From Actinomycetota bacterium (lineage in GTDB: Bacteria; Actinomycetota; Thermoleophilia; RBG-16-64-13), in the NCBI GenBank assembly GCA_018830645.1, contig JAHJSA010000067.1, positions 10,919 through 74,918 on the forward strand: a DNA stretch of 64,000 bases. The letters run 5' to 3'. Both the position numbers and the translations under genes were made by a program. Below, piece by piece: positions 1 to 64,000 of the stretch. Within the stretch, counting starts at the first letter, position 1. The number at the start of each line of letters is the position of its first letter. Under the pieces are notes generated by a model. The model saw nothing but the letters and a program-made list of their open reading frames with translations, was not told where the DNA came from and searched no databases.

Positions 1-32
1 AAGTGCTTGCTTGGTTCCCAGAACTGCGGCTG

Positions 33-1805
33 TCATCGGCTGTTTCTAAATGCCTCCATCCGTTGGATAAGATCGCGAAGGTCTTCCGGGACGTTTGCTG
101 CGGTGTGAGCGTCGACTAGTGCCCTTTCCGAGAGGTTCACACTGTACAGTTCGCGGACCGTGGACCTGAGCGCAGCGAGCACGGTCTTGCCCGGCACGAC
201 GGTCATACGCTGATCGATGTCTCCCCAAAGACGCTCAATACGATCGGCCACCTGTTGATAGACCGTGGCTTGATCGACTCCAGAAGATCGTAGGAACTCG
301 GCTCTCCTCGCGGCGTACTGGGAAGTGACACTCGTGCGCAGGTTGTCTGAGACAGCATCCAGCAATTCTTCTGCCGGTCGCAACTCTGGCATTGCATGTC
401 CGTCCCGTCTGCATCGGTCGCGTACGACTCGTTCAAGCGCCCGTTGAACGACAAATGGTGAGAGCAAATAGTTCTCGATTTCTTTTCTTGCGTGGACGTG
501 AACGAGCGGAATATGCTGGCTCAGGCTCTGGACCATGGCTTCTATTTGCTCGTCGGGAAAGAAGTCTCTGTCGTAGACAACGGCAATCCGCAGAGGGCTT
601 CCCAGCGTGCGCTCGATTCCCCAGCCGACTGAGCCTATGCGCTCCCATGAACCAAAGCCCTCCGAGCGTAGCGGCGTGAGCCCGCTGCCGGTCGCAAGTT
701 CGGGAAATCCCAGCACTTTGGCAAACCGTCGGATAATCGCGAAGTCCGTGTCGTTTTCAACAAAGACCACCCGTCGATCTCTGGCGAGGCGGGTGAGCGC
801 GATGTTGTGCGCGGATCCGACAACATCAAGTGCCTGTTGAACTCCTGCCGCGTCGGCAAGCCGCTTTGCCGAGTGTGCTGCCTTGTCGATGAGCAGGATC
901 TCGGACGGGTCAGCCTCGGCTATTACTTCGGCTGAGTGTGTGGCCAGCAAGACATCTGGCCACGCCTCGCCAAGCACGTCCAAGAGCTGGCGCTGCACAT
1001 CCGGGTGTAGGTAGATCTCGGGTTCGTCGACGACGATCAGGGTGTCGTTCTTTGATCGCGCGATGTGAGTAAGCAGCTGGCACCAGATCTGGAACCCAAA
1101 GCCTGACCAGAAGAGCTCCCGAGATATCCTGTTCTCGAGGCAGAACATTGAGATCTTTCGGGCGAGGTAGTCTGGCCTTTCGGGCGGCAGGATGTCCATG
1201 TCGGGCCACGTCTTGCGCACCAAGTCCGCAAATTCATCAAAACCCTCGCCGAAGTAGTGCCAGTAGGATCTGAAGTGCCTGGACGCACGGTGGGTCGACA
1301 GTTCACGGCGGACGGTCTCCTCCTGAACGAGGTCCTCATCGTGCTCAACAGGTCCGAGGACAGGCACGACGGCAACAGAGACCGGGAAAGCGGCGCGGAA
1401 TTGCGACGGAGTACGAGGAACGTGGCCAGGAGTCTCCGGGAGCAGGAATACGCCTCTGTCACGCGGGAACAGCAGCCTGAGGGCGTTGCCGTTGGAAAGG
1501 TGGAACAGGACGTACGTATCTTCCTCTGAGTAGTCTGTGTGGACGTTCTCGAGGGAAATTGGGATGGCGTCTTCCGCCAGAATATGGCCGCGCCTCGCGC
1601 CTCCGCCCACAGTGACCAGGTCCGCACTGCGACTTGCTGCGCGGCGAAGCCCGACCGCCAGCGCTCGGAATGCTCCAATGACGGTGGACTTGCCGCAGTT
1701 GTTGGGCCCGACCATCACGTTCATCGCAGCCAGGCGCACCGAGAATGTCTGAAAAGCCTTGAAGTTCCGAAACTCAACCGACGTGAATCTCGTGGCTTCA
1801 GTCAC
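33..1805 (-). CDS. ABC/AAA-type ATPase fused to a C-terminal Toprim/DUF4435-like domain (OLD-family / PARIS AriA-AriB-like)
   Basis: 590-aa ORF with GTG start. Walker A GPNNCGKST, Walker B IVVDEPEIYLHP, THSAEV. The C-terminal third (VVFVENDTDF ... VVYDRDF ... KEIENYLL) resembles the acidic Toprim/DUF4435 motifs of OLD-family nucleases. Confidence 0.75.
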   Translation of the reverse strand: MTEATRFTSVEFRNFKAFQTFSVRLAAMNVMVGPNNCGKSTVIGAFRALAVGLRRAASRSADLVTVGGGARRGHILAEDAIPISLENVHTDYSEEDTYVLFHLSNGNALRLLFPRDRGVFLLPETPGHVPRTPSQFRAAFPVSVAVVPVLGPVEHDEDLVQEETVRRELSTHRASRHFRSYWHYFGEGFDEFADLVRKTWPDMDILPPERPDYLARKISMFCLENRISRELFWSGFGFQIWCQLLTHIARSKNDTLIVVDEPEIYLHPDVQRQLLDVLGEAWPDVLLATHSAEVIAEADPSEILLIDKAAHSAKRLADAAGVQQALDVVGSAHNIALTRLARDRRVVFVENDTDFAIIRRFAKVLGFPELATGSGLTPLRSEGFGSWERIGSVGWGIERTLGSPLRIAVVYDRDFFPDEQIEAMVQSLSQHIPLVHVHARKEIENYLLSPFVVQRALERVVRDRCRRDGHAMPELRPAEELLDAVSDNLRTSVTSQYAARRAEFLRSSGVDQATVYQQVADRIERLWGDIDQRMTVVPGKTVLAALRSTVRELYSVNLSERALVDAHTAANVPEDLRDLIQRMEAFRNSR

Positions 1806-1889
1806 CTGATCCGCCTCTCACTGTGCACTACCTGGGGGGTCGGTGCGATTGCCACCGGATGCGCTCTTGATACAATCACTTGACGTCCA

Positions 1890-4800
1890 TCATAGAGCGG
1901 TCTGGGTTGTCGAGAGTACTCGCGCAAGGCCTGTCAGTCGAGCCCCAGCGGCTAATTCGCGATCTACTCTCCAGAACCCCTTGGGCTCAAGACGCCGAGT
2001 GAACTCGTTTCGGCCCAGGTCGCCGACGACGTGATCGCAGTCCCTGAGGATCCACTCAAAGTCCTCGGTAGTCAGCGCGTAGCACTTGGCCACCTGCGCG
2101 TCGATGACTGCGCGCAACGCTCGCCGCTGCGCTACATCGACAACCCACAGGCCGTCTCCGGCCTGAGCAGAGTCGGCCGCCTCGTTCTCCTCGGCTCGCA
2201 TTCCCTCCCAGCACTCGCCGAAGCACGGATGCGCCATACACAACCTTGCTGCCGTAGTCCGAAGCAGCTGGGTCTCCGGGCTCGGCCGCGGCAGCGGAGT
2301 CTCCTCGATGACGAAGTAGTTGAGATGCAGTCCCCCGCAGCGCATCCGCGCCACGAAGTCGTAGACAAACGAGTTGAGAACGGCGACCAGCTCCAATGGC
2401 GAACGAGTGGTGGACAACACCGGCGCGGAGTTCCCGCACGGCACATCATTCAGCACCGCGGCGATCATGGTCCGCTCGTTGGTCGCCGACGTGATGTCCA
2501 TGAAGGCGACCTTCAACCCGCGGGCCATCTTCGGGTCGCCGTCGCGGTCCCGGGCGGCATTCTGGAGATAGTCCTTCTCCCCCATCAAATACTGCGGCTC
2601 AATCCGCTTATCCGACCAGGGAATATCCCGCCACACGGCACTACGCCCTTTGCCGCTCACCCAGCCCTTCTGCGAGAAGTCGAACTGCCCGATCATGCGC
2701 CCTTCGTACAGCGGCAGCGCCACGTCTTCGATGTCGTCGGCATGAATCCAGGCGACCACGGCGCCCCCACCGTAGCCGGCGGAAAGCGCTTCACCGACGG
2801 CATCCCGAGAAAGCGCGTCACCGATCCCACCCCCAGTGTCCGCGCCTCCCCCGGCTCCCGCGTGGCGCAACCCCGCCGCCGCGTCCACCGACAGCACCAC
2901 CCCCGGCTCCATCTCCCAACGCTCGCCCGGCGGGCGGCCCGGGCGCCAGCCACCCTTCAGCCAGCGGCCGTACTCGTCGGGGCGGTAGCCCTTGGCCTCC
3001 CACACCGGGCGTGGCGGGAAGAGCTTGGAGTCGTTGGTCATGTCGAACTCGCGCGCATACTTGATGCCCCAACCGTCGGGGCCGTCGTCGCCCAGGAGCA
3101 CCGAGTTGGCGTAGATCTTCTCCAGGATCTCCAGGTCGCGCTTCTCGCTCAACTCCAAGATCGCCCTCGTGCGGGGGCTGAAGCGCTCCACCTGCTCCCG
3201 GGCGTAGGGGATGGCGTGGGCCTCGGCGTTCTCCCAGTCGGCCAGGGAGCGGCGCATGAAGGCGGTGCGGATGGCCTCTGTGCGGCCGCCCTTCTCCACG
3301 ATGAGGGGCGCGAACTTGAAGCGGCTGTCGATGTCGAAGACCTTCTCGCGGTTCTCGAAGCCGAAGAGCCAGCGCCAACGGCAGTGCTCGAGAAAGAGGG
3401 TGCGCAGGTCGGTGGAGCCTTTGTCGGTGTAGACGCCCGAGGGGACGATCATGCCCAGCTGCCCGCCGCGCTCGAGGAGGGCGTGGGCCTGTTCCAGGAA
3501 CATCTTGTAGGTGTTGATGTCGGCGGAGCCTTGGTGTCGGAAGGGGTGCGCGGCGTCGGCGTAGCCCGTGCGGCCGCCGCGGCGGATGCGCCAGCTCTCG
3601 TGCTGGTCGGCGCTGCGTGTGCCCAGGTTGAACTTCCCGCCGCCATCCCGCCCGCCGCCGAAGGGCCGGCCGGCATGCTTGTTCCAGTTGGAGAGCGCCC
3701 GGAAGCGCGCGTTGTAGCGGAGCCACTCCTGCTCGACCGCGGCGTCGGCGGCGAAGTAGGCCTGCTGTTCCCGGAGAGCCTCCTGCTTGCCGTAGGTGCG
3801 GTAGAGGGGATCGACGTTGCTGAAGAACTCCTTGGAGCTCGGCTTTTGGATCTCCCACGGCGGGTTGCCCACCACTGCGTCGAAGCCGGCGCCGGGACGG
3901 TCGAAGACGTCGGGAAACTCGAGCTCCCAGTGGAAGAAGCGGTGCTCCTCGGCCAGGCGCTCGGCCAGGGCGGCGGTGTCGGGCGAGGGGTCGCGGAAGC
4001 TGAGGGGCGTGGGAGCCGTATCCAGCCGGTCGGCCGGCCAGAACCACGTGGCGCACCAGAGGTCGAAGGCCGCCTTCAGCCGTCGGTAGGCGTCGTTCTC
4101 GGCGATCTCCCGGCGGTAGAGTTCGGCCCGCTCCTCCACATCCTGCACGGGAAGCTCGTGGAGGTGGCGCAGGTCGGCGACCGCGTCGTCGTGCAGGGTT
4201 TCGGCGCTTGATCCCTCGGCGAAGAGAGACTGCTGGCCGGTCACCTCCTCGGTGATCCAGCGGTGCAGCTCGGGCTTGATGCGGTTGGTGCGGAAGTCCT
4301 TGATAGCTTTGGTCCAGGCGCCCTTGGCCGGGTGGTGGACGCCCGTGGTGTGGCCGTCGTCGACGCCGTCGCGCTCCCAGGCCAGGGCCGGATAGTCGCG
4401 GAAGTGGTCGAACCAGCAGCCCACCAGGGAGTTCCCCAGCTTGAGCTTGTGATCGATGAAGCCGAAGGGCAGGGTGCGGTCCATGGTCTCCACCCACAAG
4501 GAGAGCCGGGCGAGCTCCACCGCCAGGGGATCGATGTCGACCCCATAGAGGCAGCGTTCCACCACGTAGCGCTTGAGGCGGGCGTGCAGCAGGGCGTCGA
4601 AGTTCTCGGCGTCGGGCGGCGCGGGCAGGGTGTCGGTGGCCAGGGAGCCGTCGCCCGCCTCGCCCGTGGCCAGTGTGACCAATGTGGCGTCGCCGTGGGC
4701 CTCGATGCGGCCGTAGTGGTGCAGGCTCTCCACCAGGGCGTCGGTGAGGAAGCGGAGCGAGGCCACCAAGAACGAGGCCGAGGCCCATGCCCAGGTCGCA

Positions 4801-6768
4801 GACCGTGAGGGCGAGGATGGCCTCCGGGGGCTTGGGCGTCCAGGCGGCGGGGGCAGCGTCCTCGAGGGCGGTGCCGTCGGGCGCGCGCGGCGGGTCGTAG
4901 GCCAGCGGGCGCAGGGTGCGGTGCACGGTGGGCACGGCCAGCTGAGGCCGGGTGTAGAAGGTGCCCGCCCCCTTGCGGGTGCCGCCCCAGCGCACGAGGA
5001 ACCACTCGCCGGGCAGGATTAGGCGGGCGATGAGGCCCCGGGCCGCGGCGTCGAGGGCGACCTCGTGGGCGGCGGTCGCGGCGGCGGCGCTGGCTCCTGT
5101 GGCGGCCTTCCTGCCCTTCTTGGCGGCGACCAACTTGCCGGCCACGGCGGCCCGGCGCGCCCAGGCGTGGGCGCGGGTGTGGGCTTCGTGGTAGAGGTCG
5201 TCCAGGGGTTCGTCGTCGGGCGGCTCGTCCGCGGCGACGGGGTCGGGCTCGAGCTCGGTGGCCGATTCCTCGGTTTCTTCCCCCTGGGCGGCGTCGGCCT
5301 CTTCCTCCGCGGCTTCCTCCTCCTCGACCGCCGGAGCGGAGCCGCTCTTCTGCTTGAACGCCTCCATCAGCCTACCCAGGCTCTTGTCGTCCATGGCCTC
5401 GAGACGCGACAGCGGCAGCGCGGGTTGATCGCCCAGGTTGAGGAAGAGCATGGGGTCGCCGGCCGCGGCGCGGCGCAGCTCGAAGTCGAGCAGGCCCTCA
5501 TACAGGATGCCGATGTACTCCGAGGAGAGGTCGGAGAAGTCGACCGGCGTCTCCACGTAGGTGGCGCCCCGGCCCTGGCGTACGCGCACGCGGCTGCGGG
5601 TGAGCAGGTCGAGGATGCGGCGGACGGTGGCGTCGCTTGGACCGTGCTCGGGGGATTCGAAGGCGACGAGGGCCCGAAGCACCGCATCCTTGGCTTGGGA
5701 GTTCCCCGGACGAAAGAGCCCACCGCCGTAGCGGGTCACGGCCAGCTGAGGATGGGCCGAACCGTCGTGTATCAGGCGGAACAGGGCCAGGATGCGCGGC
5801 CAGGCGGAGGAGTGGTGGCGCAGGCGTTCCTCGGAGGCGCCGCCGCCGGCCCGTTCGAGGGATTCGCGCAGACCCTGTAGGCCGTAGGAGCCGTGGTAGA
5901 GGGGGTTGTCCCGGGGGAGAAGGTCGCGGGCTTCGGCGAACAGCACCACCACCAGGCGCATGACCACCCGGGTGGCGGCGATGTAGATCTCGGCGGGGGT
6001 CACCGTCTCGTCGAGGGAGTCGAGGGCTCCGCGATGCTCCTGGATCAGCAGCTCCACGGCCCGGCGGACGCGCTCCCCGAGAGCGGCCGAAAGCTCCGCC
6101 TGACCCTGGCGGGTGGCCTGGATGGCGGCCAGAAGGGGCGGCTGGGGGCCATCCGAGAGCGGGGTGAGCGCCGGAGGCCCCAGCAGGAGGCGGAGGGCGG
6201 TCACCTGCGGCCCGGGCACGCCTTCTTCAAACCAGAGGTCGGTGTCCCACTCGGCAAAGGCGTCGGTGTCGAGGCCGGCGTGCACCAAGCGCCACTGGCG
6301 CCCGTTGGTGAGCAAGGCCAGGTGCCAATCGCGCTTTCGCAGCCACTCGATGACGCGTGTGTGACTCCGCCGTCCACGGCCCAGCCCGATGCGGCTCACG
6401 TCGGCATCGACGAAGACGGGCAGCACGAACCCCTCGGGGCCGCGCCACACCCGGCGGGGTTTGACCGTCTCCCCGGAGAGGGCCCGCTCCGACCACTCGG
6501 GGCCGACCTCCGCGCCCTTGACCCAGCGACCGGCGCCGTTGCCGCCCAGCCCGAGCACTTCCTCCAGAACGGTGTCGAGCAGCACCGCCAGCGCATCGCC
6601 GTTAGCCTCGGCGGCACGGATGACGTCGCGGCGCAGCTTGTCGGCCACGTACGGGGCAAGGGGCATGACGCTCTCGGGAAAGAACTGAGCCAGCCGGGAG
6701 GGAGCAATCAGCAGACCGCCGTGGTTCAGGGCGGCCCACCAGGCGTACTCGGCCGCCGCCGGGCTCAC
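1890..6768 (-). pseudogene. Giant (~1,620-codon) gamma-class N6-adenine DNA methyltransferase (type IIG / DrmMI / PglX-like), split by one frameshift in motif I
   Basis: ORF 2818-6768 is protein-like only to ...TVCDLGMG, then turns into Arg/Pro junk. ORF 1890-4769 in another frame continues SASFLVASLRFLTDAL and carries YGVDIDPLAVELARLSLW and motif IV VVGNPPWE. Joined, the two give one protein with GTG start at 6768. Confidence 0.8.
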
Positions 6769-6812
6769 GCCGCGCCCCTGTCGATGGACGCCGCCGGACT
6801 CACGCCGCGCCC
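6755..6812. repeat. 35-bp-period tandem duplication of the helicase-stop / methylase-start junction
   Basis: gccgccgggctcacgccgcgccc (6755-6777) and gccgccggactcacgccgcgccc (6790-6812) match at 22 of 23 positions. One copy carries the methylase GTG start, the other the helicase TGA stop. Confidence 0.8.
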
Positions 6813-9800
6813 TCCGGCAGCCAGACTTCTACCGCGATGGGGAACACCTGGGCTTCCCCCCGGAGCGCGTAGCGCTTGGGCAGGATGTGCGTGAGCACCC
6901 GGTCGCGCTCCGTGCGGAGCTGGTGCTGCAGCTCATCCAAGTGCCGGCGACGGCGATCGATCTCCTCCTGCTTCTCCTTGGCCGAACGCTCCAGATCGGC
7001 CAGCCGCTCTTCGTTGTCGAACAGCGTGCCCCGTAACTGGTCCTGGCGCAGCTGCGCGATCTCGCGTTCCAGCCGGGCGAAGGTCTGCTCCTGGATGAGC
7101 CGCGACACCTCTCCCTGACGGCTGCGGTAGCGTTCCTCCTCGCGCCCGCGCTCGGTCTCGTATTCGGCGGCGACGGCGGCCTGCAGCTCTTCGGTGAGGC
7201 GGGCGGCCTCTTCCTTCAAGAATGCTGCTACTTCAGGCTCTATGTCGATCCAGAGGTCGCGGGCCACGGCCACGCCGTCGAGGGCAACCTCTCCCGGCAT
7301 CTGCAGATCGTGGGCCGGTAGGTGGGGCAGGCGGGGGCCGAGGCTTCCGCCGGAGATCGGCAGTGTCACGGTGCGCACCCAGTGGTGGAAGGTCTCTCGC
7401 AGTTCGTTGACCGCCAGCTCTTCGAGCGTGAGGAGTAGAAGGGCGTCGGTTCCGTCGGGCACCCAACCGCGGCGCACGGTCCAGCGGCTTGCCTCGTGCT
7501 GGCTTCCGGGGAAGCGCACCCGAGCGAAGGTGGCCAGCGCCCGCCGGAAGAGTGGGTGCCCCACGTGCAGCAGCACCGTATCCCGGCGGGGGCGGAAGAC
7601 AGGCCTCCCGCCCACGTCGTCGACGAAGCCCTGCGGATCGAACAGGAGCTTCCGTAGAGCCCCCTTGGCCCCGGCGCCGTTGCCATCGCCGCCCAGGCGG
7701 AGTGTGTCGTCGATGAGATCCGCCCACTGCTGTGGGAACGGCGGCGAGAGCCGGTAGCGGCCGTCGGCGTCGGGGCCGTCGAGGCGGCCGGTGACGCCTC
7801 CACCACCCATGCCGAGGGCGACTTCGAGGGTGGCCTTGAGGCAGCTTGGTTCGAGATCCAGTTCCGCGGCCAGCGCCTGCATCTTGGCGGCCTCTTCGCT
7901 TCCCAGGTCGATGCGGGTGTCACCTTCGACGGTGGCGCGACCTTCGACCTGATCGAGAGCCGTCTCGAGCTCTTCGCGCACCTGATTCTCGTCCTCGTCC
8001 TCGACGAACCGGCGCTGGAACGCGGCGTCGAACACCTCGCCCGCCGACCCGAGGTCCTCGCGGATGTCGTTCACCTTGCCCAGCACGTAGCCCAGGAAGC
8101 GGAGGTCGACGTCGTCCTTCGTGGTGAAATGGTAGACGAATACGTCCCGGGCCTGTCCGTGGCGGTCGAGGCGGCCGTTCCGCTGCTCGAGGCGGGCGGG
8201 GTTCCAGGGGATGTCCCAGTGGAGCAGGTAGCGGGCGGTCTCCTGAAGGTTCAGACCTTCGGAGGCGGCGTCGGTGGCCACCAGGATGCGCACCGGGTCG
8301 GCGGGATCGTTGAAGGCGGCTTTGATCTCCTCGCGCACCGGGTCGGTCATGCCGCCGAAGAGCACGCGGATGCGGTTGGCGGCGGCGGCGGCGGTGGGCG
8401 CGGCGGTTCCGGCGCCGGCAGGCGGCGCCCCGGCGGAGGGCGGCCCGGCGGGCGACGCGGCTGTCGCGGCGCCCCTGGCGGCCGTGGCAGCGCCCAGGTA
8501 GCGCTCCCGCAGGCGGCGCTCCAGGTAGTCGAGCGTGGTCTTGTACTCGGTGAAGATGACGAGCCGCTCGTCGTCTCGCCACTCGCCGGCAGCGGTGCGC
8601 AGATGCTCGTCGATCCAGCGGACGAGGGCATCGAAACGCGAGTCGGCTGCGGGCATCCACCCGGCGGGCTGTGGGGTGGATGCAACCTGGTCACGGTTCG
8701 GGCGCAGGCCGAGCCGCTCGAGGGCGCGGTCCAGATCGGCGATCTCGTCGTCGATGTCCGCTGCCAACGGGATGAGCCACGCTCCCACCATGCGGGCGGC
8801 GTGGGCGGTGCGGCCCTCGTTCTCACGGTCGTCGCCCGTCTCTTCGCGGTAGGCCTTCTCCGCGGCTCGGATCTCGGCGTCCGACGCCCGCTCTTCCTGC
8901 TGCAGGCCTTCCATGTATCGGTCCCACGACTCGGCGAACGCCACCGGGCACGAGAGCAGACGCTTGCCCAACACCTCTACCGCAAACGCCCCGGCCAGCC
9001 GCTCGCTCTTGCTGCGGGCGGAGACCAGCGAGCGCACCCTCTTCCGGAACTCCTGGAACGCGGCCGAGAGCATCTGCTCCTTCGGGTCGAGGTCGAGGGG
9101 GATCGCTTTGACCGTCCGCTCGCCGAAGCGGGGAGGGCTGGTGTGGGCGTTCACCTCTCGCTTGAGCCGTCGCACGAGAACGTCCTGCACTCGGGCACGC
9201 TCGTTCGGCGTGAGCTCACCGGTCTGGGTAAAGCGCACCGGGTCGAGGCTCTGGAGCAGGCCGGTGAAGCTGCGCGTGTGGCCGTTGTGGGGCGTGGCCG
9301 TGAGGAAGAGCTTGTGCTCGAAATACGGTGCGAGGTTGCGGAGCATGGCGGCCAGATCGCTGTCTTCGCCGTAGGCGGCCGGTGAGAGGTTGTGGGCTTC
9401 GTCGACGATGAGCAGATCCCAGGGCAGGTGGGGCGAGTCGTCCTGCATGCGCGAAGCCGCTCGGAACGACTCGAAGACGTCGGCCTGCTTGAGGTAGTGA
9501 TACGAGGTGATCACGCGCCCGTAGGTGCGCCAGGGATTGGCGTCGAGGCCGAGCTGCCGCTGCAGGGCGTGGGTCTCGGCCCGGTCGACCACGTCGAAGG
9601 GCAGGGAGAACTTCTCCTGCATCTCGCTTTTCCACTGCAGTCGCAGCGACGCCGGGCAGATGATGAGCACCCGCCGGATGCGTCGCCGGATGAGCAACTC
9701 GGTCAGGATGAGCCCAGCCTCGATGGTCTTGCCCAGGCCCACGTCGTCGGCCAGGAGCAGCGAGACGCGCGGCATGCGCAGGGCTTTCAGCAGCGGCACG

Positions 9801-10216
9801 AGCTGGAAGTCTTCCACTTGGATGGCGGCGTGGAAGGGGGCCGAGAACGGGAGGCGGTCGAGGGGACCGGCTTCGCCGTCGGGATCGATGAAAGGCGTCA
9901 CGGCCGACCAGCGCGTGGCGCGCACGAGGGCGTCGAACTCGTGGGGCACCATGGGCCCGGCCCCGAGCACGTCCGGGGGGCTCGTGGGTTCGAGCAGGCG
10001 GGCGCCGGGCTCCCGCTCCCACACCAGGTGATCCTCGAGGGCCTGGCCGTCGGCGTCCAGATACTCGACGGTGGTGAGGTGGAGCCGGCCCTCCGGGCCG
10101 GCGTCGAAGGGCTCGACAGCGGCCACCATCCCGCGGCGGTTGCGCACGGTGGCCAGCATGCCGACTCGGGGGATGGGTGGTGCGGTGGTCGGGCCGGGTG
10201 GGCGGTCGGGACTCAT
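6800..10216 (-). CDS. SNF2-family helicase (DrmD-like) with a long C-terminal extension
   Basis: 1138 aa. Motifs DDVGLGKTIEAG, LIVDEAHNL, LTATPHNG, VATDAASEGLNLQ, WNPARLEQRNGRLDRHGQ. Contains an Ala/Pro-rich insert and ends in a charged coiled-coil-like tail. Confidence 0.85.
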   Translation of the reverse strand: MSPDRPPGPTTAPPIPRVGMLATVRNRRGMVAAVEPFDAGPEGRLHLTTVEYLDADGQALEDHLVWEREPGARLLEPTSPPDVLGAGPMVPHEFDALVRATRWSAVTPFIDPDGEAGPLDRLPFSAPFHAAIQVEDFQLVPLLKALRMPRVSLLLADDVGLGKTIEAGLILTELLIRRRIRRVLIICPASLRLQWKSEMQEKFSLPFDVVDRAETHALQRQLGLDANPWRTYGRVITSYHYLKQADVFESFRAASRMQDDSPHLPWDLLIVDEAHNLSPAAYGEDSDLAAMLRNLAPYFEHKLFLTATPHNGHTRSFTGLLQSLDPVRFTQTGELTPNERARVQDVLVRRLKREVNAHTSPPRFGERTVKAIPLDLDPKEQMLSAAFQEFRKRVRSLVSARSKSERLAGAFAVEVLGKRLLSCPVAFAESWDRYMEGLQQEERASDAEIRAAEKAYREETGDDRENEGRTAHAARMVGAWLIPLAADIDDEIADLDRALERLGLRPNRDQVASTPQPAGWMPAADSRFDALVRWIDEHLRTAAGEWRDDERLVIFTEYKTTLDYLERRLRERYLGAATAARGAATAASPAGPPSAGAPPAGAGTAAPTAAAAANRIRVLFGGMTDPVREEIKAAFNDPADPVRILVATDAASEGLNLQETARYLLHWDIPWNPARLEQRNGRLDRHGQARDVFVYHFTTKDDVDLRFLGYVLGKVNDIREDLGSAGEVFDAAFQRRFVEDEDENQVREELETALDQVEGRATVEGDTRIDLGSEEAAKMQALAAELDLEPSCLKATLEVALGMGGGGVTGRLDGPDADGRYRLSPPFPQQWADLIDDTLRLGGDGNGAGAKGALRKLLFDPQGFVDDVGGRPVFRPRRDTVLLHVGHPLFRRALATFARVRFPGSQHEASRWTVRRGWVPDGTDALLLLTLEELAVNELRETFHHWVRTVTLPISGGSLGPRLPHLPAHDLQMPGEVALDGVAVARDLWIDIEPEVAAFLKEEAARLTEELQAAVAAEYETERGREEERYRSRQGEVSRLIQEQTFARLEREIAQLRQDQLRGTLFDNEERLADLERSAKEKQEEIDRRRRHLDELQHQLRTERDRVLTHILPKRYALRGEAQVFPIAVEVWLPEGAA

Positions 10217-10641
10217 GCGCCCATCCTAGTACGTGAGGGGGGTGGGACCAAGGATTTGGCCGGCTCGTGCCGCGCGGGACAATGTGGGGATGGGATGGTG
10301 ACGGTGCTGTTCACGATGGGTGGAGTGTCGGTCTTCGCAGCCGGATGGGTTTGCTCAGGGGCGGGTTTGCCGTACTTCCTGGGATGCCTCACGTCCGAGG
10401 GGTCCGAGTCCGAGGCGGATGCCGCCAGAATCCAACCAAAGACGTATAGTCGGGCCTCTGGCTTGCCGGTAGCCTCAGCGTTGACTCTGCCGTGGGATCG
10501 ATGGGGCGCGCGGAAGCCCACCTGCATCATGGTGGAGGACCCACGCGAATGCGTGAGAACCGATGTTGAGTGTTTCGATTATTGCGTTTACAGCCAATCC
10601 TGGTATGCTCTGAGTGCTGACAGGAGCGGTCGACCGTAGGA

Positions 10642-11109
10642 GTGCGGGAAATGGGACCTTTGGCCTGTAACGAATTGGAGCAGTTCATCGAACCGGAAGA
10701 GCCCGGCACCCCGGAGAACGAGGAAGTGCTTGAGTTGGCCCGGTTCCTAGCCCTACCTGGGCGACCGCGGTCGGCCTTCCTTGTGAGCGCCGAAGGCGCG
10801 CGGCTCACGCTGCCCGTTCGCGTTTTCGATATTCTGGCGCGGGTGGTCGAGGAAATGGCGCGGGGCAACGTGGTATCCATCGTTCCTGTGCATCACGAAT
10901 TGACCACCCAGGAGGCTGCCGACCTGTTGAATGTGTCGCGACCCCACGTGGTGAAACTGCTGGAGAACGGCGAGATCCCATTCCACTTGGTGGGCACTCA
11001 CCGCCGGGTCCGTTTCGACGACGTGATGGCGTATCGTGAGAAACGGACTGCAAAGCGGCGGACTGCGTTCCGCGAACTCGCCGCGGAGAATGCGAAGCTG
11101 GGACTCTGA
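10642..11109 (+). CDS. Excisionase/MerR-type HTH DNA-binding protein, putative antitoxin of the downstream PIN gene
   Basis: LTTQEAADLLNVSRPHVVKLLENGEIPFHLVGTHRRVRFDDVMAY is a typical excisionase-family HTH. An alternative ATG start lies at 10651. The PIN gene follows 31 nt downstream. Confidence 0.65.
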   Translation: MREMGPLACNELEQFIEPEEPGTPENEEVLELARFLALPGRPRSAFLVSAEGARLTLPVRVFDILARVVEEMARGNVVSIVPVHHELTTQEAADLLNVSRPHVVKLLENGEIPFHLVGTHRRVRFDDVMAYREKRTAKRRTAFRELAAENAKLGL

Positions 11110-11140
11110 GGTGCGCTGAGGCTCGCGAAGGCGCCATTGC

Positions 11141-11731
11141 GTGGCTTTCTCCGCCCTCCTCGATGCCTGTGTGCTCTATCCGGTAGACCTGCGTGATCTC
11201 CTTCTTCGTTTGGCTGAGAAGGGGCTCTTTCGAGTTCTATGGACAGACGAGATCCTGGAAGAGATGCGGCGGAATATCGTGCAGAACCACCCGGGCCTTG
11301 TCCCCCAGCGGCTCGACAGAACCATCGATTTGATGAACCAAGCCTTCGAGGATGCGATCGTAGCGGACTACCACGGGCTTGTCGACGCAATGACCAATCA
11401 TGTCGACGACCGGCATGTTCTAGCCGCGGCCGTTCGAGGGCGGGCGGACGTTATTGTGACAGAGAACCTCAAACACTTCCCGTCAGAAGCCTGCGATCGG
11501 TATGGGATCGACGTCCAGTCGGTGGACGAGTTTCTTCTCTATGCATTTCACCTTGCACCCGGGACGGTCGTGCTCGCAATGAACGAGCAGGTGCAAGATA
11601 ACCGAAGGCCGCTTCAGACGCTCCGTGACTTGCTGGTCCGAGTCGAGCGTGTTGCCCCTGAGTTTGCACAGGCCGCCCAAGAATATGTGGGCCGGGTGTC
11701 CGGTGAGAACAACGAGCTTGGTGAAGTCTAA
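11141..11731 (+). CDS. PIN-domain protein, putative toxin
   Basis: 196 aa. N-terminal LLDACVLYP and C-terminal DRHVLAAAVRGRADVIVTENLKHF are typical acidic PIN motifs. Confidence 0.65.
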   Translation: MAFSALLDACVLYPVDLRDLLLRLAEKGLFRVLWTDEILEEMRRNIVQNHPGLVPQRLDRTIDLMNQAFEDAIVADYHGLVDAMTNHVDDRHVLAAAVRGRADVIVTENLKHFPSEACDRYGIDVQSVDEFLLYAFHLAPGTVVLAMNEQVQDNRRPLQTLRDLLVRVERVAPEFAQAAQEYVGRVSGENNELGEV

Positions 11732-11732
11732 C

Positions 11733-11792
11733 CACACTGTACGCTGGAAGGACGGCGACGCCCTCGATGTCGAGATCGTCGACTACCACTGA
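11733..11792 (+). pseudogene. higB: 3' remnant of a HigB/RelE-family toxin gene
   Basis: Translates to ..HTVRWKDGDALDVEIVDYH*, matching the C-terminus of the intact HigB at 63654-63932 (..CFRWTMAGAEEVEIVDYH*). It starts immediately after the PIN stop codon, and higA follows 12 nt later. Confidence 0.55.
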
Positions 11793-11804
11793 GGGAGGGC
11801 CACG

Positions 11805-12110
11805 ATGGAACAGATGACGCTGGACCCGATCCATCCCGGAGTGATCCTTCTGGAAGAGTTCCTTGAACCCTTCGGCATCAGTCAGTATCGACTCGCCAAG
11901 AGCATCAGCGTGCCTCCGCGGCGCATCAACGAGATCGTGCACGGCAAGCGGTCGATCACGGCCGACACCGCGCTTCGTCTGGCGAGGTTCTTCGGCACCA
12001 GCGAGAGGTTCTGGTTGAACCTCCAGGTCAGGTACGACCTCGAGGTGGAGAAGGGCCGTCTCTCCGGTGTGCTGGAGCGCGACGTTTTGGTGTACCGGGC
12101 TGCCGTGTAG
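11805..12110 (+). CDS. higA: HigA-family XRE-type HTH antitoxin
   Basis: PIHPGVILLEEFLEPFGISQYRLAKSISVPPRRINEIVHGKRSITADTALRLARFFGTSERFWLNLQ is the canonical HigA/VapI sequence. Confidence 0.8.
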   Translation: MEQMTLDPIHPGVILLEEFLEPFGISQYRLAKSISVPPRRINEIVHGKRSITADTALRLARFFGTSERFWLNLQVRYDLEVEKGRLSGVLERDVLVYRAAV

Positions 12111-12194
12111 GGTTGGGGCGATCCGCGGCGGGTTTCCTCCCCGTTCGCGGGCGTGCGACACGAGCCGTCGTAGACGCACCCACCGTTGTTGTCC

Positions 12195-12219
12195 TTGCAT
12201 CTGGTGGCACTAGATGCAA
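12195..12219. promoter_or_regulatory. 8-bp perfect inverted repeat overlapping a putative promoter of the ATPase gene
   Basis: TTGCATCT-n9-AGATGCAA sits in a locally A+T-richer stretch 13 nt upstream of the ATG at 12232. Confidence 0.3.
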
Positions 12220-12231
12220 TAGTACTGACAT

Positions 12232-13380
12232 ATGGTGCGGCGGGACTACTGGATCGATCGGATCGAACGGGCGTGGCAACGTCGGAGCGTCGTCTGGCTC
12301 CACGGTGTCCGCCGGGTCGGCAAGACCACACTCTGCCGGTCTCTGGACGGCGTCGAGTACTTCGATTGCGATCTGCTGTCTGTCCGCGAGCGGCTGCGCG
12401 ATCCGGAGTCCTTTTGGTCTGACCAGCGGGGACGTCGCGTCGTGCTCGACGAGATCCATCACGCGCCCGACCCCTCACTCGTGCTGAAGACCGCAGCCGA
12501 CCACTTCCCCGAAACTCGAGTCATAGCCACTGGGTCTTCGACATTGGCCGCGACGGCGAAGTTCTCGGATTCCCTCACCGGCCGGAAGACCGACATCTGG
12601 CTGACGCCGATGGTGTCGGAGGATCTTGCCGCCTTCGGGGGCACCCTGGACCGACGACTGTGGCAAGGTGGACTGCCCCCGTTCTACCTGGGCGAACCGG
12701 ACGAGATCGGCGCGGATTTCTTCGAGTGGGTCAGCTCGTATTGGGCGCGTGACGTGCAGGAGCTGTTCCGCATCCAGCAGCGCCCGGCCTTCGTGCGGTT
12801 CGTCGAGCTCGTCTTGGCCAGGAGTGGAGGCATGTTCGAAGCAACCGCTTTCGCCGAGGTGTGTGAGGTGAGCCGCACTACCATCCAGAACTACCTTGAG
12901 GTACTGCAGGTGACGGGCGTTGCGTCGGTCTTGCGGCCGTTCTCCTCGCGCCGAACGACGGAGATCGTCTCGGCTCCCAAGGTCTACGGGTTCGACACGG
13001 GGTTCGTCCGGCACGCGAGCGGATGGAGAGACCCTCGGCCTGAGGACTGGGGCACCTTGTGGGAACACTACGTCCTGAATGAGATCCAGGCGCATTGTCC
13101 CGATGTCGAGCTGAAGTACTGGCGCCAGAAGCGCGGGCCTGAAGTCGATTTCGTGCTTGAGCGTCGCGGGCTTCCGCCCATGGCCATTGAGTGCAAGTGG
13201 CGTTCGTCGTCGGCCAGAGATCTACCCGGTCTGCGGGCGTTCAGGGCTCACTACCCGGAAGGCGAGGACCTCGTGGTGTGTTCGGACCTCGAAGGTGGGC
13301 AAACCCGCCGATTGGGCGAGAGATCGATCACGCTCGTGGGTGTGCGGGGTCTGCTCGATGCCCTGAGAAGAGCCGGCTGA
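12232..13380 (+). CDS. AAA ATPase with DUF4143-like C-terminal domain
   Basis: 382 aa. Walker A GVRRVGKTT and Walker B VVLDEIH. The C-terminal half resembles the DUF4143/restriction-endonuclease-like fold family. Confidence 0.7.
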   Translation: MVRRDYWIDRIERAWQRRSVVWLHGVRRVGKTTLCRSLDGVEYFDCDLLSVRERLRDPESFWSDQRGRRVVLDEIHHAPDPSLVLKTAADHFPETRVIATGSSTLAATAKFSDSLTGRKTDIWLTPMVSEDLAAFGGTLDRRLWQGGLPPFYLGEPDEIGADFFEWVSSYWARDVQELFRIQQRPAFVRFVELVLARSGGMFEATAFAEVCEVSRTTIQNYLEVLQVTGVASVLRPFSSRRTTEIVSAPKVYGFDTGFVRHASGWRDPRPEDWGTLWEHYVLNEIQAHCPDVELKYWRQKRGPEVDFVLERRGLPPMAIECKWRSSSARDLPGLRAFRAHYPEGEDLVVCSDLEGGQTRRLGERSITLVGVRGLLDALRRAG

Positions 13381-13629
13381 CCGACCCCGCTGCGCCGCGG
13401 GGTGCACCTGAGCCACGGATTCCGCGGGCGGTACGGCGACCCGGTTGCCATGGGCCGGTCATCACCGCCTCGACTCATCCCAGCCATGCCGGTCCCCAGG
13501 ACATGGGCGATTCCGGCGGGCGTGGGGTACCATGACGCTCTTGGCTCGGACGATCCAGAGTGCGCAGGTGCGACCGTCCGGGCCGTTGGGTGTCCCACCG
13601 GTGCCCCGCGTGGTGTCTGGAGTTGCTTG

Positions 13630-14220
13630 ATGGCGAGGATCACAAGAGCGAGACCGAACAGGCGTATGCTGCGTCTCGCGGCTGTGGTCGCGTTGCTGCT
13701 GGCGGTCGCGCTGGGCGTGCGTCAGCTCGCCTGCTCGGGCGGCGGGACAGCAGCGTCGGGCGGGACGACGAACCCGGCCGGCGGCACGCCGGTCGAGATG
13801 AGTGTCGGCGTGGGCGAACCGTTCACCGTCTCGGGAATGACGGTGGTGATCACGAGCTTCTATCCCGCCAACACTCCGACCCTGCCTCGGTGGCCGGTCG
13901 ACACCGGCCCGCCGCCTGGTTTGGGCGCCGGGCAGGCGTACTACCAGGCGTTCGGTCGCGCCTCGAACGATGGCGACGTCGTGGTGCGCATCGATCCGCT
14001 CCAGTTTGCCCTGGACACCGGTGGGACTCCGGCCGGAGCTGAGCCTACCCTCACCGGGCCCGGCCCGCGGTCGCTCCTCAAAGGGGCCTCTTTCGACTTC
14101 ATCGTGACGTTCCGCGGCCCCGCGGGCATGAAGCCGAAGATGACGTTCCGGCCACCGGACGGAGGCACTGTGGTCATCGAGGGTCTTCGGTTGCCGGAGG
14201 GGATGATCGGGTCGCCGTGA
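13630..14220 (+). CDS. Secreted lipoprotein, unknown function
   Basis: Internal ATG of ORF 13402-14220. Signal peptide plus lipobox: RRMLRLAAVVALLLAVALGVRQLAC. Confidence 0.55.
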   Translation: MARITRARPNRRMLRLAAVVALLLAVALGVRQLACSGGGTAASGGTTNPAGGTPVEMSVGVGEPFTVSGMTVVITSFYPANTPTLPRWPVDTGPPPGLGAGQAYYQAFGRASNDGDVVVRIDPLQFALDTGGTPAGAEPTLTGPGPRSLLKGASFDFIVTFRGPAGMKPKMTFRPPDGGTVVIEGLRLPEGMIGSP

Positions 14221-14648
14221 TCTCCGAGCGATCGTTCTGGCTCGTCATCGTAGGAGCCGCGATAGCCTGTGTCGCCGCCTACGCCTTCTACTTCGCTCAG
14301 CCCGAGGTGTTGCTCGATGGGTCGCGTATCGACTCCTACGCCTACGGCCCCGAAGGGACGAACATCCGCGAGTTCGAGGTGCATGCGCGTACCGGCGACG
14401 ACGGCTTCGTCGATCACGTGCTCGCTTCCGTGAACACGGCTGCCTTGTCCAACGTGCCTGTGGTGCGCCGAGAGGGTGGGCTGCTGCTCGTGCTGTTCCG
14501 GGAAGACGGGCTGCAGTATCACCTCGTCGAAGGGGACGACACACACGTGGGCATCTCAGAGGGCGACGGCAGCTACCTCGGCTCCTTGGAATCGAGGGAG
14601 CTCGCGCTGGTGATGGCGGCCCTCGCCGCCGAGATGGACGCCCGATGA
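14217..14648 (+). CDS. Hypothetical membrane-anchored protein
   Basis: 143-aa ORF with one N-terminal TM segment (FWLVIVGAAIACVAAYAFYF). It overlaps the upstream stop by 4 nt. Confidence 0.45.
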   Translation: MISERSFWLVIVGAAIACVAAYAFYFAQPEVLLDGSRIDSYAYGPEGTNIREFEVHARTGDDGFVDHVLASVNTAALSNVPVVRREGGLLLVLFREDGLQYHLVEGDDTHVGISEGDGSYLGSLESRELALVMAALAAEMDAR

Positions 14649-14684
14649 CGGCTTTCGTTGCCGAGGTGGACGCCCGATGACGGC
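14635..14684. repeat. 32-bp-period duplication of a stop/start (ATGA) junction
   Basis: tggacgcccgatgacggc occurs at 14635-14652 and again at 14667-14684. The first copy holds the TGA of the upstream gene, the second the ATG of the downstream gene. Confidence 0.8.
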
Positions 14685-15054
14685 CTTCGCCGCCCCGGGC
14701 CCCGAGGCGCCTACCGCCGGCGGAACCATAGAGCCTCCCGCCTCCGTCCCGGGGCCGCCCATCGCCTCCGGCGCCGCGGAGCCCGCCACCTCGGGCTGGT
14801 GGAACGGCCGGCGCCGGCGGGTGGCACTCGCGGCGCTGGCGCTCCTACTCGTAGCGGCGGTGGGTCACTGGGCCTACCGCATCTACGACCCAGGGCCGGA
14901 TCTCGCCCTCGAGAACCTCGCCCAACTTCAGGTGGCCCACGAAGGCTGGGTGGACGTAGACCCCTCGGGGCCGGCCGGTGAGTCGGTGGCCCGCTTCTTC
15001 TCGGCCGCGGCCGAGGCCCGCGCGCTGTGGCCGCCCGATCTGCTCTTCGAATGA
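14677..15054 (+). CDS. Hypothetical membrane-anchored protein
   Basis: 125-aa ORF with a Pro/Ala-rich N-terminus followed by a TM segment (VALAALALLLVAAVGHW). Confidence 0.45.
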   Translation: MTAFAAPGPEAPTAGGTIEPPASVPGPPIASGAAEPATSGWWNGRRRRVALAALALLLVAAVGHWAYRIYDPGPDLALENLAQLQVAHEGWVDVDPSGPAGESVARFFSAAAEARALWPPDLLFE

Positions 15055-15075
15055 ACCACTCCTCCGGGGGTCCGG

Positions 15076-15255
15076 GTGACCCTCCACGACGGCCGTGTGT
15101 TCCTGTTCTCCGAAGTGGCGGCCACCTTGGAGCCCGACTGGGTGAAGTACCAGCACCGCGAAGCCGACGGTGCTCCGGAGGCCGGATACGTGAGGTCGGC
15201 CGAGCTGACCGAGGCGCTGAGAGCGCTCGTCGCGGAGGGCGGCGAGTCGGGGTAG
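15076..15255 (+). CDS. Small hypothetical protein (59 aa)
   Basis: GTG-initiated ORF below the track cutoff (VTLHDGRVFLFSEVAATLEPDWVKYQHRE...). Its third-position G+C looks like that of coding regions. Confidence 0.3.
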   Translation: MTLHDGRVFLFSEVAATLEPDWVKYQHREADGAPEAGYVRSAELTEALRALVAEGGESG

Positions 15256-15375
15256 CGCTCTGCGTGCGGAGGCGGCGTCAGACCGGGACTGCCCCGCTGC
15301 GTGCAGTGGCGCGCCCGGCGCGAAGCGTCTATCATTGCCACCCGCCGGAGCTTCGGCCAAGGAGGAGCGTTCCAG

Positions 15376-15777
15376 ATGTTCTCGAAGATCGATCACCTCG
15401 GCATCGCCGTCCCCGACCTTGACGCCGCCCTCGTCCTGTACGAAGGCGGGTTCGCGCTGCGCGTGCACCACAGGGAGATCCTGGAAGACCAGGGGGTCGA
15501 AGCCGTGGCCCTCGAGATCGGGGAGACCACGATCGAACTCCTACGGCCCATCCGCGACGATTCCCCCATCGCCCGCTTCCTGGCCGACAAGGGTGCGGGC
15601 ATGCACCACATCGCCTACGCGGTGGACGACATCGAAGGCGCACTTGCGAGACTGAAGGCGGAGGGTGTCCGCTTGGTGGACGAGACCCCGCGCATCGGCC
15701 TCGCCGGGTCACGCATCGCGTTCCTGCATCCGAAGAGCACCTTCGGGGTACTGTCCGAGCTGGTCCAGCGGGGCTGA
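15376..15777 (+). CDS. mce: Methylmalonyl-CoA epimerase (VOC/glyoxalase family)
   Basis: MFSKIDHLGIAVPDLDAAL...GAGMHHIAYAVDDIEGAL...IAFLHPKSTFGVLSELVQ. Located next to the mutase gene. Confidence 0.8.
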   Translation: MFSKIDHLGIAVPDLDAALVLYEGGFALRVHHREILEDQGVEAVALEIGETTIELLRPIRDDSPIARFLADKGAGMHHIAYAVDDIEGALARLKAEGVRLVDETPRIGLAGSRIAFLHPKSTFGVLSELVQRG

Positions 15778-15804
15778 GGCCCGCCTTCACGGGAAGGGGG
15801 AGAT

Positions 15805-17424
15805 GTGGCTAAGGACGAGTTGACTCCGGGCGGTCCGAGCGCCCGTTTCACCGATTCGGGAGTCGAATTCCGGCCGGAGTACACGTGGGCCGACGTAGCC
15901 GATAAGGACTGGGAAGCCGATGTCGGCTCGGCGGGCGAGTTCCCGTTCACGCGCGGCGTGTACCCGTCGATGTATCGGGGCCGTCTCTGGACCATGCGCC
16001 AGTACGCCGGCTTCGCGTCGGCCGAGGAATCGAACCGCCGCTATCACTATCTGCTCGAGCGGGGCCAGACCGGGCTCTCGGTAGCCTTCGACCTGCCCAC
16101 CCAGATGGGGTACGACTCGGATCATCCCCTGTCCGAGGGCGAGGTGGGCAAGGTAGGGGTGGCCATCGACTCGCTGCGCGACATGGAGGCCCTGTTCGAG
16201 GGCATCCCGCTCGACAAGGTGTCGACCTCCATGACCATCAACTCGCCGGCGGCGGTCCTGCTGCTCATGTACGAGTTGGTGGCCGAGAAGCAGGGCGTGG
16301 ACACCCGCAGGCTCCGGGGCACGATCCAGAACGACATCCTCAAGGAGTACGTCGCCCGCGGCACCTACATCTTCCCGCCGGCGCCGTCGATGCGCATCAT
16401 CACCGATATTTTCGCCTACTGTCAGGCGAACCTGCCGAATTGGAACACCATCTCGATCTCCGGGTACCACATCAGGGAAGCGGGCTCGTCGGCGGCGGAG
16501 GAACTTGCCTTCACGCTGGCGAACGGCATCGCCTACGTCAAGGCGGCCGTCGAGGCGGGCCTGCAGGTGGACGCGTTCGCCGGCCAGCTCTCCTTCTTCT
16601 TCAACGCGCACAACAACCTGCTCGAGGAAGTCGCCAAGTACCGGGCGGCGCGGCGCATGTGGGCCGACATCATGCGCGACCGCTTCGGCGCTACCGATCC
16701 AAAGAGCCAGATGCTCCGCTTCCACACCCAGACGGCGGGTTGCACGTTGACGGCCCAGCAACCGCACAACAACGTGGTGCGGGTGGCGCTCCAGGCGCTC
16801 GCGGCCGTGCTGGGAGGCACGCAGTCCCTGCACACCAACTCCTTCGACGAGGCGCTCGCGCTGCCCTCCGACGAGTCGGTGGCCATCGCCCTTCGCACCC
16901 AGCAGATCATCGGGTACGAGTCGGGGGTGGCCGACATCCCCGACCCACTGGCCGGCTCCTTCGCGGTGGAGACGCTCACCGACGACATCCAAGCCAAGGC
17001 CCAGGAACTCATGGACGAGATCGACCGGTTGGGCGGCGCCGTGAAGGCCATCGAGCAGGGCTTCATGCAGCGCGCCATCGAGGATTCAGCCTACGAGTAT
17101 CAGCGCGCCATCGAGCGGGGCGACCGCGTCGTCGTGGGCTTGAACAAGTTCGCGTCGGGCGAGAAGCCATGCATCGCCCTGCATCGAGTCGACCCGTCGG
17201 TTCAGGCGCTGCAAGAGCGGCGATTGGCCGTTCTGAGGGAGGAGCGGGACCAGGCGGCGGTGGATGCGGCTCTCGAGCGGATGCGCGAGGCGGCGCGTTC
17301 GTCGGACAACCTGCTCTATCCGATGAAGGAGGCACTGCGCGCCTACGCGACGTTGGGAGAGATCGCGGGCGTGTTGCGTCAGGAGTTCGGGGAGTTCAAG
17401 GGCGGCGGATCGTTGCACATCTGA
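15805..17424 (+). CDS. Methylmalonyl-CoA mutase, catalytic (N-terminal) subunit
   Basis: 539 aa. [25 protein letters not shown] and [17 protein letters not shown]. No B12-binding domain is fused. Confidence 0.85.
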
Positions 17425-17505
17425 TCGACACGTCGTCACGGGCCGGCAGGGTGCCACTGGGCGACCAGCCGCGGGGACGAGGACATCGACATCGGGGGTC
17501 TTCGG

Positions 17506-18657
17506 ATGGATCTGTACGAGTATCAGGGCAAGGAGCTCTTCGCCACGGTGGGCCTTCCCGTGCCCCGCGGCATGGTCGCCGTGACGCCGGAGGAGGCCAA
17601 GGCGGCCGCGGCGCAGATCGGCGGCAGGGTCGTGGTGAAGGCCCAGGTGCAGGTGGGCGGCCGAGGCAAGGCCGGCGGCGTGAAGTTGGCCGACGGCCCC
17701 GCCGAGGCGCGGTCCGTCGCCGAGCAGATCATCGGCATGGACATCCACGGACACACCGTGCACCGCGTGCTGGTGGAGGAGGCGTCCGACATCGCGCGCG
17801 AGATGTACGCGGCGCTGATACTCGACCGGGGAGCGAAGAAGGTGCTCGCCATGCTCTCGGGCATCGGCGGCATGGACATCGAGCAGGTCGCGCACGAGCA
17901 TCCCGAGGCGCTGAGCCGGGTGTGGGTGGATCCCTTGGCGGGATGGAGTGACTACGTCTCGCGCCGCCTGTGCTTCGGCGCGGGTCTCGGAGCCGAACTC
18001 GTGCGACCGATGAGCGATGTCTTCACCAAGCTGTGGGACGCCTTCACGCGCTACGAGGCCACGCTGGTCGAAGTCAACCCCCTCATCCTCACCGCGGATG
18101 GGCGTCTCGTGGCGCTCGACTCCAAGTTCTCGGTGGACAACAACAGCCTCTACCGCCAGCCGGCCGTGGCTGCCATGCGCGACGTCGAAGCCGCCGATCC
18201 CCAGGAGCAGATGGCTCTGGAGCGGGGCGTCACCTACGTGAAGCTTGACGGCGATATCGGCGTGCTCGGCAACGGCGCCGGTCTGGTCATGAGCACGCTC
18301 GACGTGGTGGCCGACGCCGGTGGTGCGCCGGCGAACTTCCTCGATGTGGGCGGCGGCGCCAAGGCGGAAGAGATCGTCAGTGCGCTCGAGGTCATCACCT
18401 CTGACCCCAAGGTGAAGGCTATCTTCTTCAACATCTTCGGTGGCATCACCCGCTGCGACGAGGTGGCCAACGGTGTGCTCACCGCGGTCGCGCAGATGGG
18501 CATCACGATGCCCATCGTGGTGCGGCTGGACGGCACGCACGATGTGGAAGGCCGCGAGATCCTCGCCCAAGCCGACGTGCCCAACCTGTTCGTGGAGGCC
18601 ACCATGCTCGCCGCCGCCGACAAGGCCGTAGCGCTGGCCGCCGGGAGGGAGAGCTGA
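17506..18657 (+). CDS. sucC: Succinyl-CoA synthetase beta subunit
   Basis: [12 protein letters not shown]... ATP-grasp fold. The stop overlaps the sucD start (ATGA-type overlap). Confidence 0.95.
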
Positions 18658-19532
18658 TGGCCATCCTCATCGACAAAGGCACCAAGCTCGTGGTGCAGGG
18701 CCTCACCGGGCGTGAGGGCTCCTTCCACGCGCTCCGTAACCGCGCGTACGGCACCCAGGTGGTGGCCGGCGTCACCCCCGGCAAGAGCGGGCAAGACGTG
18801 GAGGGTATCCCCATCTTCGACACCATGCGCGACGCCGTCGAGAGCACCGGCGCCGACGTCTCCCTGATCTTCGTGCCGCCGCGGTTCGCGGCCGACGCCA
18901 TGTACGAGGCCATCGACAGCGGCGTGCGTCTCATCGTGACCATCACCGAGGGTATCCCCGCGCACGAGATGCTGAAGGTGTACAACTACCTGCGGGCCAA
19001 GGGCGTAGCCATGATCGGCCCGAACTGCCCGGGTATCATCTCACCAGGGAAGGCCAACGTGGGCATCATGCCTCCCCAGATCTTCCTGCCGGGTGGCGTG
19101 GGTCTGGTCAGCCGCTCCGGCACACTCACCTACCAGATCGCGAACGAGCTCACCCAGAAGGGTCTGGGCCAGTCAACCGCCGTGGGCATCGGGGGCGACC
19201 CCATCGTAGGCTCGAGCTTCATCGACATCCTCGCCCGCTTCCAGGCCGATCCCGAGACCAAGGTGATCGCCATGGTGGGCGAGATCGGCGGGAACGAGGA
19301 GGAGCAGGCGGCGGAGTTCATCACGCGCGAGGTTACGAAGCCGGTTGTGGCCTACATCGCCGGCTTCACGGCGCCCCCCGGCAAACAGATGGGCCATGCC
19401 GGGGCCATCATCTCGGGCACTTCGGGCACCGCGGGAGCGAAGAAGGAAGCCCTCGAGGCGGTGGGCATACGGGTGGGAGTGAACCCTACCCAGGTGGCAG
19501 CTCTCGTTCAGGAGGCCGTGGCGGAGCTGTGA
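18657..19532 (+). CDS. sucD: Succinyl-CoA synthetase alpha subunit
   Basis: [31 protein letters not shown]. Confidence 0.95.
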
Positions 19533-19711
19533 AGGGGCATCGATGTGCGTCCCCGAATGGGTGCCGAGCCGCAGCTGGGCGACGGCATAGCCATGTGCGT
19601 CGTGCTCAAGGTGCGCGACGATCTCCACCGCAGGGTCGCCGGGGTACACGGGCATGCCCGAGCCCATCGGCCGGGTGAGGTCTATGGGGTCGGAGGCCGG
19701 CGGGCGCTCCA

Positions 19712-20536
19712 TCAAGCGGGAGGCAGCGGCGCGACAACCGAACCGTAGAGGTCCGGCCGCCGGTCGCGCAACTGAGATCCTTCTCCACTCCGGGCCACGG
19801 CGGTCTCTGCCAGGTCGACCGTCCCCACGAGAACGCCGTCGGCCTCGTCGTCGAGGTAGGTGACGAGACGACCCCAGCAATCGACGAGCCGAGATCGGCC
19901 GGAGAACACCGAGGTGACGTCCGTGCCGGTGCGGTTGACCCCGAGCACCGGGATCACGTTCTCGAACGCCCGCGCCTGAATGACCGTCTCCCAGTCGGGA
20001 CCGTACGGGTCTTCCCAGGCCGCCACGACCACGAGGATGTCCGCTCCGGCGAGCGCCAGCACCCTGGCCGCTTCCGGCATCGCGGAATCCCAGCAGATCA
20101 GGACGCCGAGGCGACCCACCGTCGTCTCGTACACGGGCAGATCGTCGCCGTTCTCGAAGAAGGGGCGCTCCCGGTCGAGGCAATGGGTCTTGCGGTACGA
20201 GCCCACGAAGGCGCCGTCGGCGTCGATGACAGCTGCCGAGTCGTAGAGGGTGTCGTCCTGGTCCGTGCTCTCCGCGTACCCCACCACCAGGATCGTCTCC
20301 AGCTCCTTGGCCAGAGAAGAGAGCCTCTGGAACTCGGGCGCCGTTGGCCAGGTCTGGGCCAGGTCGCGGAACGCGTCCCCGCAGTCATAGCCCGACAGCG
20401 CCAGCTCGGGGAAGGCCAACAGTTGCAGACCAGGGTATCGGGCCTTGGTGTCGCGGGCGATCCGCTCCACTTTTTCCAGGTTGGCGGCGGCGTCGCCCAG
20501 CACCGTCGCAAGCTGTGCTCCACCCACTTGGATCAT
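19712..20536 (-). CDS. Carbon-nitrogen hydrolase (nitrilase superfamily)
   Basis: 274 aa. FPELALSGY, YRKTH and GVLICWD supply the Glu-Lys-Cys triad context. Confidence 0.8.
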   Translation of the reverse strand: MIQVGGAQLATVLGDAAANLEKVERIARDTKARYPGLQLLAFPELALSGYDCGDAFRDLAQTWPTAPEFQRLSSLAKELETILVVGYAESTDQDDTLYDSAAVIDADGAFVGSYRKTHCLDRERPFFENGDDLPVYETTVGRLGVLICWDSAMPEAARVLALAGADILVVVAAWEDPYGPDWETVIQARAFENVIPVLGVNRTGTDVTSVFSGRSRLVDCWGRLVTYLDDEADGVLVGTVDLAETAVARSGEGSQLRDRRPDLYGSVVAPLPPA

Positions 20537-21486
20537 GAGTCCCGCCTCCTGATAGCCACGAGTGTCAGTAGTTCGAACAGAACGGCGGCCCCCGCGAAGG
20601 CGGTGATGGCCGCCGGGTCGTGGGCGGGCAGCACCTCGACCATGTCGGCCCCCACGACGTCGATGCCCGCGAGGCCGCGCAGAAGTTGCTGGGCCTCCCA
20701 GGTGGTGAAGCCGCCCACCTCGGGCGTGCCTGTGCCAGGAGCGAAGGCGGGGTCAAGAAAGTCGATGTCGAAGCTCACAAAAGCCCGCGTGGCACCCACA
20801 CGTGCCTGCGCCTGGGCGATCACCTCGCGCAGGCCCATCTCTCTCATGTCGTCGGTGGTGAGCACGGTGAGGCCCAGGGCCCGGGCGTCGTCGAGGTCGG
20901 AGGCCGCGTAGAGTGGCCCCCTTATGCCCAGCTGGATGCTCTTCTCGGGAGCGATGAGCCCCTCCTCGATGGCGCGTCGGAACGGCGTGCCGTGGTTGAG
21001 GGGGTGGCCGAAGTAGGAGTCCCACGTGTCGGAGTGGGAGTCGAAGTGCACGAGTGCCAACGGGCCGTGCGTTGCCGCCGCCGCCCGGAGCTCGGGCAGG
21101 GCGATGGAATGGTCTCCACCCATGACCAACGGCACGACGCCGGCGGCATACACAGGCCGCAGGTCGGCCTCGATCCTGGTGAACGAATCGGCGATGAACC
21201 CCGGCACCACCGACACGTCTCCCGCATCAACGGCCGAGACGTGCTCGAAGATGTCCACGCCGGCGCCCGCGTTGAAGGGCCGGAGAAGGTGAGAGGCGCT
21301 CCGCACCGCCTCCGGTCCGAAGCGGGCCCCCACTCTGAACGAGGCGCCCGTATCGAACGGCACGCCGAGGAAGGCTACGTCGACCCCTTCGAGATCTCTC
21401 ACCAGAGGCAGGCGCATGAAGGTGCGCACGCCACTGAAGCGTGGTGACTCGAACGAATTAGCGGGTGCGTATCCCTTTGGCGTCAT
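20533..21486 (-). CDS. Agmatinase/ureohydrolase-family enzyme (agmatinase or guanidino-acid hydrolase)
   Basis: Arginase-fold motifs GGDHSI, HFDSHSDTW and SFDIDFLDPAFAPGTGTPE. The start is placed at the internal ATG (MTPKGY). Confidence 0.85.
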   Translation of the reverse strand: MTPKGYAPANSFESPRFSGVRTFMRLPLVRDLEGVDVAFLGVPFDTGASFRVGARFGPEAVRSASHLLRPFNAGAGVDIFEHVSAVDAGDVSVVPGFIADSFTRIEADLRPVYAAGVVPLVMGGDHSIALPELRAAAATHGPLALVHFDSHSDTWDSYFGHPLNHGTPFRRAIEEGLIAPEKSIQLGIRGPLYAASDLDDARALGLTVLTTDDMREMGLREVIAQAQARVGATRAFVSFDIDFLDPAFAPGTGTPEVGGFTTWEAQQLLRGLAGIDVVGADMVEVLPAHDPAAITAFAGAAVLFELLTLVAIRRRDS

Positions 21487-21770
21487 CCTCGTACCCCCTG
21501 AGGCATCGCGGAGCATGTGTGAAGCCCCCGTTGCGGGCGTCGGGCTGTCCTGACCGTCGATCCCAGCCTATCGCAGAATGTCCTCTCCACGTAGGGCCTT
21601 GGGGATGCTGCCGGCGGACCTTCGGCGGGCTCTCGGTGGGTCCCGACCCTTGCCCGCGTGGCTCCGTTCCGTCTGGTACGATGAGAGCCTCGGGCGGGGG
21701 CCGAGTAGGTGCCGCCCGCCCACCCAGCGAAGCCTCGCCCTTCGAGGGGAGGCCGGCACGGAGGACGCAG

Positions 21771-22406
21771 ATGGTGAGCAGGAGGAAGGCGCAGGCGCTT
21801 CACGGGGAGGCACCTGTTGCCTTCACGTTCCTGGTGGAGAAGGCTCTGGAGCTCGGGGCCAGTGCCGCGGCGCTCCTGCCTGCGGAGCAGGTGGTGGTGG
21901 ACGAACGTGTGCGCCTCAAGTGTGCCGTGCCGGTCTGTCCGGGCTACGCCAACTACCTTCACTGCCCTCCTAACACCATGTCGGTGCAGGAGTTCCGCCG
22001 CACGCTCGACCGCTACTCCGTCGCGCTGCTCGTGCAGGTGGAGTCGGCACGGAACTCACTCGATCTGGACGCCGAGGGTATGGGCGGCAAGAGCGTCGTG
22101 GAGCTGGAAGCGGAGCTGCATGGCGACGAGAACCGCGCTTTGGGCAAGTTGGTGACCAAGCTCGAGGCGGAAGCGTTCAAGGCCGGCTACTACTACGCCG
22201 CCGGGTTCACCGGAGGCATCTGCATCCTTTGCCCGGAATGCGTTGACCTGGCGAGCGGCGACCCCTGTCGGCGGCCACTCGAGGCGCGGCCCGCCATGGA
22301 AGCGGTGGGCATCGACGTGTTCAAGACCGCCGCGAACGCCGGCCTGCCCATCAAGCTCTCCTCGGACGAGCCTGTTCGCTGGACTGGGTTGGTGCTGGTG
22401 GAGTAG
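21771..22406 (+). CDS. DUF2284-like Cys-rich predicted metal-binding protein
   Basis: 211 aa from an internal ATG. VDERVRLKCAVPVCPGYANYLHCPP ... ICILCPEC ... RPAMEAVGIDVF. A paralogue lies at 62383-63027. Confidence 0.6.
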   Translation: MVSRRKAQALHGEAPVAFTFLVEKALELGASAAALLPAEQVVVDERVRLKCAVPVCPGYANYLHCPPNTMSVQEFRRTLDRYSVALLVQVESARNSLDLDAEGMGGKSVVELEAELHGDENRALGKLVTKLEAEAFKAGYYYAAGFTGGICILCPECVDLASGDPCRRPLEARPAMEAVGIDVFKTAANAGLPIKLSSDEPVRWTGLVLVE

Positions 22407-22465
22407 CGTCGGGCGCCACCCGGCTCCATCCGGCACCGCCGGACCGGAGGCGCCGGCGCTCGTGG

Positions 22466-22550
22466 GGGGCGCCGAGACCCCCGGGGCGCGCCGGCACTTC
22501 TGGGGCGCCGCCACTTCTGGGGCGCCGCCACGTGTGGGCGCCGGGCGGCC
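22466..22550. repeat. About five tandem ~17-bp units with a GGGGCGCC core
   Basis: ggggcgccgagaccccc / ggggcgcgccggcacttct / ggggcgccgccacttct / ggggcgccgccacgtgt / gggcgccgggcgg. Confidence 0.75.
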
Positions 22551-22580
22551 TCTTGTCCGAGGCGCGCCGTTCTGCCAGCC

Positions 22581-22988
22581 CTACTCCTTGGTCAGCTTGA
22601 TGCTGACGTCTTTCGGCAAGGCCAGACCCGCCGCCGATTCGGCCGCCTTCAGGATGCCTGAGCCCACCGGGCAGGTGACGTGCCGCACGCAACCGGACAG
22701 CACCTCATACACGTGCCCATGACCGAGACCCGCCTTGAGCTCTTCCAGCATGTCCATCTCGGGCAACTGCTCGGCCGCTTTGCGGATCTGTGGGCAGTCG
22801 CTCTCGATGTCGAGCTTCACCTTGCGCATCGATTCAGCTTCCGCACGCACCGTCGTGTTGAAGCCGCAGATGCCGGCGTCGATCTCGGCGCGTACGGTGG
22901 CGGTGGCGACTCCCGTGGTGCGTGGGGTCTTCTTCTCGGTGGCGGTCGTTTCCGCAACGGCGGTTTCGTGGGGCTCGCTGCTCGTCAT
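22581..22988 (-). CDS. Hypothetical small protein with four Cys residues
   Basis: 135-aa ORF. GICGFNTT..SDCPQ..SGCVRHVTCPVGSGILKAAESAAGLALP. I cannot name the family. Confidence 0.5.
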   Translation of the reverse strand: MTSSEPHETAVAETTATEKKTPRTTGVATATVRAEIDAGICGFNTTVRAEAESMRKVKLDIESDCPQIRKAAEQLPEMDMLEELKAGLGHGHVYEVLSGCVRHVTCPVGSGILKAAESAAGLALPKDVSIKLTKE

Positions 22989-23162
22989 CTCGATCCTCCT
23001 CGCGCATCGCCGTGCGGCGGGTGGCGTTCGCGCATCTTGGGTTGCGTTCGCGCGCGCGAACGCGCCGATCTCAGCATCGGTGGAGCGGCTATCCTTCGTC
23101 TTGCCGATTATACCCTATGGGGTATGCGATGGGCAGAGTCGAGCCTCCTGCCGCCGTGCGGC

Positions 23163-23236
23163 GGGTGGGCGGCGCCACATCCCGGCAGCGCCGGGTGCTG
23201 GGTGGGCGGCGCCACATGCCCGCGGCGCCGGGTGGT
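23163..23236. repeat. 2 x 37-bp tandem repeat with a GGCGGCGCCACAT core
   Basis: gggtgggcggcgccacatcccggcagcgccgggtgct / gggtgggcggcgccacatgcccgcggcgccgggtggt. The core is in inverted orientation relative to the 22466-22550 array. Confidence 0.75.
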
Positions 23237-23249
23237 GGTGCGCCCCCGA

Positions 23250-23582
23250 TCAACCCTCTCCGCGGTGGAGATGCAAGAGGAACACGGAGTCTTCGACGGC
23301 GTCGACCGCGTGGTTGAGGTGCGCCGGCATGAAGATGTAGGTGCCGGGAGGCGCGTCGTGCCGGTCTTCGCCCAGCAGCACCGAGCACGTGCCCTCCAGA
23401 ACGTGGATGGAAGCCGGCATGCTCGCCGTGTGCTCAGAGAGCGACTGCCCGGCCGACATGGCGAACAGGACGATCTTCACGCGGGGTTCGTCGATCAGGG
23501 TCTTGCTGACGATGCCGTCGGTGGCATACTCGGTCATGGTTCCCAGGTCGCCGACCCATGGTGTGGTGCGCGCTTCGCTCAT
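23250..23582 (-). CDS. Cupin-domain protein
   Basis: AGQSLSEHTASMPASIHVLEG...GTYIFMPAHLNHAV. Start placed at the internal ATG (MSEARTT). Confidence 0.7.
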   Translation of the reverse strand: MSEARTTPWVGDLGTMTEYATDGIVSKTLIDEPRVKIVLFAMSAGQSLSEHTASMPASIHVLEGTCSVLLGEDRHDAPPGTYIFMPAHLNHAVDAVEDSVFLLHLHRGEG

Positions 23583-23598
23583 CGCGGATGCCTCCCTT

Positions 23599-24303
23599 TC
23601 AAGCCTTCGATGACACCTTCGGCGCCGAGCCGGTGTTGATTCCAATCACCACGGTCGCCACTTCTTTGCCCGGGCTACCCATCAGGTCACGGATGTACTC
23701 GTCGGCGAGACCGGAGGGCGTACCCATGCCGCATGTGGTCAGATCGTTGTCGGAACCCGGCAGCGGGACACACATGAAGGGCATCACGAAACGTCCCTTA
23801 CCCTTGGGCTTGGGGTCCTTGTAGAGCACGAAGTCGGGTGAGAGGAAGATGGCTCGTCCGCTCCGTTTGACCTCTTCGCGCCGGCTCTCTGCCAGCCACT
23901 CCCCGATCACCTGGCCGTCGTCGTCGAGCATGATGGTCCAGGGCTCGGGCGGATCCTCGAGCATGGGACCGGTGAGGGCGGCGAAGGCCATCTCGCAGGC
24001 CATCGCTTCCCGCATGCCCTCGTTCACGAACTCGAACATGCCCCCCGCCGCGCCGCCAACCTCGGCCTCGGTCTCGAGGCTCGCGATGCGCGCGCGCTCG
24101 TCGTCGCTGAGGAGCCTGATCTCGAGCACCTCGGCGAGGCACCGCAACGCCCCCTTGACCGCCTCCTCCAGGCCAGGCCTCACGGCCGGAACGCCCGGGT
24201 CGCCCGGGCCTACCGGGCCTACCGGGTCGCCCGGGTCGCCCGCGACGCCCGGGTCGTCGGTCTCAGATGCGGTTGTGGGATCGTTCTTCTGGGGATCGGT
24301 CAT
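23599..24303 (-). CDS. Hypothetical protein with a Pro/Gly/Asp-rich N-terminus
   Basis: 234-aa ORF co-directional with pucR and the cupin gene. No recognisable motif. Confidence 0.45.
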   Translation of the reverse strand: MTDPQKNDPTTASETDDPGVAGDPGDPVGPVGPGDPGVPAVRPGLEEAVKGALRCLAEVLEIRLLSDDERARIASLETEAEVGGAAGGMFEFVNEGMREAMACEMAFAALTGPMLEDPPEPWTIMLDDDGQVIGEWLAESRREEVKRSGRAIFLSPDFVLYKDPKPKGKGRFVMPFMCVPLPGSDNDLTTCGMGTPSGLADEYIRDLMGSPGKEVATVVIGINTGSAPKVSSKA

Positions 24304-24358
24304 GCCCTCACCTGCCTTGTTCGCGTGTGCGCCGTCTGCGGCGGCGGCGCTTCGTCGC

Positions 24359-26014
24359 CTACGATAACGTGCGTCTTCCGGCCAGCAGTTCCCGCGCCCG
24401 GAGACCCAGGCCGATCGCCACGAGGTCGTCGGTGACCGCGAGACTGCGGCCGAGGATCTCTTCGATGCGCGCGATGCGCTTCGCCAGCGTGTTCCTGTGC
24501 ATGTGCAGGGTCTCGGCGGTGCGGTTCAGCGAGCGCTCTTGCGTCAGGAAGACCTCGAGCGTGCGCAGGAGCTGGGTGCGACGTTCGCGGTCGTGGTCGT
24601 CAAGGAGCGCGATGGTCTCTTCGTAGATCGCCGCGAGGCCCTCGGGGCTTTGGGAGTCTAGCAGACGGCTCTGTGGGTGCACGAGGTCGAAGAAGCGGGT
24701 GCGCAGCCCTTCCACGGGCTTGGTGAGGCCCAACGCTTCGCGGGCCTGGCGGAAGGCGGTGGCGGCACCGGTCGCGCCCGTCGCGGCGGCGGACACCCCC
24801 ACGCTCAATGTCACGGGGGCCAGGTTCTCCTCGACGGCCTCTCGCAGCGATACCAGGGTGCGTTCCGCCGAGGCCACACTCGTATCGGTGAATTGCACCA
24901 GGGTCACGACGGAGTCGCTCTTTAGCATGGTGAGGAACGGAAGCCCTTGGCCCGCGAGGAAGGAGTCCACGGCCTCGAGGAGCGTGTTCTTGAACTCCTG
25001 CATGCGCGTCTCGCGTTGCGCGGGGTGCCCCTCGGCCGGGAAACGCTCGGTGAAGGAGTCCACGTCGAGCACGGCGATCCTCCACGGCTTCTCGGGAGCC
25101 AGGTCGTACTGGCGCATCCGTGCGGAGAGCTCTGTCTCGGTGCCGATGCCCGACACGAGATCGTCCATGAGTCCGGTGCGCATGCGGCGCTGGAGATCGG
25201 CCACGTCGCGGTTGCGCAGCACATCCAGAGTAAGCAGCTTCTGGGCGAACGACAATGTGGTCTCGGCCAATTCGGGGATGGGGCGGTTGGCGTACGCGGC
25301 GAGCAGCACCCGCTCCACGACTCCGTGGAGCGAGACCTCCCTGTAGGACACGCGGAAACCGGACGATTGAAAAGCGGGAAGGATCTCCCTCCTCCCTCGG
25401 TGTTCGAGGTAGCGCTCCCACAAGGTGGCCATCCCGCGCGACGAGAACCGGGCCTGGCCTCTCGCCACCGTGAGGAGGGAGCCGCGGCCGTCGTAGAGCA
25501 GCACCGTGGTCTCCAACAGATGGGCGAGTTGCTGCACCAGCTCCTCGACTCCCCGCTCCTCGATCAGGAGTTCGAGGAGGTGGCTCTGCACCGCCATGCT
25601 GCGCCGAAGGCGGTAGGTGTCGCGCGAGGCGAGAGCATCGTATACGTAGGCGCTGACTCGTCTGAACGGCACGTCCATGGGAAGCGTGAAGAGCGGGAAG
25701 GAGATCTCTTCGGCGCGCTGCACCATCGTAGGGGGGAGCGTCGTGAGGTAGTGGCCGAGCGCGATACCGAGACCCGACATGCCCGCGACGCTCAGCGTCT
25801 CCACGAGCCTCACGCCGGCGGTGTGATCGGTGTCGATGTTGAGCCCGGTCGTGAGAAGGATGCTGCTCGGCACCATCCACGGCGTGGGGTCGTCGAGCTC
25901 GGAGAGGTGTATGCCATCGACGGCGCGGCCGAAGGATCGTGAACCCGCCTGCGCCTCCAGTCGGAACTCCGGCTCCGCCAAGAGATCGCGCACCGTGAGG
26001 GGGGAGGAACTCAT
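24359..26014 (-). CDS. PucR/CdaR-family transcriptional regulator
   Basis: C-terminal HTH LRTLEVFLTQERSLNRTAETLHMHRNTLAKRIARIEEILG. Start placed at MSSSPLTVRDLL. Confidence 0.8.
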   Translation of the reverse strand: MSSSPLTVRDLLAEPEFRLEAQAGSRSFGRAVDGIHLSELDDPTPWMVPSSILLTTGLNIDTDHTAGVRLVETLSVAGMSGLGIALGHYLTTLPPTMVQRAEEISFPLFTLPMDVPFRRVSAYVYDALASRDTYRLRRSMAVQSHLLELLIEERGVEELVQQLAHLLETTVLLYDGRGSLLTVARGQARFSSRGMATLWERYLEHRGRREILPAFQSSGFRVSYREVSLHGVVERVLLAAYANRPIPELAETTLSFAQKLLTLDVLRNRDVADLQRRMRTGLMDDLVSGIGTETELSARMRQYDLAPEKPWRIAVLDVDSFTERFPAEGHPAQRETRMQEFKNTLLEAVDSFLAGQGLPFLTMLKSDSVVTLVQFTDTSVASAERTLVSLREAVEENLAPVTLSVGVSAAATGATGAATAFRQAREALGLTKPVEGLRTRFFDLVHPQSRLLDSQSPEGLAAIYEETIALLDDHDRERRTQLLRTLEVFLTQERSLNRTAETLHMHRNTLAKRIARIEEILGRSLAVTDDLVAIGLGLRARELLAGRRTLS

Positions 26015-26032
26015 GTGCACGACGCTGTGAGT

Positions 26033-26060
26033 AGTGGCGACATGTGTGCATGTTACCACT
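26033..26060. promoter_or_regulatory. Imperfect inverted repeat in the pucR / mmsA divergent region (candidate operator)
   Basis: AGTGGCGACATG-tgtg-CATGTTACCACT, with 10 of 12 arm positions complementary. Confidence 0.35.
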
Positions 26061-26196
26061 GGACCGTATTCAGAAACAGCGAGTAGTCTGGTAGGCACCA
26101 GGGCAGCCAGGAGGTGGCGGCCCGCACCCGGGGGGGAAGGCGAGCCGGCGAGTCCGGTTGGTCCCGAGAGACCCCACCGTGCTAGGAGGTAGATAC

Positions 26197-27735
26197 GTGA
26201 CTACGACAGAACCCATTGTGTTGATCCCGGAGTTCAAGGCGCACTACGGCAGCACCCCCAACTACATCAACGGCGAGTTCGTGCCGTCGGAGAGCACGCG
26301 TATACTCCCGATCGAGAACCCCGCGACCGGCAAAGAGATCGGCAGCGTCCCGCTGTCCACCGCGTCTGAAGTCGACAAGGCCGCTCTGGCCGCTCAGGCC
26401 GCCTTCGACAGTTGGCGCCGCGTCCCGCCCCAGACCCGCGTGCAGTACCTCTACAAGATGAAGGCCGCCATGGAAGCCCGCTTCGAGGACCTCGTGCGCG
26501 TGGTCACCCAGGAGCACGGCAAGACCTACGAAGAGGCCCAGGGCGATGTCAGCCGCGGCATCGAGCACCTCGAGGTCGCCTGCGGCATGCCGTCCCTCTT
26601 GATGGGATACAACCTTGAGGATGGGGCGGCTCCCGGCATCGACGAGGAGATGATCCGTCAGCCGCTCGGAGTGTTCGCCTGCATCGCCCCCTTCAACTTC
26701 CCGATGATGGTGCCGTTCTGGTTCTGGCCCTACGCCATCGCCGCCGGGAACACCTACATCGTCAAGCCTTCCGAGCAGGCTCCGATCAGCCAGAGGATGG
26801 TGTTCGAGCTCCTCGATGAGATCGGTCTTCCCGCCGGCGTCATGAACATGGTGAACGGCGACAAGGAAGTGGTCGACGCCCTGCTGCACCACCCGCTGAT
26901 CAAAGGCATCTCGTTCGTGGGCTCCACGCACGTGGGCCACTACGTCTACCACGAAGGCGCCAAGCACAAGAAGCGCGTGCAGGCCCAGGCAGGCGCCAAG
27001 AACCATCTGGTGGTCATGCCCGACGCCGTGCTCGAGAAGGCGTCGCAGAACTGGATCAACTCCTTCTTCGGCTGTGCCGGTGAGCGTTGCCTGGCCGGCT
27101 CCGTGCTGGTGTGCGTGGGCGACGAGGTTCACGCCCAGGCGTCGGCGGCGTTCAAGGAGCGGGCGGCCCAGGTCACGGTCGGCTACGGCCTCGACGAGCG
27201 CGTCGGGATGGGCCCAGTCATCAGCGCCAAGGCCAAAGAGCGCATCCTCGGCCTGATCGAGAAAGGCATCGAGGAAGGCGCCACACTGCTGCTTGACGGG
27301 CGCAGCCCCGAGGTCGTCACCCCGGGGTGTGAGGAAGGCTACTTCATCGGCCCCACCATCTTCGACAACGTGACTCCCGATATGACCATCGCCCAGGAGG
27401 AGATCTTCGGCCCCGTCGCCTGCATCATGAAGGTGGACACCCTGGACGAGGCTCTCAAGATCATCGAGGAGAGTCCCTTCGGTAACGCCGCCTCCATCTA
27501 CACGCAGGACGGCTTCACCGCCCGCAAGTTCAAGTATGAGGCGGACGCCGGCAACATCGGCATCAACATCGGCGTGCCCGCGGCCATGGCCTACTTCCCC
27601 TTCGCCGGCCGGAAGGACTCCTTCTTCGGCGATCTGCACGGCATGGGTCGCGACGCCATCGACTTCTTCACCGACAAGAAGGTGGTCGTGAACCGTTGGA
27701 TCTGGGACTCGAAGACCATGGGAACCTGGAGCTAG
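26197..27735 (+). CDS. mmsA: CoA-acylating methylmalonate-semialdehyde dehydrogenase (ALDH family)
   Basis: GTG start 8 nt after AGGAGG. ALDH motifs plus FPFAGRKDSFFGDLHGMGRDAIDFFTDKKVV, which is typical of MmsA. Confidence 0.85.
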   Translation: MTTTEPIVLIPEFKAHYGSTPNYINGEFVPSESTRILPIENPATGKEIGSVPLSTASEVDKAALAAQAAFDSWRRVPPQTRVQYLYKMKAAMEARFEDLVRVVTQEHGKTYEEAQGDVSRGIEHLEVACGMPSLLMGYNLEDGAAPGIDEEMIRQPLGVFACIAPFNFPMMVPFWFWPYAIAAGNTYIVKPSEQAPISQRMVFELLDEIGLPAGVMNMVNGDKEVVDALLHHPLIKGISFVGSTHVGHYVYHEGAKHKKRVQAQAGAKNHLVVMPDAVLEKASQNWINSFFGCAGERCLAGSVLVCVGDEVHAQASAAFKERAAQVTVGYGLDERVGMGPVISAKAKERILGLIEKGIEEGATLLLDGRSPEVVTPGCEEGYFIGPTIFDNVTPDMTIAQEEIFGPVACIMKVDTLDEALKIIEESPFGNAASIYTQDGFTARKFKYEADAGNIGINIGVPAAMAYFPFAGRKDSFFGDLHGMGRDAIDFFTDKKVVVNRWIWDSKTMGTWS

Positions 27736-27795
27736 GAACCAAGCCGTTCGACGGGCCGGCCGCATGGCCGGCCCGAAGGGCGTTCACACAGGACG

Positions 27796-29160
27796 ATGGA
27801 GGCGGTGCGCATGACAACTGACACGCAGATGTCGGCTCAGGAGATCGTGGAACTCACGAAGAAGCACACCTTCTTCTCCTGGTCGGTGCAGTCGCAGGTG
27901 GATCCCATCCCGATGGTCCGCGCTAAAGGCGTGCACTTCTGGGATGCGCACGGGAAGCGCTACATCGACATGAACTCCCAACTGATGTGCGTGAACATCG
28001 GCCACGGAGACGAGCGGGTCATCGAGGCCATCAAGGCCCAGGCCGAGGAACTCCCCTACGCCGGCCCCGGCATGGCCACGCGGGTGCGCGCCGAGATCGG
28101 CCCCATGCTGGCCGAGATCACCCCCGGTGACCTCGACATGTTCTTCTTCACGCTTGGCGGCTCCGAGGCCAACGAGAACGCCATCAAGATGGCCCGCGCC
28201 TACACCGGCCGCCACAAGATCATGGTGCGCTACCGCTCCTACCACGGAGCGACCGCCGGGTCCATGACTCTCACCGGCGACCCGCGACGTTGGGCGAATG
28301 AGCCCGGCATGCCCGGCGTGATCAGGGTCTTCGACCCCTACAAGTACCGCAGCCAGCTGTACACCGAGGGCGACAGCGACCAGGTCTTCTCGCAGAAGTG
28401 TCTCGACCAGATCGAAGAAGTGATGATGTACGAGGGTCCGGAGACCATCGCCGCGGTCTTCATCGAGCCGGTCACCGGCACCAACGGCATCATCGTGCCG
28501 CCGGAGGGCTACCTGCAGGGCCTCCGCGCGCTGTGCGACACGTACGGCATCCTCCTGGTGGCCGATGAGGTCATGGCCGGCCTCGGCCGTTGCGGCGAGT
28601 GGTTCGCCGTCGACCGTTGGAACGTCGTGCCCGACATCATCACCATGGCCAAGGGTCTCACCTCCGCCTACATGCCCCTGGGCGCCGTCGCCATCAACGG
28701 GAAGCTGCGCGAGTACTTCAACGACCACAAGTTCTACGGTGGGCTCACCTACAACGCCCACCCCATGTCGCTGGCGGCCGCTGTGGCCAACCTCAAGGTC
28801 ATGCACGAGGACGACCTGGTGGGGAACGCCCGCCGCATGGGTGTCCTCATGGCCGACCTGATGGCCGACCTCAAGGCGAAGCACCCGTCGGTGGGCGACG
28901 TACGTTCGATCGGCCTGTTCGGGGTGATCGAGCTGGTGCGGAACCGCCAAACCAAGGAGCCCATGGCCCCCTTCAACGGCAGCAGCCCTGAGATGGCGAA
29001 GCTGGGCGCCTTCCTGAAGGAGAACGGCCTGTTCGTCTTCGTGAACTGGAACAATCTGTTCAGCAACCCGCCGCTCTGCATCACGGAGGCGGAGATGCGC
29101 GAGGCCTACGAGGTCTTTGACGCGGCCCTCGCCATCACCGACGAAGGAGTCACCGGGTAG
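27796..29160 (+). CDS. Class III (omega) aminotransferase
   Basis: 454 aa with a PLP fold. LLVADEVMAGLGRCG and ITMAKGLTS (Schiff-base Lys). Confidence 0.85.
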   Translation: MEAVRMTTDTQMSAQEIVELTKKHTFFSWSVQSQVDPIPMVRAKGVHFWDAHGKRYIDMNSQLMCVNIGHGDERVIEAIKAQAEELPYAGPGMATRVRAEIGPMLAEITPGDLDMFFFTLGGSEANENAIKMARAYTGRHKIMVRYRSYHGATAGSMTLTGDPRRWANEPGMPGVIRVFDPYKYRSQLYTEGDSDQVFSQKCLDQIEEVMMYEGPETIAAVFIEPVTGTNGIIVPPEGYLQGLRALCDTYGILLVADEVMAGLGRCGEWFAVDRWNVVPDIITMAKGLTSAYMPLGAVAINGKLREYFNDHKFYGGLTYNAHPMSLAAAVANLKVMHEDDLVGNARRMGVLMADLMADLKAKHPSVGDVRSIGLFGVIELVRNRQTKEPMAPFNGSSPEMAKLGAFLKENGLFVFVNWNNLFSNPPLCITEAEMREAYEVFDAALAITDEGVTG

Positions 29161-29230
29161 TCTGCGCGATGGCCAGGGCCGCTCCGCACCGCCGGTCGTT
29201 CGGATCCAAGGTCGGCCCGAGTCTTCCCCA

Positions 29231-29267
29231 CCGCTCCGCCCGCCGCTCCCCCCGGCGGGCGGAGCGG
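29231..29267 (+). terminator. Strong hairpin downstream of the aminotransferase gene
   Basis: Perfect 15-bp stem ccgctccgcccgccg / cggcgggcggagcgg, 7-nt loop, followed by ttcctcatttcc. Confidence 0.6.
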
Positions 29268-29399
29268 TTCCTCATTTCCGGGGCTCCGAGCACCCGTGCC
29301 GCCGCTTCGCCCACTCCTGATTGACGGCCTCCCTGCGCTGGCGGATCGGGGCCTCGCCGACGCTCAGATCGCGCCTTGGGAGAGGCCGAAGACATACTG

Positions 29400-29798
29400 T
29401 CAGGCCCGCCGTGCGCCGCGGATGGCGAGCACGAGACGGACAGCCTCCGCGATGGCGTCCATGTCGTCCGCAGTCGCTGTCCCCCATCGTTCCCGCAGCC
29501 GGTCCTTGCTGATGGTGAGAATCTGCTCGCACTTGACGAACGATGGTGCGCGCAGTCCGTTCTCCTGGGTCGGAGTCAACGGAATGTGAAAGGGGACGTT
29601 CCGGCCGGACGTGCTCACCGCAAGCACGATGACGTTCGGATACTTCTGGTTCCGGCAGGCGGCGTCGGTCTGGATGACGAGCGCCGGCCTCAATCCCGTC
29701 TGCTCTGAGCCGCGGCCTGGGGTCCAGTCCACGGTCCAGATCTCGCCGCGACGGATCACCTGGCCCGTCGAAGCTGCGTCCTCCGGGACCCTAGTCAT
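29400..29798 (-). CDS. mazF: MazF/PemK-family endoribonuclease toxin
   Basis: RRGEIWTVDWTPGRGSEQTGLRPALVIQTD...SFVKCEQILTISKDRL. Confidence 0.8.
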   Translation of the reverse strand: MTRVPEDAASTGQVIRRGEIWTVDWTPGRGSEQTGLRPALVIQTDAACRNQKYPNVIVLAVSTSGRNVPFHIPLTPTQENGLRAPSFVKCEQILTISKDRLRERWGTATADDMDAIAEAVRLVLAIRGARRA

Positions 29799-30072
29799 CG
29801 AGGGATGTCGCATGTTCGTCGGGCGGTCGGCCGCTGACCGTCTCTTGCTGCGCAGCCCAGGAGAACGAGACGTCGCCCATCGTTGCATCAGCTCCCACCT
29901 CGCCGAAAGCCGCGAAGAGAGCTGCCTCCTCCTCTTCAGCGACAACGAGTTCGAGACCCTCGATCACCAGTTCGTTGAGAGTGATGTTGCGTCGTTCTAC
30001 CACGGTCTTCCCCCGTTCGTACAGATCCGCGGGCAGACGGACTGTGAGGGCCTTGGCCTTGTCGGCGGGCAT
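29791..30072 (-). CDS. Ribbon-helix-helix antitoxin
   Basis: MPADKAKALTVRLPADLYERGKTVVERRNITLNELVIEGLE. Overlaps the mazF start by 8 nt. Confidence 0.65.
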   Translation of the reverse strand: MPADKAKALTVRLPADLYERGKTVVERRNITLNELVIEGLELVVAEEEEAALFAAFGEVGADATMGDVSFSWAAQQETVSGRPPDEHATSLDD

Positions 30073-30730
30073 GGTGCGTCCTTTCGAACCATGATGCGGT
30101 GCGTGACTCAGCACCACTATACGCCATCGGATGGAGGTAGGCGACCGGCATTCGCACCGGCCAACGGATGAGGAAGTGGGAGTCCCCCAAGTCACGATGG
30201 TGAATCTCCATCAGGAAGCCAGCGAGACCACGTCGTCGGGCCTGGTCCGGATCGTGCCCGCCCGGCGGTGGTTCCTGGGCTTGGAGCAGGGTCGGGTCGC
30301 TCGCAGCTCCTCCCGTCACCAAGCTCGCCTTGCCGCCGGCCTCGGCTGGAGTAGAATCAAGGAATCGTCCGGGCGCATCGGTTCGGTCGACGACAGATCC
30401 ATCGTGCGCATGACGGGGGATCCGCATGACGCCCGCAGATCCAAGCAGAGCCCGGCTCGGGAGCGACCATCGCGGCCGCTTCGGGGATGTACGTGGCCTC
30501 CTGACCCGCCGCCGGGATGCCTGCTCCCTCCGGGGCTGCGGCCGGCCTTCGGCCCGGCACCGCCGTGGTCGCTACGCTGCCGGCGGTCCCCGTTGCCTGG
30601 GCGACGGGGCCTGCCGCCAGACTCCGCGTCGCCCCGCCGCCGGCCCCGCGGTCCCCGCCCGAGGCCCCCGCGCGCCGCCGCCCGCCGCGGCCTCGTGAGC
30701 ACGCATCCCCCGCGATCAAGGGAGACGGAC

Positions 30731-31756
30731 ATGAGTACCGACGGGCGGGGCGAGACCCTGCCGATCCTACCCATCGACCCGCAGACCCTCCTCGCCCTCC
30801 ACCGGAAGATGGTGACCACCCGGGAGGCCGAGCGGATCTGGGCGGATATGCTCGAGAAGCGCGAGTTCTACCTCATGGGGCACTTCGGCACGGGTCAGGA
30901 GGCGGTGGGCGTCGGCCTCGGGCACGCGCTCGAAGCCACCGACTACCTCTTCCCCACCCACCGGGGCATCGCTGAGTACGTGGGGAAGGGCATGTCGCAG
31001 GACGACATCTGGGCCGAGTACTTCACCAAGCCTGCCGGGCCCGCCCGGGGCAAAGGTGGGCTGCATCTCTCGCAGTACGAGGTGGGCCTCGTGGGCCTGG
31101 TGGGCAGTCTGGGCGCGGACTATGCCATCTCGGCCGGCGCGGCGCTCTCCGCGAAGCTCCGGCAGTCGGGGCAGGTGACGGTCATCGGCTTCGGCGAGGG
31201 CACGTCGAGCCAGGCCGACCTGGGGTCGACTATGAACGTGGCCGCCCTCTGGAAGCTGCCCCTCGTGTTCGCCATGACCAACAACTCGTGGTGCGAGCTC
31301 TCGCCCGCCGAGGAGCACGTGTGCACGCCACTCGTGGCCCCTCGGGCCGACGGCTACGGCATTCCATGGAGCGTGGTGGACGGCAACGACGTGGCCGCGG
31401 TCTACTCGGCGGCGAAGACGGTCGTCGAGCGGGTTCGGTCGGGAGCGGGCCCCTACTTCCTGGAGTTCATGAGCTACCGGATGGGACCGCACTGGAGCGG
31501 GGACGACGGCTCCTACATGTGCGAGGACGACCTCTGTGCCTGGCGCGAGCGTGATCCCATCGCCCTCTGCGAGCAGCGACTGGTTGAGCAAGGAGTGGCT
31601 TCGGCGGCCGATCTCGCGGGTGTGCGGGAGGCGGCGGTGGCCGAGGTGACGGCCGCCATCGCTCGGGCGGGGAGTCTGCCCGATCTCACGTACGACGACA
31701 TGCTGGCCGGCGTCTACACGGGCGCGCCCGCGGGCGCCGCGCGGGAGGTGAGCTGA
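30731..31756 (+). CDS. TPP-dependent 2-oxoacid dehydrogenase E1 alpha subunit
   Basis: From the internal ATG: GHFGTGQEAVGVG, YPTHRG-like, GFGEGTSSQADL. Confidence 0.85.
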   Translation: MSTDGRGETLPILPIDPQTLLALHRKMVTTREAERIWADMLEKREFYLMGHFGTGQEAVGVGLGHALEATDYLFPTHRGIAEYVGKGMSQDDIWAEYFTKPAGPARGKGGLHLSQYEVGLVGLVGSLGADYAISAGAALSAKLRQSGQVTVIGFGEGTSSQADLGSTMNVAALWKLPLVFAMTNNSWCELSPAEEHVCTPLVAPRADGYGIPWSVVDGNDVAAVYSAAKTVVERVRSGAGPYFLEFMSYRMGPHWSGDDGSYMCEDDLCAWRERDPIALCEQRLVEQGVASAADLAGVREAAVAEVTAAIARAGSLPDLTYDDMLAGVYTGAPAGAAREVS

Positions 31757-31757
31757 C

Positions 31758-32726
31758 ATGGCCGAGATGCCCTATGCGGCCGCGGTGAACAGGGCCTTGG
31801 CCGAGGAACTTGCCCACGACGAACGGGTGGTGTTATTGGGCGAGGACGTACGCGCCGGCATGTTCGGCACCACCTCCGGCTTGGTGCAGCGCTTCGGCGA
31901 GGACCGTGTCATCAACACGCCCATCTGGGAGAACGGCATCGCGGGCATGGCCCTGGGCCTGGCCATCACGGGCCTGCGCCCGATCGCCGAGGTCATGTTC
32001 GCCGACTTCATGTACCTGGCCATGGACCAGATCGCCAACCAGATCGCCTCCTGGACCTACATGACCGGGGGACAGACCAGCGTGCCCCTGGTGATCCGCA
32101 CTGCGGGCGGCGCCGGCTTCGCCATCGGCTACAACCACTCGCAGGTGACGGAGTCCGCTTTCGTCGGCCCGCCGGGCCTCAAGGTGGTGGCCCCGTCCAA
32201 CGCCGCCGACGCCTACGGCCTGCTGAAGACCGCAGTCCGCGACGACGACCCGGTTCTCGTGTTCGAGCACAAGTTCCTGTACTTCGTCCCCCAGGAGGTG
32301 CCCGACGAGGAGTTCCTGGTGCCGCTGGGCAAGGCGAACGTCCTCCGCCCCGGCGACGACGTGACCATCGTCGCCATCGGCAGCATGGTGGGCAAGGCGC
32401 TGGAAGCCGCGGAGACACTGGCGGCCGAGGGCATCTCTGCCGAGGTGATCGACCCGCGCACGTTGGTGCCTCTCGACCAGGAGACCATCTTCGGCTCGGT
32501 GGCGCGCACCGGCCGCCTGGTGACGGTGGAGGAGGGTCGGAAACGGGGCTCGGTGGGTTCCGAGATCGCCGCTGAGGTCGCCGAGAAGGTCTTCGGCTCG
32601 CTGAAGGCACCGGTGGTCCGTGTGGCCGCCCCCGACATCCCCGTACCTCCCGGCCCTCTGGCCGAGAGCATGTATGTGCCGTCCGCCGAGCGCATCGTCG
32701 AGACGGTGAGGGGGCTTGTGGCTTGA
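31758..32726 (+). CDS. 2-oxoacid dehydrogenase E1 beta subunit
   Basis: 322 aa. VLLGEDV, INTPIWENGIAGMALG. Confidence 0.9.
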   Translation: MAEMPYAAAVNRALAEELAHDERVVLLGEDVRAGMFGTTSGLVQRFGEDRVINTPIWENGIAGMALGLAITGLRPIAEVMFADFMYLAMDQIANQIASWTYMTGGQTSVPLVIRTAGGAGFAIGYNHSQVTESAFVGPPGLKVVAPSNAADAYGLLKTAVRDDDPVLVFEHKFLYFVPQEVPDEEFLVPLGKANVLRPGDDVTIVAIGSMVGKALEAAETLAAEGISAEVIDPRTLVPLDQETIFGSVARTGRLVTVEEGRKRGSVGSEIAAEVAEKVFGSLKAPVVRVAAPDIPVPPGPLAESMYVPSAERIVETVRGLVA

Positions 32727-32867
32727 GACCCTGGGAGGCGCGGTAGGAAGGAGCGCGGTACGAAGGGAGGCGCCCCGCAGGGCCCCGCCGTGGGTGGTAG
32801 CCTTGCGGGGCGCCGATGGAACCATGGAGTGCCCCCGCACTCGGCCTGGTTGGTTGCTTCCGCCCGC

Positions 32868-33557
32868 TCAGAGCCCGGCGGGAAGGGTCAGAGTGACCCT
32901 GGTGCCTCCACCCGGCGCCTCCTCTACGGCAAGCGACCCGCCGAGGTCGGCGGCGGCAAGAGAGCAGGCGCGCAGGATCGGCTCAGCGGCGGCGGGCGGT
33001 GGTGGCCCGCCATCGTCCACGACGAGCAGGACGGCGCCCGGCGCCACGGTCACCGCGAGGCGCACCTCCTGCGACGGTGATCCCTCCACGCGCAGCACTC
33101 GCATCGCCGCCTCCTCCGCCCGGAGCAGGAGCATGAGTACGAGCTGATGTAGGTCGGCGGGTATCGCCACCACGAGGTGCACGTTCTGTTCGGTGTCCAC
33201 CAGTAGGTCGATGCCCTTCGCCCTCGTCTCGTAGCCGCGCGCGTCGGTCACCAGGTTCACGATATGGCCCAGCGAACACGGCTGGGGCTTCTCGCCTATC
33301 TTGCCGGCGAACGCCCGCAGACCTCTGACGATCTGCACCGCTCGGCGCACCTCTTCGCCCACGATCTTGAGGTCCTGCCTGGCCTGCTCGTCTTCGACCT
33401 CACCCCCTAGGAGCGCCACGAGTCCCTGTACCGAGGTGAGAGGGTTGTTGATCTCGTGAGCCACGCCCGCGATCAGACGGTGAACTGCCTCCAGGCGCTG
33501 CACGTAGAGTTCGACGCGCTCCAAGCTGTCGGCGGATTCCGTGTTCACGTTGCGCAT
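32868..33557 (-). CDS. Small cytoplasmic histidine kinase (HisKA + HATPase_c, no sensor domain)
   Basis: H-box AGVAHEINNPLT. C-terminal GGTRVTLTLP. Confidence 0.75.
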   Translation of the reverse strand: MRNVNTESADSLERVELYVQRLEAVHRLIAGVAHEINNPLTSVQGLVALLGGEVEDEQARQDLKIVGEEVRRAVQIVRGLRAFAGKIGEKPQPCSLGHIVNLVTDARGYETRAKGIDLLVDTEQNVHLVVAIPADLHQLVLMLLLRAEEAAMRVLRVEGSPSQEVRLAVTVAPGAVLLVVDDGGPPPPAAAEPILRACSLAAADLGGSLAVEEAPGGGTRVTLTLPAGL

Positions 33558-33564
33558 GCTCCTG

Positions 33565-33625
33565 TCGCGGGTCTCGTCGCTTGCGGGGCTCGTCGCTTGC
33601 GGGGCTCGTCTACCGCGGGGGCTCG
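33565..33625. repeat. About four tandem 12-17-bp units spanning the trpS stop codon
   Basis: tcgcgggtctcg / tcgcttgcggggctcg / tcgcttgcggggctcg / tctaccgcgggggctcg. The last unit encodes the final trpS codons. Confidence 0.75.
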
Positions 33626-34593
33626 TAGGAGATAGGCAGGCCCACGGCTTCCCGCACCTGTTCCATCACACCGTTGGCGACGAGGCGGGCCCGCCGGCCG
33701 CCCTCACGGAGCACGTCGGCTACGTAGGCGGGATCGGCCTCGAGTTCCCGCCGGCGCTCGCGATACGGGCCGAACGTCTCGTCGAGGAGCTCGAGCAGGC
33801 GCTTCTTCACCTCACCGTAGCCCATCCCCCCGTTCTTGTAGCGGTCGGCCCATTCCTGGGTCTCATCGGGCGAAGCCATGAGACTGAGGAGTAGGTAGGG
33901 CGTAGACTCGGCCGGGTCCTTCGGGTCTTCGACGCCCGCTGAGTCGGTGACGACGCTCATCACCTTCTTCTTGAGGCTCTTACCCTCCTCGAACATGCCG
34001 ATCTCGTTGCCGTAGCTCTTCGACATCTTGCGGCCGTCGATGCCCGGCACCACGGCGGTCTCTTCAAGGATGTACGGTTCGGGGATCACGAGGATCTCGC
34101 CGAACTGAGCGTTGAACTTGGCGGCGATGTCGCGGGTGATCTCAATGTGCTGCTTCTGGTCCTGACCGACCGGCACCAGGTTCGAGAGGTAGATCAGGAT
34201 GTCGGCGGCCTGCAGCACCGGGTAGGCGAAGAGGCCGTGGTTGGCCATGAGCCCCTGGGCCACCTTGTCCTTGTAGCTCACCGCCCGCTCGAGGAGGCCC
34301 ACGGGCGTGACGCACGAGAGGATCCAGGTGAGTTCGGTCACCGCGGGCACGTCCTGCTGGGTGAAGAGGGCCGTCTTCTCAGGGTCGAGGCCCAGAGCTA
34401 GGTAGTCCATGGCCACTCCCAGCGTGAGGGCCCGCAGCTCGTTGGGGTTCTGGACCGTGGTGAGTGCGTGGTAGCTGGCCATGAAGTAGAAGGCCTCGTT
34501 CTCGGCCTGCAACTGAAGATGCTGCCGGATGGCCCCGAAGTAGTTGCCTATGTGCAGCCGTCCAGACGGCTGGATGCCCGAGAGGACCCGCAT
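33610..34593 (-). CDS. trpS: Tryptophanyl-tRNA synthetase
   Basis: MRVLSGIQPSGRLHIGNYFGA (HIGH motif) and KMSKS. Start placed at the internal ATG. Confidence 0.95.
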   Translation of the reverse strand: MRVLSGIQPSGRLHIGNYFGAIRQHLQLQAENEAFYFMASYHALTTVQNPNELRALTLGVAMDYLALGLDPEKTALFTQQDVPAVTELTWILSCVTPVGLLERAVSYKDKVAQGLMANHGLFAYPVLQAADILIYLSNLVPVGQDQKQHIEITRDIAAKFNAQFGEILVIPEPYILEETAVVPGIDGRKMSKSYGNEIGMFEEGKSLKKKVMSVVTDSAGVEDPKDPAESTPYLLLSLMASPDETQEWADRYKNGGMGYGEVKKRLLELLDETFGPYRERRRELEADPAYVADVLREGGRRARLVANGVMEQVREAVGLPISYEPPR

Positions 34594-35008
34594 ATTCCCC
34601 CGATTCGTCCGATCCTGGGTGGCTACGCCCTCACGGCGTACCCAGGGATCATCGCCGGCGAGGTACGCGGAGTCTACCCGCCAGCAGGTGAGGTCGCAAG
34701 CGCACAGGGGCTGCACCGGCGGGCGGCGCCGGCCCTCACTGCAGCTGCGGGTGGCGCTCGGGAGGCGATTGTGCTAGAACTACACAAAGCGCATGCGCGT
34801 GAACATAGCTGTCGCTACAGCGGCCGTCGCCGGTCCGGTGAGTCGTATCTCCCGGGACTCCGGTGCGGTGGGAGCTCTGGTGATCCAGCGTCGATGCTGA
34901 AGGAGATCGTTTAGATCGCGGGCGTCGGTTGCTGGATCTTCTGCATTTCCAGGGGCCGGCGCGGATCGGGGCCCCAAGGGCCCCGCGACCGGAGCAAGGA
35001 GGCTCGGA

Positions 35009-36241
35009 GTGAACATCCAGGAAGAGGCCCTTCAGCTGCACACCCAATGGCGCGGGAAGATCGAGGTCGTGAGCCGGGTGCACACCGGCTGCAAGCACGA
35101 TCTTTCGATGGCATACACGCCTGGGGTCGCCGAGCCGTGCCGCGAGATCCACAGGAACCCAGAGTTGGTCGACGTCTACACCCGGCGCTGGAACATGGTG
35201 GCCGTGGTGTCCGACGGCTCGGCGGTGCTGGGACTCGGCAACATCGGCCCCAAGGCCGCGATGCCGGTCATGGAAGGCAAGGCCGTGCTCTTCAAGGCCT
35301 TCGCCGGGGTGGACGCGTTCCCCATCTGCCTCGACACCCAGGATTCCGACGAGATCGTGCGCACCGTGCAGCTGCTCGTGCCGTCGTTCGGCGGCGTGAA
35401 CCTCGAGGACATCTCGGCTCCCCGCTGCTTCGACATCGAGAAGCGCCTCAAGGAGTCCACCGATATCCCCATCTTCCATGACGACCAGCATGGCACCGCG
35501 GTCGTCTGCCTCTCGGGCATCATCAACGCCTGCCGCATCACGGGTCGGGCGCTGAGCGATCTTCACGTGGTGGTGAACGGCGCCGGTGCGGCCGGCATCG
35601 CCTGTGCGAAGCTCATGCTCGACCTGGGCGTGCGGGACGTGATGTTGGTCGACAGCAAGGGCACCGTGTGCTCCGAGCGCGAAGACCTGAACGCGGTGAA
35701 GCGTGAGATGCTCGAGCGTACCAACAAGAACGACCTGTGCGGCTCGCTCGCCGACGCCATGGAGGGTTCGAACTGCTTCATAGGCGTGTCGGTGAAAGAC
35801 GCGGTCACCCAAGACATGGTGCGTTCCATGGAGAAGGACGCGATCATCTTCGCCATGGCCAACCCCGACCCCGAGATCATGCCCCACCTGGCGCGCGAAG
35901 CCGGGGCCGCCGTCGTCGGCACCGGCCGCAGCGACTTCCCGAACCAGGTGAACAATGTGCTCGGATTCCCCGGCATCTTCCGCGGCGCCCTGGACGTGCG
36001 TGCCACCCACATCACCGAGAACATGAAGATCGCCGCCGCCCACGCGCTCGCCGACTTGGTGGGCGACGACCTCTCGGCCGATCACGTGATCCCCGAGGCC
36101 TTCGACCTTCGCGTGGCGCCGGCCGTCGCCGCCGCCGTCGCCCGGGCCGCCATCGAAGACGGCAAGGCCCGCGACCCCAAGGACCCCGAAGAGGTGCGGC
36201 GGCACACCGAGCAGATGCTCGACCTCTCCTGTGTCGAGTAG
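35009..36241 (+). CDS. NAD(P)-dependent malic enzyme
   Basis: 410 aa. LSMAYTPGVAEPC, FHDDQHGTAVV, VVVNGAGAAGIA. Confidence 0.9.
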   Translation: MNIQEEALQLHTQWRGKIEVVSRVHTGCKHDLSMAYTPGVAEPCREIHRNPELVDVYTRRWNMVAVVSDGSAVLGLGNIGPKAAMPVMEGKAVLFKAFAGVDAFPICLDTQDSDEIVRTVQLLVPSFGGVNLEDISAPRCFDIEKRLKESTDIPIFHDDQHGTAVVCLSGIINACRITGRALSDLHVVVNGAGAAGIACAKLMLDLGVRDVMLVDSKGTVCSEREDLNAVKREMLERTNKNDLCGSLADAMEGSNCFIGVSVKDAVTQDMVRSMEKDAIIFAMANPDPEIMPHLAREAGAAVVGTGRSDFPNQVNNVLGFPGIFRGALDVRATHITENMKIAAAHALADLVGDDLSADHVIPEAFDLRVAPAVAAAVARAAIEDGKARDPKDPEEVRRHTEQMLDLSCVE

Positions 36242-36268
36242 GGTGTTCACCGCGGAAGGAGTGGCGAA

Positions 36269-37114
36269 GTGAGAGAGATAGATGTCGCCGAGATACGTGA
36301 CGCCGTCGCCCGGCTCGCGATCGACGCCTGCTACCACCTCGGGGACGACGTGGTGGGCTTCTTCGAGCGGGCGGTCGACGAGGAGGAGTCGGAGGCCGGG
36401 CGCGACGTGTTCCAGCAGCTCCTCGAGAACGCCGCCGTCGCGCGCACCGAGAACCTGCCGCTGTGCCAGGACACCGGTCTGGCCGTGGTGTTCCTGGAAG
36501 TGGGGCAAGACGTGCACTTCGTGGGGGGCGACTTGGGCTCCGCGATCGACGAGGGCGTGCGCCGCGGCTACGCCGACGGCTTCCTGCGCAAGTCGTCGGT
36601 GACGGCCCCCTTCACCGAGAGGAAGAACACCGGCGACAACACCCCGGCCGTGCTGCACACCAGCATCGTCCCGGGCGACCGGGTGAAGATCACCCTGGCT
36701 CCCAAGGGTGGCGGGGCCGAGAACATGAGTGCGCTCTCGATGCTGAAGCCATCGCAGGGTCGGCCGGGCGTGGTGGACTTCGTGGTCGACACGGTCGCCA
36801 AGGCCGGGCCCAACGCCTGCCCGCCCATGGTGGTGGGCGTTGGTGTGGGCAGTACGTTCGAGGGAGCGGCGCTGCTCGCGAAACACTCGCTGATGCGCGA
36901 GGTGGGCTCGAGCAACCCCGAGCCGCGCTTGGCCGAACTCGAGGACGAACTCGAGCGCCGCTGCAACGATCTGGGCATCGGGCCGCAGGGCCTGGGTGGG
37001 CGTATCACCGTCATGGACGTGTTCGTGGAGGATGCGCCCGCGCATATCGCTTCGCTGCCGGTGGCGGTGAACATCCAGTGTCACTCGGCCCGACACAAGC
37101 AGGTGGTGATCTGA
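36269..37114 (+). CDS. Class I fumarate hydratase / tartrate dehydratase, alpha subunit
   Basis: 281 aa. PLCQDTGLAVVFLEVG. Confidence 0.85.
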   Translation: MREIDVAEIRDAVARLAIDACYHLGDDVVGFFERAVDEEESEAGRDVFQQLLENAAVARTENLPLCQDTGLAVVFLEVGQDVHFVGGDLGSAIDEGVRRGYADGFLRKSSVTAPFTERKNTGDNTPAVLHTSIVPGDRVKITLAPKGGGAENMSALSMLKPSQGRPGVVDFVVDTVAKAGPNACPPMVVGVGVGSTFEGAALLAKHSLMREVGSSNPEPRLAELEDELERRCNDLGIGPQGLGGRITVMDVFVEDAPAHIASLPVAVNIQCHSARHKQVVI

Positions 37115-37674
37115 TGAACAAGAACGTCACAACCCCCCTCACCGATGATGTGATCGCCGACCTGCGCGCGGGCGACCGCGTGTGTATCACCGGCACCATC
37201 TTGGCAGCCCGCGACGCCGCCCACAAAAGGCTGGCGGAACTCGTCGAGAAGGGCGAGCCCTTGCCCGTGGACGTGGCCGGCCAGATCATCTACTACGCGG
37301 GTCCTACGCCCGCGAGGCCGGGCAGGCCGATCGGCTCGGTCGGCCCCACCACGTCGGGCCGCATGGACGTCTACACTCCGGCCTTGCTAGACATGGGCCT
37401 CAAAGGCATGATAGGCAAGGGGTACCGGAACCAGGCTGTGAAGGATGCCATCGTGCGCAACAGGGCCGTGTATTTTGCCGCGGTGGGGGGAGCGGCCGCG
37501 CTCATCGCTCAACGCGTCGAGGCGGCGCGGGTGATCGCCTATGAGGATCTCGGCCCCGAGGCTATCAGGGAGATGCGTGTGGTGGACTTCCCCGTCATCG
37601 TGGTGAACGACATCCACGGCGGCGACCTCTACGAGCAAGGGCGCCTGCAGTTCGAAAGGGAGGTGGGGTCTTGA
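37114..37674 (+). CDS. Class I fumarate hydratase / tartrate dehydratase, beta subunit
   Basis: The ATG overlaps the alpha-subunit TGA. TGTILAARDAAHKRL, GPTTSGRMD. Confidence 0.85.
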   Translation: MNKNVTTPLTDDVIADLRAGDRVCITGTILAARDAAHKRLAELVEKGEPLPVDVAGQIIYYAGPTPARPGRPIGSVGPTTSGRMDVYTPALLDMGLKGMIGKGYRNQAVKDAIVRNRAVYFAAVGGAAALIAQRVEAARVIAYEDLGPEAIREMRVVDFPVIVVNDIHGGDLYEQGRLQFEREVGS

Positions 37675-38069
37675 GTCAGAAGGACCGGGAGACGGCCAAC
37701 GTAGGGGCCGGTCTCTGGAAGGGCGCGGGCATGTGGGCCTGGCTCTTCCATCGGGTGAGCGGGGTGGTCCTCGCTCTCTATCTGTTCGCCCACATCTGGG
37801 TGATCTCCCGGGGAGCGGCAACGGGCGCCGAGGGCTTCAACACGATGTTCGAGACTCTGGAGAGCCCGCTGTTCATCGTGCTCGACCTATTCCTTCTAGC
37901 GGCCGTTGTCTACCACGGCTTGAACGGCATCCGAGTGCTGCTGTTCGACCTCGGTGTGGCCATTCGGCGGCAGAAGACGTTGTTCTGGGCGGTTATCGCG
38001 GCCTCCGTGGTCATCATGGCCGTGTTCGCCTACATTTCGCTATCGTTCATCGCCTCACACGGCGCATGA
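37671..38069 (+). CDS. sdhC: Succinate dehydrogenase membrane subunit C
   Basis: 132 aa, three TM segments, located upstream of sdhDAB. The start is uncertain (TTG). Confidence 0.7.
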   Translation: MSQKDRETANVGAGLWKGAGMWAWLFHRVSGVVLALYLFAHIWVISRGAATGAEGFNTMFETLESPLFIVLDLFLLAAVVYHGLNGIRVLLFDLGVAIRRQKTLFWAVIAASVVIMAVFAYISLSFIASHGA

Positions 38070-38105
38070 CACGGCGCGTGGCACGGCGCGTGAGACGGCG
38101 CCTGA
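38058..38105. repeat. 4 x 12-nt in-frame tandem repeat containing the sdhC stop codon
   Basis: cacggcgcaTGA cacggcgcgtgg cacggcgcgTGA gacggcgccTGA. Confidence 0.85.
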
Positions 38106-38154
38106 CAGGAGTCCATCGGTGAGACAGGGAGTGATCGAAGAGAGCGCGGGAGGC

Positions 38155-38481
38155 ATGTGGCTGTGGCTCCTGCAGCGGGTGACTGCGGTGGTGCTCATCT
38201 TGGGGCTCAGCGCGCACATCGTGGTTACCCACGTGTTGAACCTGGGGGAACTCTCCTACGACAACGTGGCCGGTCGGCTTGCCATGCCGTTCTTCGTGGT
38301 GGTGGACTTCGCCCTCCTCGGAGCGGGCATCTTCCATGCCCTGAACGGGTTGAGGATGGTGCTGCTCGACTACGGTTTCTCGGGACGGAGCCAGACCATG
38401 CTCAGCTGGGGACTCTTCGCGTTCGGCGTGGCCGCCTTCGGCTACGGCACGTGGGCACTCTGGCCGTGGCTGACCGCGTAG
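38155..38481 (+). CDS. sdhD: Succinate dehydrogenase membrane subunit D
   Basis: MWLWLLQRVTAVVLILGLSAHI... with three TM segments. The start is uncertain. Confidence 0.65.
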   Translation: MWLWLLQRVTAVVLILGLSAHIVVTHVLNLGELSYDNVAGRLAMPFFVVVDFALLGAGIFHALNGLRMVLLDYGFSGRSQTMLSWGLFAFGVAAFGYGTWALWPWLTA

Positions 38482-38497
38482 GGAAAGGGACCAGCGG

Positions 38498-40204
38498 ATG
38501 ATCTATCACGAGCTTGTGATCGTGGGCGGAGGTCTCGCCGGCCTCCGCGCGGCGATCGAAGCCAAGAAGCAGGGCATCGACGTGGCCATCGTCTCGCAGG
38601 TGTGGCCGGGCCGGAGTCACTCGGGCGCGGCCCAAGGCGGGGTGAACGCGGCGCTCGCCAATCACCCGGAGTCGGCCGACGACACGTGGGAGAAGCACGC
38701 GTTCGACACCGTGAAGGGCTCCGACTACCTGGCCGACCAGGACGCCGTCGTCCAGATGACCAAGGACGCGATCCCCGTGATCTACGAGCTGGACCACGCC
38801 GGCTGTCCGTTCTCCCGCTTCGATGACGGCCGCATCGCCCAACGCCCCTTCGGCGGCGCCGGCTACCCCCGCACCTGCTACGGGGCCGACAAGACCGGGC
38901 ATTACATGCTCCACACCATGGTCGAACAGGCCATCGAGGCCCGCGTGCCCATGTACGTGGAGTGGTTCGTCGCCCGCTTGGTGGTAGACGATGGGGTGTG
39001 TCGCGGGGTCGTCGCCTACGACATGGTCCGGGGTGGGTTCGAGCTCTTCCAGGCCGAGGCAGTGGTGATCGCCACCGGCGGTGCCGGCCGGGTGTACAGC
39101 AACTCCACCAATGCGATCATCTCCACCGGGTATGGCATGGCCATGGCGTATCACGCGGGTGTCGCGCTCAAAGACCTCGAGTTTGTGCAGTTTCATCCCA
39201 CTGGCCTGCTCACCACGAACATCCTCATGACCGAGGGCGCCCGCGGTGAGGGGGGCTACCTGGTGAACGACCTGGGCGAGCGTTTCATGGAGAAGTATGC
39301 GCCGACGGCCATGGAGCTCGCGCCGCGCGACATCACGTCGCGCTCCATCCAGACCGAGATCAACGAGGGACGCGGTATCGGCGGAAAGGGGTACGTGCAT
39401 CTCGATCTGCGGCACCTGGGAGCCCAGAAGATCTTGGAGAAGCTGCCCGGCATCCGCGACCTCGCCATCCACTTCGAGGGCGTCGACCCGATCGAGGAGC
39501 CCATCCCGATCGTTCCGAGCCAGCACTACTCCATGGGCGGCATCGACACCGACATGGACGGCCGTACCACCATGCCCGGCCTCTACGCGGCCGGAGAGTG
39601 CGCCTGCGTGTCGGTGCACGGGGCGAACCGACTCGGCGGCAACTCGCTCCTCGAGACGGTGGTGTTCGGACGGCGGGCCGGCGCGGCGGCGGCGCAGTAC
39701 ATCGACGGGCTCGACGAGTTCGGACGGAGCGCCGCGGTGGGCGAAGAGGCTCTGGCGGACGTGCGCGATCGCGTGCGGAGCCTCGCGAACCGAGAGGGCG
39801 GCGAAGACCCCTATGCCATCCGGGCCGCTATGGCCTCGACCATGAAGGAGCACTTCGGCGTGTTCCGCGAAGCCTCGGTGATGCAGGCGGGGCTGGAGAC
39901 GATGATGGACCTCAAGGCGCGCGTCACGAACGTGGAGCTGCGTCACGCGGGCGGCGTGTTCAACCTCGACATGATCCGTACCTTCGAGCTCGAGGGCATG
40001 GTGGATGTGGCCCTCGGCATCGCCGCGGGGGCCCTCGCCCGGACGGAGTCACGTGGCTCGCACGCGCGCACCGACTTCCCGGAGCGCGACGACGCGAACT
40101 GGCTCGAGCACACGCTCGCCTTGTACGAGCCCGACGGCGGCCCGCGCCTTGAAGCCAAGGCCGTGGGCTTGGGGATGTTCGAACCACAGGAGCGGAAGTA
40201 CTGA
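38498..40204 (+). CDS. sdhA: Succinate dehydrogenase flavoprotein subunit
   Basis: VIVGGGLAGLRAA, SHSGAAQGG, HPTG, RLGGNSLLE. Confidence 0.95.
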   Translation: MIYHELVIVGGGLAGLRAAIEAKKQGIDVAIVSQVWPGRSHSGAAQGGVNAALANHPESADDTWEKHAFDTVKGSDYLADQDAVVQMTKDAIPVIYELDHAGCPFSRFDDGRIAQRPFGGAGYPRTCYGADKTGHYMLHTMVEQAIEARVPMYVEWFVARLVVDDGVCRGVVAYDMVRGGFELFQAEAVVIATGGAGRVYSNSTNAIISTGYGMAMAYHAGVALKDLEFVQFHPTGLLTTNILMTEGARGEGGYLVNDLGERFMEKYAPTAMELAPRDITSRSIQTEINEGRGIGGKGYVHLDLRHLGAQKILEKLPGIRDLAIHFEGVDPIEEPIPIVPSQHYSMGGIDTDMDGRTTMPGLYAAGECACVSVHGANRLGGNSLLETVVFGRRAGAAAAQYIDGLDEFGRSAAVGEEALADVRDRVRSLANREGGEDPYAIRAAMASTMKEHFGVFREASVMQAGLETMMDLKARVTNVELRHAGGVFNLDMIRTFELEGMVDVALGIAAGALARTESRGSHARTDFPERDDANWLEHTLALYEPDGGPRLEAKAVGLGMFEPQERKY

Positions 40205-40941
40205 TGCCCGAAGCCACGTTCCGCATCAAGCGTCACAACCCCGAGAAGCTCGACGACCAGAACGGCACCGGCGGCGATCGGTACGACGAGTTCACCGTGC
40301 CCTACGAGTCGAGCCTCACCGTGCTCGAGGGACTCTTCTACATCCAGGAGGCCCTCGACGGCTCCCTCTCCTTCCGGTACTGCTGCCGGGCGGCTGTGTG
40401 CGGGTCGTGCGCCATGTATATCAACGGCACGTACCGCCTCGCCTGCCAGACCAACGTGCGCCACTTGGGCGACGGGCCGATCACGGTGGAGCCCATGCCC
40501 CACATGCCGGTGGTGAAAGACCTGGTGTGCGACATGACCGACTTCTTCGCCAAGTACGAGACCGTGATGCCGCACATCATCAGGAACTCCGCGCCGCCGG
40601 AGAAGGAGATCATGCAGTCGCCGAACGACCGGAAGAAGCTCGACATGCCCGTGGACTGCATCCTGTGCGGCAGCTGCTACAGCTCGTGTCCCTCGGTGTG
40701 GGGCGAAGGCAACTACCTCGGCCCGGCCGCCCTGCTCAAGGCATATCGTTTCGAGGTGGATTCACGCGACGAGGCCCGCAAGGAACGTCTGCCGCGCTTC
40801 GACAACGAGCGTGGCTCGTACCGGTGCCACACCATCACGAACTGCGTGGAAGCCTGCCCCAAGGAACTGAACCCCACCGAGGCCATCCAGTGGCTCAAGG
40901 GCGCCGCGGTTAGGCGGCGGTTGCTGGGGCGCGCGAAGTAG
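40204..40941 (+). CDS. sdhB: Succinate dehydrogenase iron-sulfur subunit
   Basis: CRAAVCGSC, CILCGSCYSSCP, CHTITNCVEACP. Confidence 0.95.
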   Translation: MPEATFRIKRHNPEKLDDQNGTGGDRYDEFTVPYESSLTVLEGLFYIQEALDGSLSFRYCCRAAVCGSCAMYINGTYRLACQTNVRHLGDGPITVEPMPHMPVVKDLVCDMTDFFAKYETVMPHIIRNSAPPEKEIMQSPNDRKKLDMPVDCILCGSCYSSCPSVWGEGNYLGPAALLKAYRFEVDSRDEARKERLPRFDNERGSYRCHTITNCVEACPKELNPTEAIQWLKGAAVRRRLLGRAK

Positions 40942-41023
40942 GGGGCGGGGCGCCCGCGAATGTAGGGGCGCGCGATCGGCCCGGGCAGCCTCGGTTCAAC
41001 CGAGCGGCGCCCCAGGGTGCGAC

Positions 41024-41734
41024 CTACGGCCGGATCAGCTTCCGGGCGGCGGCGAACATGATGTTGTTCTCGAGGTGCACGTGCCTATGGATGTCGGCCT
41101 CGAGCGCCTGCAGTTCTCGGAAGAGCACCGAGTAGGTGGCGCACGCTCCGGCCGGCGGGTGGTAGTTCGACGTGATGCCCCGCATGGCTTTCAGCAGGCG
41201 GCCCACCTCGTCGTGCTCCGTCTCCAGCATTTGCAGGGAATCTTCGAGTGCCGCGCCTTTGGTGCCCGACGCGCCCGTTTCGACGATCTCGCGCAGGGCC
41301 GGGAATACGACGGTCTCCTCGGTCTCGAGGTGGGCGTCGATCTCCTTGCGAAGGTGTTCCAGCAGGCGTCCGAGCTCGAAGAGTTCGGGGTGTAGCTCGC
41401 CGTGCACGCGCAGGACCGTGGCCATCTTCTCACCCACGTAGGGGAGTTTCTCGCGTAGATAGATGTGGTGCGCGCGTTCGACGTGGTCGGCGAGCGACGC
41501 GGGGTCGCGCTCCGACCAGTCTTCGTGCAGGCGCTGCTCGGACGCAAGAGCGGCAACGGCCGCCTCGATCTCGGCTAGTAGGTCGCCCACGGAGACGCCG
41601 GTTCCTCTCAACGCCTCGGAGAGGGGCTTGTCTCCTCCGCAACAGAAATCGACCCCGAAGCGCTCGAACACATCGATCGAGGCGGGGATCGTTGTAGCGA
41701 TGTGGCCTACGCTGGTTTCCTGTGTGATCTCCAT
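41024..41734 (-). CDS. Iron-sulfur cluster repair di-iron (hemerythrin-like) protein, RIC/YtfE/ScdA family
   Basis: VFERFGVDFCCGGDKPL at the N-terminus, followed by His/Glu-rich hemerythrin repeats. Confidence 0.8.
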   Translation of the reverse strand: MEITQETSVGHIATTIPASIDVFERFGVDFCCGGDKPLSEALRGTGVSVGDLLAEIEAAVAALASEQRLHEDWSERDPASLADHVERAHHIYLREKLPYVGEKMATVLRVHGELHPELFELGRLLEHLRKEIDAHLETEETVVFPALREIVETGASGTKGAALEDSLQMLETEHDEVGRLLKAMRGITSNYHPPAGACATYSVLFRELQALEADIHRHVHLENNIMFAAARKLIRP

Positions 41735-41754
41735 CCCTGACTCCTCATAGCCGC

Positions 41755-41793
41755 GTCGGTGGTGCTCGTCGGTGGTGCTCGTCGGTGGTGCTG
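41755..41793. repeat. 3 x 13-bp tandem repeat just upstream of the RIC start
   Basis: gtcggtggtgctc x2 followed by gtcggtggtgctg. Confidence 0.8.
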
Positions 41794-41959
41794 CTCGCTC
41801 ACCTGGACAGGCGGCTTTGTGGTCTCTTGACGGTCCAATGATACCCGAAATCATGAGAACTCACCAACGCTATGGAGGTTTTGTGGTGGCCAACGCAGCA
41901 AACCACCGGTTGGCCCCCGGGCGGTGCCACCCCAGCCGCCGGGGTCGGGCACGTCACTC

Positions 41960-41989
41960 TTGACTGGACGGCCAATTAGCACAGATAAT
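41960..41989 (+). promoter_or_regulatory. Sigma-70-like promoter of the thiolase operon
   Basis: TTGACT-18 nt-GATAAT. It shares the 13-mer tcttgactggacg with 46759-46771. Confidence 0.5.
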
Positions 41990-42109
41990 CACGGAGGCGC
42001 CCCGGCCGTCGAGAGTCGTCTCGATGCTCCGTCGCCCGCGCCCCGATTCACCGCGTGCTCCTTAGACACGGTCCAGTATCGAAGTCACGCCCATAGGAAG
42101 GTGGAGTTC

Positions 42110-43297
42110 ATGTTCACGAAGGCGTTCATCCCGTACGGTGGGTACTACAGCACTCCGTTCGCGCGCTGGCAGGGGAGTCTGTCGACAGTGCATTCCCTGC
42201 CGCTCGGCGGGGCCACGGTCGCCAGGTGGCTTGCCGGCAAGGGCTGGGATCCCGGCTCGATCGACTACGTCAACTTCGGCTGCTCGGTGGCGCAACCCCA
42301 TGTCTTTTTCGGGGGACCACTGGCCGCGACCGTCCTGGGCGCCGAGAACGTTCCCGGCGTGTGGATCAGCCAAGCGTGCAGCACCTCGACCACCTGCGTG
42401 TATCAGGCCGCTATGGCCGTGGAGGTGGGCTCGGCCGGTATGGTGTTCAATCTGATGGCAGACCGTACGTCTAACGGTCCCCATAGCACCTGGCCCAACC
42501 CCAACGGACCGGGCGGCCAGGTGGACGTCGAAGACTGGATCATGGACAACTTCGAAGGGCACCCCTGGGCGCCGATGGCCATGGTGGCCACCGCGGAGAC
42601 CGTTGCCAAAGAAGCCGGCCTTACCCGCGAGGAGTGCGACGCCGTCGCCCTCCGTCGCTACGAGCAGTACATGGACGGCATGGCCGACGACCGCGCCTTC
42701 CAGAAGCGCTACATGTTCCCCATCGAGCACCAGGTGAGCCGGAAGAAGACCATCACACTCGACGCCGACGAGGGCATCTTCCCCACCACGGCCGAGGGGC
42801 TCGCCGGCTTGAAGCCCGTCATGCCCGACGGGGTGCTCACCTACGGTTCGCAGACCCACCCGGCCGACGGGAACGCCTCGATCATAGTCACAACGGAGGA
42901 CCGGGCTCGCGAGATGGGCGGCGACGGCCCCACCATCCAGGTGCTCTCCTTCGGCTACGCCCGGGCGAAGAAGTACTTCATGCCCGCAGCCCCGGTGCCG
43001 GCGGCGCGTATGGCCCTGGAACAGGCCGGCCTCTCGCTCGGCGATGTCAAGGCGATCAAGACCCACAACCCCTTCGCCGTCAACGACGTCTACATGGCCA
43101 AGGAGATGGGCATCGACCCGATGAGCTTCAACAACTACGGGAGCCCGTTGGTCTACGGACACCCGCAGGGTCCCACCGCCGGGCGCTGCATCATCGAACT
43201 GATCGAGGAGCTGGTGCTGCTGGGCGGCGGCCTCGGCCTGTTCGCCGGGTGCGCCGCCGGAGACACCGGTGCCTCCCTCGTCATCAAAGTCGGATAG
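42110..43297 (+). CDS. Thiolase-family acetyl-CoA acyltransferase
   Basis: 395 aa from an internal ATG. Thiolase-like fold with a C-terminal GCAAGDTGASLVI. Confidence 0.75.
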   Translation: MFTKAFIPYGGYYSTPFARWQGSLSTVHSLPLGGATVARWLAGKGWDPGSIDYVNFGCSVAQPHVFFGGPLAATVLGAENVPGVWISQACSTSTTCVYQAAMAVEVGSAGMVFNLMADRTSNGPHSTWPNPNGPGGQVDVEDWIMDNFEGHPWAPMAMVATAETVAKEAGLTREECDAVALRRYEQYMDGMADDRAFQKRYMFPIEHQVSRKKTITLDADEGIFPTTAEGLAGLKPVMPDGVLTYGSQTHPADGNASIIVTTEDRAREMGGDGPTIQVLSFGYARAKKYFMPAAPVPAARMALEQAGLSLGDVKAIKTHNPFAVNDVYMAKEMGIDPMSFNNYGSPLVYGHPQGPTAGRCIIELIEELVLLGGGLGLFAGCAAGDTGASLVIKVG

Positions 43298-43312
43298 GGG
43301 AGAGCGCACCAG

Positions 43313-45355
43313 ATGAGCCAGAACGAACTGTATCCCGGGTTCCGCAATCCGCTGCTCGGCTCGCCGCGCACCGACCTTCCCAAGCACGTGGCTATCATCG
43401 GTGCCGGCACGATCGGCCCCGACATCGGCTACTACTTCAAGACGGCTGTGCCGGGCCTGAAACTCACGCTGATCGATATCCGCGAGGAGGCGCTCGCCGG
43501 CGTCGTACCCCGCTTTCAGAGCTACATCGACAAGGGCATCAAGCGTGGCAAGATGAACGCGGAGAAGGCCGCCAAGGTGCTCGAAGGCGTCGTGACCAGC
43601 AGTGACTACGACGCCCTGGCCGATGCCGACCTGGTGATCGAGGCGGCGACGGAGAGCATCCCGCTCAAGAAGAAGATCTTCGCCATGGTGGAAGAGCGCG
43701 TGGCGTCTGACGCCATCATCTGCTCGAACACGAGCTCCATCCCCGCCTCCTGGCTCTTCGACGAGATGAAGCTGCCGGGCCGTACGGCCATCACCCACTT
43801 CTTCGCACCCGCCTGGCGCAACCCCGCCGTCGAAGTGATCACCTGGAAGGGCGGCGACCGCGAAGTGGTCGACTACCTCCGTTGGATGTTCGCCGCCACC
43901 GGCAAGGTGCCGCTCGTGACCGACGACGCCATCGCGTTCATGCTCGACCGCATCTTCGACAACTGGACCTGCGACGCCGCCAACCTGCTCATGCGCGGCG
44001 ACGTGACCGCGAAACAGGTGGACTCGGTGGCCGAGGAGTTCGTGCACGCCGGCCCCTTCTTCGTGCTCAACATGGCCAACGGCAACCCCATCAGCTACGA
44101 GTGCAACACCCGGCAGATGGTAGAGAGCCCGGCCTACAAACCCACGGAACTCCTGCTGAGCGTCGACCGCTGGGAGGTCAACCGACCCGGCACTCCGGTC
44201 GAGGTGTCCGACGAGCTTCGCGGAGCCGTGCGCGACCGCCTGCTGGGCATCCTCTGCAGCCAGTGCCTGGACATCGTGGCCCGCGGCATCGGTACGCCCG
44301 AGGACCTGCACCTGGGCTCGCTCCTCGCCCTCGGTTTCAAGGAGAGTCCACTCGACTTCATGACGAAGGCCGGCAAGGATGAGATCGCCCGGGTGCTCGG
44401 TCGTCTGGCCGAGGAACGCCCCGGGCTGCCCGGCCCCGAGTTGCTCGACCAGTACGAGGCGGCCACCGTCTTCAATCGTTTCGTCCTGGTGGATCGTCTG
44501 GACGACGTTGTGGTGATCACCATCCGCCGCCCGGCGCAGATGAATGCTCTCAGCGACGACGTCAACAACGAGATCCTCACCGTGCTGCGCACCTTCGAGG
44601 CCGACGACTCGGTCACGGGGTTCGTCATCGTGGGCTACGGCACGCGCGCCTTCTGTGCCGGGGCCGAGATCGGTCGCTTCGCCGAGATGCTGGGCGACGG
44701 GCCTGCGGCCGTGGACTACTCGCGCGACTCAGGCAGTCTCCTACTCCACATCGACACCATGACCAAGCCGGTTGTCGCGGCCGTGAACGGCTTGGCGCTC
44801 GGTGGCGGCATGGAACTCGCGACCCGCTGCCACGACATCGTGGCCCATCCGAAGGCCTACTTCCAGATGCCCGAGATCACGCTCGGCATCCTACCCGGCA
44901 TCGGTGGCCTGGTGGTGCCCTACCGCAAGTGGCCCGCCAGAGCCAAGACCTTCACCGACATGATCACCCGGGCCGAACGCGTCTCGGCTACCCAGGCGTT
45001 GGAGATCGGCATGGTCTCCGGCCTTGAGGCCGACTACGAGGCGCTTGTGCGGCTCGCCGCCGAGCGCGTCCGTGCCCTCGCGGGTACCCTGCCGCTTCCT
45101 GCCGCCGACCTCAGCGTGGTGAGTGATGAGGCCATCCAGGCTGGCGAAGCCGTTTCAGCCGACGGAATGGTGCTCTCGAGTGAGGTGGTGGCGATCATCG
45201 TCGCCGCGATCAAGGACGGGCTGGCGGCTTCCGACCTGCCTGCCGCACTCGAGATCGGCTACCAGGCCTTCGGCAAGGTGGCTGAGACCAAGGCCGCGGC
45301 TGAAGGCATCGGAGCCTTCGTGGGTGGGAGGAAGCCGGACTTCACGGGGATGTAG
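43313..45355 (+). CDS. Bifunctional 3-hydroxyacyl-CoA dehydrogenase / enoyl-CoA hydratase
   Basis: N-terminal IIGAGTIGPDIG Rossmann fold. C-terminal crotonase fold (FCAGAEI, GGGMELA). Confidence 0.85.
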   Translation: MSQNELYPGFRNPLLGSPRTDLPKHVAIIGAGTIGPDIGYYFKTAVPGLKLTLIDIREEALAGVVPRFQSYIDKGIKRGKMNAEKAAKVLEGVVTSSDYDALADADLVIEAATESIPLKKKIFAMVEERVASDAIICSNTSSIPASWLFDEMKLPGRTAITHFFAPAWRNPAVEVITWKGGDREVVDYLRWMFAATGKVPLVTDDAIAFMLDRIFDNWTCDAANLLMRGDVTAKQVDSVAEEFVHAGPFFVLNMANGNPISYECNTRQMVESPAYKPTELLLSVDRWEVNRPGTPVEVSDELRGAVRDRLLGILCSQCLDIVARGIGTPEDLHLGSLLALGFKESPLDFMTKAGKDEIARVLGRLAEERPGLPGPELLDQYEAATVFNRFVLVDRLDDVVVITIRRPAQMNALSDDVNNEILTVLRTFEADDSVTGFVIVGYGTRAFCAGAEIGRFAEMLGDGPAAVDYSRDSGSLLLHIDTMTKPVVAAVNGLALGGGMELATRCHDIVAHPKAYFQMPEITLGILPGIGGLVVPYRKWPARAKTFTDMITRAERVSATQALEIGMVSGLEADYEALVRLAAERVRALAGTLPLPAADLSVVSDEAIQAGEAVSADGMVLSSEVVAIIVAAIKDGLAASDLPAALEIGYQAFGKVAETKAAAEGIGAFVGGRKPDFTGM

Positions 45356-45563
45356 GCCCACGCGGCGGTGGACGCCGTGTGCAGGTAGATCGATAACCCC
45401 CCGGTCCGCTAGCGGCGGGCCCGGGGGCTGGTCGATGGTGGGAAGAACGGCGCGTCGCGGCGAACGCCGGTCGAGACAGACTCCGAGGGGGACCTCGGTG
45501 GCCACGTCTCGTGGTGATCGAATGCCGGTATGGTGGAACCGGTTTCGGGGTACGTGCTGCTCG

Positions 45564-46700
45564 ATGTCCATCTACCTCGACAACAACGCCACCACCCCGG
45601 TGCATCCCCGGGTGGCCGAGGTCATCGAGCGGCACCTTCGGGGCGCTGGCGGCAACCCCTCGAGTGACCACCCCGCCGGCCGCGAAGCGGCGGCGGCGGT
45701 AGCCCGGGCGCGAGGACAGGTGGCCGTGCTCCTCGGCTGCGACGCCACCGAGATCGTTTTCACCGGCAGCGGCTCCGAAGGCAACAACCTGGCCCTGAAG
45801 GGCATCGCGTACGCCTACCGCGATCGCGGTAGGCATCTGGTGATCTCGGCTACGGAACACCCGGCCGTCGTAGCGCCGGCCCGCTTCCTCGAGCGCGAGG
45901 GCTGGGAACTGACGGTCGTGCCCGTGGGACCCGACGGCCGCGTGCGCCCCGGGGACGTCGCCCGGGCCCTGCGACCGGACACCGTGCTGGTGTCGATCAT
46001 GCACTCCAACAACGAGACCGGGGTCATGAACCCCGTGGTGCCGATCGCCGCTCTCTGCCGCGAGCGAGGTGTGCTCTTCCACACCGACGGGGCCCAGAGC
46101 GCCGGTAAGGTCCCCATCCACGTGCGAGACGACGGGATCGACCTGCTCACTGTGGCGGGTCACAAGATGGGGGCGCCGAAGGGTGTGGGGGCTCTGTTCG
46201 TGCGTGGCGGCGTGAAGCTCGAGCCCCTGATCCATGGCGCGGGTCATGAGGGGGGCCGGCGCGCCGGCACGGAGAACGTGCCCTACGTCGCCGGGTTGGG
46301 GGAGGCGGCGGCTCTTGCGAGGGAAGAGGGGCTGGCGGCATTCGCGACCCGAGTGCGACCGCTCCGCGATCGGCTCCACGGACTCCTCACTGCGGGCATC
46401 CCCGACCTCGAGTTGAACGGTCATCCCACGGACAGGCTGCCGAACACTTTGAACGTGAGTGTGCCGGGGGCGCTCGGTCGCGAGCTGCTGGCTGCGTGCC
46501 CCGAGGTGGAGGCGTCCACCGGGTCGGCGTGCCACGAGGGCGAGGACAGCCCTTCCGGCGTGCTCGTGGCGATGGGGCTCTTGCCGGAACGGGCCCTGGG
46601 CGCCCTTCGGCTCACCTTGGGACTCTCCACTTCGGAATGCGACGTCGAGCGGGCAGCGGCCGCGCTGCTGGAGGCGGTGGACTCTCGATTCGCTGGCTGA
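45564..46700 (+). CDS. Cysteine desulfurase (NifS/IscS class)
   Basis: IYLDNNATTP, SATEHPAV, SIMHSNNETG, GHKMGAPKG, STGSACH. Confidence 0.9.
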   Translation: MSIYLDNNATTPVHPRVAEVIERHLRGAGGNPSSDHPAGREAAAAVARARGQVAVLLGCDATEIVFTGSGSEGNNLALKGIAYAYRDRGRHLVISATEHPAVVAPARFLEREGWELTVVPVGPDGRVRPGDVARALRPDTVLVSIMHSNNETGVMNPVVPIAALCRERGVLFHTDGAQSAGKVPIHVRDDGIDLLTVAGHKMGAPKGVGALFVRGGVKLEPLIHGAGHEGGRRAGTENVPYVAGLGEAAALAREEGLAAFATRVRPLRDRLHGLLTAGIPDLELNGHPTDRLPNTLNVSVPGALGRELLAACPEVEASTGSACHEGEDSPSGVLVAMGLLPERALGALRLTLGLSTSECDVERAAAALLEAVDSRFAG

Positions 46701-46760
46701 GGCTCGCGGGTGGCCACTGCCGGCACCCGACACAATCGCGGTATCAGCCGACCCCCGTTC

Positions 46761-46790
46761 TTGACTGGACGTCGGCCAGCGCCATATACT
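46761..46790 (+). promoter_or_regulatory. Sigma-70-like promoter of the molybdo-hydroxylase operon
   Basis: TTGACT-18 nt-TATACT, with the same extended -35 13-mer as at 41958-41970. Confidence 0.5.
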
Positions 46791-46946
46791 GGGATAGTAC
46801 GTTCAGCAGGCCCCAAGTTCGCGCTACAGAACAACCACTTGGAGAGAAGGACACCTCTCGCAGACAACCACTCACGCCTCGACCACGACCGACCGCCTGC
46901 ACCTGCGGGCGCACCACGACGGCACGCCCGCACAGGAGGCGGACAG

Positions 46947-47918
46947 ATGCGACTACCTCGGTTCGAGTACTACCAGCCCGGCTCCCTCGCCGAAGCGGTA
47001 ACCATGCTGTCTCAGGTGCCGGGAGCCCGCCCGGTGGCGGGGGGCACAGACCTTCTGGTGAACATGAAGCACCGGGTCGAGCAGCCGGCTGCACTTGTGA
47101 GCCTCACGCGTGTGTCGGAGTTGGCGGGTGTGCGCTTGGAGGACGGGGCGACCGTCATCGGCGGCGGCGTCACGCTCAAGCACGTGCAGCACGACGAGGG
47201 GTTGAAGGCTAGGTTCCCCGCTCTCACCCAGGCCGCGTCGGTGGTGGGCTCCTATCGTCATCAGACCATGGGGACCCTCGCGGGCAACCTCCTGCAGAAC
47301 ACACGCTGTCGCTTCTTCAACCAGTCTGTGGAATGGCGTTCGGTGCGCGCTCTCTGCTACAAGGCGGGCGGCGACTACTGCCACGTGATGAAGAAGGAAG
47401 GCGTCTGCTTCTGCACCTACCACGGTGACACCGCCGCGGCCCTGCTCGTGCTCGACGCCGAGGTGCGCGTGGAGGGGCCGGACGGTGTCCGGCAGTTCCC
47501 TCTGGCCCAGCTGTACTCGGGCGAGGGCAAGGCTCCCCTCTCATTGGGGTCGGCCGAGGTGCTGACCGCGGTGATCATCCCCGATAGTTCCGCCACCGAC
47601 GGGGATACCGCCGGCGGCTCGACGTACGTGAAGCACGCCCTACGGGGAGCTATCGACTTCCCCATCGTGGGCGCTGCGGTATGGCGGAACGGGGACGCGA
47701 CGCGAGTCGCCTTCACCGGGGTGGACCGGTCGCCCCTGCGGGCCACCGTGCTCGAAGAGGCGCTCGCCGGCCGAGCCCTGACGCCCGCGGTGATCGAAGA
47801 GGTCGCGCCGCTGGCGCCGAAGGGCGTCACTATCACGCGCACCACCGTGCAACCGGGCAGCTTCAAGCGGGAGCTCATGTCGGCCTTGTTCGCCCGCGCC
47901 GCGGGGAGCCTGCTCTGA
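46947..47918 (+). CDS. Xanthine dehydrogenase/CO dehydrogenase-family FAD-binding (medium) subunit
   Basis: FEYYQPGSLAEAV...AGGTDLLVNMK. Confidence 0.85.
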   Translation: MRLPRFEYYQPGSLAEAVTMLSQVPGARPVAGGTDLLVNMKHRVEQPAALVSLTRVSELAGVRLEDGATVIGGGVTLKHVQHDEGLKARFPALTQAASVVGSYRHQTMGTLAGNLLQNTRCRFFNQSVEWRSVRALCYKAGGDYCHVMKKEGVCFCTYHGDTAAALLVLDAEVRVEGPDGVRQFPLAQLYSGEGKAPLSLGSAEVLTAVIIPDSSATDGDTAGGSTYVKHALRGAIDFPIVGAAVWRNGDATRVAFTGVDRSPLRATVLEEALAGRALTPAVIEEVAPLAPKGVTITRTTVQPGSFKRELMSALFARAAGSLL

Positions 47919-47968
47919 TGTGCGCGCACGCAACCGCCCAAGCGACGGGAACCGAGAAAGGACGGGCG

Positions 47969-48454
47969 ATGGGAGCCAAGCGGATCCTCACGCTGAACGT
48001 CAACGGCGACGACTACGAGGTGGTCTGCGCGCCGAACACCACCCTGCTCGAAGCGCTTCGCGAGAAGGCGTTCCTCACCGGCACCAAGCGGGGCTGCGAC
48101 CTCGGTGCCTGCGGCGCCTGCACCGTGCTCATGGATGGCGAGGCCATCCTCTCGTGCATCACGCTTGCGGTGGAAGCGGAGGGGCGCTCCATCCGCACCA
48201 TCGAGGGTGTCTCCGACGGCGGTGAGCTGTCGCCGCTACAGCAGGCCTTCGTCGACCACGGGGCCCTGCAGTGTGGGTTCTGCTCGCCGGGCTTCATCAT
48301 GAGCGCCACCGAACTCCTGGCGGAGAACCCCCACCCCGAGCGGGCCGAGATCCAGCGCCGACTCGCCGGCAACCTCTGCCGGTGCACGGGCTACGTGAAG
48401 ATCGTGGAGGCTGTCGAAGCGGTCGCTCAGGGCGCGGAAGGCGGTGCGCGATGA
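47969..48454 (+). CDS. (2Fe-2S)-binding small subunit
   Basis: CDLGACGACTV and CGFCSPGFIMS...CRCTGY. Confidence 0.9.
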   Translation: MGAKRILTLNVNGDDYEVVCAPNTTLLEALREKAFLTGTKRGCDLGACGACTVLMDGEAILSCITLAVEAEGRSIRTIEGVSDGGELSPLQQAFVDHGALQCGFCSPGFIMSATELLAENPHPERAEIQRRLAGNLCRCTGYVKIVEAVEAVAQGAEGGAR

Positions 48455-50751
48455 AGGTGCTGAACGTGGTGGGGCAGCGGGTGCCCATGCACGACGCCGC
48501 CGCCAAGATCACGGGCCAGGCTCAGTACACCGACGACCTGGTGCTCCCCGGCATGCTCTTTGGCAAGCTGGTGCGGTCCACCGTCGCCCACGGAAGAATC
48601 AAGAGCATTGACGTATCCAAGGCGAAGGCGCTGCCCGGCGTGAAGGGCGTGATCACGGGCATGGACATCCCCGACCGCGTCTACGGCATCGTGCCGAAGG
48701 CCAAGGACGAGCACGCCTTGGCCCGCGAGAAGGTGCGCTACATCGGCGATGAGGTCGCCGCGGTGGTGGCCATCGACCAGGAGACCGCCGAAGAGGCGGC
48801 GCGCCTGATCACCGTGGAGTACGAGGAGCTGCCGGCGGTGTTCGACCCGCTCGACGCCATCAAGGAAGGCGCACCCCTGGTGCACGAGAACACCCCGGGG
48901 AACGTGAGCGCCCAGATCCACAAGGAGTTCGGCGACCTGGAGGCGGGCTTCGCCGCCTCGGACTACGTCTTCGAGGACAGCTACTACACCCACGCCCAGA
49001 ACCACGCTCCCATGGAGCCGCACGCGGCCCTGGCCAGCTACGATGCCCTGAACGGCGATCTCACGCTGTGGTCGGGCACGCAGATCCCGTACTTCCTCAA
49101 GCGGAATCTTTCGACCACCCTCGTTATCCCCGAGCAGAACATCCGGGTGATCAAGCCCAAGGTGGGCGGCGGATTTGGTCAGAAGATCGACATGTTCGCC
49201 AAGGACTTCTGCGCCTGCTGGTTCGCGAAGGAGCTGGGACGGCCGGTGAAGTTCCTCTACGACCGCGAGGAGGTGTTCCAGAGCACCCGGCAGCGTCACC
49301 CGATGTACCTCACGTTGAAGACCGGCGTGAGCAAGGAAGGCAAGATAATCGCCCAGAAGATCACCGCTCACGCCGACGGCGGTGCCTACAACTCCACCGC
49401 GCCGTTAATGATCACCCTCTCCTGCTTCTTCGTGATGATCCCTTACAAGATCGAGAACCTCGTGTACGAGGGGTATCACGTTTACACGAACAAGCCGGTG
49501 GGCGGGGCCATGCGCGGTCACGGCATCCCCCAGCCGCGCTTCGCCATCGAGCGCCAGATCGACCAGATCGCCAAGCGCATCGGGGTGGACGCTTCGGAGA
49601 TGCGACTGCTGAACGCGATCGAGGCGGGCGAGCCGCACCCGGCGGGCTTCATCATCAACACCTGCGGCTTCGCCGACAGCGTGCGGGAGGCGTCGAAGGC
49701 CATCGGTTGGGCGGAGAAGCGGGGCAAGCTCCCCTTTGGGCGTGGCGTGGGCATCGCCTGCGCCTCCTTCCCGAGTGGGGTGGCGAACATGTCGCACCTG
49801 GCTTCCGGATGCGTGGTGCAGCTCTCCAGCGAAGGCCGCGTGAGCGTGCTCTCCGGCGCCGCCGACATCGGTCAGGGGGCGGAGACGGTCATCGCCCAGA
49901 TCGTGGCCGAACGCGTGGGCGTGCCTATGGAAGACGTGCACATCACCGCGGCCGACACCGGCCTCTGTCCGTTGGACGCGGGCACCTTCGGCTCGGGTGT
50001 GACGGTGAGGGCCGGCAACGCCGCTCTCAACGCCGCCAACGACATCCGCGCGCAGCTCTTCCCCGTCGTGGCTGAGGCGCTGGGGTGCGAGGTCGACGAG
50101 ATCGAGGCTGCCAACCGCCTCTTCTGGGTGCGCGACGACCCCGACCGCAGCGTTGGCATGCGCGACATCCTGCGCCAGTACCAGTACATCGACCGCTCGC
50201 TGCCCATCGTGGGGCGGGGCGCCTGGGTGCCGCCGGCGGATTCGGCCACGACCCTGCTCACCAACAACGGCAACCTGAGTCCGAACTACTCGTTCATGAC
50301 GCAGGCCGCCGAGGTCGAGGTGGACCTGGAGACCGGCCGTGTCAACGTGATCAAGGTGCTCACCGCCCACGACTGCGGACAGCCGATCAACCCCATGTTG
50401 GTGGAGGGGCAACTCGAGGGCAGCATCCTCGGCGGCATCGGCTACGCGCTCTACGAGGACTCCACCTGCATCGACGGCCAGCAGCACAATCCGTCATTCC
50501 TGGACTACGGCTTCCCGACGATGATGGAGCTCCCTGAGATGGAGGGCATCCACATCGACACCGACGACCCCATCGGCCCCTTCGGCGCCAAGGAAGCAGG
50601 AGAGGGCACGCAGCTCGCTCCCGCGCCGGCCATCGTGAACGCCATCGCCGACGCCATCGGAGTGGACTTCGACCGTCTGCCGGTGACGCCCGACATGATC
50701 CTCGCGGCGCTCAAGAAGCAGCGCGAAGAGGCTGCGGGAGAGGCGCGGTAG
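48451..50751 (+). CDS. Molybdopterin-binding large subunit (aldehyde oxidase/xanthine dehydrogenase family)
   Basis: 766 aa. The ATG overlaps the upstream TGA. GGGFGQK, GAMRGHG, AKEAGEG. Confidence 0.9.
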   Translation: MKVLNVVGQRVPMHDAAAKITGQAQYTDDLVLPGMLFGKLVRSTVAHGRIKSIDVSKAKALPGVKGVITGMDIPDRVYGIVPKAKDEHALAREKVRYIGDEVAAVVAIDQETAEEAARLITVEYEELPAVFDPLDAIKEGAPLVHENTPGNVSAQIHKEFGDLEAGFAASDYVFEDSYYTHAQNHAPMEPHAALASYDALNGDLTLWSGTQIPYFLKRNLSTTLVIPEQNIRVIKPKVGGGFGQKIDMFAKDFCACWFAKELGRPVKFLYDREEVFQSTRQRHPMYLTLKTGVSKEGKIIAQKITAHADGGAYNSTAPLMITLSCFFVMIPYKIENLVYEGYHVYTNKPVGGAMRGHGIPQPRFAIERQIDQIAKRIGVDASEMRLLNAIEAGEPHPAGFIINTCGFADSVREASKAIGWAEKRGKLPFGRGVGIACASFPSGVANMSHLASGCVVQLSSEGRVSVLSGAADIGQGAETVIAQIVAERVGVPMEDVHITAADTGLCPLDAGTFGSGVTVRAGNAALNAANDIRAQLFPVVAEALGCEVDEIEAANRLFWVRDDPDRSVGMRDILRQYQYIDRSLPIVGRGAWVPPADSATTLLTNNGNLSPNYSFMTQAAEVEVDLETGRVNVIKVLTAHDCGQPINPMLVEGQLEGSILGGIGYALYEDSTCIDGQQHNPSFLDYGFPTMMELPEMEGIHIDTDDPIGPFGAKEAGEGTQLAPAPAIVNAIADAIGVDFDRLPVTPDMILAALKKQREEAAGEAR

Positions 50752-50756
50752 GCGCG

Positions 50757-51956
50757 GTGGCTCCACGTACGGATCGCACGGCGGCCGCCGCTTCGGCGGC
50801 CGCGCAGACACATGTGCCGGCGGCATCAGCCGCCGGCACGACTCCGCCGCTCCCGGGGCCGACCCCCGAGACCGGCGGTGAGACGTCAGGCGGTCCCCGA
50901 CCTCCGGATCCTTCCGCCCCCTTGGGATCTCGTGATGGTCGGGGCGCCGACGTCTCTCGAGGCGACGCGTCGCTGGGTGTAAGCGGCCCCCGGGCCGGCA
51001 GCGCAGCTCCTGCGGCGGAGCCGGCCGGCGCGGCCGGCGATGACCCCGGGCCCGGCGAGGACCATGCCCCCGACTCCGCCGCCCCGCCGCGCTCCGCCAC
51101 CGCCCCGCCGCCCGCCGCCAACGGGTCGGCTGCCGGGCCCGCAGGCGGGGGCTCTCCGCCCGAAGCGGCCCCCGACTACGGTCAGAAGGTGCCCGCGGTC
51201 GATCAGGCGATCAAGGTGCTGCACTTTCTGGCTGGGGACCCGCGCGGGCAGTCGACGCTCACCGAGATCTGCTCCGGTGTAGGTATCTACAAGAGCAAGG
51301 GCAAGGCCATCCTGAACACCCTGCGCTCCGCGAACCTGGTGACCAAGAACGACCACGACAAGACCTACGCCTTGGGATCCGGCCTTCTGCTCCTATCGCG
51401 CGCCCTACTCGACCAGAGCGACCTCACCCGCGCCGCCGCTCCCTTCCTCGAGGAGTTGGCAGTGGTGCCGGGTACGCTCGCCTTCATGACGCTCATCCGT
51501 GACTCCCAGCAGTACGTGGTGGCCAGAAGTGGATCACCGGGCGGCATCAGCGTCTCGATCAGGGTGGGCTATCACTACCCCCTCACCTGGGGGTCGATGG
51601 GCAAGGCCATAGTGGCCTTCTTGCCTGAGGCGGAACGGGAAGAGCTGCTGGCTGCCCCGCCCCTCTTCTTCCACGGCGATCCGCGGAGCGACCCCGAAGA
51701 CCTCGATGCTGTGCGGGCCGAACTCGAACTATGCCGTCGCTCGGGGTTCGGTGCCGACCTGGGTGCCATCACACCGGGCCTCATGGCGGTGAGTGCCCCG
51801 CTGGTGGGCGGGCGGGGCGCGGTGCGGCCGGTGGGCACGGTCTCGGTGGCCGGCACCTTCCCCCGGGCGGACGCCGAAGAGCACGGCCGCAGGGTAGCGG
51901 CGAAGGCTAGGGAGATGCGCGTGCGCCTGGGGCCGTTGCTGGACGACGTCGGGTAG
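50757..51956 (+). CDS. IclR-family transcriptional regulator (conserved part begins near 51180; N-terminal ~140 codons are Pro/Ala/Gly-rich and may not be translated)
   Basis: VPAVDQAIKVLHFLAGDPRGQSTLTEICSGVGIYKSKGKAILNTLRSANLV, plus an IclR effector domain. Confidence 0.7.
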   Translation: MAPRTDRTAAAASAAAQTHVPAASAAGTTPPLPGPTPETGGETSGGPRPPDPSAPLGSRDGRGADVSRGDASLGVSGPRAGSAAPAAEPAGAAGDDPGPGEDHAPDSAAPPRSATAPPPAANGSAAGPAGGGSPPEAAPDYGQKVPAVDQAIKVLHFLAGDPRGQSTLTEICSGVGIYKSKGKAILNTLRSANLVTKNDHDKTYALGSGLLLLSRALLDQSDLTRAAAPFLEELAVVPGTLAFMTLIRDSQQYVVARSGSPGGISVSIRVGYHYPLTWGSMGKAIVAFLPEAEREELLAAPPLFFHGDPRSDPEDLDAVRAELELCRRSGFGADLGAITPGLMAVSAPLVGGRGAVRPVGTVSVAGTFPRADAEEHGRRVAAKAREMRVRLGPLLDDVG

Positions 51957-52015
51957 GGGCCTGCGCGGAAGAAATCGGCTTCGTCGCGCCTCTTGCAGGG
52001 CCCCATGAGAGTAGG

Positions 52016-52190
52016 ATGGCCGCGCGCCGGTTTGACTACGTCTCGCTTGGAGACTGGTGCCGGTCTCGGCCTGGTCAGGTCATTGTCTGCGAAAACGCCG
52101 GCGCTGATTGGCTGCCCTTCCGACCGGTAGCTGACGCGAGGACAACGCGCGCCGGACGCAGGTCTCAAGAGGTGTCTTGGCTGAGTGACC
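52016..52190 (+). pseudogene. C-terminal remnant of a D12-class (Dam-like, phage-type) DNA adenine methyltransferase
   Basis: RFDYVSLGDWCRSRPGQVIVCENAGADWLPF...QEVSWL resembles the last ~55 aa of Dam-like enzymes. No upstream catalytic part is present. Confidence 0.4.
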
Positions 52191-52203
52191 GGCCCCAAGG
52201 GCC

Positions 52204-52285
52204 AACTATCAGTAACTATCAATCAGAATCAGATTGATAGTTACATCGTGGACGGTGTACTATCGATCAAGAGGACGATTGATAG
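52204..52285. promoter_or_regulatory. Operator-like array of CTATCAATC half-sites upstream of fic
   Basis: 33-bp palindrome gtaactatcaatcagaatcagattgatagttac (52212-52244, 15 of 16 pairs). A second inverted repeat, ctatcgatc-n8-gattgatag, lies at 52260-52285. An extra aactatca lies at 52204. Confidence 0.55.
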
Positions 52286-52303
52286 CCAGCAGGGGAGACG
52301 CAC

Positions 52304-53647
52304 GTGGTCCGGAAACCTGAGCCGGCTCCAAAGGGGAAGCTGGGCGCGGATGCCCTCGAGGGGCTCAACAAGGTGACGGAGCTTGGCGCGACCATGGAGG
52401 TTCTCCAGCGGGCGAACCGCGACTACCTCTACTGGGATCGCTTCAAGCACCTACCGATGCCCGAGGGCTTCACGGCTGAAGTCGTCTGGTTCCTCTTGAA
52501 GTTCATGCGGCGTCTCAGCAGCAAGCCAACGCCAATTGCCGACGTTCACGGCCAGTCATTCTGGTATTCGCTCACGGACGAACTGCAACGGTGCCTGATG
52601 GTCGTCGATCAGCAAGCGGGCGGTGCGGTAGGTGCTTCAGCTTCGAGCATTCCCCCGAACACGCGGGAGCGCTACCTGCTCAGCAACCTGATGGAGGAGG
52701 CTATTGCCTCGAGCCAACTCGAGGGAGCCGCCACGACGCGACAGGTGGCCAAGGACATGCTCCGCAGTGGGCGCCGGCCCCAAAGTCGCGGGGAACGAAT
52801 GGTCTTCAACAACTACCGTACGATCTCATGGATCCGTGAGCTTCTGGATAGACCTGTGACGCCGGAGCTGCTCCTTCGAATACAGGAATCGATGACTGAG
52901 GGCACCTTGCGTGACGAGTCCGAGTCCGGGCGATACAGAACGTCGGACGACGAGATCATAATCGGGGACGACCGGGGGCAGGTTGTCCACGTGCCTCCGC
53001 GGGCGAGGGATCTCCCGACCGAACTCGAGCGATTCTGTGCATACGCTAACGAGGACGGAGACCCGTTCGTTCACCCGGTCATCAAGGCGGTCCTGCTCCA
53101 TTTCTGGTTGGCCTACATCCACCCATTCTGCGATGGGAATGGAAGAACCGCGCGGGCTCTGTTCTACCTGTACATGATCAAGCATGGCTATTGGTTGTTC
53201 GAATACGTCTCCATCTCGAGCGTGATTCTCCACAAACGGAGTCAGTACGAGCGCGCCTTTCTCTACTCGGAGACGGACGATGCAGACGTCACATACTTCC
53301 TGACGTTTCACCTGCGAGCCATCGAAACGGCGCTCGGCCAGCTTTGGGAATACATCGACGAGAAGAACAGGGAGGACGCCGGGCTCCGCGCGCGGCTAAC
53401 CCGGGATCAGGGCTTGAACCACAGACAACGCGCCTTGCTGGGGAGGGCCTCGGAAGACGCGAACGCGACCTTCACCATCGAATCCCACCGGGCATCTCAC
53501 AACGTCGCCTACGCGACTGCGAGAAGCGACCTCATGGAGCTGGCCGGAAAGGGCTACTTGGATTCGCGACGTGACGGTCGGGCCTATGTCTTTTCCCCAG
53601 CTTCAGACATCCGGACCAAGCTTGTGCCACCAACAACCAGAGAATGA
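52304..53647 (+). CDS. fic: Fic/DOC-family protein (class II, with N-terminal inhibitory helix and C-terminal wHTH-like region)
   Basis: HPFCDGNGRTARAL active-site motif. SSQLEG matches the (S/T)xxxE(G/N) inhibitory motif. Confidence 0.9.
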   Translation: MVRKPEPAPKGKLGADALEGLNKVTELGATMEVLQRANRDYLYWDRFKHLPMPEGFTAEVVWFLLKFMRRLSSKPTPIADVHGQSFWYSLTDELQRCLMVVDQQAGGAVGASASSIPPNTRERYLLSNLMEEAIASSQLEGAATTRQVAKDMLRSGRRPQSRGERMVFNNYRTISWIRELLDRPVTPELLLRIQESMTEGTLRDESESGRYRTSDDEIIIGDDRGQVVHVPPRARDLPTELERFCAYANEDGDPFVHPVIKAVLLHFWLAYIHPFCDGNGRTARALFYLYMIKHGYWLFEYVSISSVILHKRSQYERAFLYSETDDADVTYFLTFHLRAIETALGQLWEYIDEKNREDAGLRARLTRDQGLNHRQRALLGRASEDANATFTIESHRASHNVAYATARSDLMELAGKGYLDSRRDGRAYVFSPASDIRTKLVPPTTRE

Positions 53648-53793
53648 GAACCGGCGCCGCACCACCACTGTCATCAAGCGGGTCACGTCCGAACCTATCG
53701 AAACTCGTAGCGGCATGGGCCGGTTGGCCGACCAGGGCCAGGAGGCCCGATGCCGCCAGCACGACCATAGTGTGCGCTTACCCACGATTGCAG

Positions 53794-54255
53794 CTACTCG
53801 TACGCAGCGCCCGTGTCGCTGATCTCGGAGATCGAGGACGCCTCTATCTCTGGGCCAGCCATGCGCACCGAGGCCCCCGACAATCTATTACCGACTACCC
53901 GGACGGTCCTGCCGGCCAGAGCGACATACGTGGGATCGTCCTTGGCCGCGTTGGCGATCACCGCGACCGTCGTACCGACGTCCCCGGTCGCCTCCGTGCC
54001 GCCGATCACTGCCCAGAAGCCCCCCTCGAGATCCCTCCATTCGAGGGTGCCGTACGCCTCCGACGTTCCATCCGCCAGGTCGTAGAGACCGGGCGCGAGC
54101 CTGGTGCCCATGGACGGGTCGTCGGGAGCCGACTGCAGTGCGGTCGTGGTGGGTTGCGGCGCGGTCGTGGTGCTTTCGGTCGCAGCGCAGCCAGACACGA
54201 CCAACGCTGCGAACAGAACTAGGGCAAAGGCGATGCTCGTGCCCCTGCGGTTCAT
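53794..54255 (-). CDS. Lipoprotein, unknown function
   Basis: MNRRGTSIAFALVLFAALVVSGC signal peptide with lipobox. Confidence 0.55.
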   Translation of the reverse strand: MNRRGTSIAFALVLFAALVVSGCAATESTTTAPQPTTTALQSAPDDPSMGTRLAPGLYDLADGTSEAYGTLEWRDLEGGFWAVIGGTEATGDVGTTVAVIANAAKDDPTYVALAGRTVRVVGNRLSGASVRMAGPEIEASSISEISDTGAAYE

Positions 54256-54375
54256 GTGTGGACCTCCTCCGGAGTTCGGACTTCTTCCTCATCCGTGTGA
54301 CGCACGAATCCTCCGTTCGGTGCCCGCCGGCTAAGATGCCGCATTCAACGGTATACAAAAGGAACCATATCAAGC

Positions 54376-54729
54376 TTGAAGAAGGAGACCATGATGCCCA
54401 AATTCATGTTGCTCTATAGAGGAGGTGCGGCCACGGATCCTGGGGAGATGACGGAGGAGCAGGTCGCAGGAGAGATGGCGAAGTGGATGGCGTGGGGAGA
54501 GAAGGTCGGCCCAGCTCTCACTGATTTCGGCAACCCGTTCGGCGCCGGCGCCTCGGCTGTAGGTGACGGGTCCGCAGGAACACCCACCCCCTTGTCCGGC
54601 TACTCGATCGTCGAAGCGGCAGACCTCAGCGCTGCAGTGGGGCTAGTCGAGGGCCATCCATACCTGGGTGACGGGTCCGGCAACTTCGCCGTCGATGTCT
54701 TCGAGGTGATGCCGGCACCGGGGATGTAG
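54376..54729 (+). CDS. YCII-related small protein (putative)
   Basis: MPKFMLLYRGG...SGYSIVEAADLSAAVGLVEGHPYL. An alternative start lies at 54391. Confidence 0.5.
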   Translation: MKKETMMPKFMLLYRGGAATDPGEMTEEQVAGEMAKWMAWGEKVGPALTDFGNPFGAGASAVGDGSAGTPTPLSGYSIVEAADLSAAVGLVEGHPYLGDGSGNFAVDVFEVMPAPGM

Positions 54730-54793
54730 CGGCTCTCGTCCATAGCCGGCGGCTCAGTTCTCGACGGCTGTCGGCATCGTATGTGTTGAGGAA

Positions 54794-55600
54794 TCAGGGC
54801 TTCAGCAACAGCTCCAGGTTCTCCCGCGACAGCAGTTCTCGGTCCTCGACGCGCTCGAGGAACGGGCTGACGTCGGCGATCACGTCGGCCATATCGGCTT
54901 CCGCGAGCCTCGACTGCACCGCGGCGCGCCAGGTGGCCTCGGCAAGGGGGCCGGCGGGATATCCGAACTGCTCCAGTGCGTTGTTGAGAAGGGTCAGGTT
55001 CGGGCTTGGCCACTCGGGATCGGCCAGATACCAGACGAGGTCGTAGACGTCGCGTCCCTTGATCCAACCGCGGGTGAGGATCGCGTTCACCTTGCCGGCC
55101 AGGAGCGACGCCCGATCGTGATGCTGTAGCCGCAATGTCACGAACCGGCGCACGATGGAAATCTCGGTCGTGGCGCCCACGGGGGGATTCGTGTCGACGT
55201 CGACCTTGATGACGAGCTTCTCCTCGGGGCGGGTGGACAGACCGAGTTCGGCGGGCAGGCCGGGGAAGGCCACCTTCGCCGAATGCACCGGCCCGGCGTC
55301 CCGTACTCCCATCTCAACGGCGTATGCCTCGGCTCGGAGATCGTTCCCCACGCGCGTCATGGTGTCCCGCAGGCCGAAAGCCGTGCTCCCTTCTAGGAGG
55401 GCAAAATCGAGGTCTTCGGAGTAGCGCGGCGTGCGGTAGAGGAACCGCAGGGCAGTGCCGCCGTGGAACGCGAGAGCCGCCAGGGCGCCCAGCCGCTGCA
55501 TCGATTCCAGAACGCGCGCCTGTAGGTATTCGCGTACGATGTTGCGCGGATCGACGCCCGGTGCCGCCTCGGCCAGTAGCTCTCTGAGGATGTCTTTCAC
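54794..55600 (-). CDS. abiEii: AbiEii/DUF1814 nucleotidyltransferase toxin (type IV TA)
   Basis: LAFHGGTALRFLYRTPRYSEDLDFAL. The GTG start overlaps the abiEi TGA. Confidence 0.85.
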   Translation of the reverse strand: MKDILRELLAEAAPGVDPRNIVREYLQARVLESMQRLGALAALAFHGGTALRFLYRTPRYSEDLDFALLEGSTAFGLRDTMTRVGNDLRAEAYAVEMGVRDAGPVHSAKVAFPGLPAELGLSTRPEEKLVIKVDVDTNPPVGATTEISIVRRFVTLRLQHHDRASLLAGKVNAILTRGWIKGRDVYDLVWYLADPEWPSPNLTLLNNALEQFGYPAGPLAEATWRAAVQSRLAEADMADVIADVSPFLERVEDRELLSRENLELLLKP

Positions 55601-56244
55601 AGAGGTTCGAACCTCTCTTCCACTCCCCGATCGCCCGCGATCCCGGCCACCGCTTCGGCGGCCCGCATCAGTTTCGGGCGTGTGGTCCGTTCGGCGAAGC
55701 TCATCAGCCGCTCGAGATCGAGGGTGGTTGTGTCGAGCCGAAGCTCAGCGAGGTAGCGGGGATCGTCGGCGCGCGGAGTGAGATGCACCAGGTCGAGGAG
55801 GGCCTTCTCCGCGGTGGCCACCAGAACCCGAGCGCCCGGGGCCACCTCGAGTAACTCAGCGCCCCACAGTAGGCCCGGGGCGATGTGGCGGAACTGGTAC
55901 ACGCCGAGGGGAGTACGCCGCGTGCGTGGCCGGCCCGTAGACACTGAGGTCACCACCGGCACGTACTCCGGGATCGTCCCCCGGAACGCAAGAGCGGCCT
56001 GGGCGCTCACGTACGAGCCCCGTTGGAGCCGGTTGGCGATCACGAACGGATGGGGATGGGCGTCGGCGTACGGCACTGCAACGACGTACAGCCCGCGGCG
56101 CAGTTGCAGTAGTTTGCCGGCTGCGGTCCAGCGCGACAGCCGGCGGCGCACTTCGGCCGGATGCGGTTCGCCCGCGAGGAGAAGTGCGGAGTCGAACATG
56201 GTCTCCCCCGGAGGGAGGATGTCGAGCAGATCAACGAAGCGCAT
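55597..56244 (-). CDS. abiEi: AbiEi-family antitoxin/transcriptional regulator
   Basis: RRLSRWTAAGKLLQLRRGLYVV wHTH at the N-terminus, located upstream of abiEii. Confidence 0.8.
   Translation of the reverse strand: MRFVDLLDILPPGETMFDSALLLAGEPHPAEVRRRLSRWTAAGKLLQLRRGLYVVAVPYADAHPHPFVIANRLQRGSYVSAQAALAFRGTIPEYVPVVTSVSTGRPRTRRTPLGVYQFRHIAPGLLWGAELLEVAPGARVLVATAEKALLDLVHLTPRADDPRYLAELRLDTTTLDLERLMSFAERTTRPKLMRAAEAVAGIAGDRGVEERFEPL
55601..55616. promoter_or_regulatory. Perfect 16-bp palindrome at the abiEi-abiEii junction
   Basis: AGAGGTTCGAACCTCT ends 1 nt before the abiEii GTG (reading the minus strand) and contains its likely GAGG Shine-Dalgarno. Confidence 0.5.
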
Positions 56245-56319
56245 TGCACTATATTGCCAATTACGGCAAGTAAATGCAACGGAAATACTCCTCTGCTTCC
56301 GAGAGCGTGGGGCGCCTCG

Positions 56320-59013
56320 CTACACCTCGCCCGCGGTCATCACGACATCGAATGGGACCCCCAGAGCCTCGAAGTGCCGCTTCCCACAACGGATTTAGTC
56401 GGCCTCGCTGGTACGCAGCTTCATGATGTCGCGAGTCCCCTTGGTCTCTCGAACCAGATAGACGGCCCGCCCGTCGTCCTTCACCAGGGCCCAGTCGGGG
56501 TTGTATTCGCCGAGTGGCGTGTCGATCTTGAACCACGTGGGCAGCTTCACGAACAGTTTGATGTCGTCGCGCTCATCCAGACGGCGGGCGAACTCGCGTT
56601 CGATTTCGGAGTCGTAGACCACGTACTCGTACACCGACTTGCTCACCTGCAGCGCCGCGAGGTAGTTGATGAGTTCCTCGTTCTTGAAGAGCAGCATCTC
56701 CCACTCCGTCTCGGAGCGGGCGTCGCTGTTGACACGCTCGTACTTGATTCCGTCGACCAGCAGTCGGTGAAGCTCGTACCTGAGAACGGCTGCAACGGCG
56801 TCGAGGAATCGTTGGGGGTCGTTGAAGAAGTCACCCAAACGGCCGGATTCGATGAGAACGCGGGTGAGCGTTGATCGAGTCAGTTCGGTCTCGTTCTGTA
56901 GATACGCCAGCAGGTCGGGCACGGGCGTGGCCGAGAGTGCGATATCCTCCTGGGCGACGGCCGCGCCCGTCGCGACAACTCCGCCCTTCGCCACCGCCAA
57001 CCGTCCAGTGGTGACACGCACGATAGGCCTGCGAATCGGCTCCATCTGCTTGATCCCGCCCACTGCACGCCTGACCAGTTCGTCGGTGTCGAACTCCACC
57101 CGGTAGGTCGTGCGGGGCTTGATGTGGTCCCACAATGCCTGGAACTCGGGACCGAGCACCACTTCCTTCTTCAGCCGGTTTGGCCCGTCGTCGCGTTCCC
57201 GGCGGATGTGGCTTTCGATCTGGTAGGCGGACAAGAGGTCGATGACCGCCGGCCTCAGATCGTGGTGCGGGCTGGGAAGCTTCAGGCTGAAGCCCGGGCG
57301 CAAAGGGGCGAAGCCGGGCTGGATCCGGCAATACCCGCAGACCGTTCTGATCCACCGGCAGGCGGAGACCGCGGCCGATCTCCTGCCGCTTCTTCACGGC
57401 GCTCCTGGTCTCATTGAGGGTGCAGATTTGGAAGACATTGGGGTTGTCCCAACCTTCGCGCAGGGCCGAATGACTGAAGATGAAGCGCAGCGGCTCGTCG
57501 AGGGAGAGTAGTCGCTCCTTCTCCCTCATGATCAAGTTGTAGACCTCATCGTCGGCCTGCGTGTTGCCCCGGGTGTCTTTGAGCACGCCCTTCCTGTCTT
57601 GGGCGAAGTAGCCGTTGTGGAGGCGGTCGAGCGGCTGGCTGAGCCACTCCAGATCGCGGTAGCCCTCCTCGCTGGCCAGTGCCGACAGTTCGGCTTCGAA
57701 CACTTCAGCGAACCGACCTTTCGTCGGCTGCCCATCCGCACCGTAGTCTCGGTGGTTCGCGACCCGGTCGACGAAGAAGAGCGACAGCACCTTGATCCCT
57801 CGCCCGCGCAACTCCAGTTCCTTGGTGAGATGGCGCTTGACGGTGTGCTTGATCTGCACCCGCCAGATGTCGTCGCGCATGCCCCCGATCTCCTCGCCGA
57901 GGCGCAGAGTGCGGTCGTTGCTGAAGCGGACGAACTCGCCTCCGGGCTCGGCATTGATCTCGGCCACCGAGAAACCTTGGGCATAGGCTGCACGCTCATT
58001 GGAGAGAGGGAAGAGATCGACCCCACCCTTGCCCGTATGCCGCCCTTGTCGTCAACTGATTCGAGCCGAACGTAGGCGTCGTTGGCTCCGCCCTCCGCAG
58101 CAGCACTCGCCACAACGATCTGTTTGACCAGCTTCAGTTCGAAGGCCCGCACCGGGTCGAGCCGGTAGACCAGGTTGTACGGGTTGCGGTGGGTGGCAGA
58201 GTAGCGCAGCGTACACAGCGGGTTGAGGGCCTTGATGGCCTCTTGCGCCTTCTCAGTGGAATCGACGCTCTGCGGCTCATCGATGATGACGAAGGGGCGG
58301 GCGGCCTGTACGAACTCGATGGGCTGGCGGCCGGAGAGTCGGTCGCTCTCCCTGTAGATGACATTGCTCTTGCGTTCTTCTTCGGTGCCGGCGAAGTTCT
58401 TGCGGAAGGCATCGATGTTGATCACCAAGATCTGCAGAGTAGTGCTGGTGGCGAAGCGGCGTAGGCGATTGACCTTCTTGGCATCGTAGACGAAATGCTC
58501 GAAGGGTAGGTTGTTGTAGAGGGCACGGAAGTGCTCGGCGGTGATCTCGATGTTCTTGAGCACGCCCTCGCGGATGGCCACGCTCGGGACCACGATGATG
58601 AACTTCTGGAGCCCGTACCGTCGTGACAACTCGAAGATCGTTCGCAGGTAGACGTAGGTCTTGCCCGTGCCGGTCTCCATCTCCACGGAGAAGTGTGGAC
58701 AGAAACGCGACATGTCCGCGGCGTTGTCGGAGAGCGCCCACGCCTCCAGAGGCGCGTGCGGGTCGGCGACGTCGATGTCGTTACGAGCCTGCACCACGCG
58801 GGCGTTGGCCGCCAGTCTGTCCTCGGCCGGCAGTAGGTGGTTGCCTACGCCGAGTTCGGTCTGATCCTGTCCGGCCAGCAAGGGGCCGAGGTCACCCATG
58901 TTGATGACCGCGTAGTCCTGCATACCCCGGGGCTGCCCCTCGAAGAGGTCGGTGATCGCCGCGGCGACGGCGTCCAACTGGAACTGCTGGTTGGCGTCGA
59001 ACTGTAGCTTCAC
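56320..59013 (-). pseudogene. res: Type III restriction enzyme Res subunit, disrupted by two frameshifts and one in-frame TAA
   Basis: Three successive frames (57532-59013, 56831-57967, 56395-57303) together give VEMETGTGKTY, IIDEPQS, SHSALREGWDNPNVFQI and YNPDWALV...ETKG. After the TAA at 56395-56397 the frame continues IRCGKRHFEALGVPFDVV to the TAG at 56320. Confidence 0.85.
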
Positions 59014-59961
59014 TCGTCGGGACTCTCATGTTTGTCAACGATCCGCTTCGCCTCGCGCTCGAAATCGCTCTCGTAGTTGCGCTCTTGGGTCACGCGAAAT
59101 CTGGCGTACTCCTCCTCCGCCAGCCCTTTGGCGACATCGTGCGAGACGCGGCCAGCGTCGGTGAGGATCTCGTACTCGTTGAACTGCAGGAACGCATCCA
59201 GTTTCTTGGCCCAATCGGCCATGCGCATGGGTATCTGGCGGGCGGCCTGGTTCTCGGCGTAGTCGAGGAACATCGATACAATTCGCTCCAAGGCCTTGAT
59301 TTCGTCGTCGGCCAGGTAGTTCTTCGCCACCATGACATCCGGTTTCAGAATCTTGCCCTCGGGAGCGTTCTTCCAGGTGGTCAGGCCCATGTGTGGTTTG
59401 GCGGCATCGGCCCGGTCGACGATGATCTCCGCGGCCGTCTTGCCGGCGATGGCCCAATGGAGCTTGTTCTGCACGGTAGAAGCGCCGCTCGCTGGCCCGG
59501 ATCTCGCGAATGCGCTGGAGAAGCTCGTCAAAGTAGTCCTTGCCGAACCGCCGACCCTGCTTCAGCCGCTGGTCGTCGAGTACGAAGCCCTTGATGATGA
59601 ATTCCCGCAGCGTCCTGGTAGCCCATATGCGGAACTGAGTCGCCTGTCGGCTGTTCACCCGGTAGCCTACGGCAATGATGGCATCGAGGTGGTGGAAGCC
59701 GGTCAGGTGTTTCTTGCCGTCCGCGGCAGTTGTCCGGAAATTCCGGAGAACTGACTCCTCATCCAATTCCCCGGAGCCAAAGATGTTGCGTAGGTGCTCG
59801 CTGATCGTCCGAACATCGACGCCGAAGAGCTCGGCCATGCGGCGCTGGCTGAGCCAGAACGTCTCATCCTCGAAGAACACCTCGGCCCGAGCCACTCCGT
59901 CGGCCGACTCGTAAAGAATGATCTCGCCCTCTCGCGCCTGGAAGTCTTCGTTCATCACCAC
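59010..59961 (-). pseudogene. rhuM: RhuM-family gene between mod and res, with an internal out-of-frame deletion
   Basis: The N-terminal part runs ...IREIRASERRFY. The C-terminal part (TVQNKLHWAIAGKTAAEII...) is in another frame and abuts it directly at about 59480-59495. Its stop overlaps the res GTG. Confidence 0.75.
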
Positions 59962-60079
59962 ACGCCTTTCCCGGTGCCTATGGGCCGGGCAGCAGCCTCA
60001 GTACGCTCAAGCCAGGCTACCAGGGGTAGAGTGCGCCGTTCGTACACCATTGGTTGTACGTTGGCGAGGTCGCGGCGCA

Positions 60080-61957
60080 TCACACCGTCTTGAAGCTGGG
60101 GACGCCCTTGGTCTTGAAGATCTGGACCGCGTTTGCCTTGAGTTGGTCGTTGCCCGCGAAGCTCTCATCCAAGCAGACGACGCGTTCGGGCCTGCGGTCG
60201 GCCATAGCCCGGATGACCTCCATGGTCAGATTGCGCTCCAAGCAGACGAACAGGGCACCATTGTCGACGCTGTGCACGGTCACCCCGGCCAACTCCCGCG
60301 ACTCCACCGGCGTGGTGAGCGAGAAGCCGCTCTTAAGCAAGATCTCGTAGAGCAGGTCGTCGGCCGCTCGTCCTTCCCGGATATGGTCTACGTGCATCGC
60401 GAGCTGCTCGGCGAGGGAGGCGGTGTCGCGCGGCACGTCGGCGTTCCAGGGGGTGAAGTTGGACTCGGCCAGCTTGAAGACGCGGAAGCCTCGGTCTTGG
60501 ACCTGACCGCCGCTCAGGTCGAGCCGGCCCGCATCCTCATCGTCGAGCTTCTTGATGACCCGGCGGACGCGTTCCTTGGTGATGTCGGCGATGGTGGGGT
60601 AGTCGTCACGCCCGGTGGGCTCGGGGAGCTGGACAAGGATGAACTTCCGGTTGCCGCCATCCTGTCGGTTCAGTTCGAGAACGGCTTGGGCGGTGGTGCC
60701 GGAGCCGGCTATGAAGTCGAGGATGATGTCGCTGCCTTCAACCGCGCAGGCGAGGTTCAACATTCGTTGAATCAACCCGGTAGGTTTCGGGTTGTCAAAG
60801 ACAGCTTCCCCAGAGAATAGCTTCTTGACCTCTAGGCCGCCCTCGTCAGTTGTTCCTGTACTTTGATAAGCCCAAAGGTCTACCGGAACTAGGCCTTCAC
60901 GCATTTCATTAAGAAAGTTCTTCAGTCTAGGATACTTGACGTCACCGTGCTGTCCTCACCATAAGCGGTTCTCACGAACGTGCCTCTCATGCTCGCGACG
61001 TTCGTACTTCCACGCGTGAGTGGGATGTTCTACTGCCGCACCTGATATGGGTCGCATTATCACATGTACCAGGTTAGGGCGTTCCTCTTTTCGAGCTAGG
61101 TTGACGTACGAAGAGCTGGTCCACGCACCTCGCTCATCACCATCGGGGTTGTCGTAAATCTCCTTGGACTGCTCACTTCTTGGTTCTCTCAAGATATCGA
61201 TGGTATCTGTTCTTCTGTAGGCCACGATACTATCTTTGAGAGAATAGAAGAGGCGGGCGTTATTGCTGCGCGTATACCGCTTCTCTCATGCGATCGACGC
61301 CAGGAAGTTCTCTTCACCGAAAACCTCATCGCACAGCCGTCGTAGGTTCGTCACCTCATTGTCATCAATGCTGATGAAGATAACCCCATCCTCCCGCAGG
61401 AGGTTCCGCGCGAGATACAGCCGCGGATACATCATGTTCAGCCACTTGGAGTGGAAGCGACCGTCGGCGTCGGTATTGGTGCCGAACTTGCGGCCTTCGG
61501 CGTCGACCTGGCTGGTGTACTCCAGATAGGTCTGCAGGCTCTCGGTGTAATTGTCGGGGTAGATGAAATTGTTGCCGGTGTTGTAGGGCGGGTCGATGTA
61601 GATCATCTTGACCTTGCCCTGATACGACTTCTGCAGGAGCTTGAGAACCTCGAGGTTGTCGCCCTCGATGATCAGGTTCTCCGTGGCGTCGAAGCCGACA
61701 CTCTCCTCAAGGCAGGGGCGGAGGGTCGCCAAGCTGGGTGCCTGGATGGTCCGGAAGCTGTCGGCCTTGCCCGGCCAGTTCATGCCGTAGCGTTCCTTGC
61801 CGGTGTCGACCGCCTCGCCCAACGCGAGCTTGAGCCGCTCGAAGTCCACCTTGCCGCCCTCGGTCCCAACTTCGGGGAACAAGCGAAGCAGTGCCTGCCG
61901 CCTGTCCTCGGCGATGTCCAGAGAATTGAGGTCGAGGTTCTCGGGCTGGTCGGTCAT
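60080..61957 (-). pseudogene. mod: Type III Mod (beta-class) DNA methyltransferase with two in-frame TGA codons
   Basis: ORFs 61286-62173, 60956-61225 and 60080-60904 share one frame. IYIDPPYNTGN (motif IV) lies in the N-terminal part and DFIAGSGTTAQA (motif I) in the C-terminal part. TGA codons sit at 61286-61288 and 60956-60958. Confidence 0.85.
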
Positions 61958-62382
61958 GCCGTGGGCTCCTCCCTGCCGCGACCGTTGCTGCTCCCGGATC
62001 GGTGACCCGGCGTCCGGAGCCTCTCGGCTCAGCCATGGTAGCGGGGCTTTCGCCAAGTCTATCGGAGCGGCGCCGGTTGGCGGAAGGGGCGTGGCGCGGT
62101 CTGCGGAGACGGGGCACGACCCGGCCTGCTTGAGGCTCCGGCGACACAACGAGCGTCGAGTTTCGTTGGCCACGGCGCAAAGACGTCGGCAACTCTACGT
62201 GCGGGATCTTTCCGGGCAACACGTCAAAGCCCTGAGGATCGCTCTCCCACCGCACGCCGGCACCACACGCGGGAATCAGTCCCGAGAGGAGTCTGCTAGG
62301 CTTGGAGCGGCGGCCGCAGATCCGCTCGACCACCGGCCCGTCCGCCCAGGCCATGAAGCGCACCCGGCAGGAAGAGGGACGC

Positions 62383-63027
62383 ATGAGAGAGATACGAAAA
62401 GCCCAGCCCGAGATGTACGCGGCAGAACTCGACGCCGACCTGGGGAGGTACCGGGAGGCTGCACTCGAGCAGGGGGCGTCCCGGGCCGCGGTGATCCCGG
62501 TGGGCGACATCCCGGTCGACGAGCGTGTCACTCTCAAGTGCCGCGTCCCGCGGTGCTTCGGCTACGGCGTGGGCGCCAACTGCCCGCCCCACACGTTGAC
62601 CCCAGCCGAGCTTCGTGGGCTGCTGGAGGGCTACCGGTGGGCCGTGTTCTTCGGCGTCGACGTGCCCCCGCCGGTGATCGTGCGCGATCGCGCCACGATC
62701 GAGGAGCGGGTCGACGCCTACCAGAAGGTCTACGACATGGTCTCCAACCTCGAGAGCCTCGCCTTCTACGACGGCCACTACCTGGCCTTCGGACTGGCCG
62801 CCGGCTCCTGCCGCCACACCTTCTGCGGCAGCCTCGATGACTGCGCCGCCCTTGAGGGCAAGAAATGCCGCTTCTCTCTCAAGTCGCGACCGTCGCTGGA
62901 GGCGGTGGGCGTCGACGTCTTCCGCCTGGCCGCGGGGCTCGGCTGGGACATCTACCCCATCGGGAGCTGCGCCACCCCCGACGAGGTGCCGCACGGCACG
63001 CTCTGCGGCATGGTCGTGGTGCAGTAG
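62383..63027 (+). CDS. DUF2284-like Cys-rich predicted metal-binding protein (paralogue of 21771-22406)
   Basis: VDERVTLKCRVPRCFGYGVGANCPP ... RPSLEAVGVDVF aligns with the first copy. Confidence 0.6.
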   Translation: MREIRKAQPEMYAAELDADLGRYREAALEQGASRAAVIPVGDIPVDERVTLKCRVPRCFGYGVGANCPPHTLTPAELRGLLEGYRWAVFFGVDVPPPVIVRDRATIEERVDAYQKVYDMVSNLESLAFYDGHYLAFGLAAGSCRHTFCGSLDDCAALEGKKCRFSLKSRPSLEAVGVDVFRLAAGLGWDIYPIGSCATPDEVPHGTLCGMVVVQ

Positions 63028-63039
63028 GCTGAGGGACCG

Positions 63040-63397
63040 GCCGATGCTCGTTGCCCGAGCCCTTGCGTGAAGGGCCGCGAGTTGTCCCGGGGTGAAGTCG
63101 CCGTCCGCGACGGCGAGGGGGAAGGGCCCCGGTGACGATGTTCCGCACCGCTCTTGCAGACCCACTGCGCGCCCATCTCCGCGATGTCATGAGGCTCTGC
63201 CAGGACGACCTTGCCGCCGACTGAGGCCGCGGGCCCCTGTCAGACGTACTGTCGTTCCTGCGCGACACACCTGCGCAGCAGGCCAAGACGTACCCACCGT
63301 CCAGGAGTTGGTGGGCCACACTGTGCGTGCGACGATGATCTGCGCCCACGTGCTGAACAGCCGCGGCCACGGCGTGCGCTGCCCACTTGACGAGTGA
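63040..63397 (+). pseudogene. Tyrosine recombinase (integron-integrase/XerD-like) remnant with frameshifts and an internal deletion
   Basis: Fragments in different frames: EVAVRDGEGEGPR, RAPVTMFRTALADPLRAHL, and the clear C-terminus VPTVQELVGHTVRATMICAHVLNSRGHGVRCPLDE*. Confidence 0.6.
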
Positions 63398-63414
63398 CAG
63401 CCGCGACATATACG

Positions 63415-63516
63415 GTCTGCCTATGCACCGGGTATCGTCGGCGCGCGCGCCGCCACCGTTGCCGAAAGGCCCTGGAGGGTGCGATCGTCGCCTGCTTCAG
63501 ACGTGCATAGGCAGAC
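63415..63516. repeat. Perfect 14-bp inverted repeat separated by 74 nt
   Basis: gtctgcctatgcac (63415-63428) and gtgcataggcagac (63503-63516). A further ggcagactgcc lies at 63541-63551. Confidence 0.7.
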
Positions 63517-63618
63517 AGAAAGCGGGCTGTGGCGGAGTTCGGCAGACTGCCGATGTAGTGTTAGGCCGGATGTGAGCGTCCGCCGCCCGATTGCAGCGGC
63601 GTATCCCGCTAGTCACGC

Positions 63619-63647
63619 TTGACGTTAATCACGGCGCGCGTTACTAT
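63619..63647 (+). promoter_or_regulatory. Putative higBA promoter (near-leaderless)
   Basis: TTGACG-17 nt-TACTAT, with the -10 element ending 6 nt before the ATG at 63654. Confidence 0.45.
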
Positions 63648-63653
63648 ACAACC

Positions 63654-63932
63654 ATGATTGTCTCGTTCAAGGATGCAGACACCGAGCGGCTCGCCCACGG
63701 ACATCGGGTGAAGCGCTTCGTGAGCATCGAGTCGGTCGCCAGACGCAAGCTCCGGCAGCTTGAGATTGCGGGCGTGCTCGACGACCTGCGCGTGCCGCCC
63801 GGCAACCGGCTCGAACCGCTCAAGGGTGACCGCGCGGGCCAATACAGCATCCGGGTGAACGACCAGTACCGCGTCTGCTTCCGTTGGACGATGGCGGGCG
63901 CAGAAGAGGTCGAGATCGTGGACTACCACTAG
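63654..63932 (+). CDS. higB: HigB (RelE/ParE superfamily) toxin
   Basis: MIVSFKDADTERLAHGHRVKRF...LKGDRAGQYSIRVNDQYRVCFRW...VEIVDYH. Confidence 0.85.
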   Translation: MIVSFKDADTERLAHGHRVKRFVSIESVARRKLRQLEIAGVLDDLRVPPGNRLEPLKGDRAGQYSIRVNDQYRVCFRWTMAGAEEVEIVDYH

Positions 63933-63939
63933 GGAAGTG

Positions 63940-64000
63940 ATGACGATGTCCCAGCTCAAGCCAGTGACCCCGGGCGAGCTCCTCCTCGAGGAGTTCCTGA
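63940..64000 (+). CDS. higA: HigA antitoxin, 5' end only (runs off the window)
   Basis: MTMSQLKPVTPGELLLEEFL parallels the start of the HigA at 11805. Confidence 0.7.
   Translation, partial: MTMSQLKPVTPGELLLEEFL

Follow-up and report, generated by a model that had tools for sequence, protein, structure and literature searches.

The helicase, methylase and ATPase genes at the left end of the 64-kb stretch of DNA analysed here (hereafter, the window) form an unusual variant of known defence systems, not a new three-gene system. The most probable explanation is a chromosomal defence island composed of two separable modules, an ARMADA/DISARM-I-type gene pair without its YprA partner and an autonomous OLD gene. 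The first module would comprise a DrmD/ArmA-like SNF2 helicase and a DrmMI/ArmB-like N6-adenine methylase, which in most genomes probably work with a YprA/DruE-like helicase of about 1,800 aa (ArmC). The second would be an OLD-family ATP-dependent Toprim nuclease, autonomous in its action, which occupies the slot directly after the methylase. It would then lie beside the methylase because cassettes are inserted and exchanged at this defence hotspot, and not because the three genes depend on one another mechanistically.

The three genes are co-directional on the minus strand, on which all features below are located. As the first-pass annotation had described, spacers of 31 nt (6769-6799) and 84 nt (1806..1889) separate the helicase from the methylase and the methylase from the OLD gene, respectively; in the close relative L010, the second spacer is replaced by a 4-nt overlap of the OLD start with the methylase stop, which suggests co-translation. 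The operon had been thought to run off position 1, but the OLD gene ends at 33 and the parent contig (L001) continues leftwards with opposite-strand ThiF, Prok-E2_E and Multi_ubiq genes, its 10-kb left flank also containing an ECF sigma factor gene and hypothetical genes. Using the ArmC-like protein of L014 as the query, tblastn detected no ArmC-like sequence in the window or in L001, and no DEAD + MZB protein appeared in the gene/Pfam table of the left flank. No tRNA genes were found at the island borders. A scan for minus-strand promoter and terminator consensus sequences returned none and, being tuned to sigma-70 and E. coli, was uninformative for this DNA. At the helicase-stop/methylase-start junction, a 35-nt tandem duplication (6751..6812; repeat family D5), with two 27-nt copies of 93% identity, leaves a 12-codon mini-ORF between two GTGA stop/start overlaps. 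This duplicated junction is also present in L010 and L013, whereas in L014 the two genes merely overlap by ATGA.

The helicase gene (6800..10216; 1138 aa) had been read as an SNF2 helicase, which was borne out by Pfam matches to SNF2-rel_dom and Helicase_C. Its Walker A motif DDVGLGKT is encoded at 9725-9748 and its DEAH motif LIVDEAHN at 9389-9412. The protein, which is of the DrmD/ArmA (BrxHII-like) type, passed the equivalog cutoff of the NCBIfam model DISARM_DrmD (NF038317; 702.6 bits against a cutoff of 610) and matched the PADLOC DrmD model with 689 bits (3.8e-207). HmaA was a secondary PADLOC match (2.3e-61), with the DrmD score being much higher. The dN/dS values of the helicase were 0.17-0.20 in comparison with L010 and L013.

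The methylase gene was not the single frame of about 1,620 codons annotated earlier, but a pair of ORFs (2818-6768 and 1890-4769) that overlap but are read in different frames, and that could be joined only after dropping one C of the CC at 4782-4783. This extra base (4782..4782) shifts the frame inside the SAM-binding motif I, so that the first half of the motif, VCDLGMG (4783-4803), belongs to an N-terminal part in frame A (residues 1-662; 4783..6768, from the ORF table and the AF2 model), and the second half, SASFLV (4764-4781), to a C-terminal part in frame B (1890..4781, from Pfam Eco57I and PADLOC matches). The two motifs noticed at the outset were thus both located, motif I across 4764-4803 and motif IV, VVGNPPWE, at 3852-3875. 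The N-terminal part contains a domain modelled with a restriction-endonuclease-like fold, a helical region and an acidic linker ahead of the first half of motif I, whereas the C-terminal part carries the second half, motif IV, and the target-recognition and C-terminal regions.

Motif I reads ATGGGCTCGGCC / ATGGGGTCGGCC in L010 and L013 and ATGGGCCTCGGCC in the window. The extra C is absent in L010 and L013, but present in L001 and in L002. Because L002 is an independent assembly (SRR6514730) carrying the identical insertion, sequencing error was ruled out as its source and the frameshift is regarded as a real allele, not an assembly error. Programmed frameshifting was judged unlikely, since no slippery motif was evident by inspection at GGGCCUCGG. 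The 1-nt insertion breaks the methylase within motif I and, accordingly, the helicase-methylase module is most likely inactive in this strain.

The frame-corrected methylase is 92% identical to the intact protein of L010 and matches Pfam Eco57I; no NCBIfam model was matched above its cutoff. The best PADLOC match was REase_MTase_IIG (PDLC03622, 1364 bits), with DrmMI (PDLC02643) reaching 456 bits. The proposal that the helicase and methylase are of the DrmD/DrmMI type is upheld for the helicase by the DISARM_DrmD cutoff; for the methylase, the DrmMI match is compatible with it, although it is not the best match of the methylase. The NPPW motif is similarly spaced in the window methylase (N968) and E. 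coli ArmB (N971). A near relative of the methylase is labelled Candidatus Nanopelagicales. Against plasmids, the C-terminal part found only distant methylases (27-30% identity).

The genomic context of the methylase was surveyed at species level in 80 genomes, the best of at least 147 relatives, and no close (>63% identity) actinobacterial relative was among them. The family is widespread, and the surveyed homologues, of about 1,700 aa, were 43-63% identical to the window methylase. Among these best 80, a DrmD-like helicase gene lay directly upstream in all 74 loci with upstream sequence, and a YprA/DruE-like, ArmC-like helicase of about 1,800 aa was encoded downstream in 53 of the 60 loci with enough flank. 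The ArmC-like protein comprises DEAD, Helicase_C and MZB(DUF1998) domains, and its best PADLOC match is DruE. A conserved C-terminal tail of about 100 aa, which is missing in the window, correlated with ArmC in the same sample (52 of the 53 ArmC-positive loci). ArmC was also absent in L010, L013 and L181, and the window belongs with these three to a sub-lineage without either ArmC or the conserved tail, although ArmC could be encoded elsewhere in the incomplete genomes. The dN/dS values of the helicase-methylase pair ranged from 0.09 to 0.25 at dS 0.24-0.43, indicating that the pair is maintained by purifying selection in the sub-lineage. A pair that is so maintained without ArmC needs some effector.

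The third gene (33..1805; 590 aa) had been proposed to encode an ABC-type ATPase fused to a Toprim/DUF4435-like domain, in the manner of OLD/PARIS effectors, and its Pfam matches (AAA_15/AAA_21), profile matches and predicted fold support an ABC-ATPase/Toprim protein of the OLD/PARIS/Gabija type; a Pfam DUF4435 domain was not matched. The gene encodes Walker A (GPNNCGKST, 1683-1709), Walker B (VVDEPE, 1002-1034), the Toprim glutamate (VVFVEND, 750-770), the Toprim DxD motif (YDRDF, 558-581) and RKEIENYLL (462-488). In a 20-sequence alignment of the family, G38-K39-S40, D260-E261, E350, D412, D414 and R440-K441-E442 were invariant. The PADLOC models for AriAB, Old and GajA were matched weakly (about 70 bits, about 1e-20), AriAB being the top match at 72 bits over only part of the profile, GajA reaching at most 63 bits and HEC-01A about 54 bits. 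In the PDB, the family profile matched PtuA, GajA and OLD 6p74, the last across the ATPase-Toprim region. Consistent with this, the AF2 model (pLDDT 82.8) had the Thermus scotoductus OLD structure 6p74 as its top fold match (E 9.8e-13, 523 columns); OLD, GajA and PtuA ranked first, and no AriA or AriB chain was among the 50 matches listed. By analogy with OLD, Gabija and PARIS, the protein most likely acts alone, cutting DNA under ATP control in response to signs of infection.

The OLD family yielded about 2,000 matches of about 590 aa and 50-66% identity across phyla, and the subfamily present here is distinct, uncharacterised and highly conserved. Genes of the family occur by themselves in Paenibacillus, Sorangium and elsewhere. 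Their neighbours differed in every context examined, with no conserved helicase, RT or AriB partner, and at the present locus no UvrD-like/GajB gene is adjacent. No match was obtained by tblastn against 50,697 phage genomes; IMG/VR gave only two matches of at least 30% identity and one weaker match, and plasmids gave only two by tblastn (41% identity), both on Cupriavidus megaplasmids/chromids.

The co-occurrence of the three families elsewhere, on which a three-gene system had been premised, was not found. A gene of this OLD family was found in none of the 80 methylase loci surveyed (the best of at least 147). Of about 39 contexts of the OLD family, a single one, in a syntenic close relative, had this methylase upstream, and the methylase was missing from all 32 metagenome loci in which the DNA upstream of OLD extended for 1 kb or more. 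The association could be commoner in the clade of the window, because the survey contained no close actinobacterial relatives. Other genes occupy the corresponding position in the wider family: of the 53 ArmC-positive loci in the survey (best 80 of at least 147), 33 had genes between the methylase and ArmC, AAA_21/AAA_15 being the commonest, and PADLOC assigned Old, HEC-01A/B, HEC-02, HEC-03 and AbiL to the slot after the methylase. In L031, a PADLOC Old gene follows the methylase directly and ArmC is also present. An ABC-ATPase/Toprim-type cassette likewise follows a bona fide DrmD-DrmMI pair in L172.

The OLD gene (GC 0.588, GC3 0.67) differs in GC content from the helicase-methylase pair (GC3 0.88-0.91) and would therefore be a separately acquired cassette. 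Between the window and L010, nucleotide identity was 68% for the OLD gene, 91% for the adjacent helicase-methylase pair and 96% in the far flank, and the two OLD alleles, at the same position after near-identical methylases, share 66% amino acid identity. L013 has DUF7255 and Hachiman where the window has OLD. On these alignments, the OLD gene has evidently been swapped between close relatives. The lower-GC, highly diverged block includes, together with the OLD gene, the last 130 or so methylase codons (1890..2282), where blastn identity breaks, GC3 is 0.70 as opposed to 0.88-0.91 in the rest of the methylase gene, and dS is 1.17 compared with 0.24 upstream. The donors would thus also have had the methylase-OLD junction, and the adjacency would therefore go back further, or have arisen more often, than one chance event would imply. 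Together with the 4-nt overlap in L010, this counts against the two-module explanation. A search of a 5.8-billion-protein set with the C-terminal 168 aa of the methylase returned nine short fragments (37-51% identity), which were uninformative on the donors.

The recurrence of such cassettes bears on a guard arrangement, in which OLD, though autonomous in mechanism, would be tied to the pair functionally as a second line of defence, triggered when phage anti-restriction proteins such as DNA mimics disable the modification module. In this methylase family, ABC-ATPase/Toprim-type cassettes (Old, HEC-01, HEC-02, HEC-03 and AbiL) repeatedly fill the slot behind the methylase, as one does behind the DrmD-DrmMI pair of L172, and there are precedents in PARIS, triggered by Ocr, and PrrC, triggered by Stp (10.1101/2024.01.29.577857). 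However, no trigger is known for the OLD subfamily, its members are mostly found away from any modification system, and the embedding could be due simply to co-transfer and to sites at which insertions are tolerated. We consider a guard role here rather doubtful.

It is unlikely that OLD has replaced ArmC as the effector of an integrated three-gene system, in which the methylase would mark self, the helicase would scan and OLD would cut unmodified DNA. Such a system would account for the absence of ArmC beside a helicase and methylase under purifying selection, for the loss of the ArmC-correlated methylase tail in the clade of the window, and for the presence of OLD behind the methylase in two haplotypes whose OLD alleles have diverged deeply, one of which has the 4-nt overlap. 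Nevertheless, OLD is missing from relatives that have the pair (DUF7255 and Hachiman in L013; DUF5343, AbiE and Mrr in L181), about 38 of about 39 OLD contexts are stand-alone, L031 has Old in the same slot alongside ArmC, and the GC content of OLD is that of a separately acquired cassette.

A related reading, which we regard as quite unlikely, is that the tail-less, ArmC-less pair constitutes a distinct two-gene modification module using whichever nuclease cassette lies downstream, with OLD gated or guarded by the pair. The downstream cassettes in question are OLD in the window and L010, and Hachiman, Mrr or AbiE in the relatives. If true, DISARM/ARMADA-type immunity would have a modular version with a 'plug-in effector'.

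The persistence of the pair without ArmC would also fit a self-sufficient type IIG/type ISP-like restriction-modification system, in which the N-terminal endonuclease-fold domain cuts, the SNF2 helicase translocates and OLD is unrelated. The best PADLOC match of the methylase (REase_MTase_IIG, 1364 bits) is in line with this, and the AF2 model of the N-terminal part (pLDDT 77.8) had the type IIL enzyme DrdV (7lo5) as its top PDB match, with further matches to PD-(D/E)xK folds. The latter are weak (E 2.5e-3, TM 0.16), however, the N-terminal part lacks an invariant D...(D/E)xK motif, with variation at the acidic residue that follows the PVFV strand, and ArmB and PglX, which are related methylases, have been reported not to be nucleases. 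This system is very improbable. Finally, a canonical class 1 DISARM with drmA, drmB and drmC just outside the window is hardly conceivable and was rejected on left-flank content, since despite the DrmD and DrmMI model matches the gene/Pfam table of the left flank, tblastn and the Pfam domains of the neighbours revealed no DUF1998/MZB, DrmA-like or PLD gene in the 10 kb leftwards or in the 64-kb window (54 kb rightwards).

Both ARMADA and class 1 DISARM are regarded as dependent on their YprA-family helicase. A sub-lineage in which purifying selection maintains the SNF2 helicase and giant methylase alone therefore poses the question of whether the pair functions independently or borrows neighbouring effectors. 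The locus is also a clean additional example of the 'embedded defence gene' pattern and draws attention to a large, strongly conserved and never-tested OLD subfamily (about 2,000 matches, 50-66% identity, across phyla). In annotation, neither DISARM nor Hma nor a new three-gene system should be assigned where a DrmD and DrmMI match lies next to an OLD-like gene.

Of the systems described so far, ARMADA comes nearest to the helicase-methylase pair; it consists of an SNF2 helicase, a PglX-like methylase and a YprA-family helicase, and its type II loses defence upon deletion of any gene (bioRxiv 10.1101/2025.09.15.676423). ARMADA and the pair share a BrxHII/DrmD-like SNF2 helicase followed by a giant Eco57I/PglX-like N6-adenine methylase, and 53 of 60 informative genomes (from the best 80 of at least 147) have a homologue of the window methylase within a helicase-methylase-YprA/DruE-like operon, the assignment of these to ARMADA being based on gene content and not on placement in the published YprA tree. 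However, the window lacks ArmC or ArmD within 75 kb, its methylase is frameshifted and without the conserved C-terminal tail, and OLD occupies the downstream slot. Class 1 DISARM is similar in its helicase-then-methylase order, in the helicase passing DISARM_DrmD and in the methylase matching PADLOC DrmMI, but its core genes drmA, drmB (DUF1998) and drmC (PLD) are absent here, and the methylase scores 456 bits on the DrmMI model compared with 1229 bits for the true DrmMI of L172. The order of helicase, methylase and ATPase is shared with Hma, the other architecture suggested earlier; however, HmaB is an m5C methylase (PMC8565338), whereas the window methylase is of the Eco57I/NPPW N6-adenine type, and Hma was rejected on this ground. 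The HmaB model was not among the 25 PADLOC matches of the methylase.

OLD-type relatives include P2 Old (class 1, single-gene), the Thermus/Burkholderia class 2 OLD proteins, GajA and the retron Eco8 effector. The window protein resembles OLD nucleases in the fusion of an ABC ATPase to Toprim, its length of about 590 aa and its conserved Walker A/B, Toprim E, DxD and RKExEN motifs, and in gene context it resembles class 1 OLD as a single gene usually without a fixed partner. It differs in its weak PADLOC Old, AriAB and GajA matches, its near absence from phage sequence sets and the lack of a UvrD/GajB partner; likewise, Gabija is distinguished by its adjacent GajB UvrD-like helicase and by GajA matches of at most 63 bits. 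[quoted passage not shown] The OLD subfamily is not a named HEC model (HEC-01A, about 54 bits), and with the distal ArmC missing, OLD is terminal and not strictly embedded; nevertheless, the locus shares with these operons an ABC-ATPase/Toprim gene directly after the methylase of a modification-based system.

The trio was recovered as three co-directional ORFs on the minus strand: the helicase at 6800-10216 (1138 aa), the methylase region at 1890-6768, in which two ORFs lie in different frames, and the OLD gene, an ABC-ATPase/Toprim fusion, at 33-1805 (590 aa). The ORF coordinates agree with the first-pass annotation on the 31-nt and 84-nt spacers between these genes. Contrary to what had been supposed, the operon ends within the window: the OLD stop codon lies at 33, and genes on the opposite strand follow on the contig. 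The helicase contained SNF2-rel_dom and Helicase_C domains (Pfam) and matched DrmD of PADLOC (689 bits) and the DISARM_DrmD equivalog of NCBIfam (702.6 bits; cutoff 610), which confirms the SNF2 helicase assignment. An Ala/Pro/Gly-rich low-complexity insert (AATAARGAATAASPAGPPSAGAPPAGAGTAAPTAAAAAN) was observed between the two RecA-like lobes, at residues ~573-612 (window 8380-8500). At 6751-6812 the helicase-stop/methylase-start junction is tandemly duplicated (35 nt; two 27-nt copies, 93% identical), turning an ancestral 4-nt GTGA overlap into the 31-nt spacer and leaving a 12-codon mini-ORF (MSPAASIDRGAA) with a GTGA overlap at either end. The duplication is common to the window and the related loci L010 and L013, and is not found in the cyanobacterial methylase locus L014.

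The methylase had been read as one frame of ~1,620 codons. The ORF table resolved it into ORFs at 2818-6768 and 1890-4769 that overlap in different frames, and a protein of 1625 aa was obtained only when a single C was removed from the CC at 4782-4783. It is SAM-binding motif I that is interrupted, with VCDLGMG on one side of the break and SASFLV on the other; although split, this motif was present as annotated, as was motif IV (NPPW; 3852-3875, minus strand). The site is uninterrupted in both close relatives (L010, ATGGGCTCGGCC; L013, ATGGGGTCGGCC; window, ATGGGCCTCGGCC), and the frame-corrected product is 92% identical across the junction to the intact 1643-aa protein of L010. Three further assemblies from different samples were 100% identical over 2-8 kb to the 75-kb parent contig, an ENA metagenome contig. 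Because one of these, the independent assembly L002 (SRR6514730), covers the frameshift and is identical across it, the extra C is a real allele.

The only Pfam match of the methylase was Eco57I, and its best PADLOC match was REase_MTase_IIG (PDLC03622, 1364 bits), followed by DrmMI (456 bits). The N-terminal 653 aa were modelled with AlphaFold (pLDDT 77.8); the best fold match was the type IIL enzyme DrdV (E 2.5e-3), and the model also resembled PD-(D/E)xK folds weakly. A search of this region for an invariant D...(D/E)xK motif found none, and the acidic position that follows the PVFV strand is variable; therefore, nuclease activity cannot be claimed for the methylase.

The OLD protein contained AAA_15 and AAA_21 domains (Pfam) and matched AriAB, Old, and GajA of PADLOC weakly (~70 bits). 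An alignment of 20 sequences revealed an invariant Walker A (GPNNxGKST), Walker B (DEPE), Toprim glutamate (FVE), DxD (DRD), and RKExEN. The family profile matched the OLD protein of Thermus scotoductus (6p74) across the ATPase-Toprim boundary, and a fold search with the AF2 model (pLDDT 82.8) ranked 6p74 first (E 1e-12 over 523 columns), ahead of GajA, PtuA, and retron Eco8 OLD. The proposed ABC-ATPase/Toprim fusion thus holds, and by homology and modelled fold the third gene is an OLD-family ATPase/Toprim nuclease. The family yielded about 2,000 matches of ~590 aa with 50-66% full-length identity, including Paenibacillus, Sorangium, and Acidobacteriota. This subfamily (window 33-1805, P0002-P0120) is unusually conserved between distant phyla; it is named only 'ATP-dependent nuclease' at NCBI, and a search for experimental work on it found none. 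No match was detected in 50,697 phage genomes, and the family is almost missing from IMG/VR. The GC content of the window OLD gene is 0.588, compared with 0.66 for the genome, which is high in GC and probably actinobacterial.

The trio does not behave as a co-occurring unit. The methylase family is large (~1,650-1,800 aa, >50% identity, many phyla), and its loci were sampled by a scan of one genome per GTDB species, taking the best 80 of at least 147 relatives (43-63% identity), which were then screened by tblastn. Among these best 80, a DrmD-like helicase lay directly upstream in all 74 loci with upstream DNA, 53 of the 60 loci whose flank was long enough had a ~1,800-aa protein resembling ArmC, the third gene of ARMADA, on the downstream side, and the window OLD family was found in 0/80. 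Conversely, neither methylase nor helicase stood beside OLD in any of 32 metagenome loci (true family members, >=1 kb of upstream DNA). OLD family members stand alone in annotated contexts or occur among unrelated defence genes, and the trio is repeated only in L010, a syntenic close relative.

The position after the methylase is a recurrent site for ABC-ATPase cassettes. Of the 53 ArmC-positive loci (best 80 of at least 147 relatives), 33 carried genes between methylase and ArmC, and a Pfam census of 79 ORFs in this interval ranked AAA_21 and AAA_15 first. Six ATPase-bearing cassettes were named there with PADLOC: Old (L031, immediately after the methylase, with ArmC next), HEC-01A/B (L051), HEC-02 (L050), HEC-03 (L081 and L083), and AbiL (L079). 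The metagenome contig L172 (1633-14450) carries a bona fide pair, DrmD (1011 bits) and DrmMI (1229 bits), both of full length. The gene for a 621-aa AriAB/NsnB/Old-like ATPase comes next, overlapping the pair by 4 nt, and then a 489-aa protein and HEC-01A/B, so that two ABC-ATPase cassettes are stacked between drmMI and the contig end. ABC-ATPase cassettes have been reported as the commonest family of embedded defence genes (10.1101/2024.01.29.577857).

Within the clade of the window, the gene following the methylase changes from locus to locus: OLD and then ThiF, E2, and Ubl genes in the window, a different OLD allele and then a Pbe system (PbeA/PbeC) in L010, DUF7255 and Hachiman in L013, and DUF5343, AbiE, and Mrr in the 64% relative L181. 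The methylases of all four lack a C-terminal tail of ~100 aa (GEGWMLPETLRLADYGLGHD...RFLPWQLE..EESW.ECE.HA), which 52 of the 53 ArmC-positive loci possess (best 80 of at least 147 relatives) and which most ArmC-less loci have in degenerate form or not at all; the tail may be an ArmC-interaction region. The helicase-methylase pairs of L010 and L013 are 89-91% identical to that of the window at the nucleotide level; helicase dN/dS is 0.17-0.20 and methylase dN/dS is 0.09-0.25 (dS 0.24-0.43). Therefore, purifying selection acts on the pair in the absence of ArmC, and the window frameshift is recent. Composition and divergence break at OLD: the two OLD alleles share 66% protein and 68% nucleotide identity with saturated synonymous sites, GC3 is 0.62-0.70 across a block made up of OLD and the final ~130 codons of the methylase versus 0.88-0.91 for the remainder of the pair, and dS in this block is 1.17 versus 0.24. 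Accordingly, the block was exchanged by recombination, and the donors already had the methylase-OLD junction.

This junction is kept in both OLD haplotypes, with a 4-nt overlap in L010. In rival readings, OLD would guard the modification module, which is unlikely, or act as a replacement effector, which seems quite unlikely. That the pair is a self-sufficient type IIG/ISP-like system is very unlikely. On balance, the locus probably comprises two modules, an ARMADA/DISARM-I-type pair disabled by the frameshift and an autonomous OLD nuclease cassette. In this two-module arrangement, the pair would belong to a sub-lineage that lost ArmC and the methylase tail, with ArmC presumably not encoded elsewhere in the genome, and the motif I frameshift would have disabled it in this strain by inactivating the methylase. 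The OLD cassette would occupy the usual embedded slot and may function as a stand-alone ATP-gated nuclease.

The surroundings of the trio include further candidate defence genes. Left of position 1 on the parent contig (L001), an operon of ThiF (E1), Prok-E2_E, and Multi_ubiq at 12215-14291 directly follows OLD on the opposite strand, in the place taken by the Pbe system in L010; its PADLOC E1-E2 matches were weak. Bacterial ubiquitin-like conjugation cassettes of this ThiF/E2/Ubl kind are linked to phage defence. The genes on this side also include one for an ECF sigma factor and several hypothetical ones. To the right of the helicase are HTH_17 (10642-11109), PIN_3 (11141-11731), and HTH_3 (11805-12110) genes and an AAA_14 + DUF4143 ATPase (12232-13380; PADLOC candidate PDC-S01, 188 bits). 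Housekeeping genes (glyoxalase, methylmalonyl-CoA mutase, sucCD, and others) begin at ~15.3 kb, which places the trio at one edge of a defence island in the chromosome. A ~1,150-aa fusion of a protein kinase and an SF1 helicase (AAA_11/AAA_12), accompanied by a ~500-aa PLD-domain protein, was observed close to the helicase-methylase pair of two loci that are not related, the actinobacterial L013 (14998-19806) and L093 of the cyanobacterium Nodosilinea (15583-20561); the two proteins possibly form a two-gene defence module.

Compared with known systems, the DrmD match fits the suggestion of class 1 DISARM, and DrmMI was the second-best match of the methylase. The system itself is excluded, since neither side of the trio has drmA, drmB, or drmC, which agrees with the earlier observation that no drmA, DUF1998 (drmB), or PLD (drmC) gene is visible. 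Hma, also put forward in the first-pass annotation, was rejected, as HmaB is an m5C methylase and the window methylase is of the Eco57I/NPPW type. Published ARMADA, which is abundant in Actinomycetota and sister to Druantia in the YprA tree, consists of a YprA-like helicase, a BrxHII-like SNF2 helicase, and a PglX-like methylase. The methylase-family loci show this gene content, their ~1,800-aa protein carrying DEAD, Helicase_C, and MZB (formerly DUF1998) domains with Druantia DruE as best PADLOC match; the assignment is one of gene content. The window pair differs from ARMADA in that no ArmC-like sequence occurs in the window or in the flank to its left. The locus is a variant of known systems rather than a new three-gene system, and it merits attention for its YprA-less helicase-methylase sub-lineage and its OLD subfamily.
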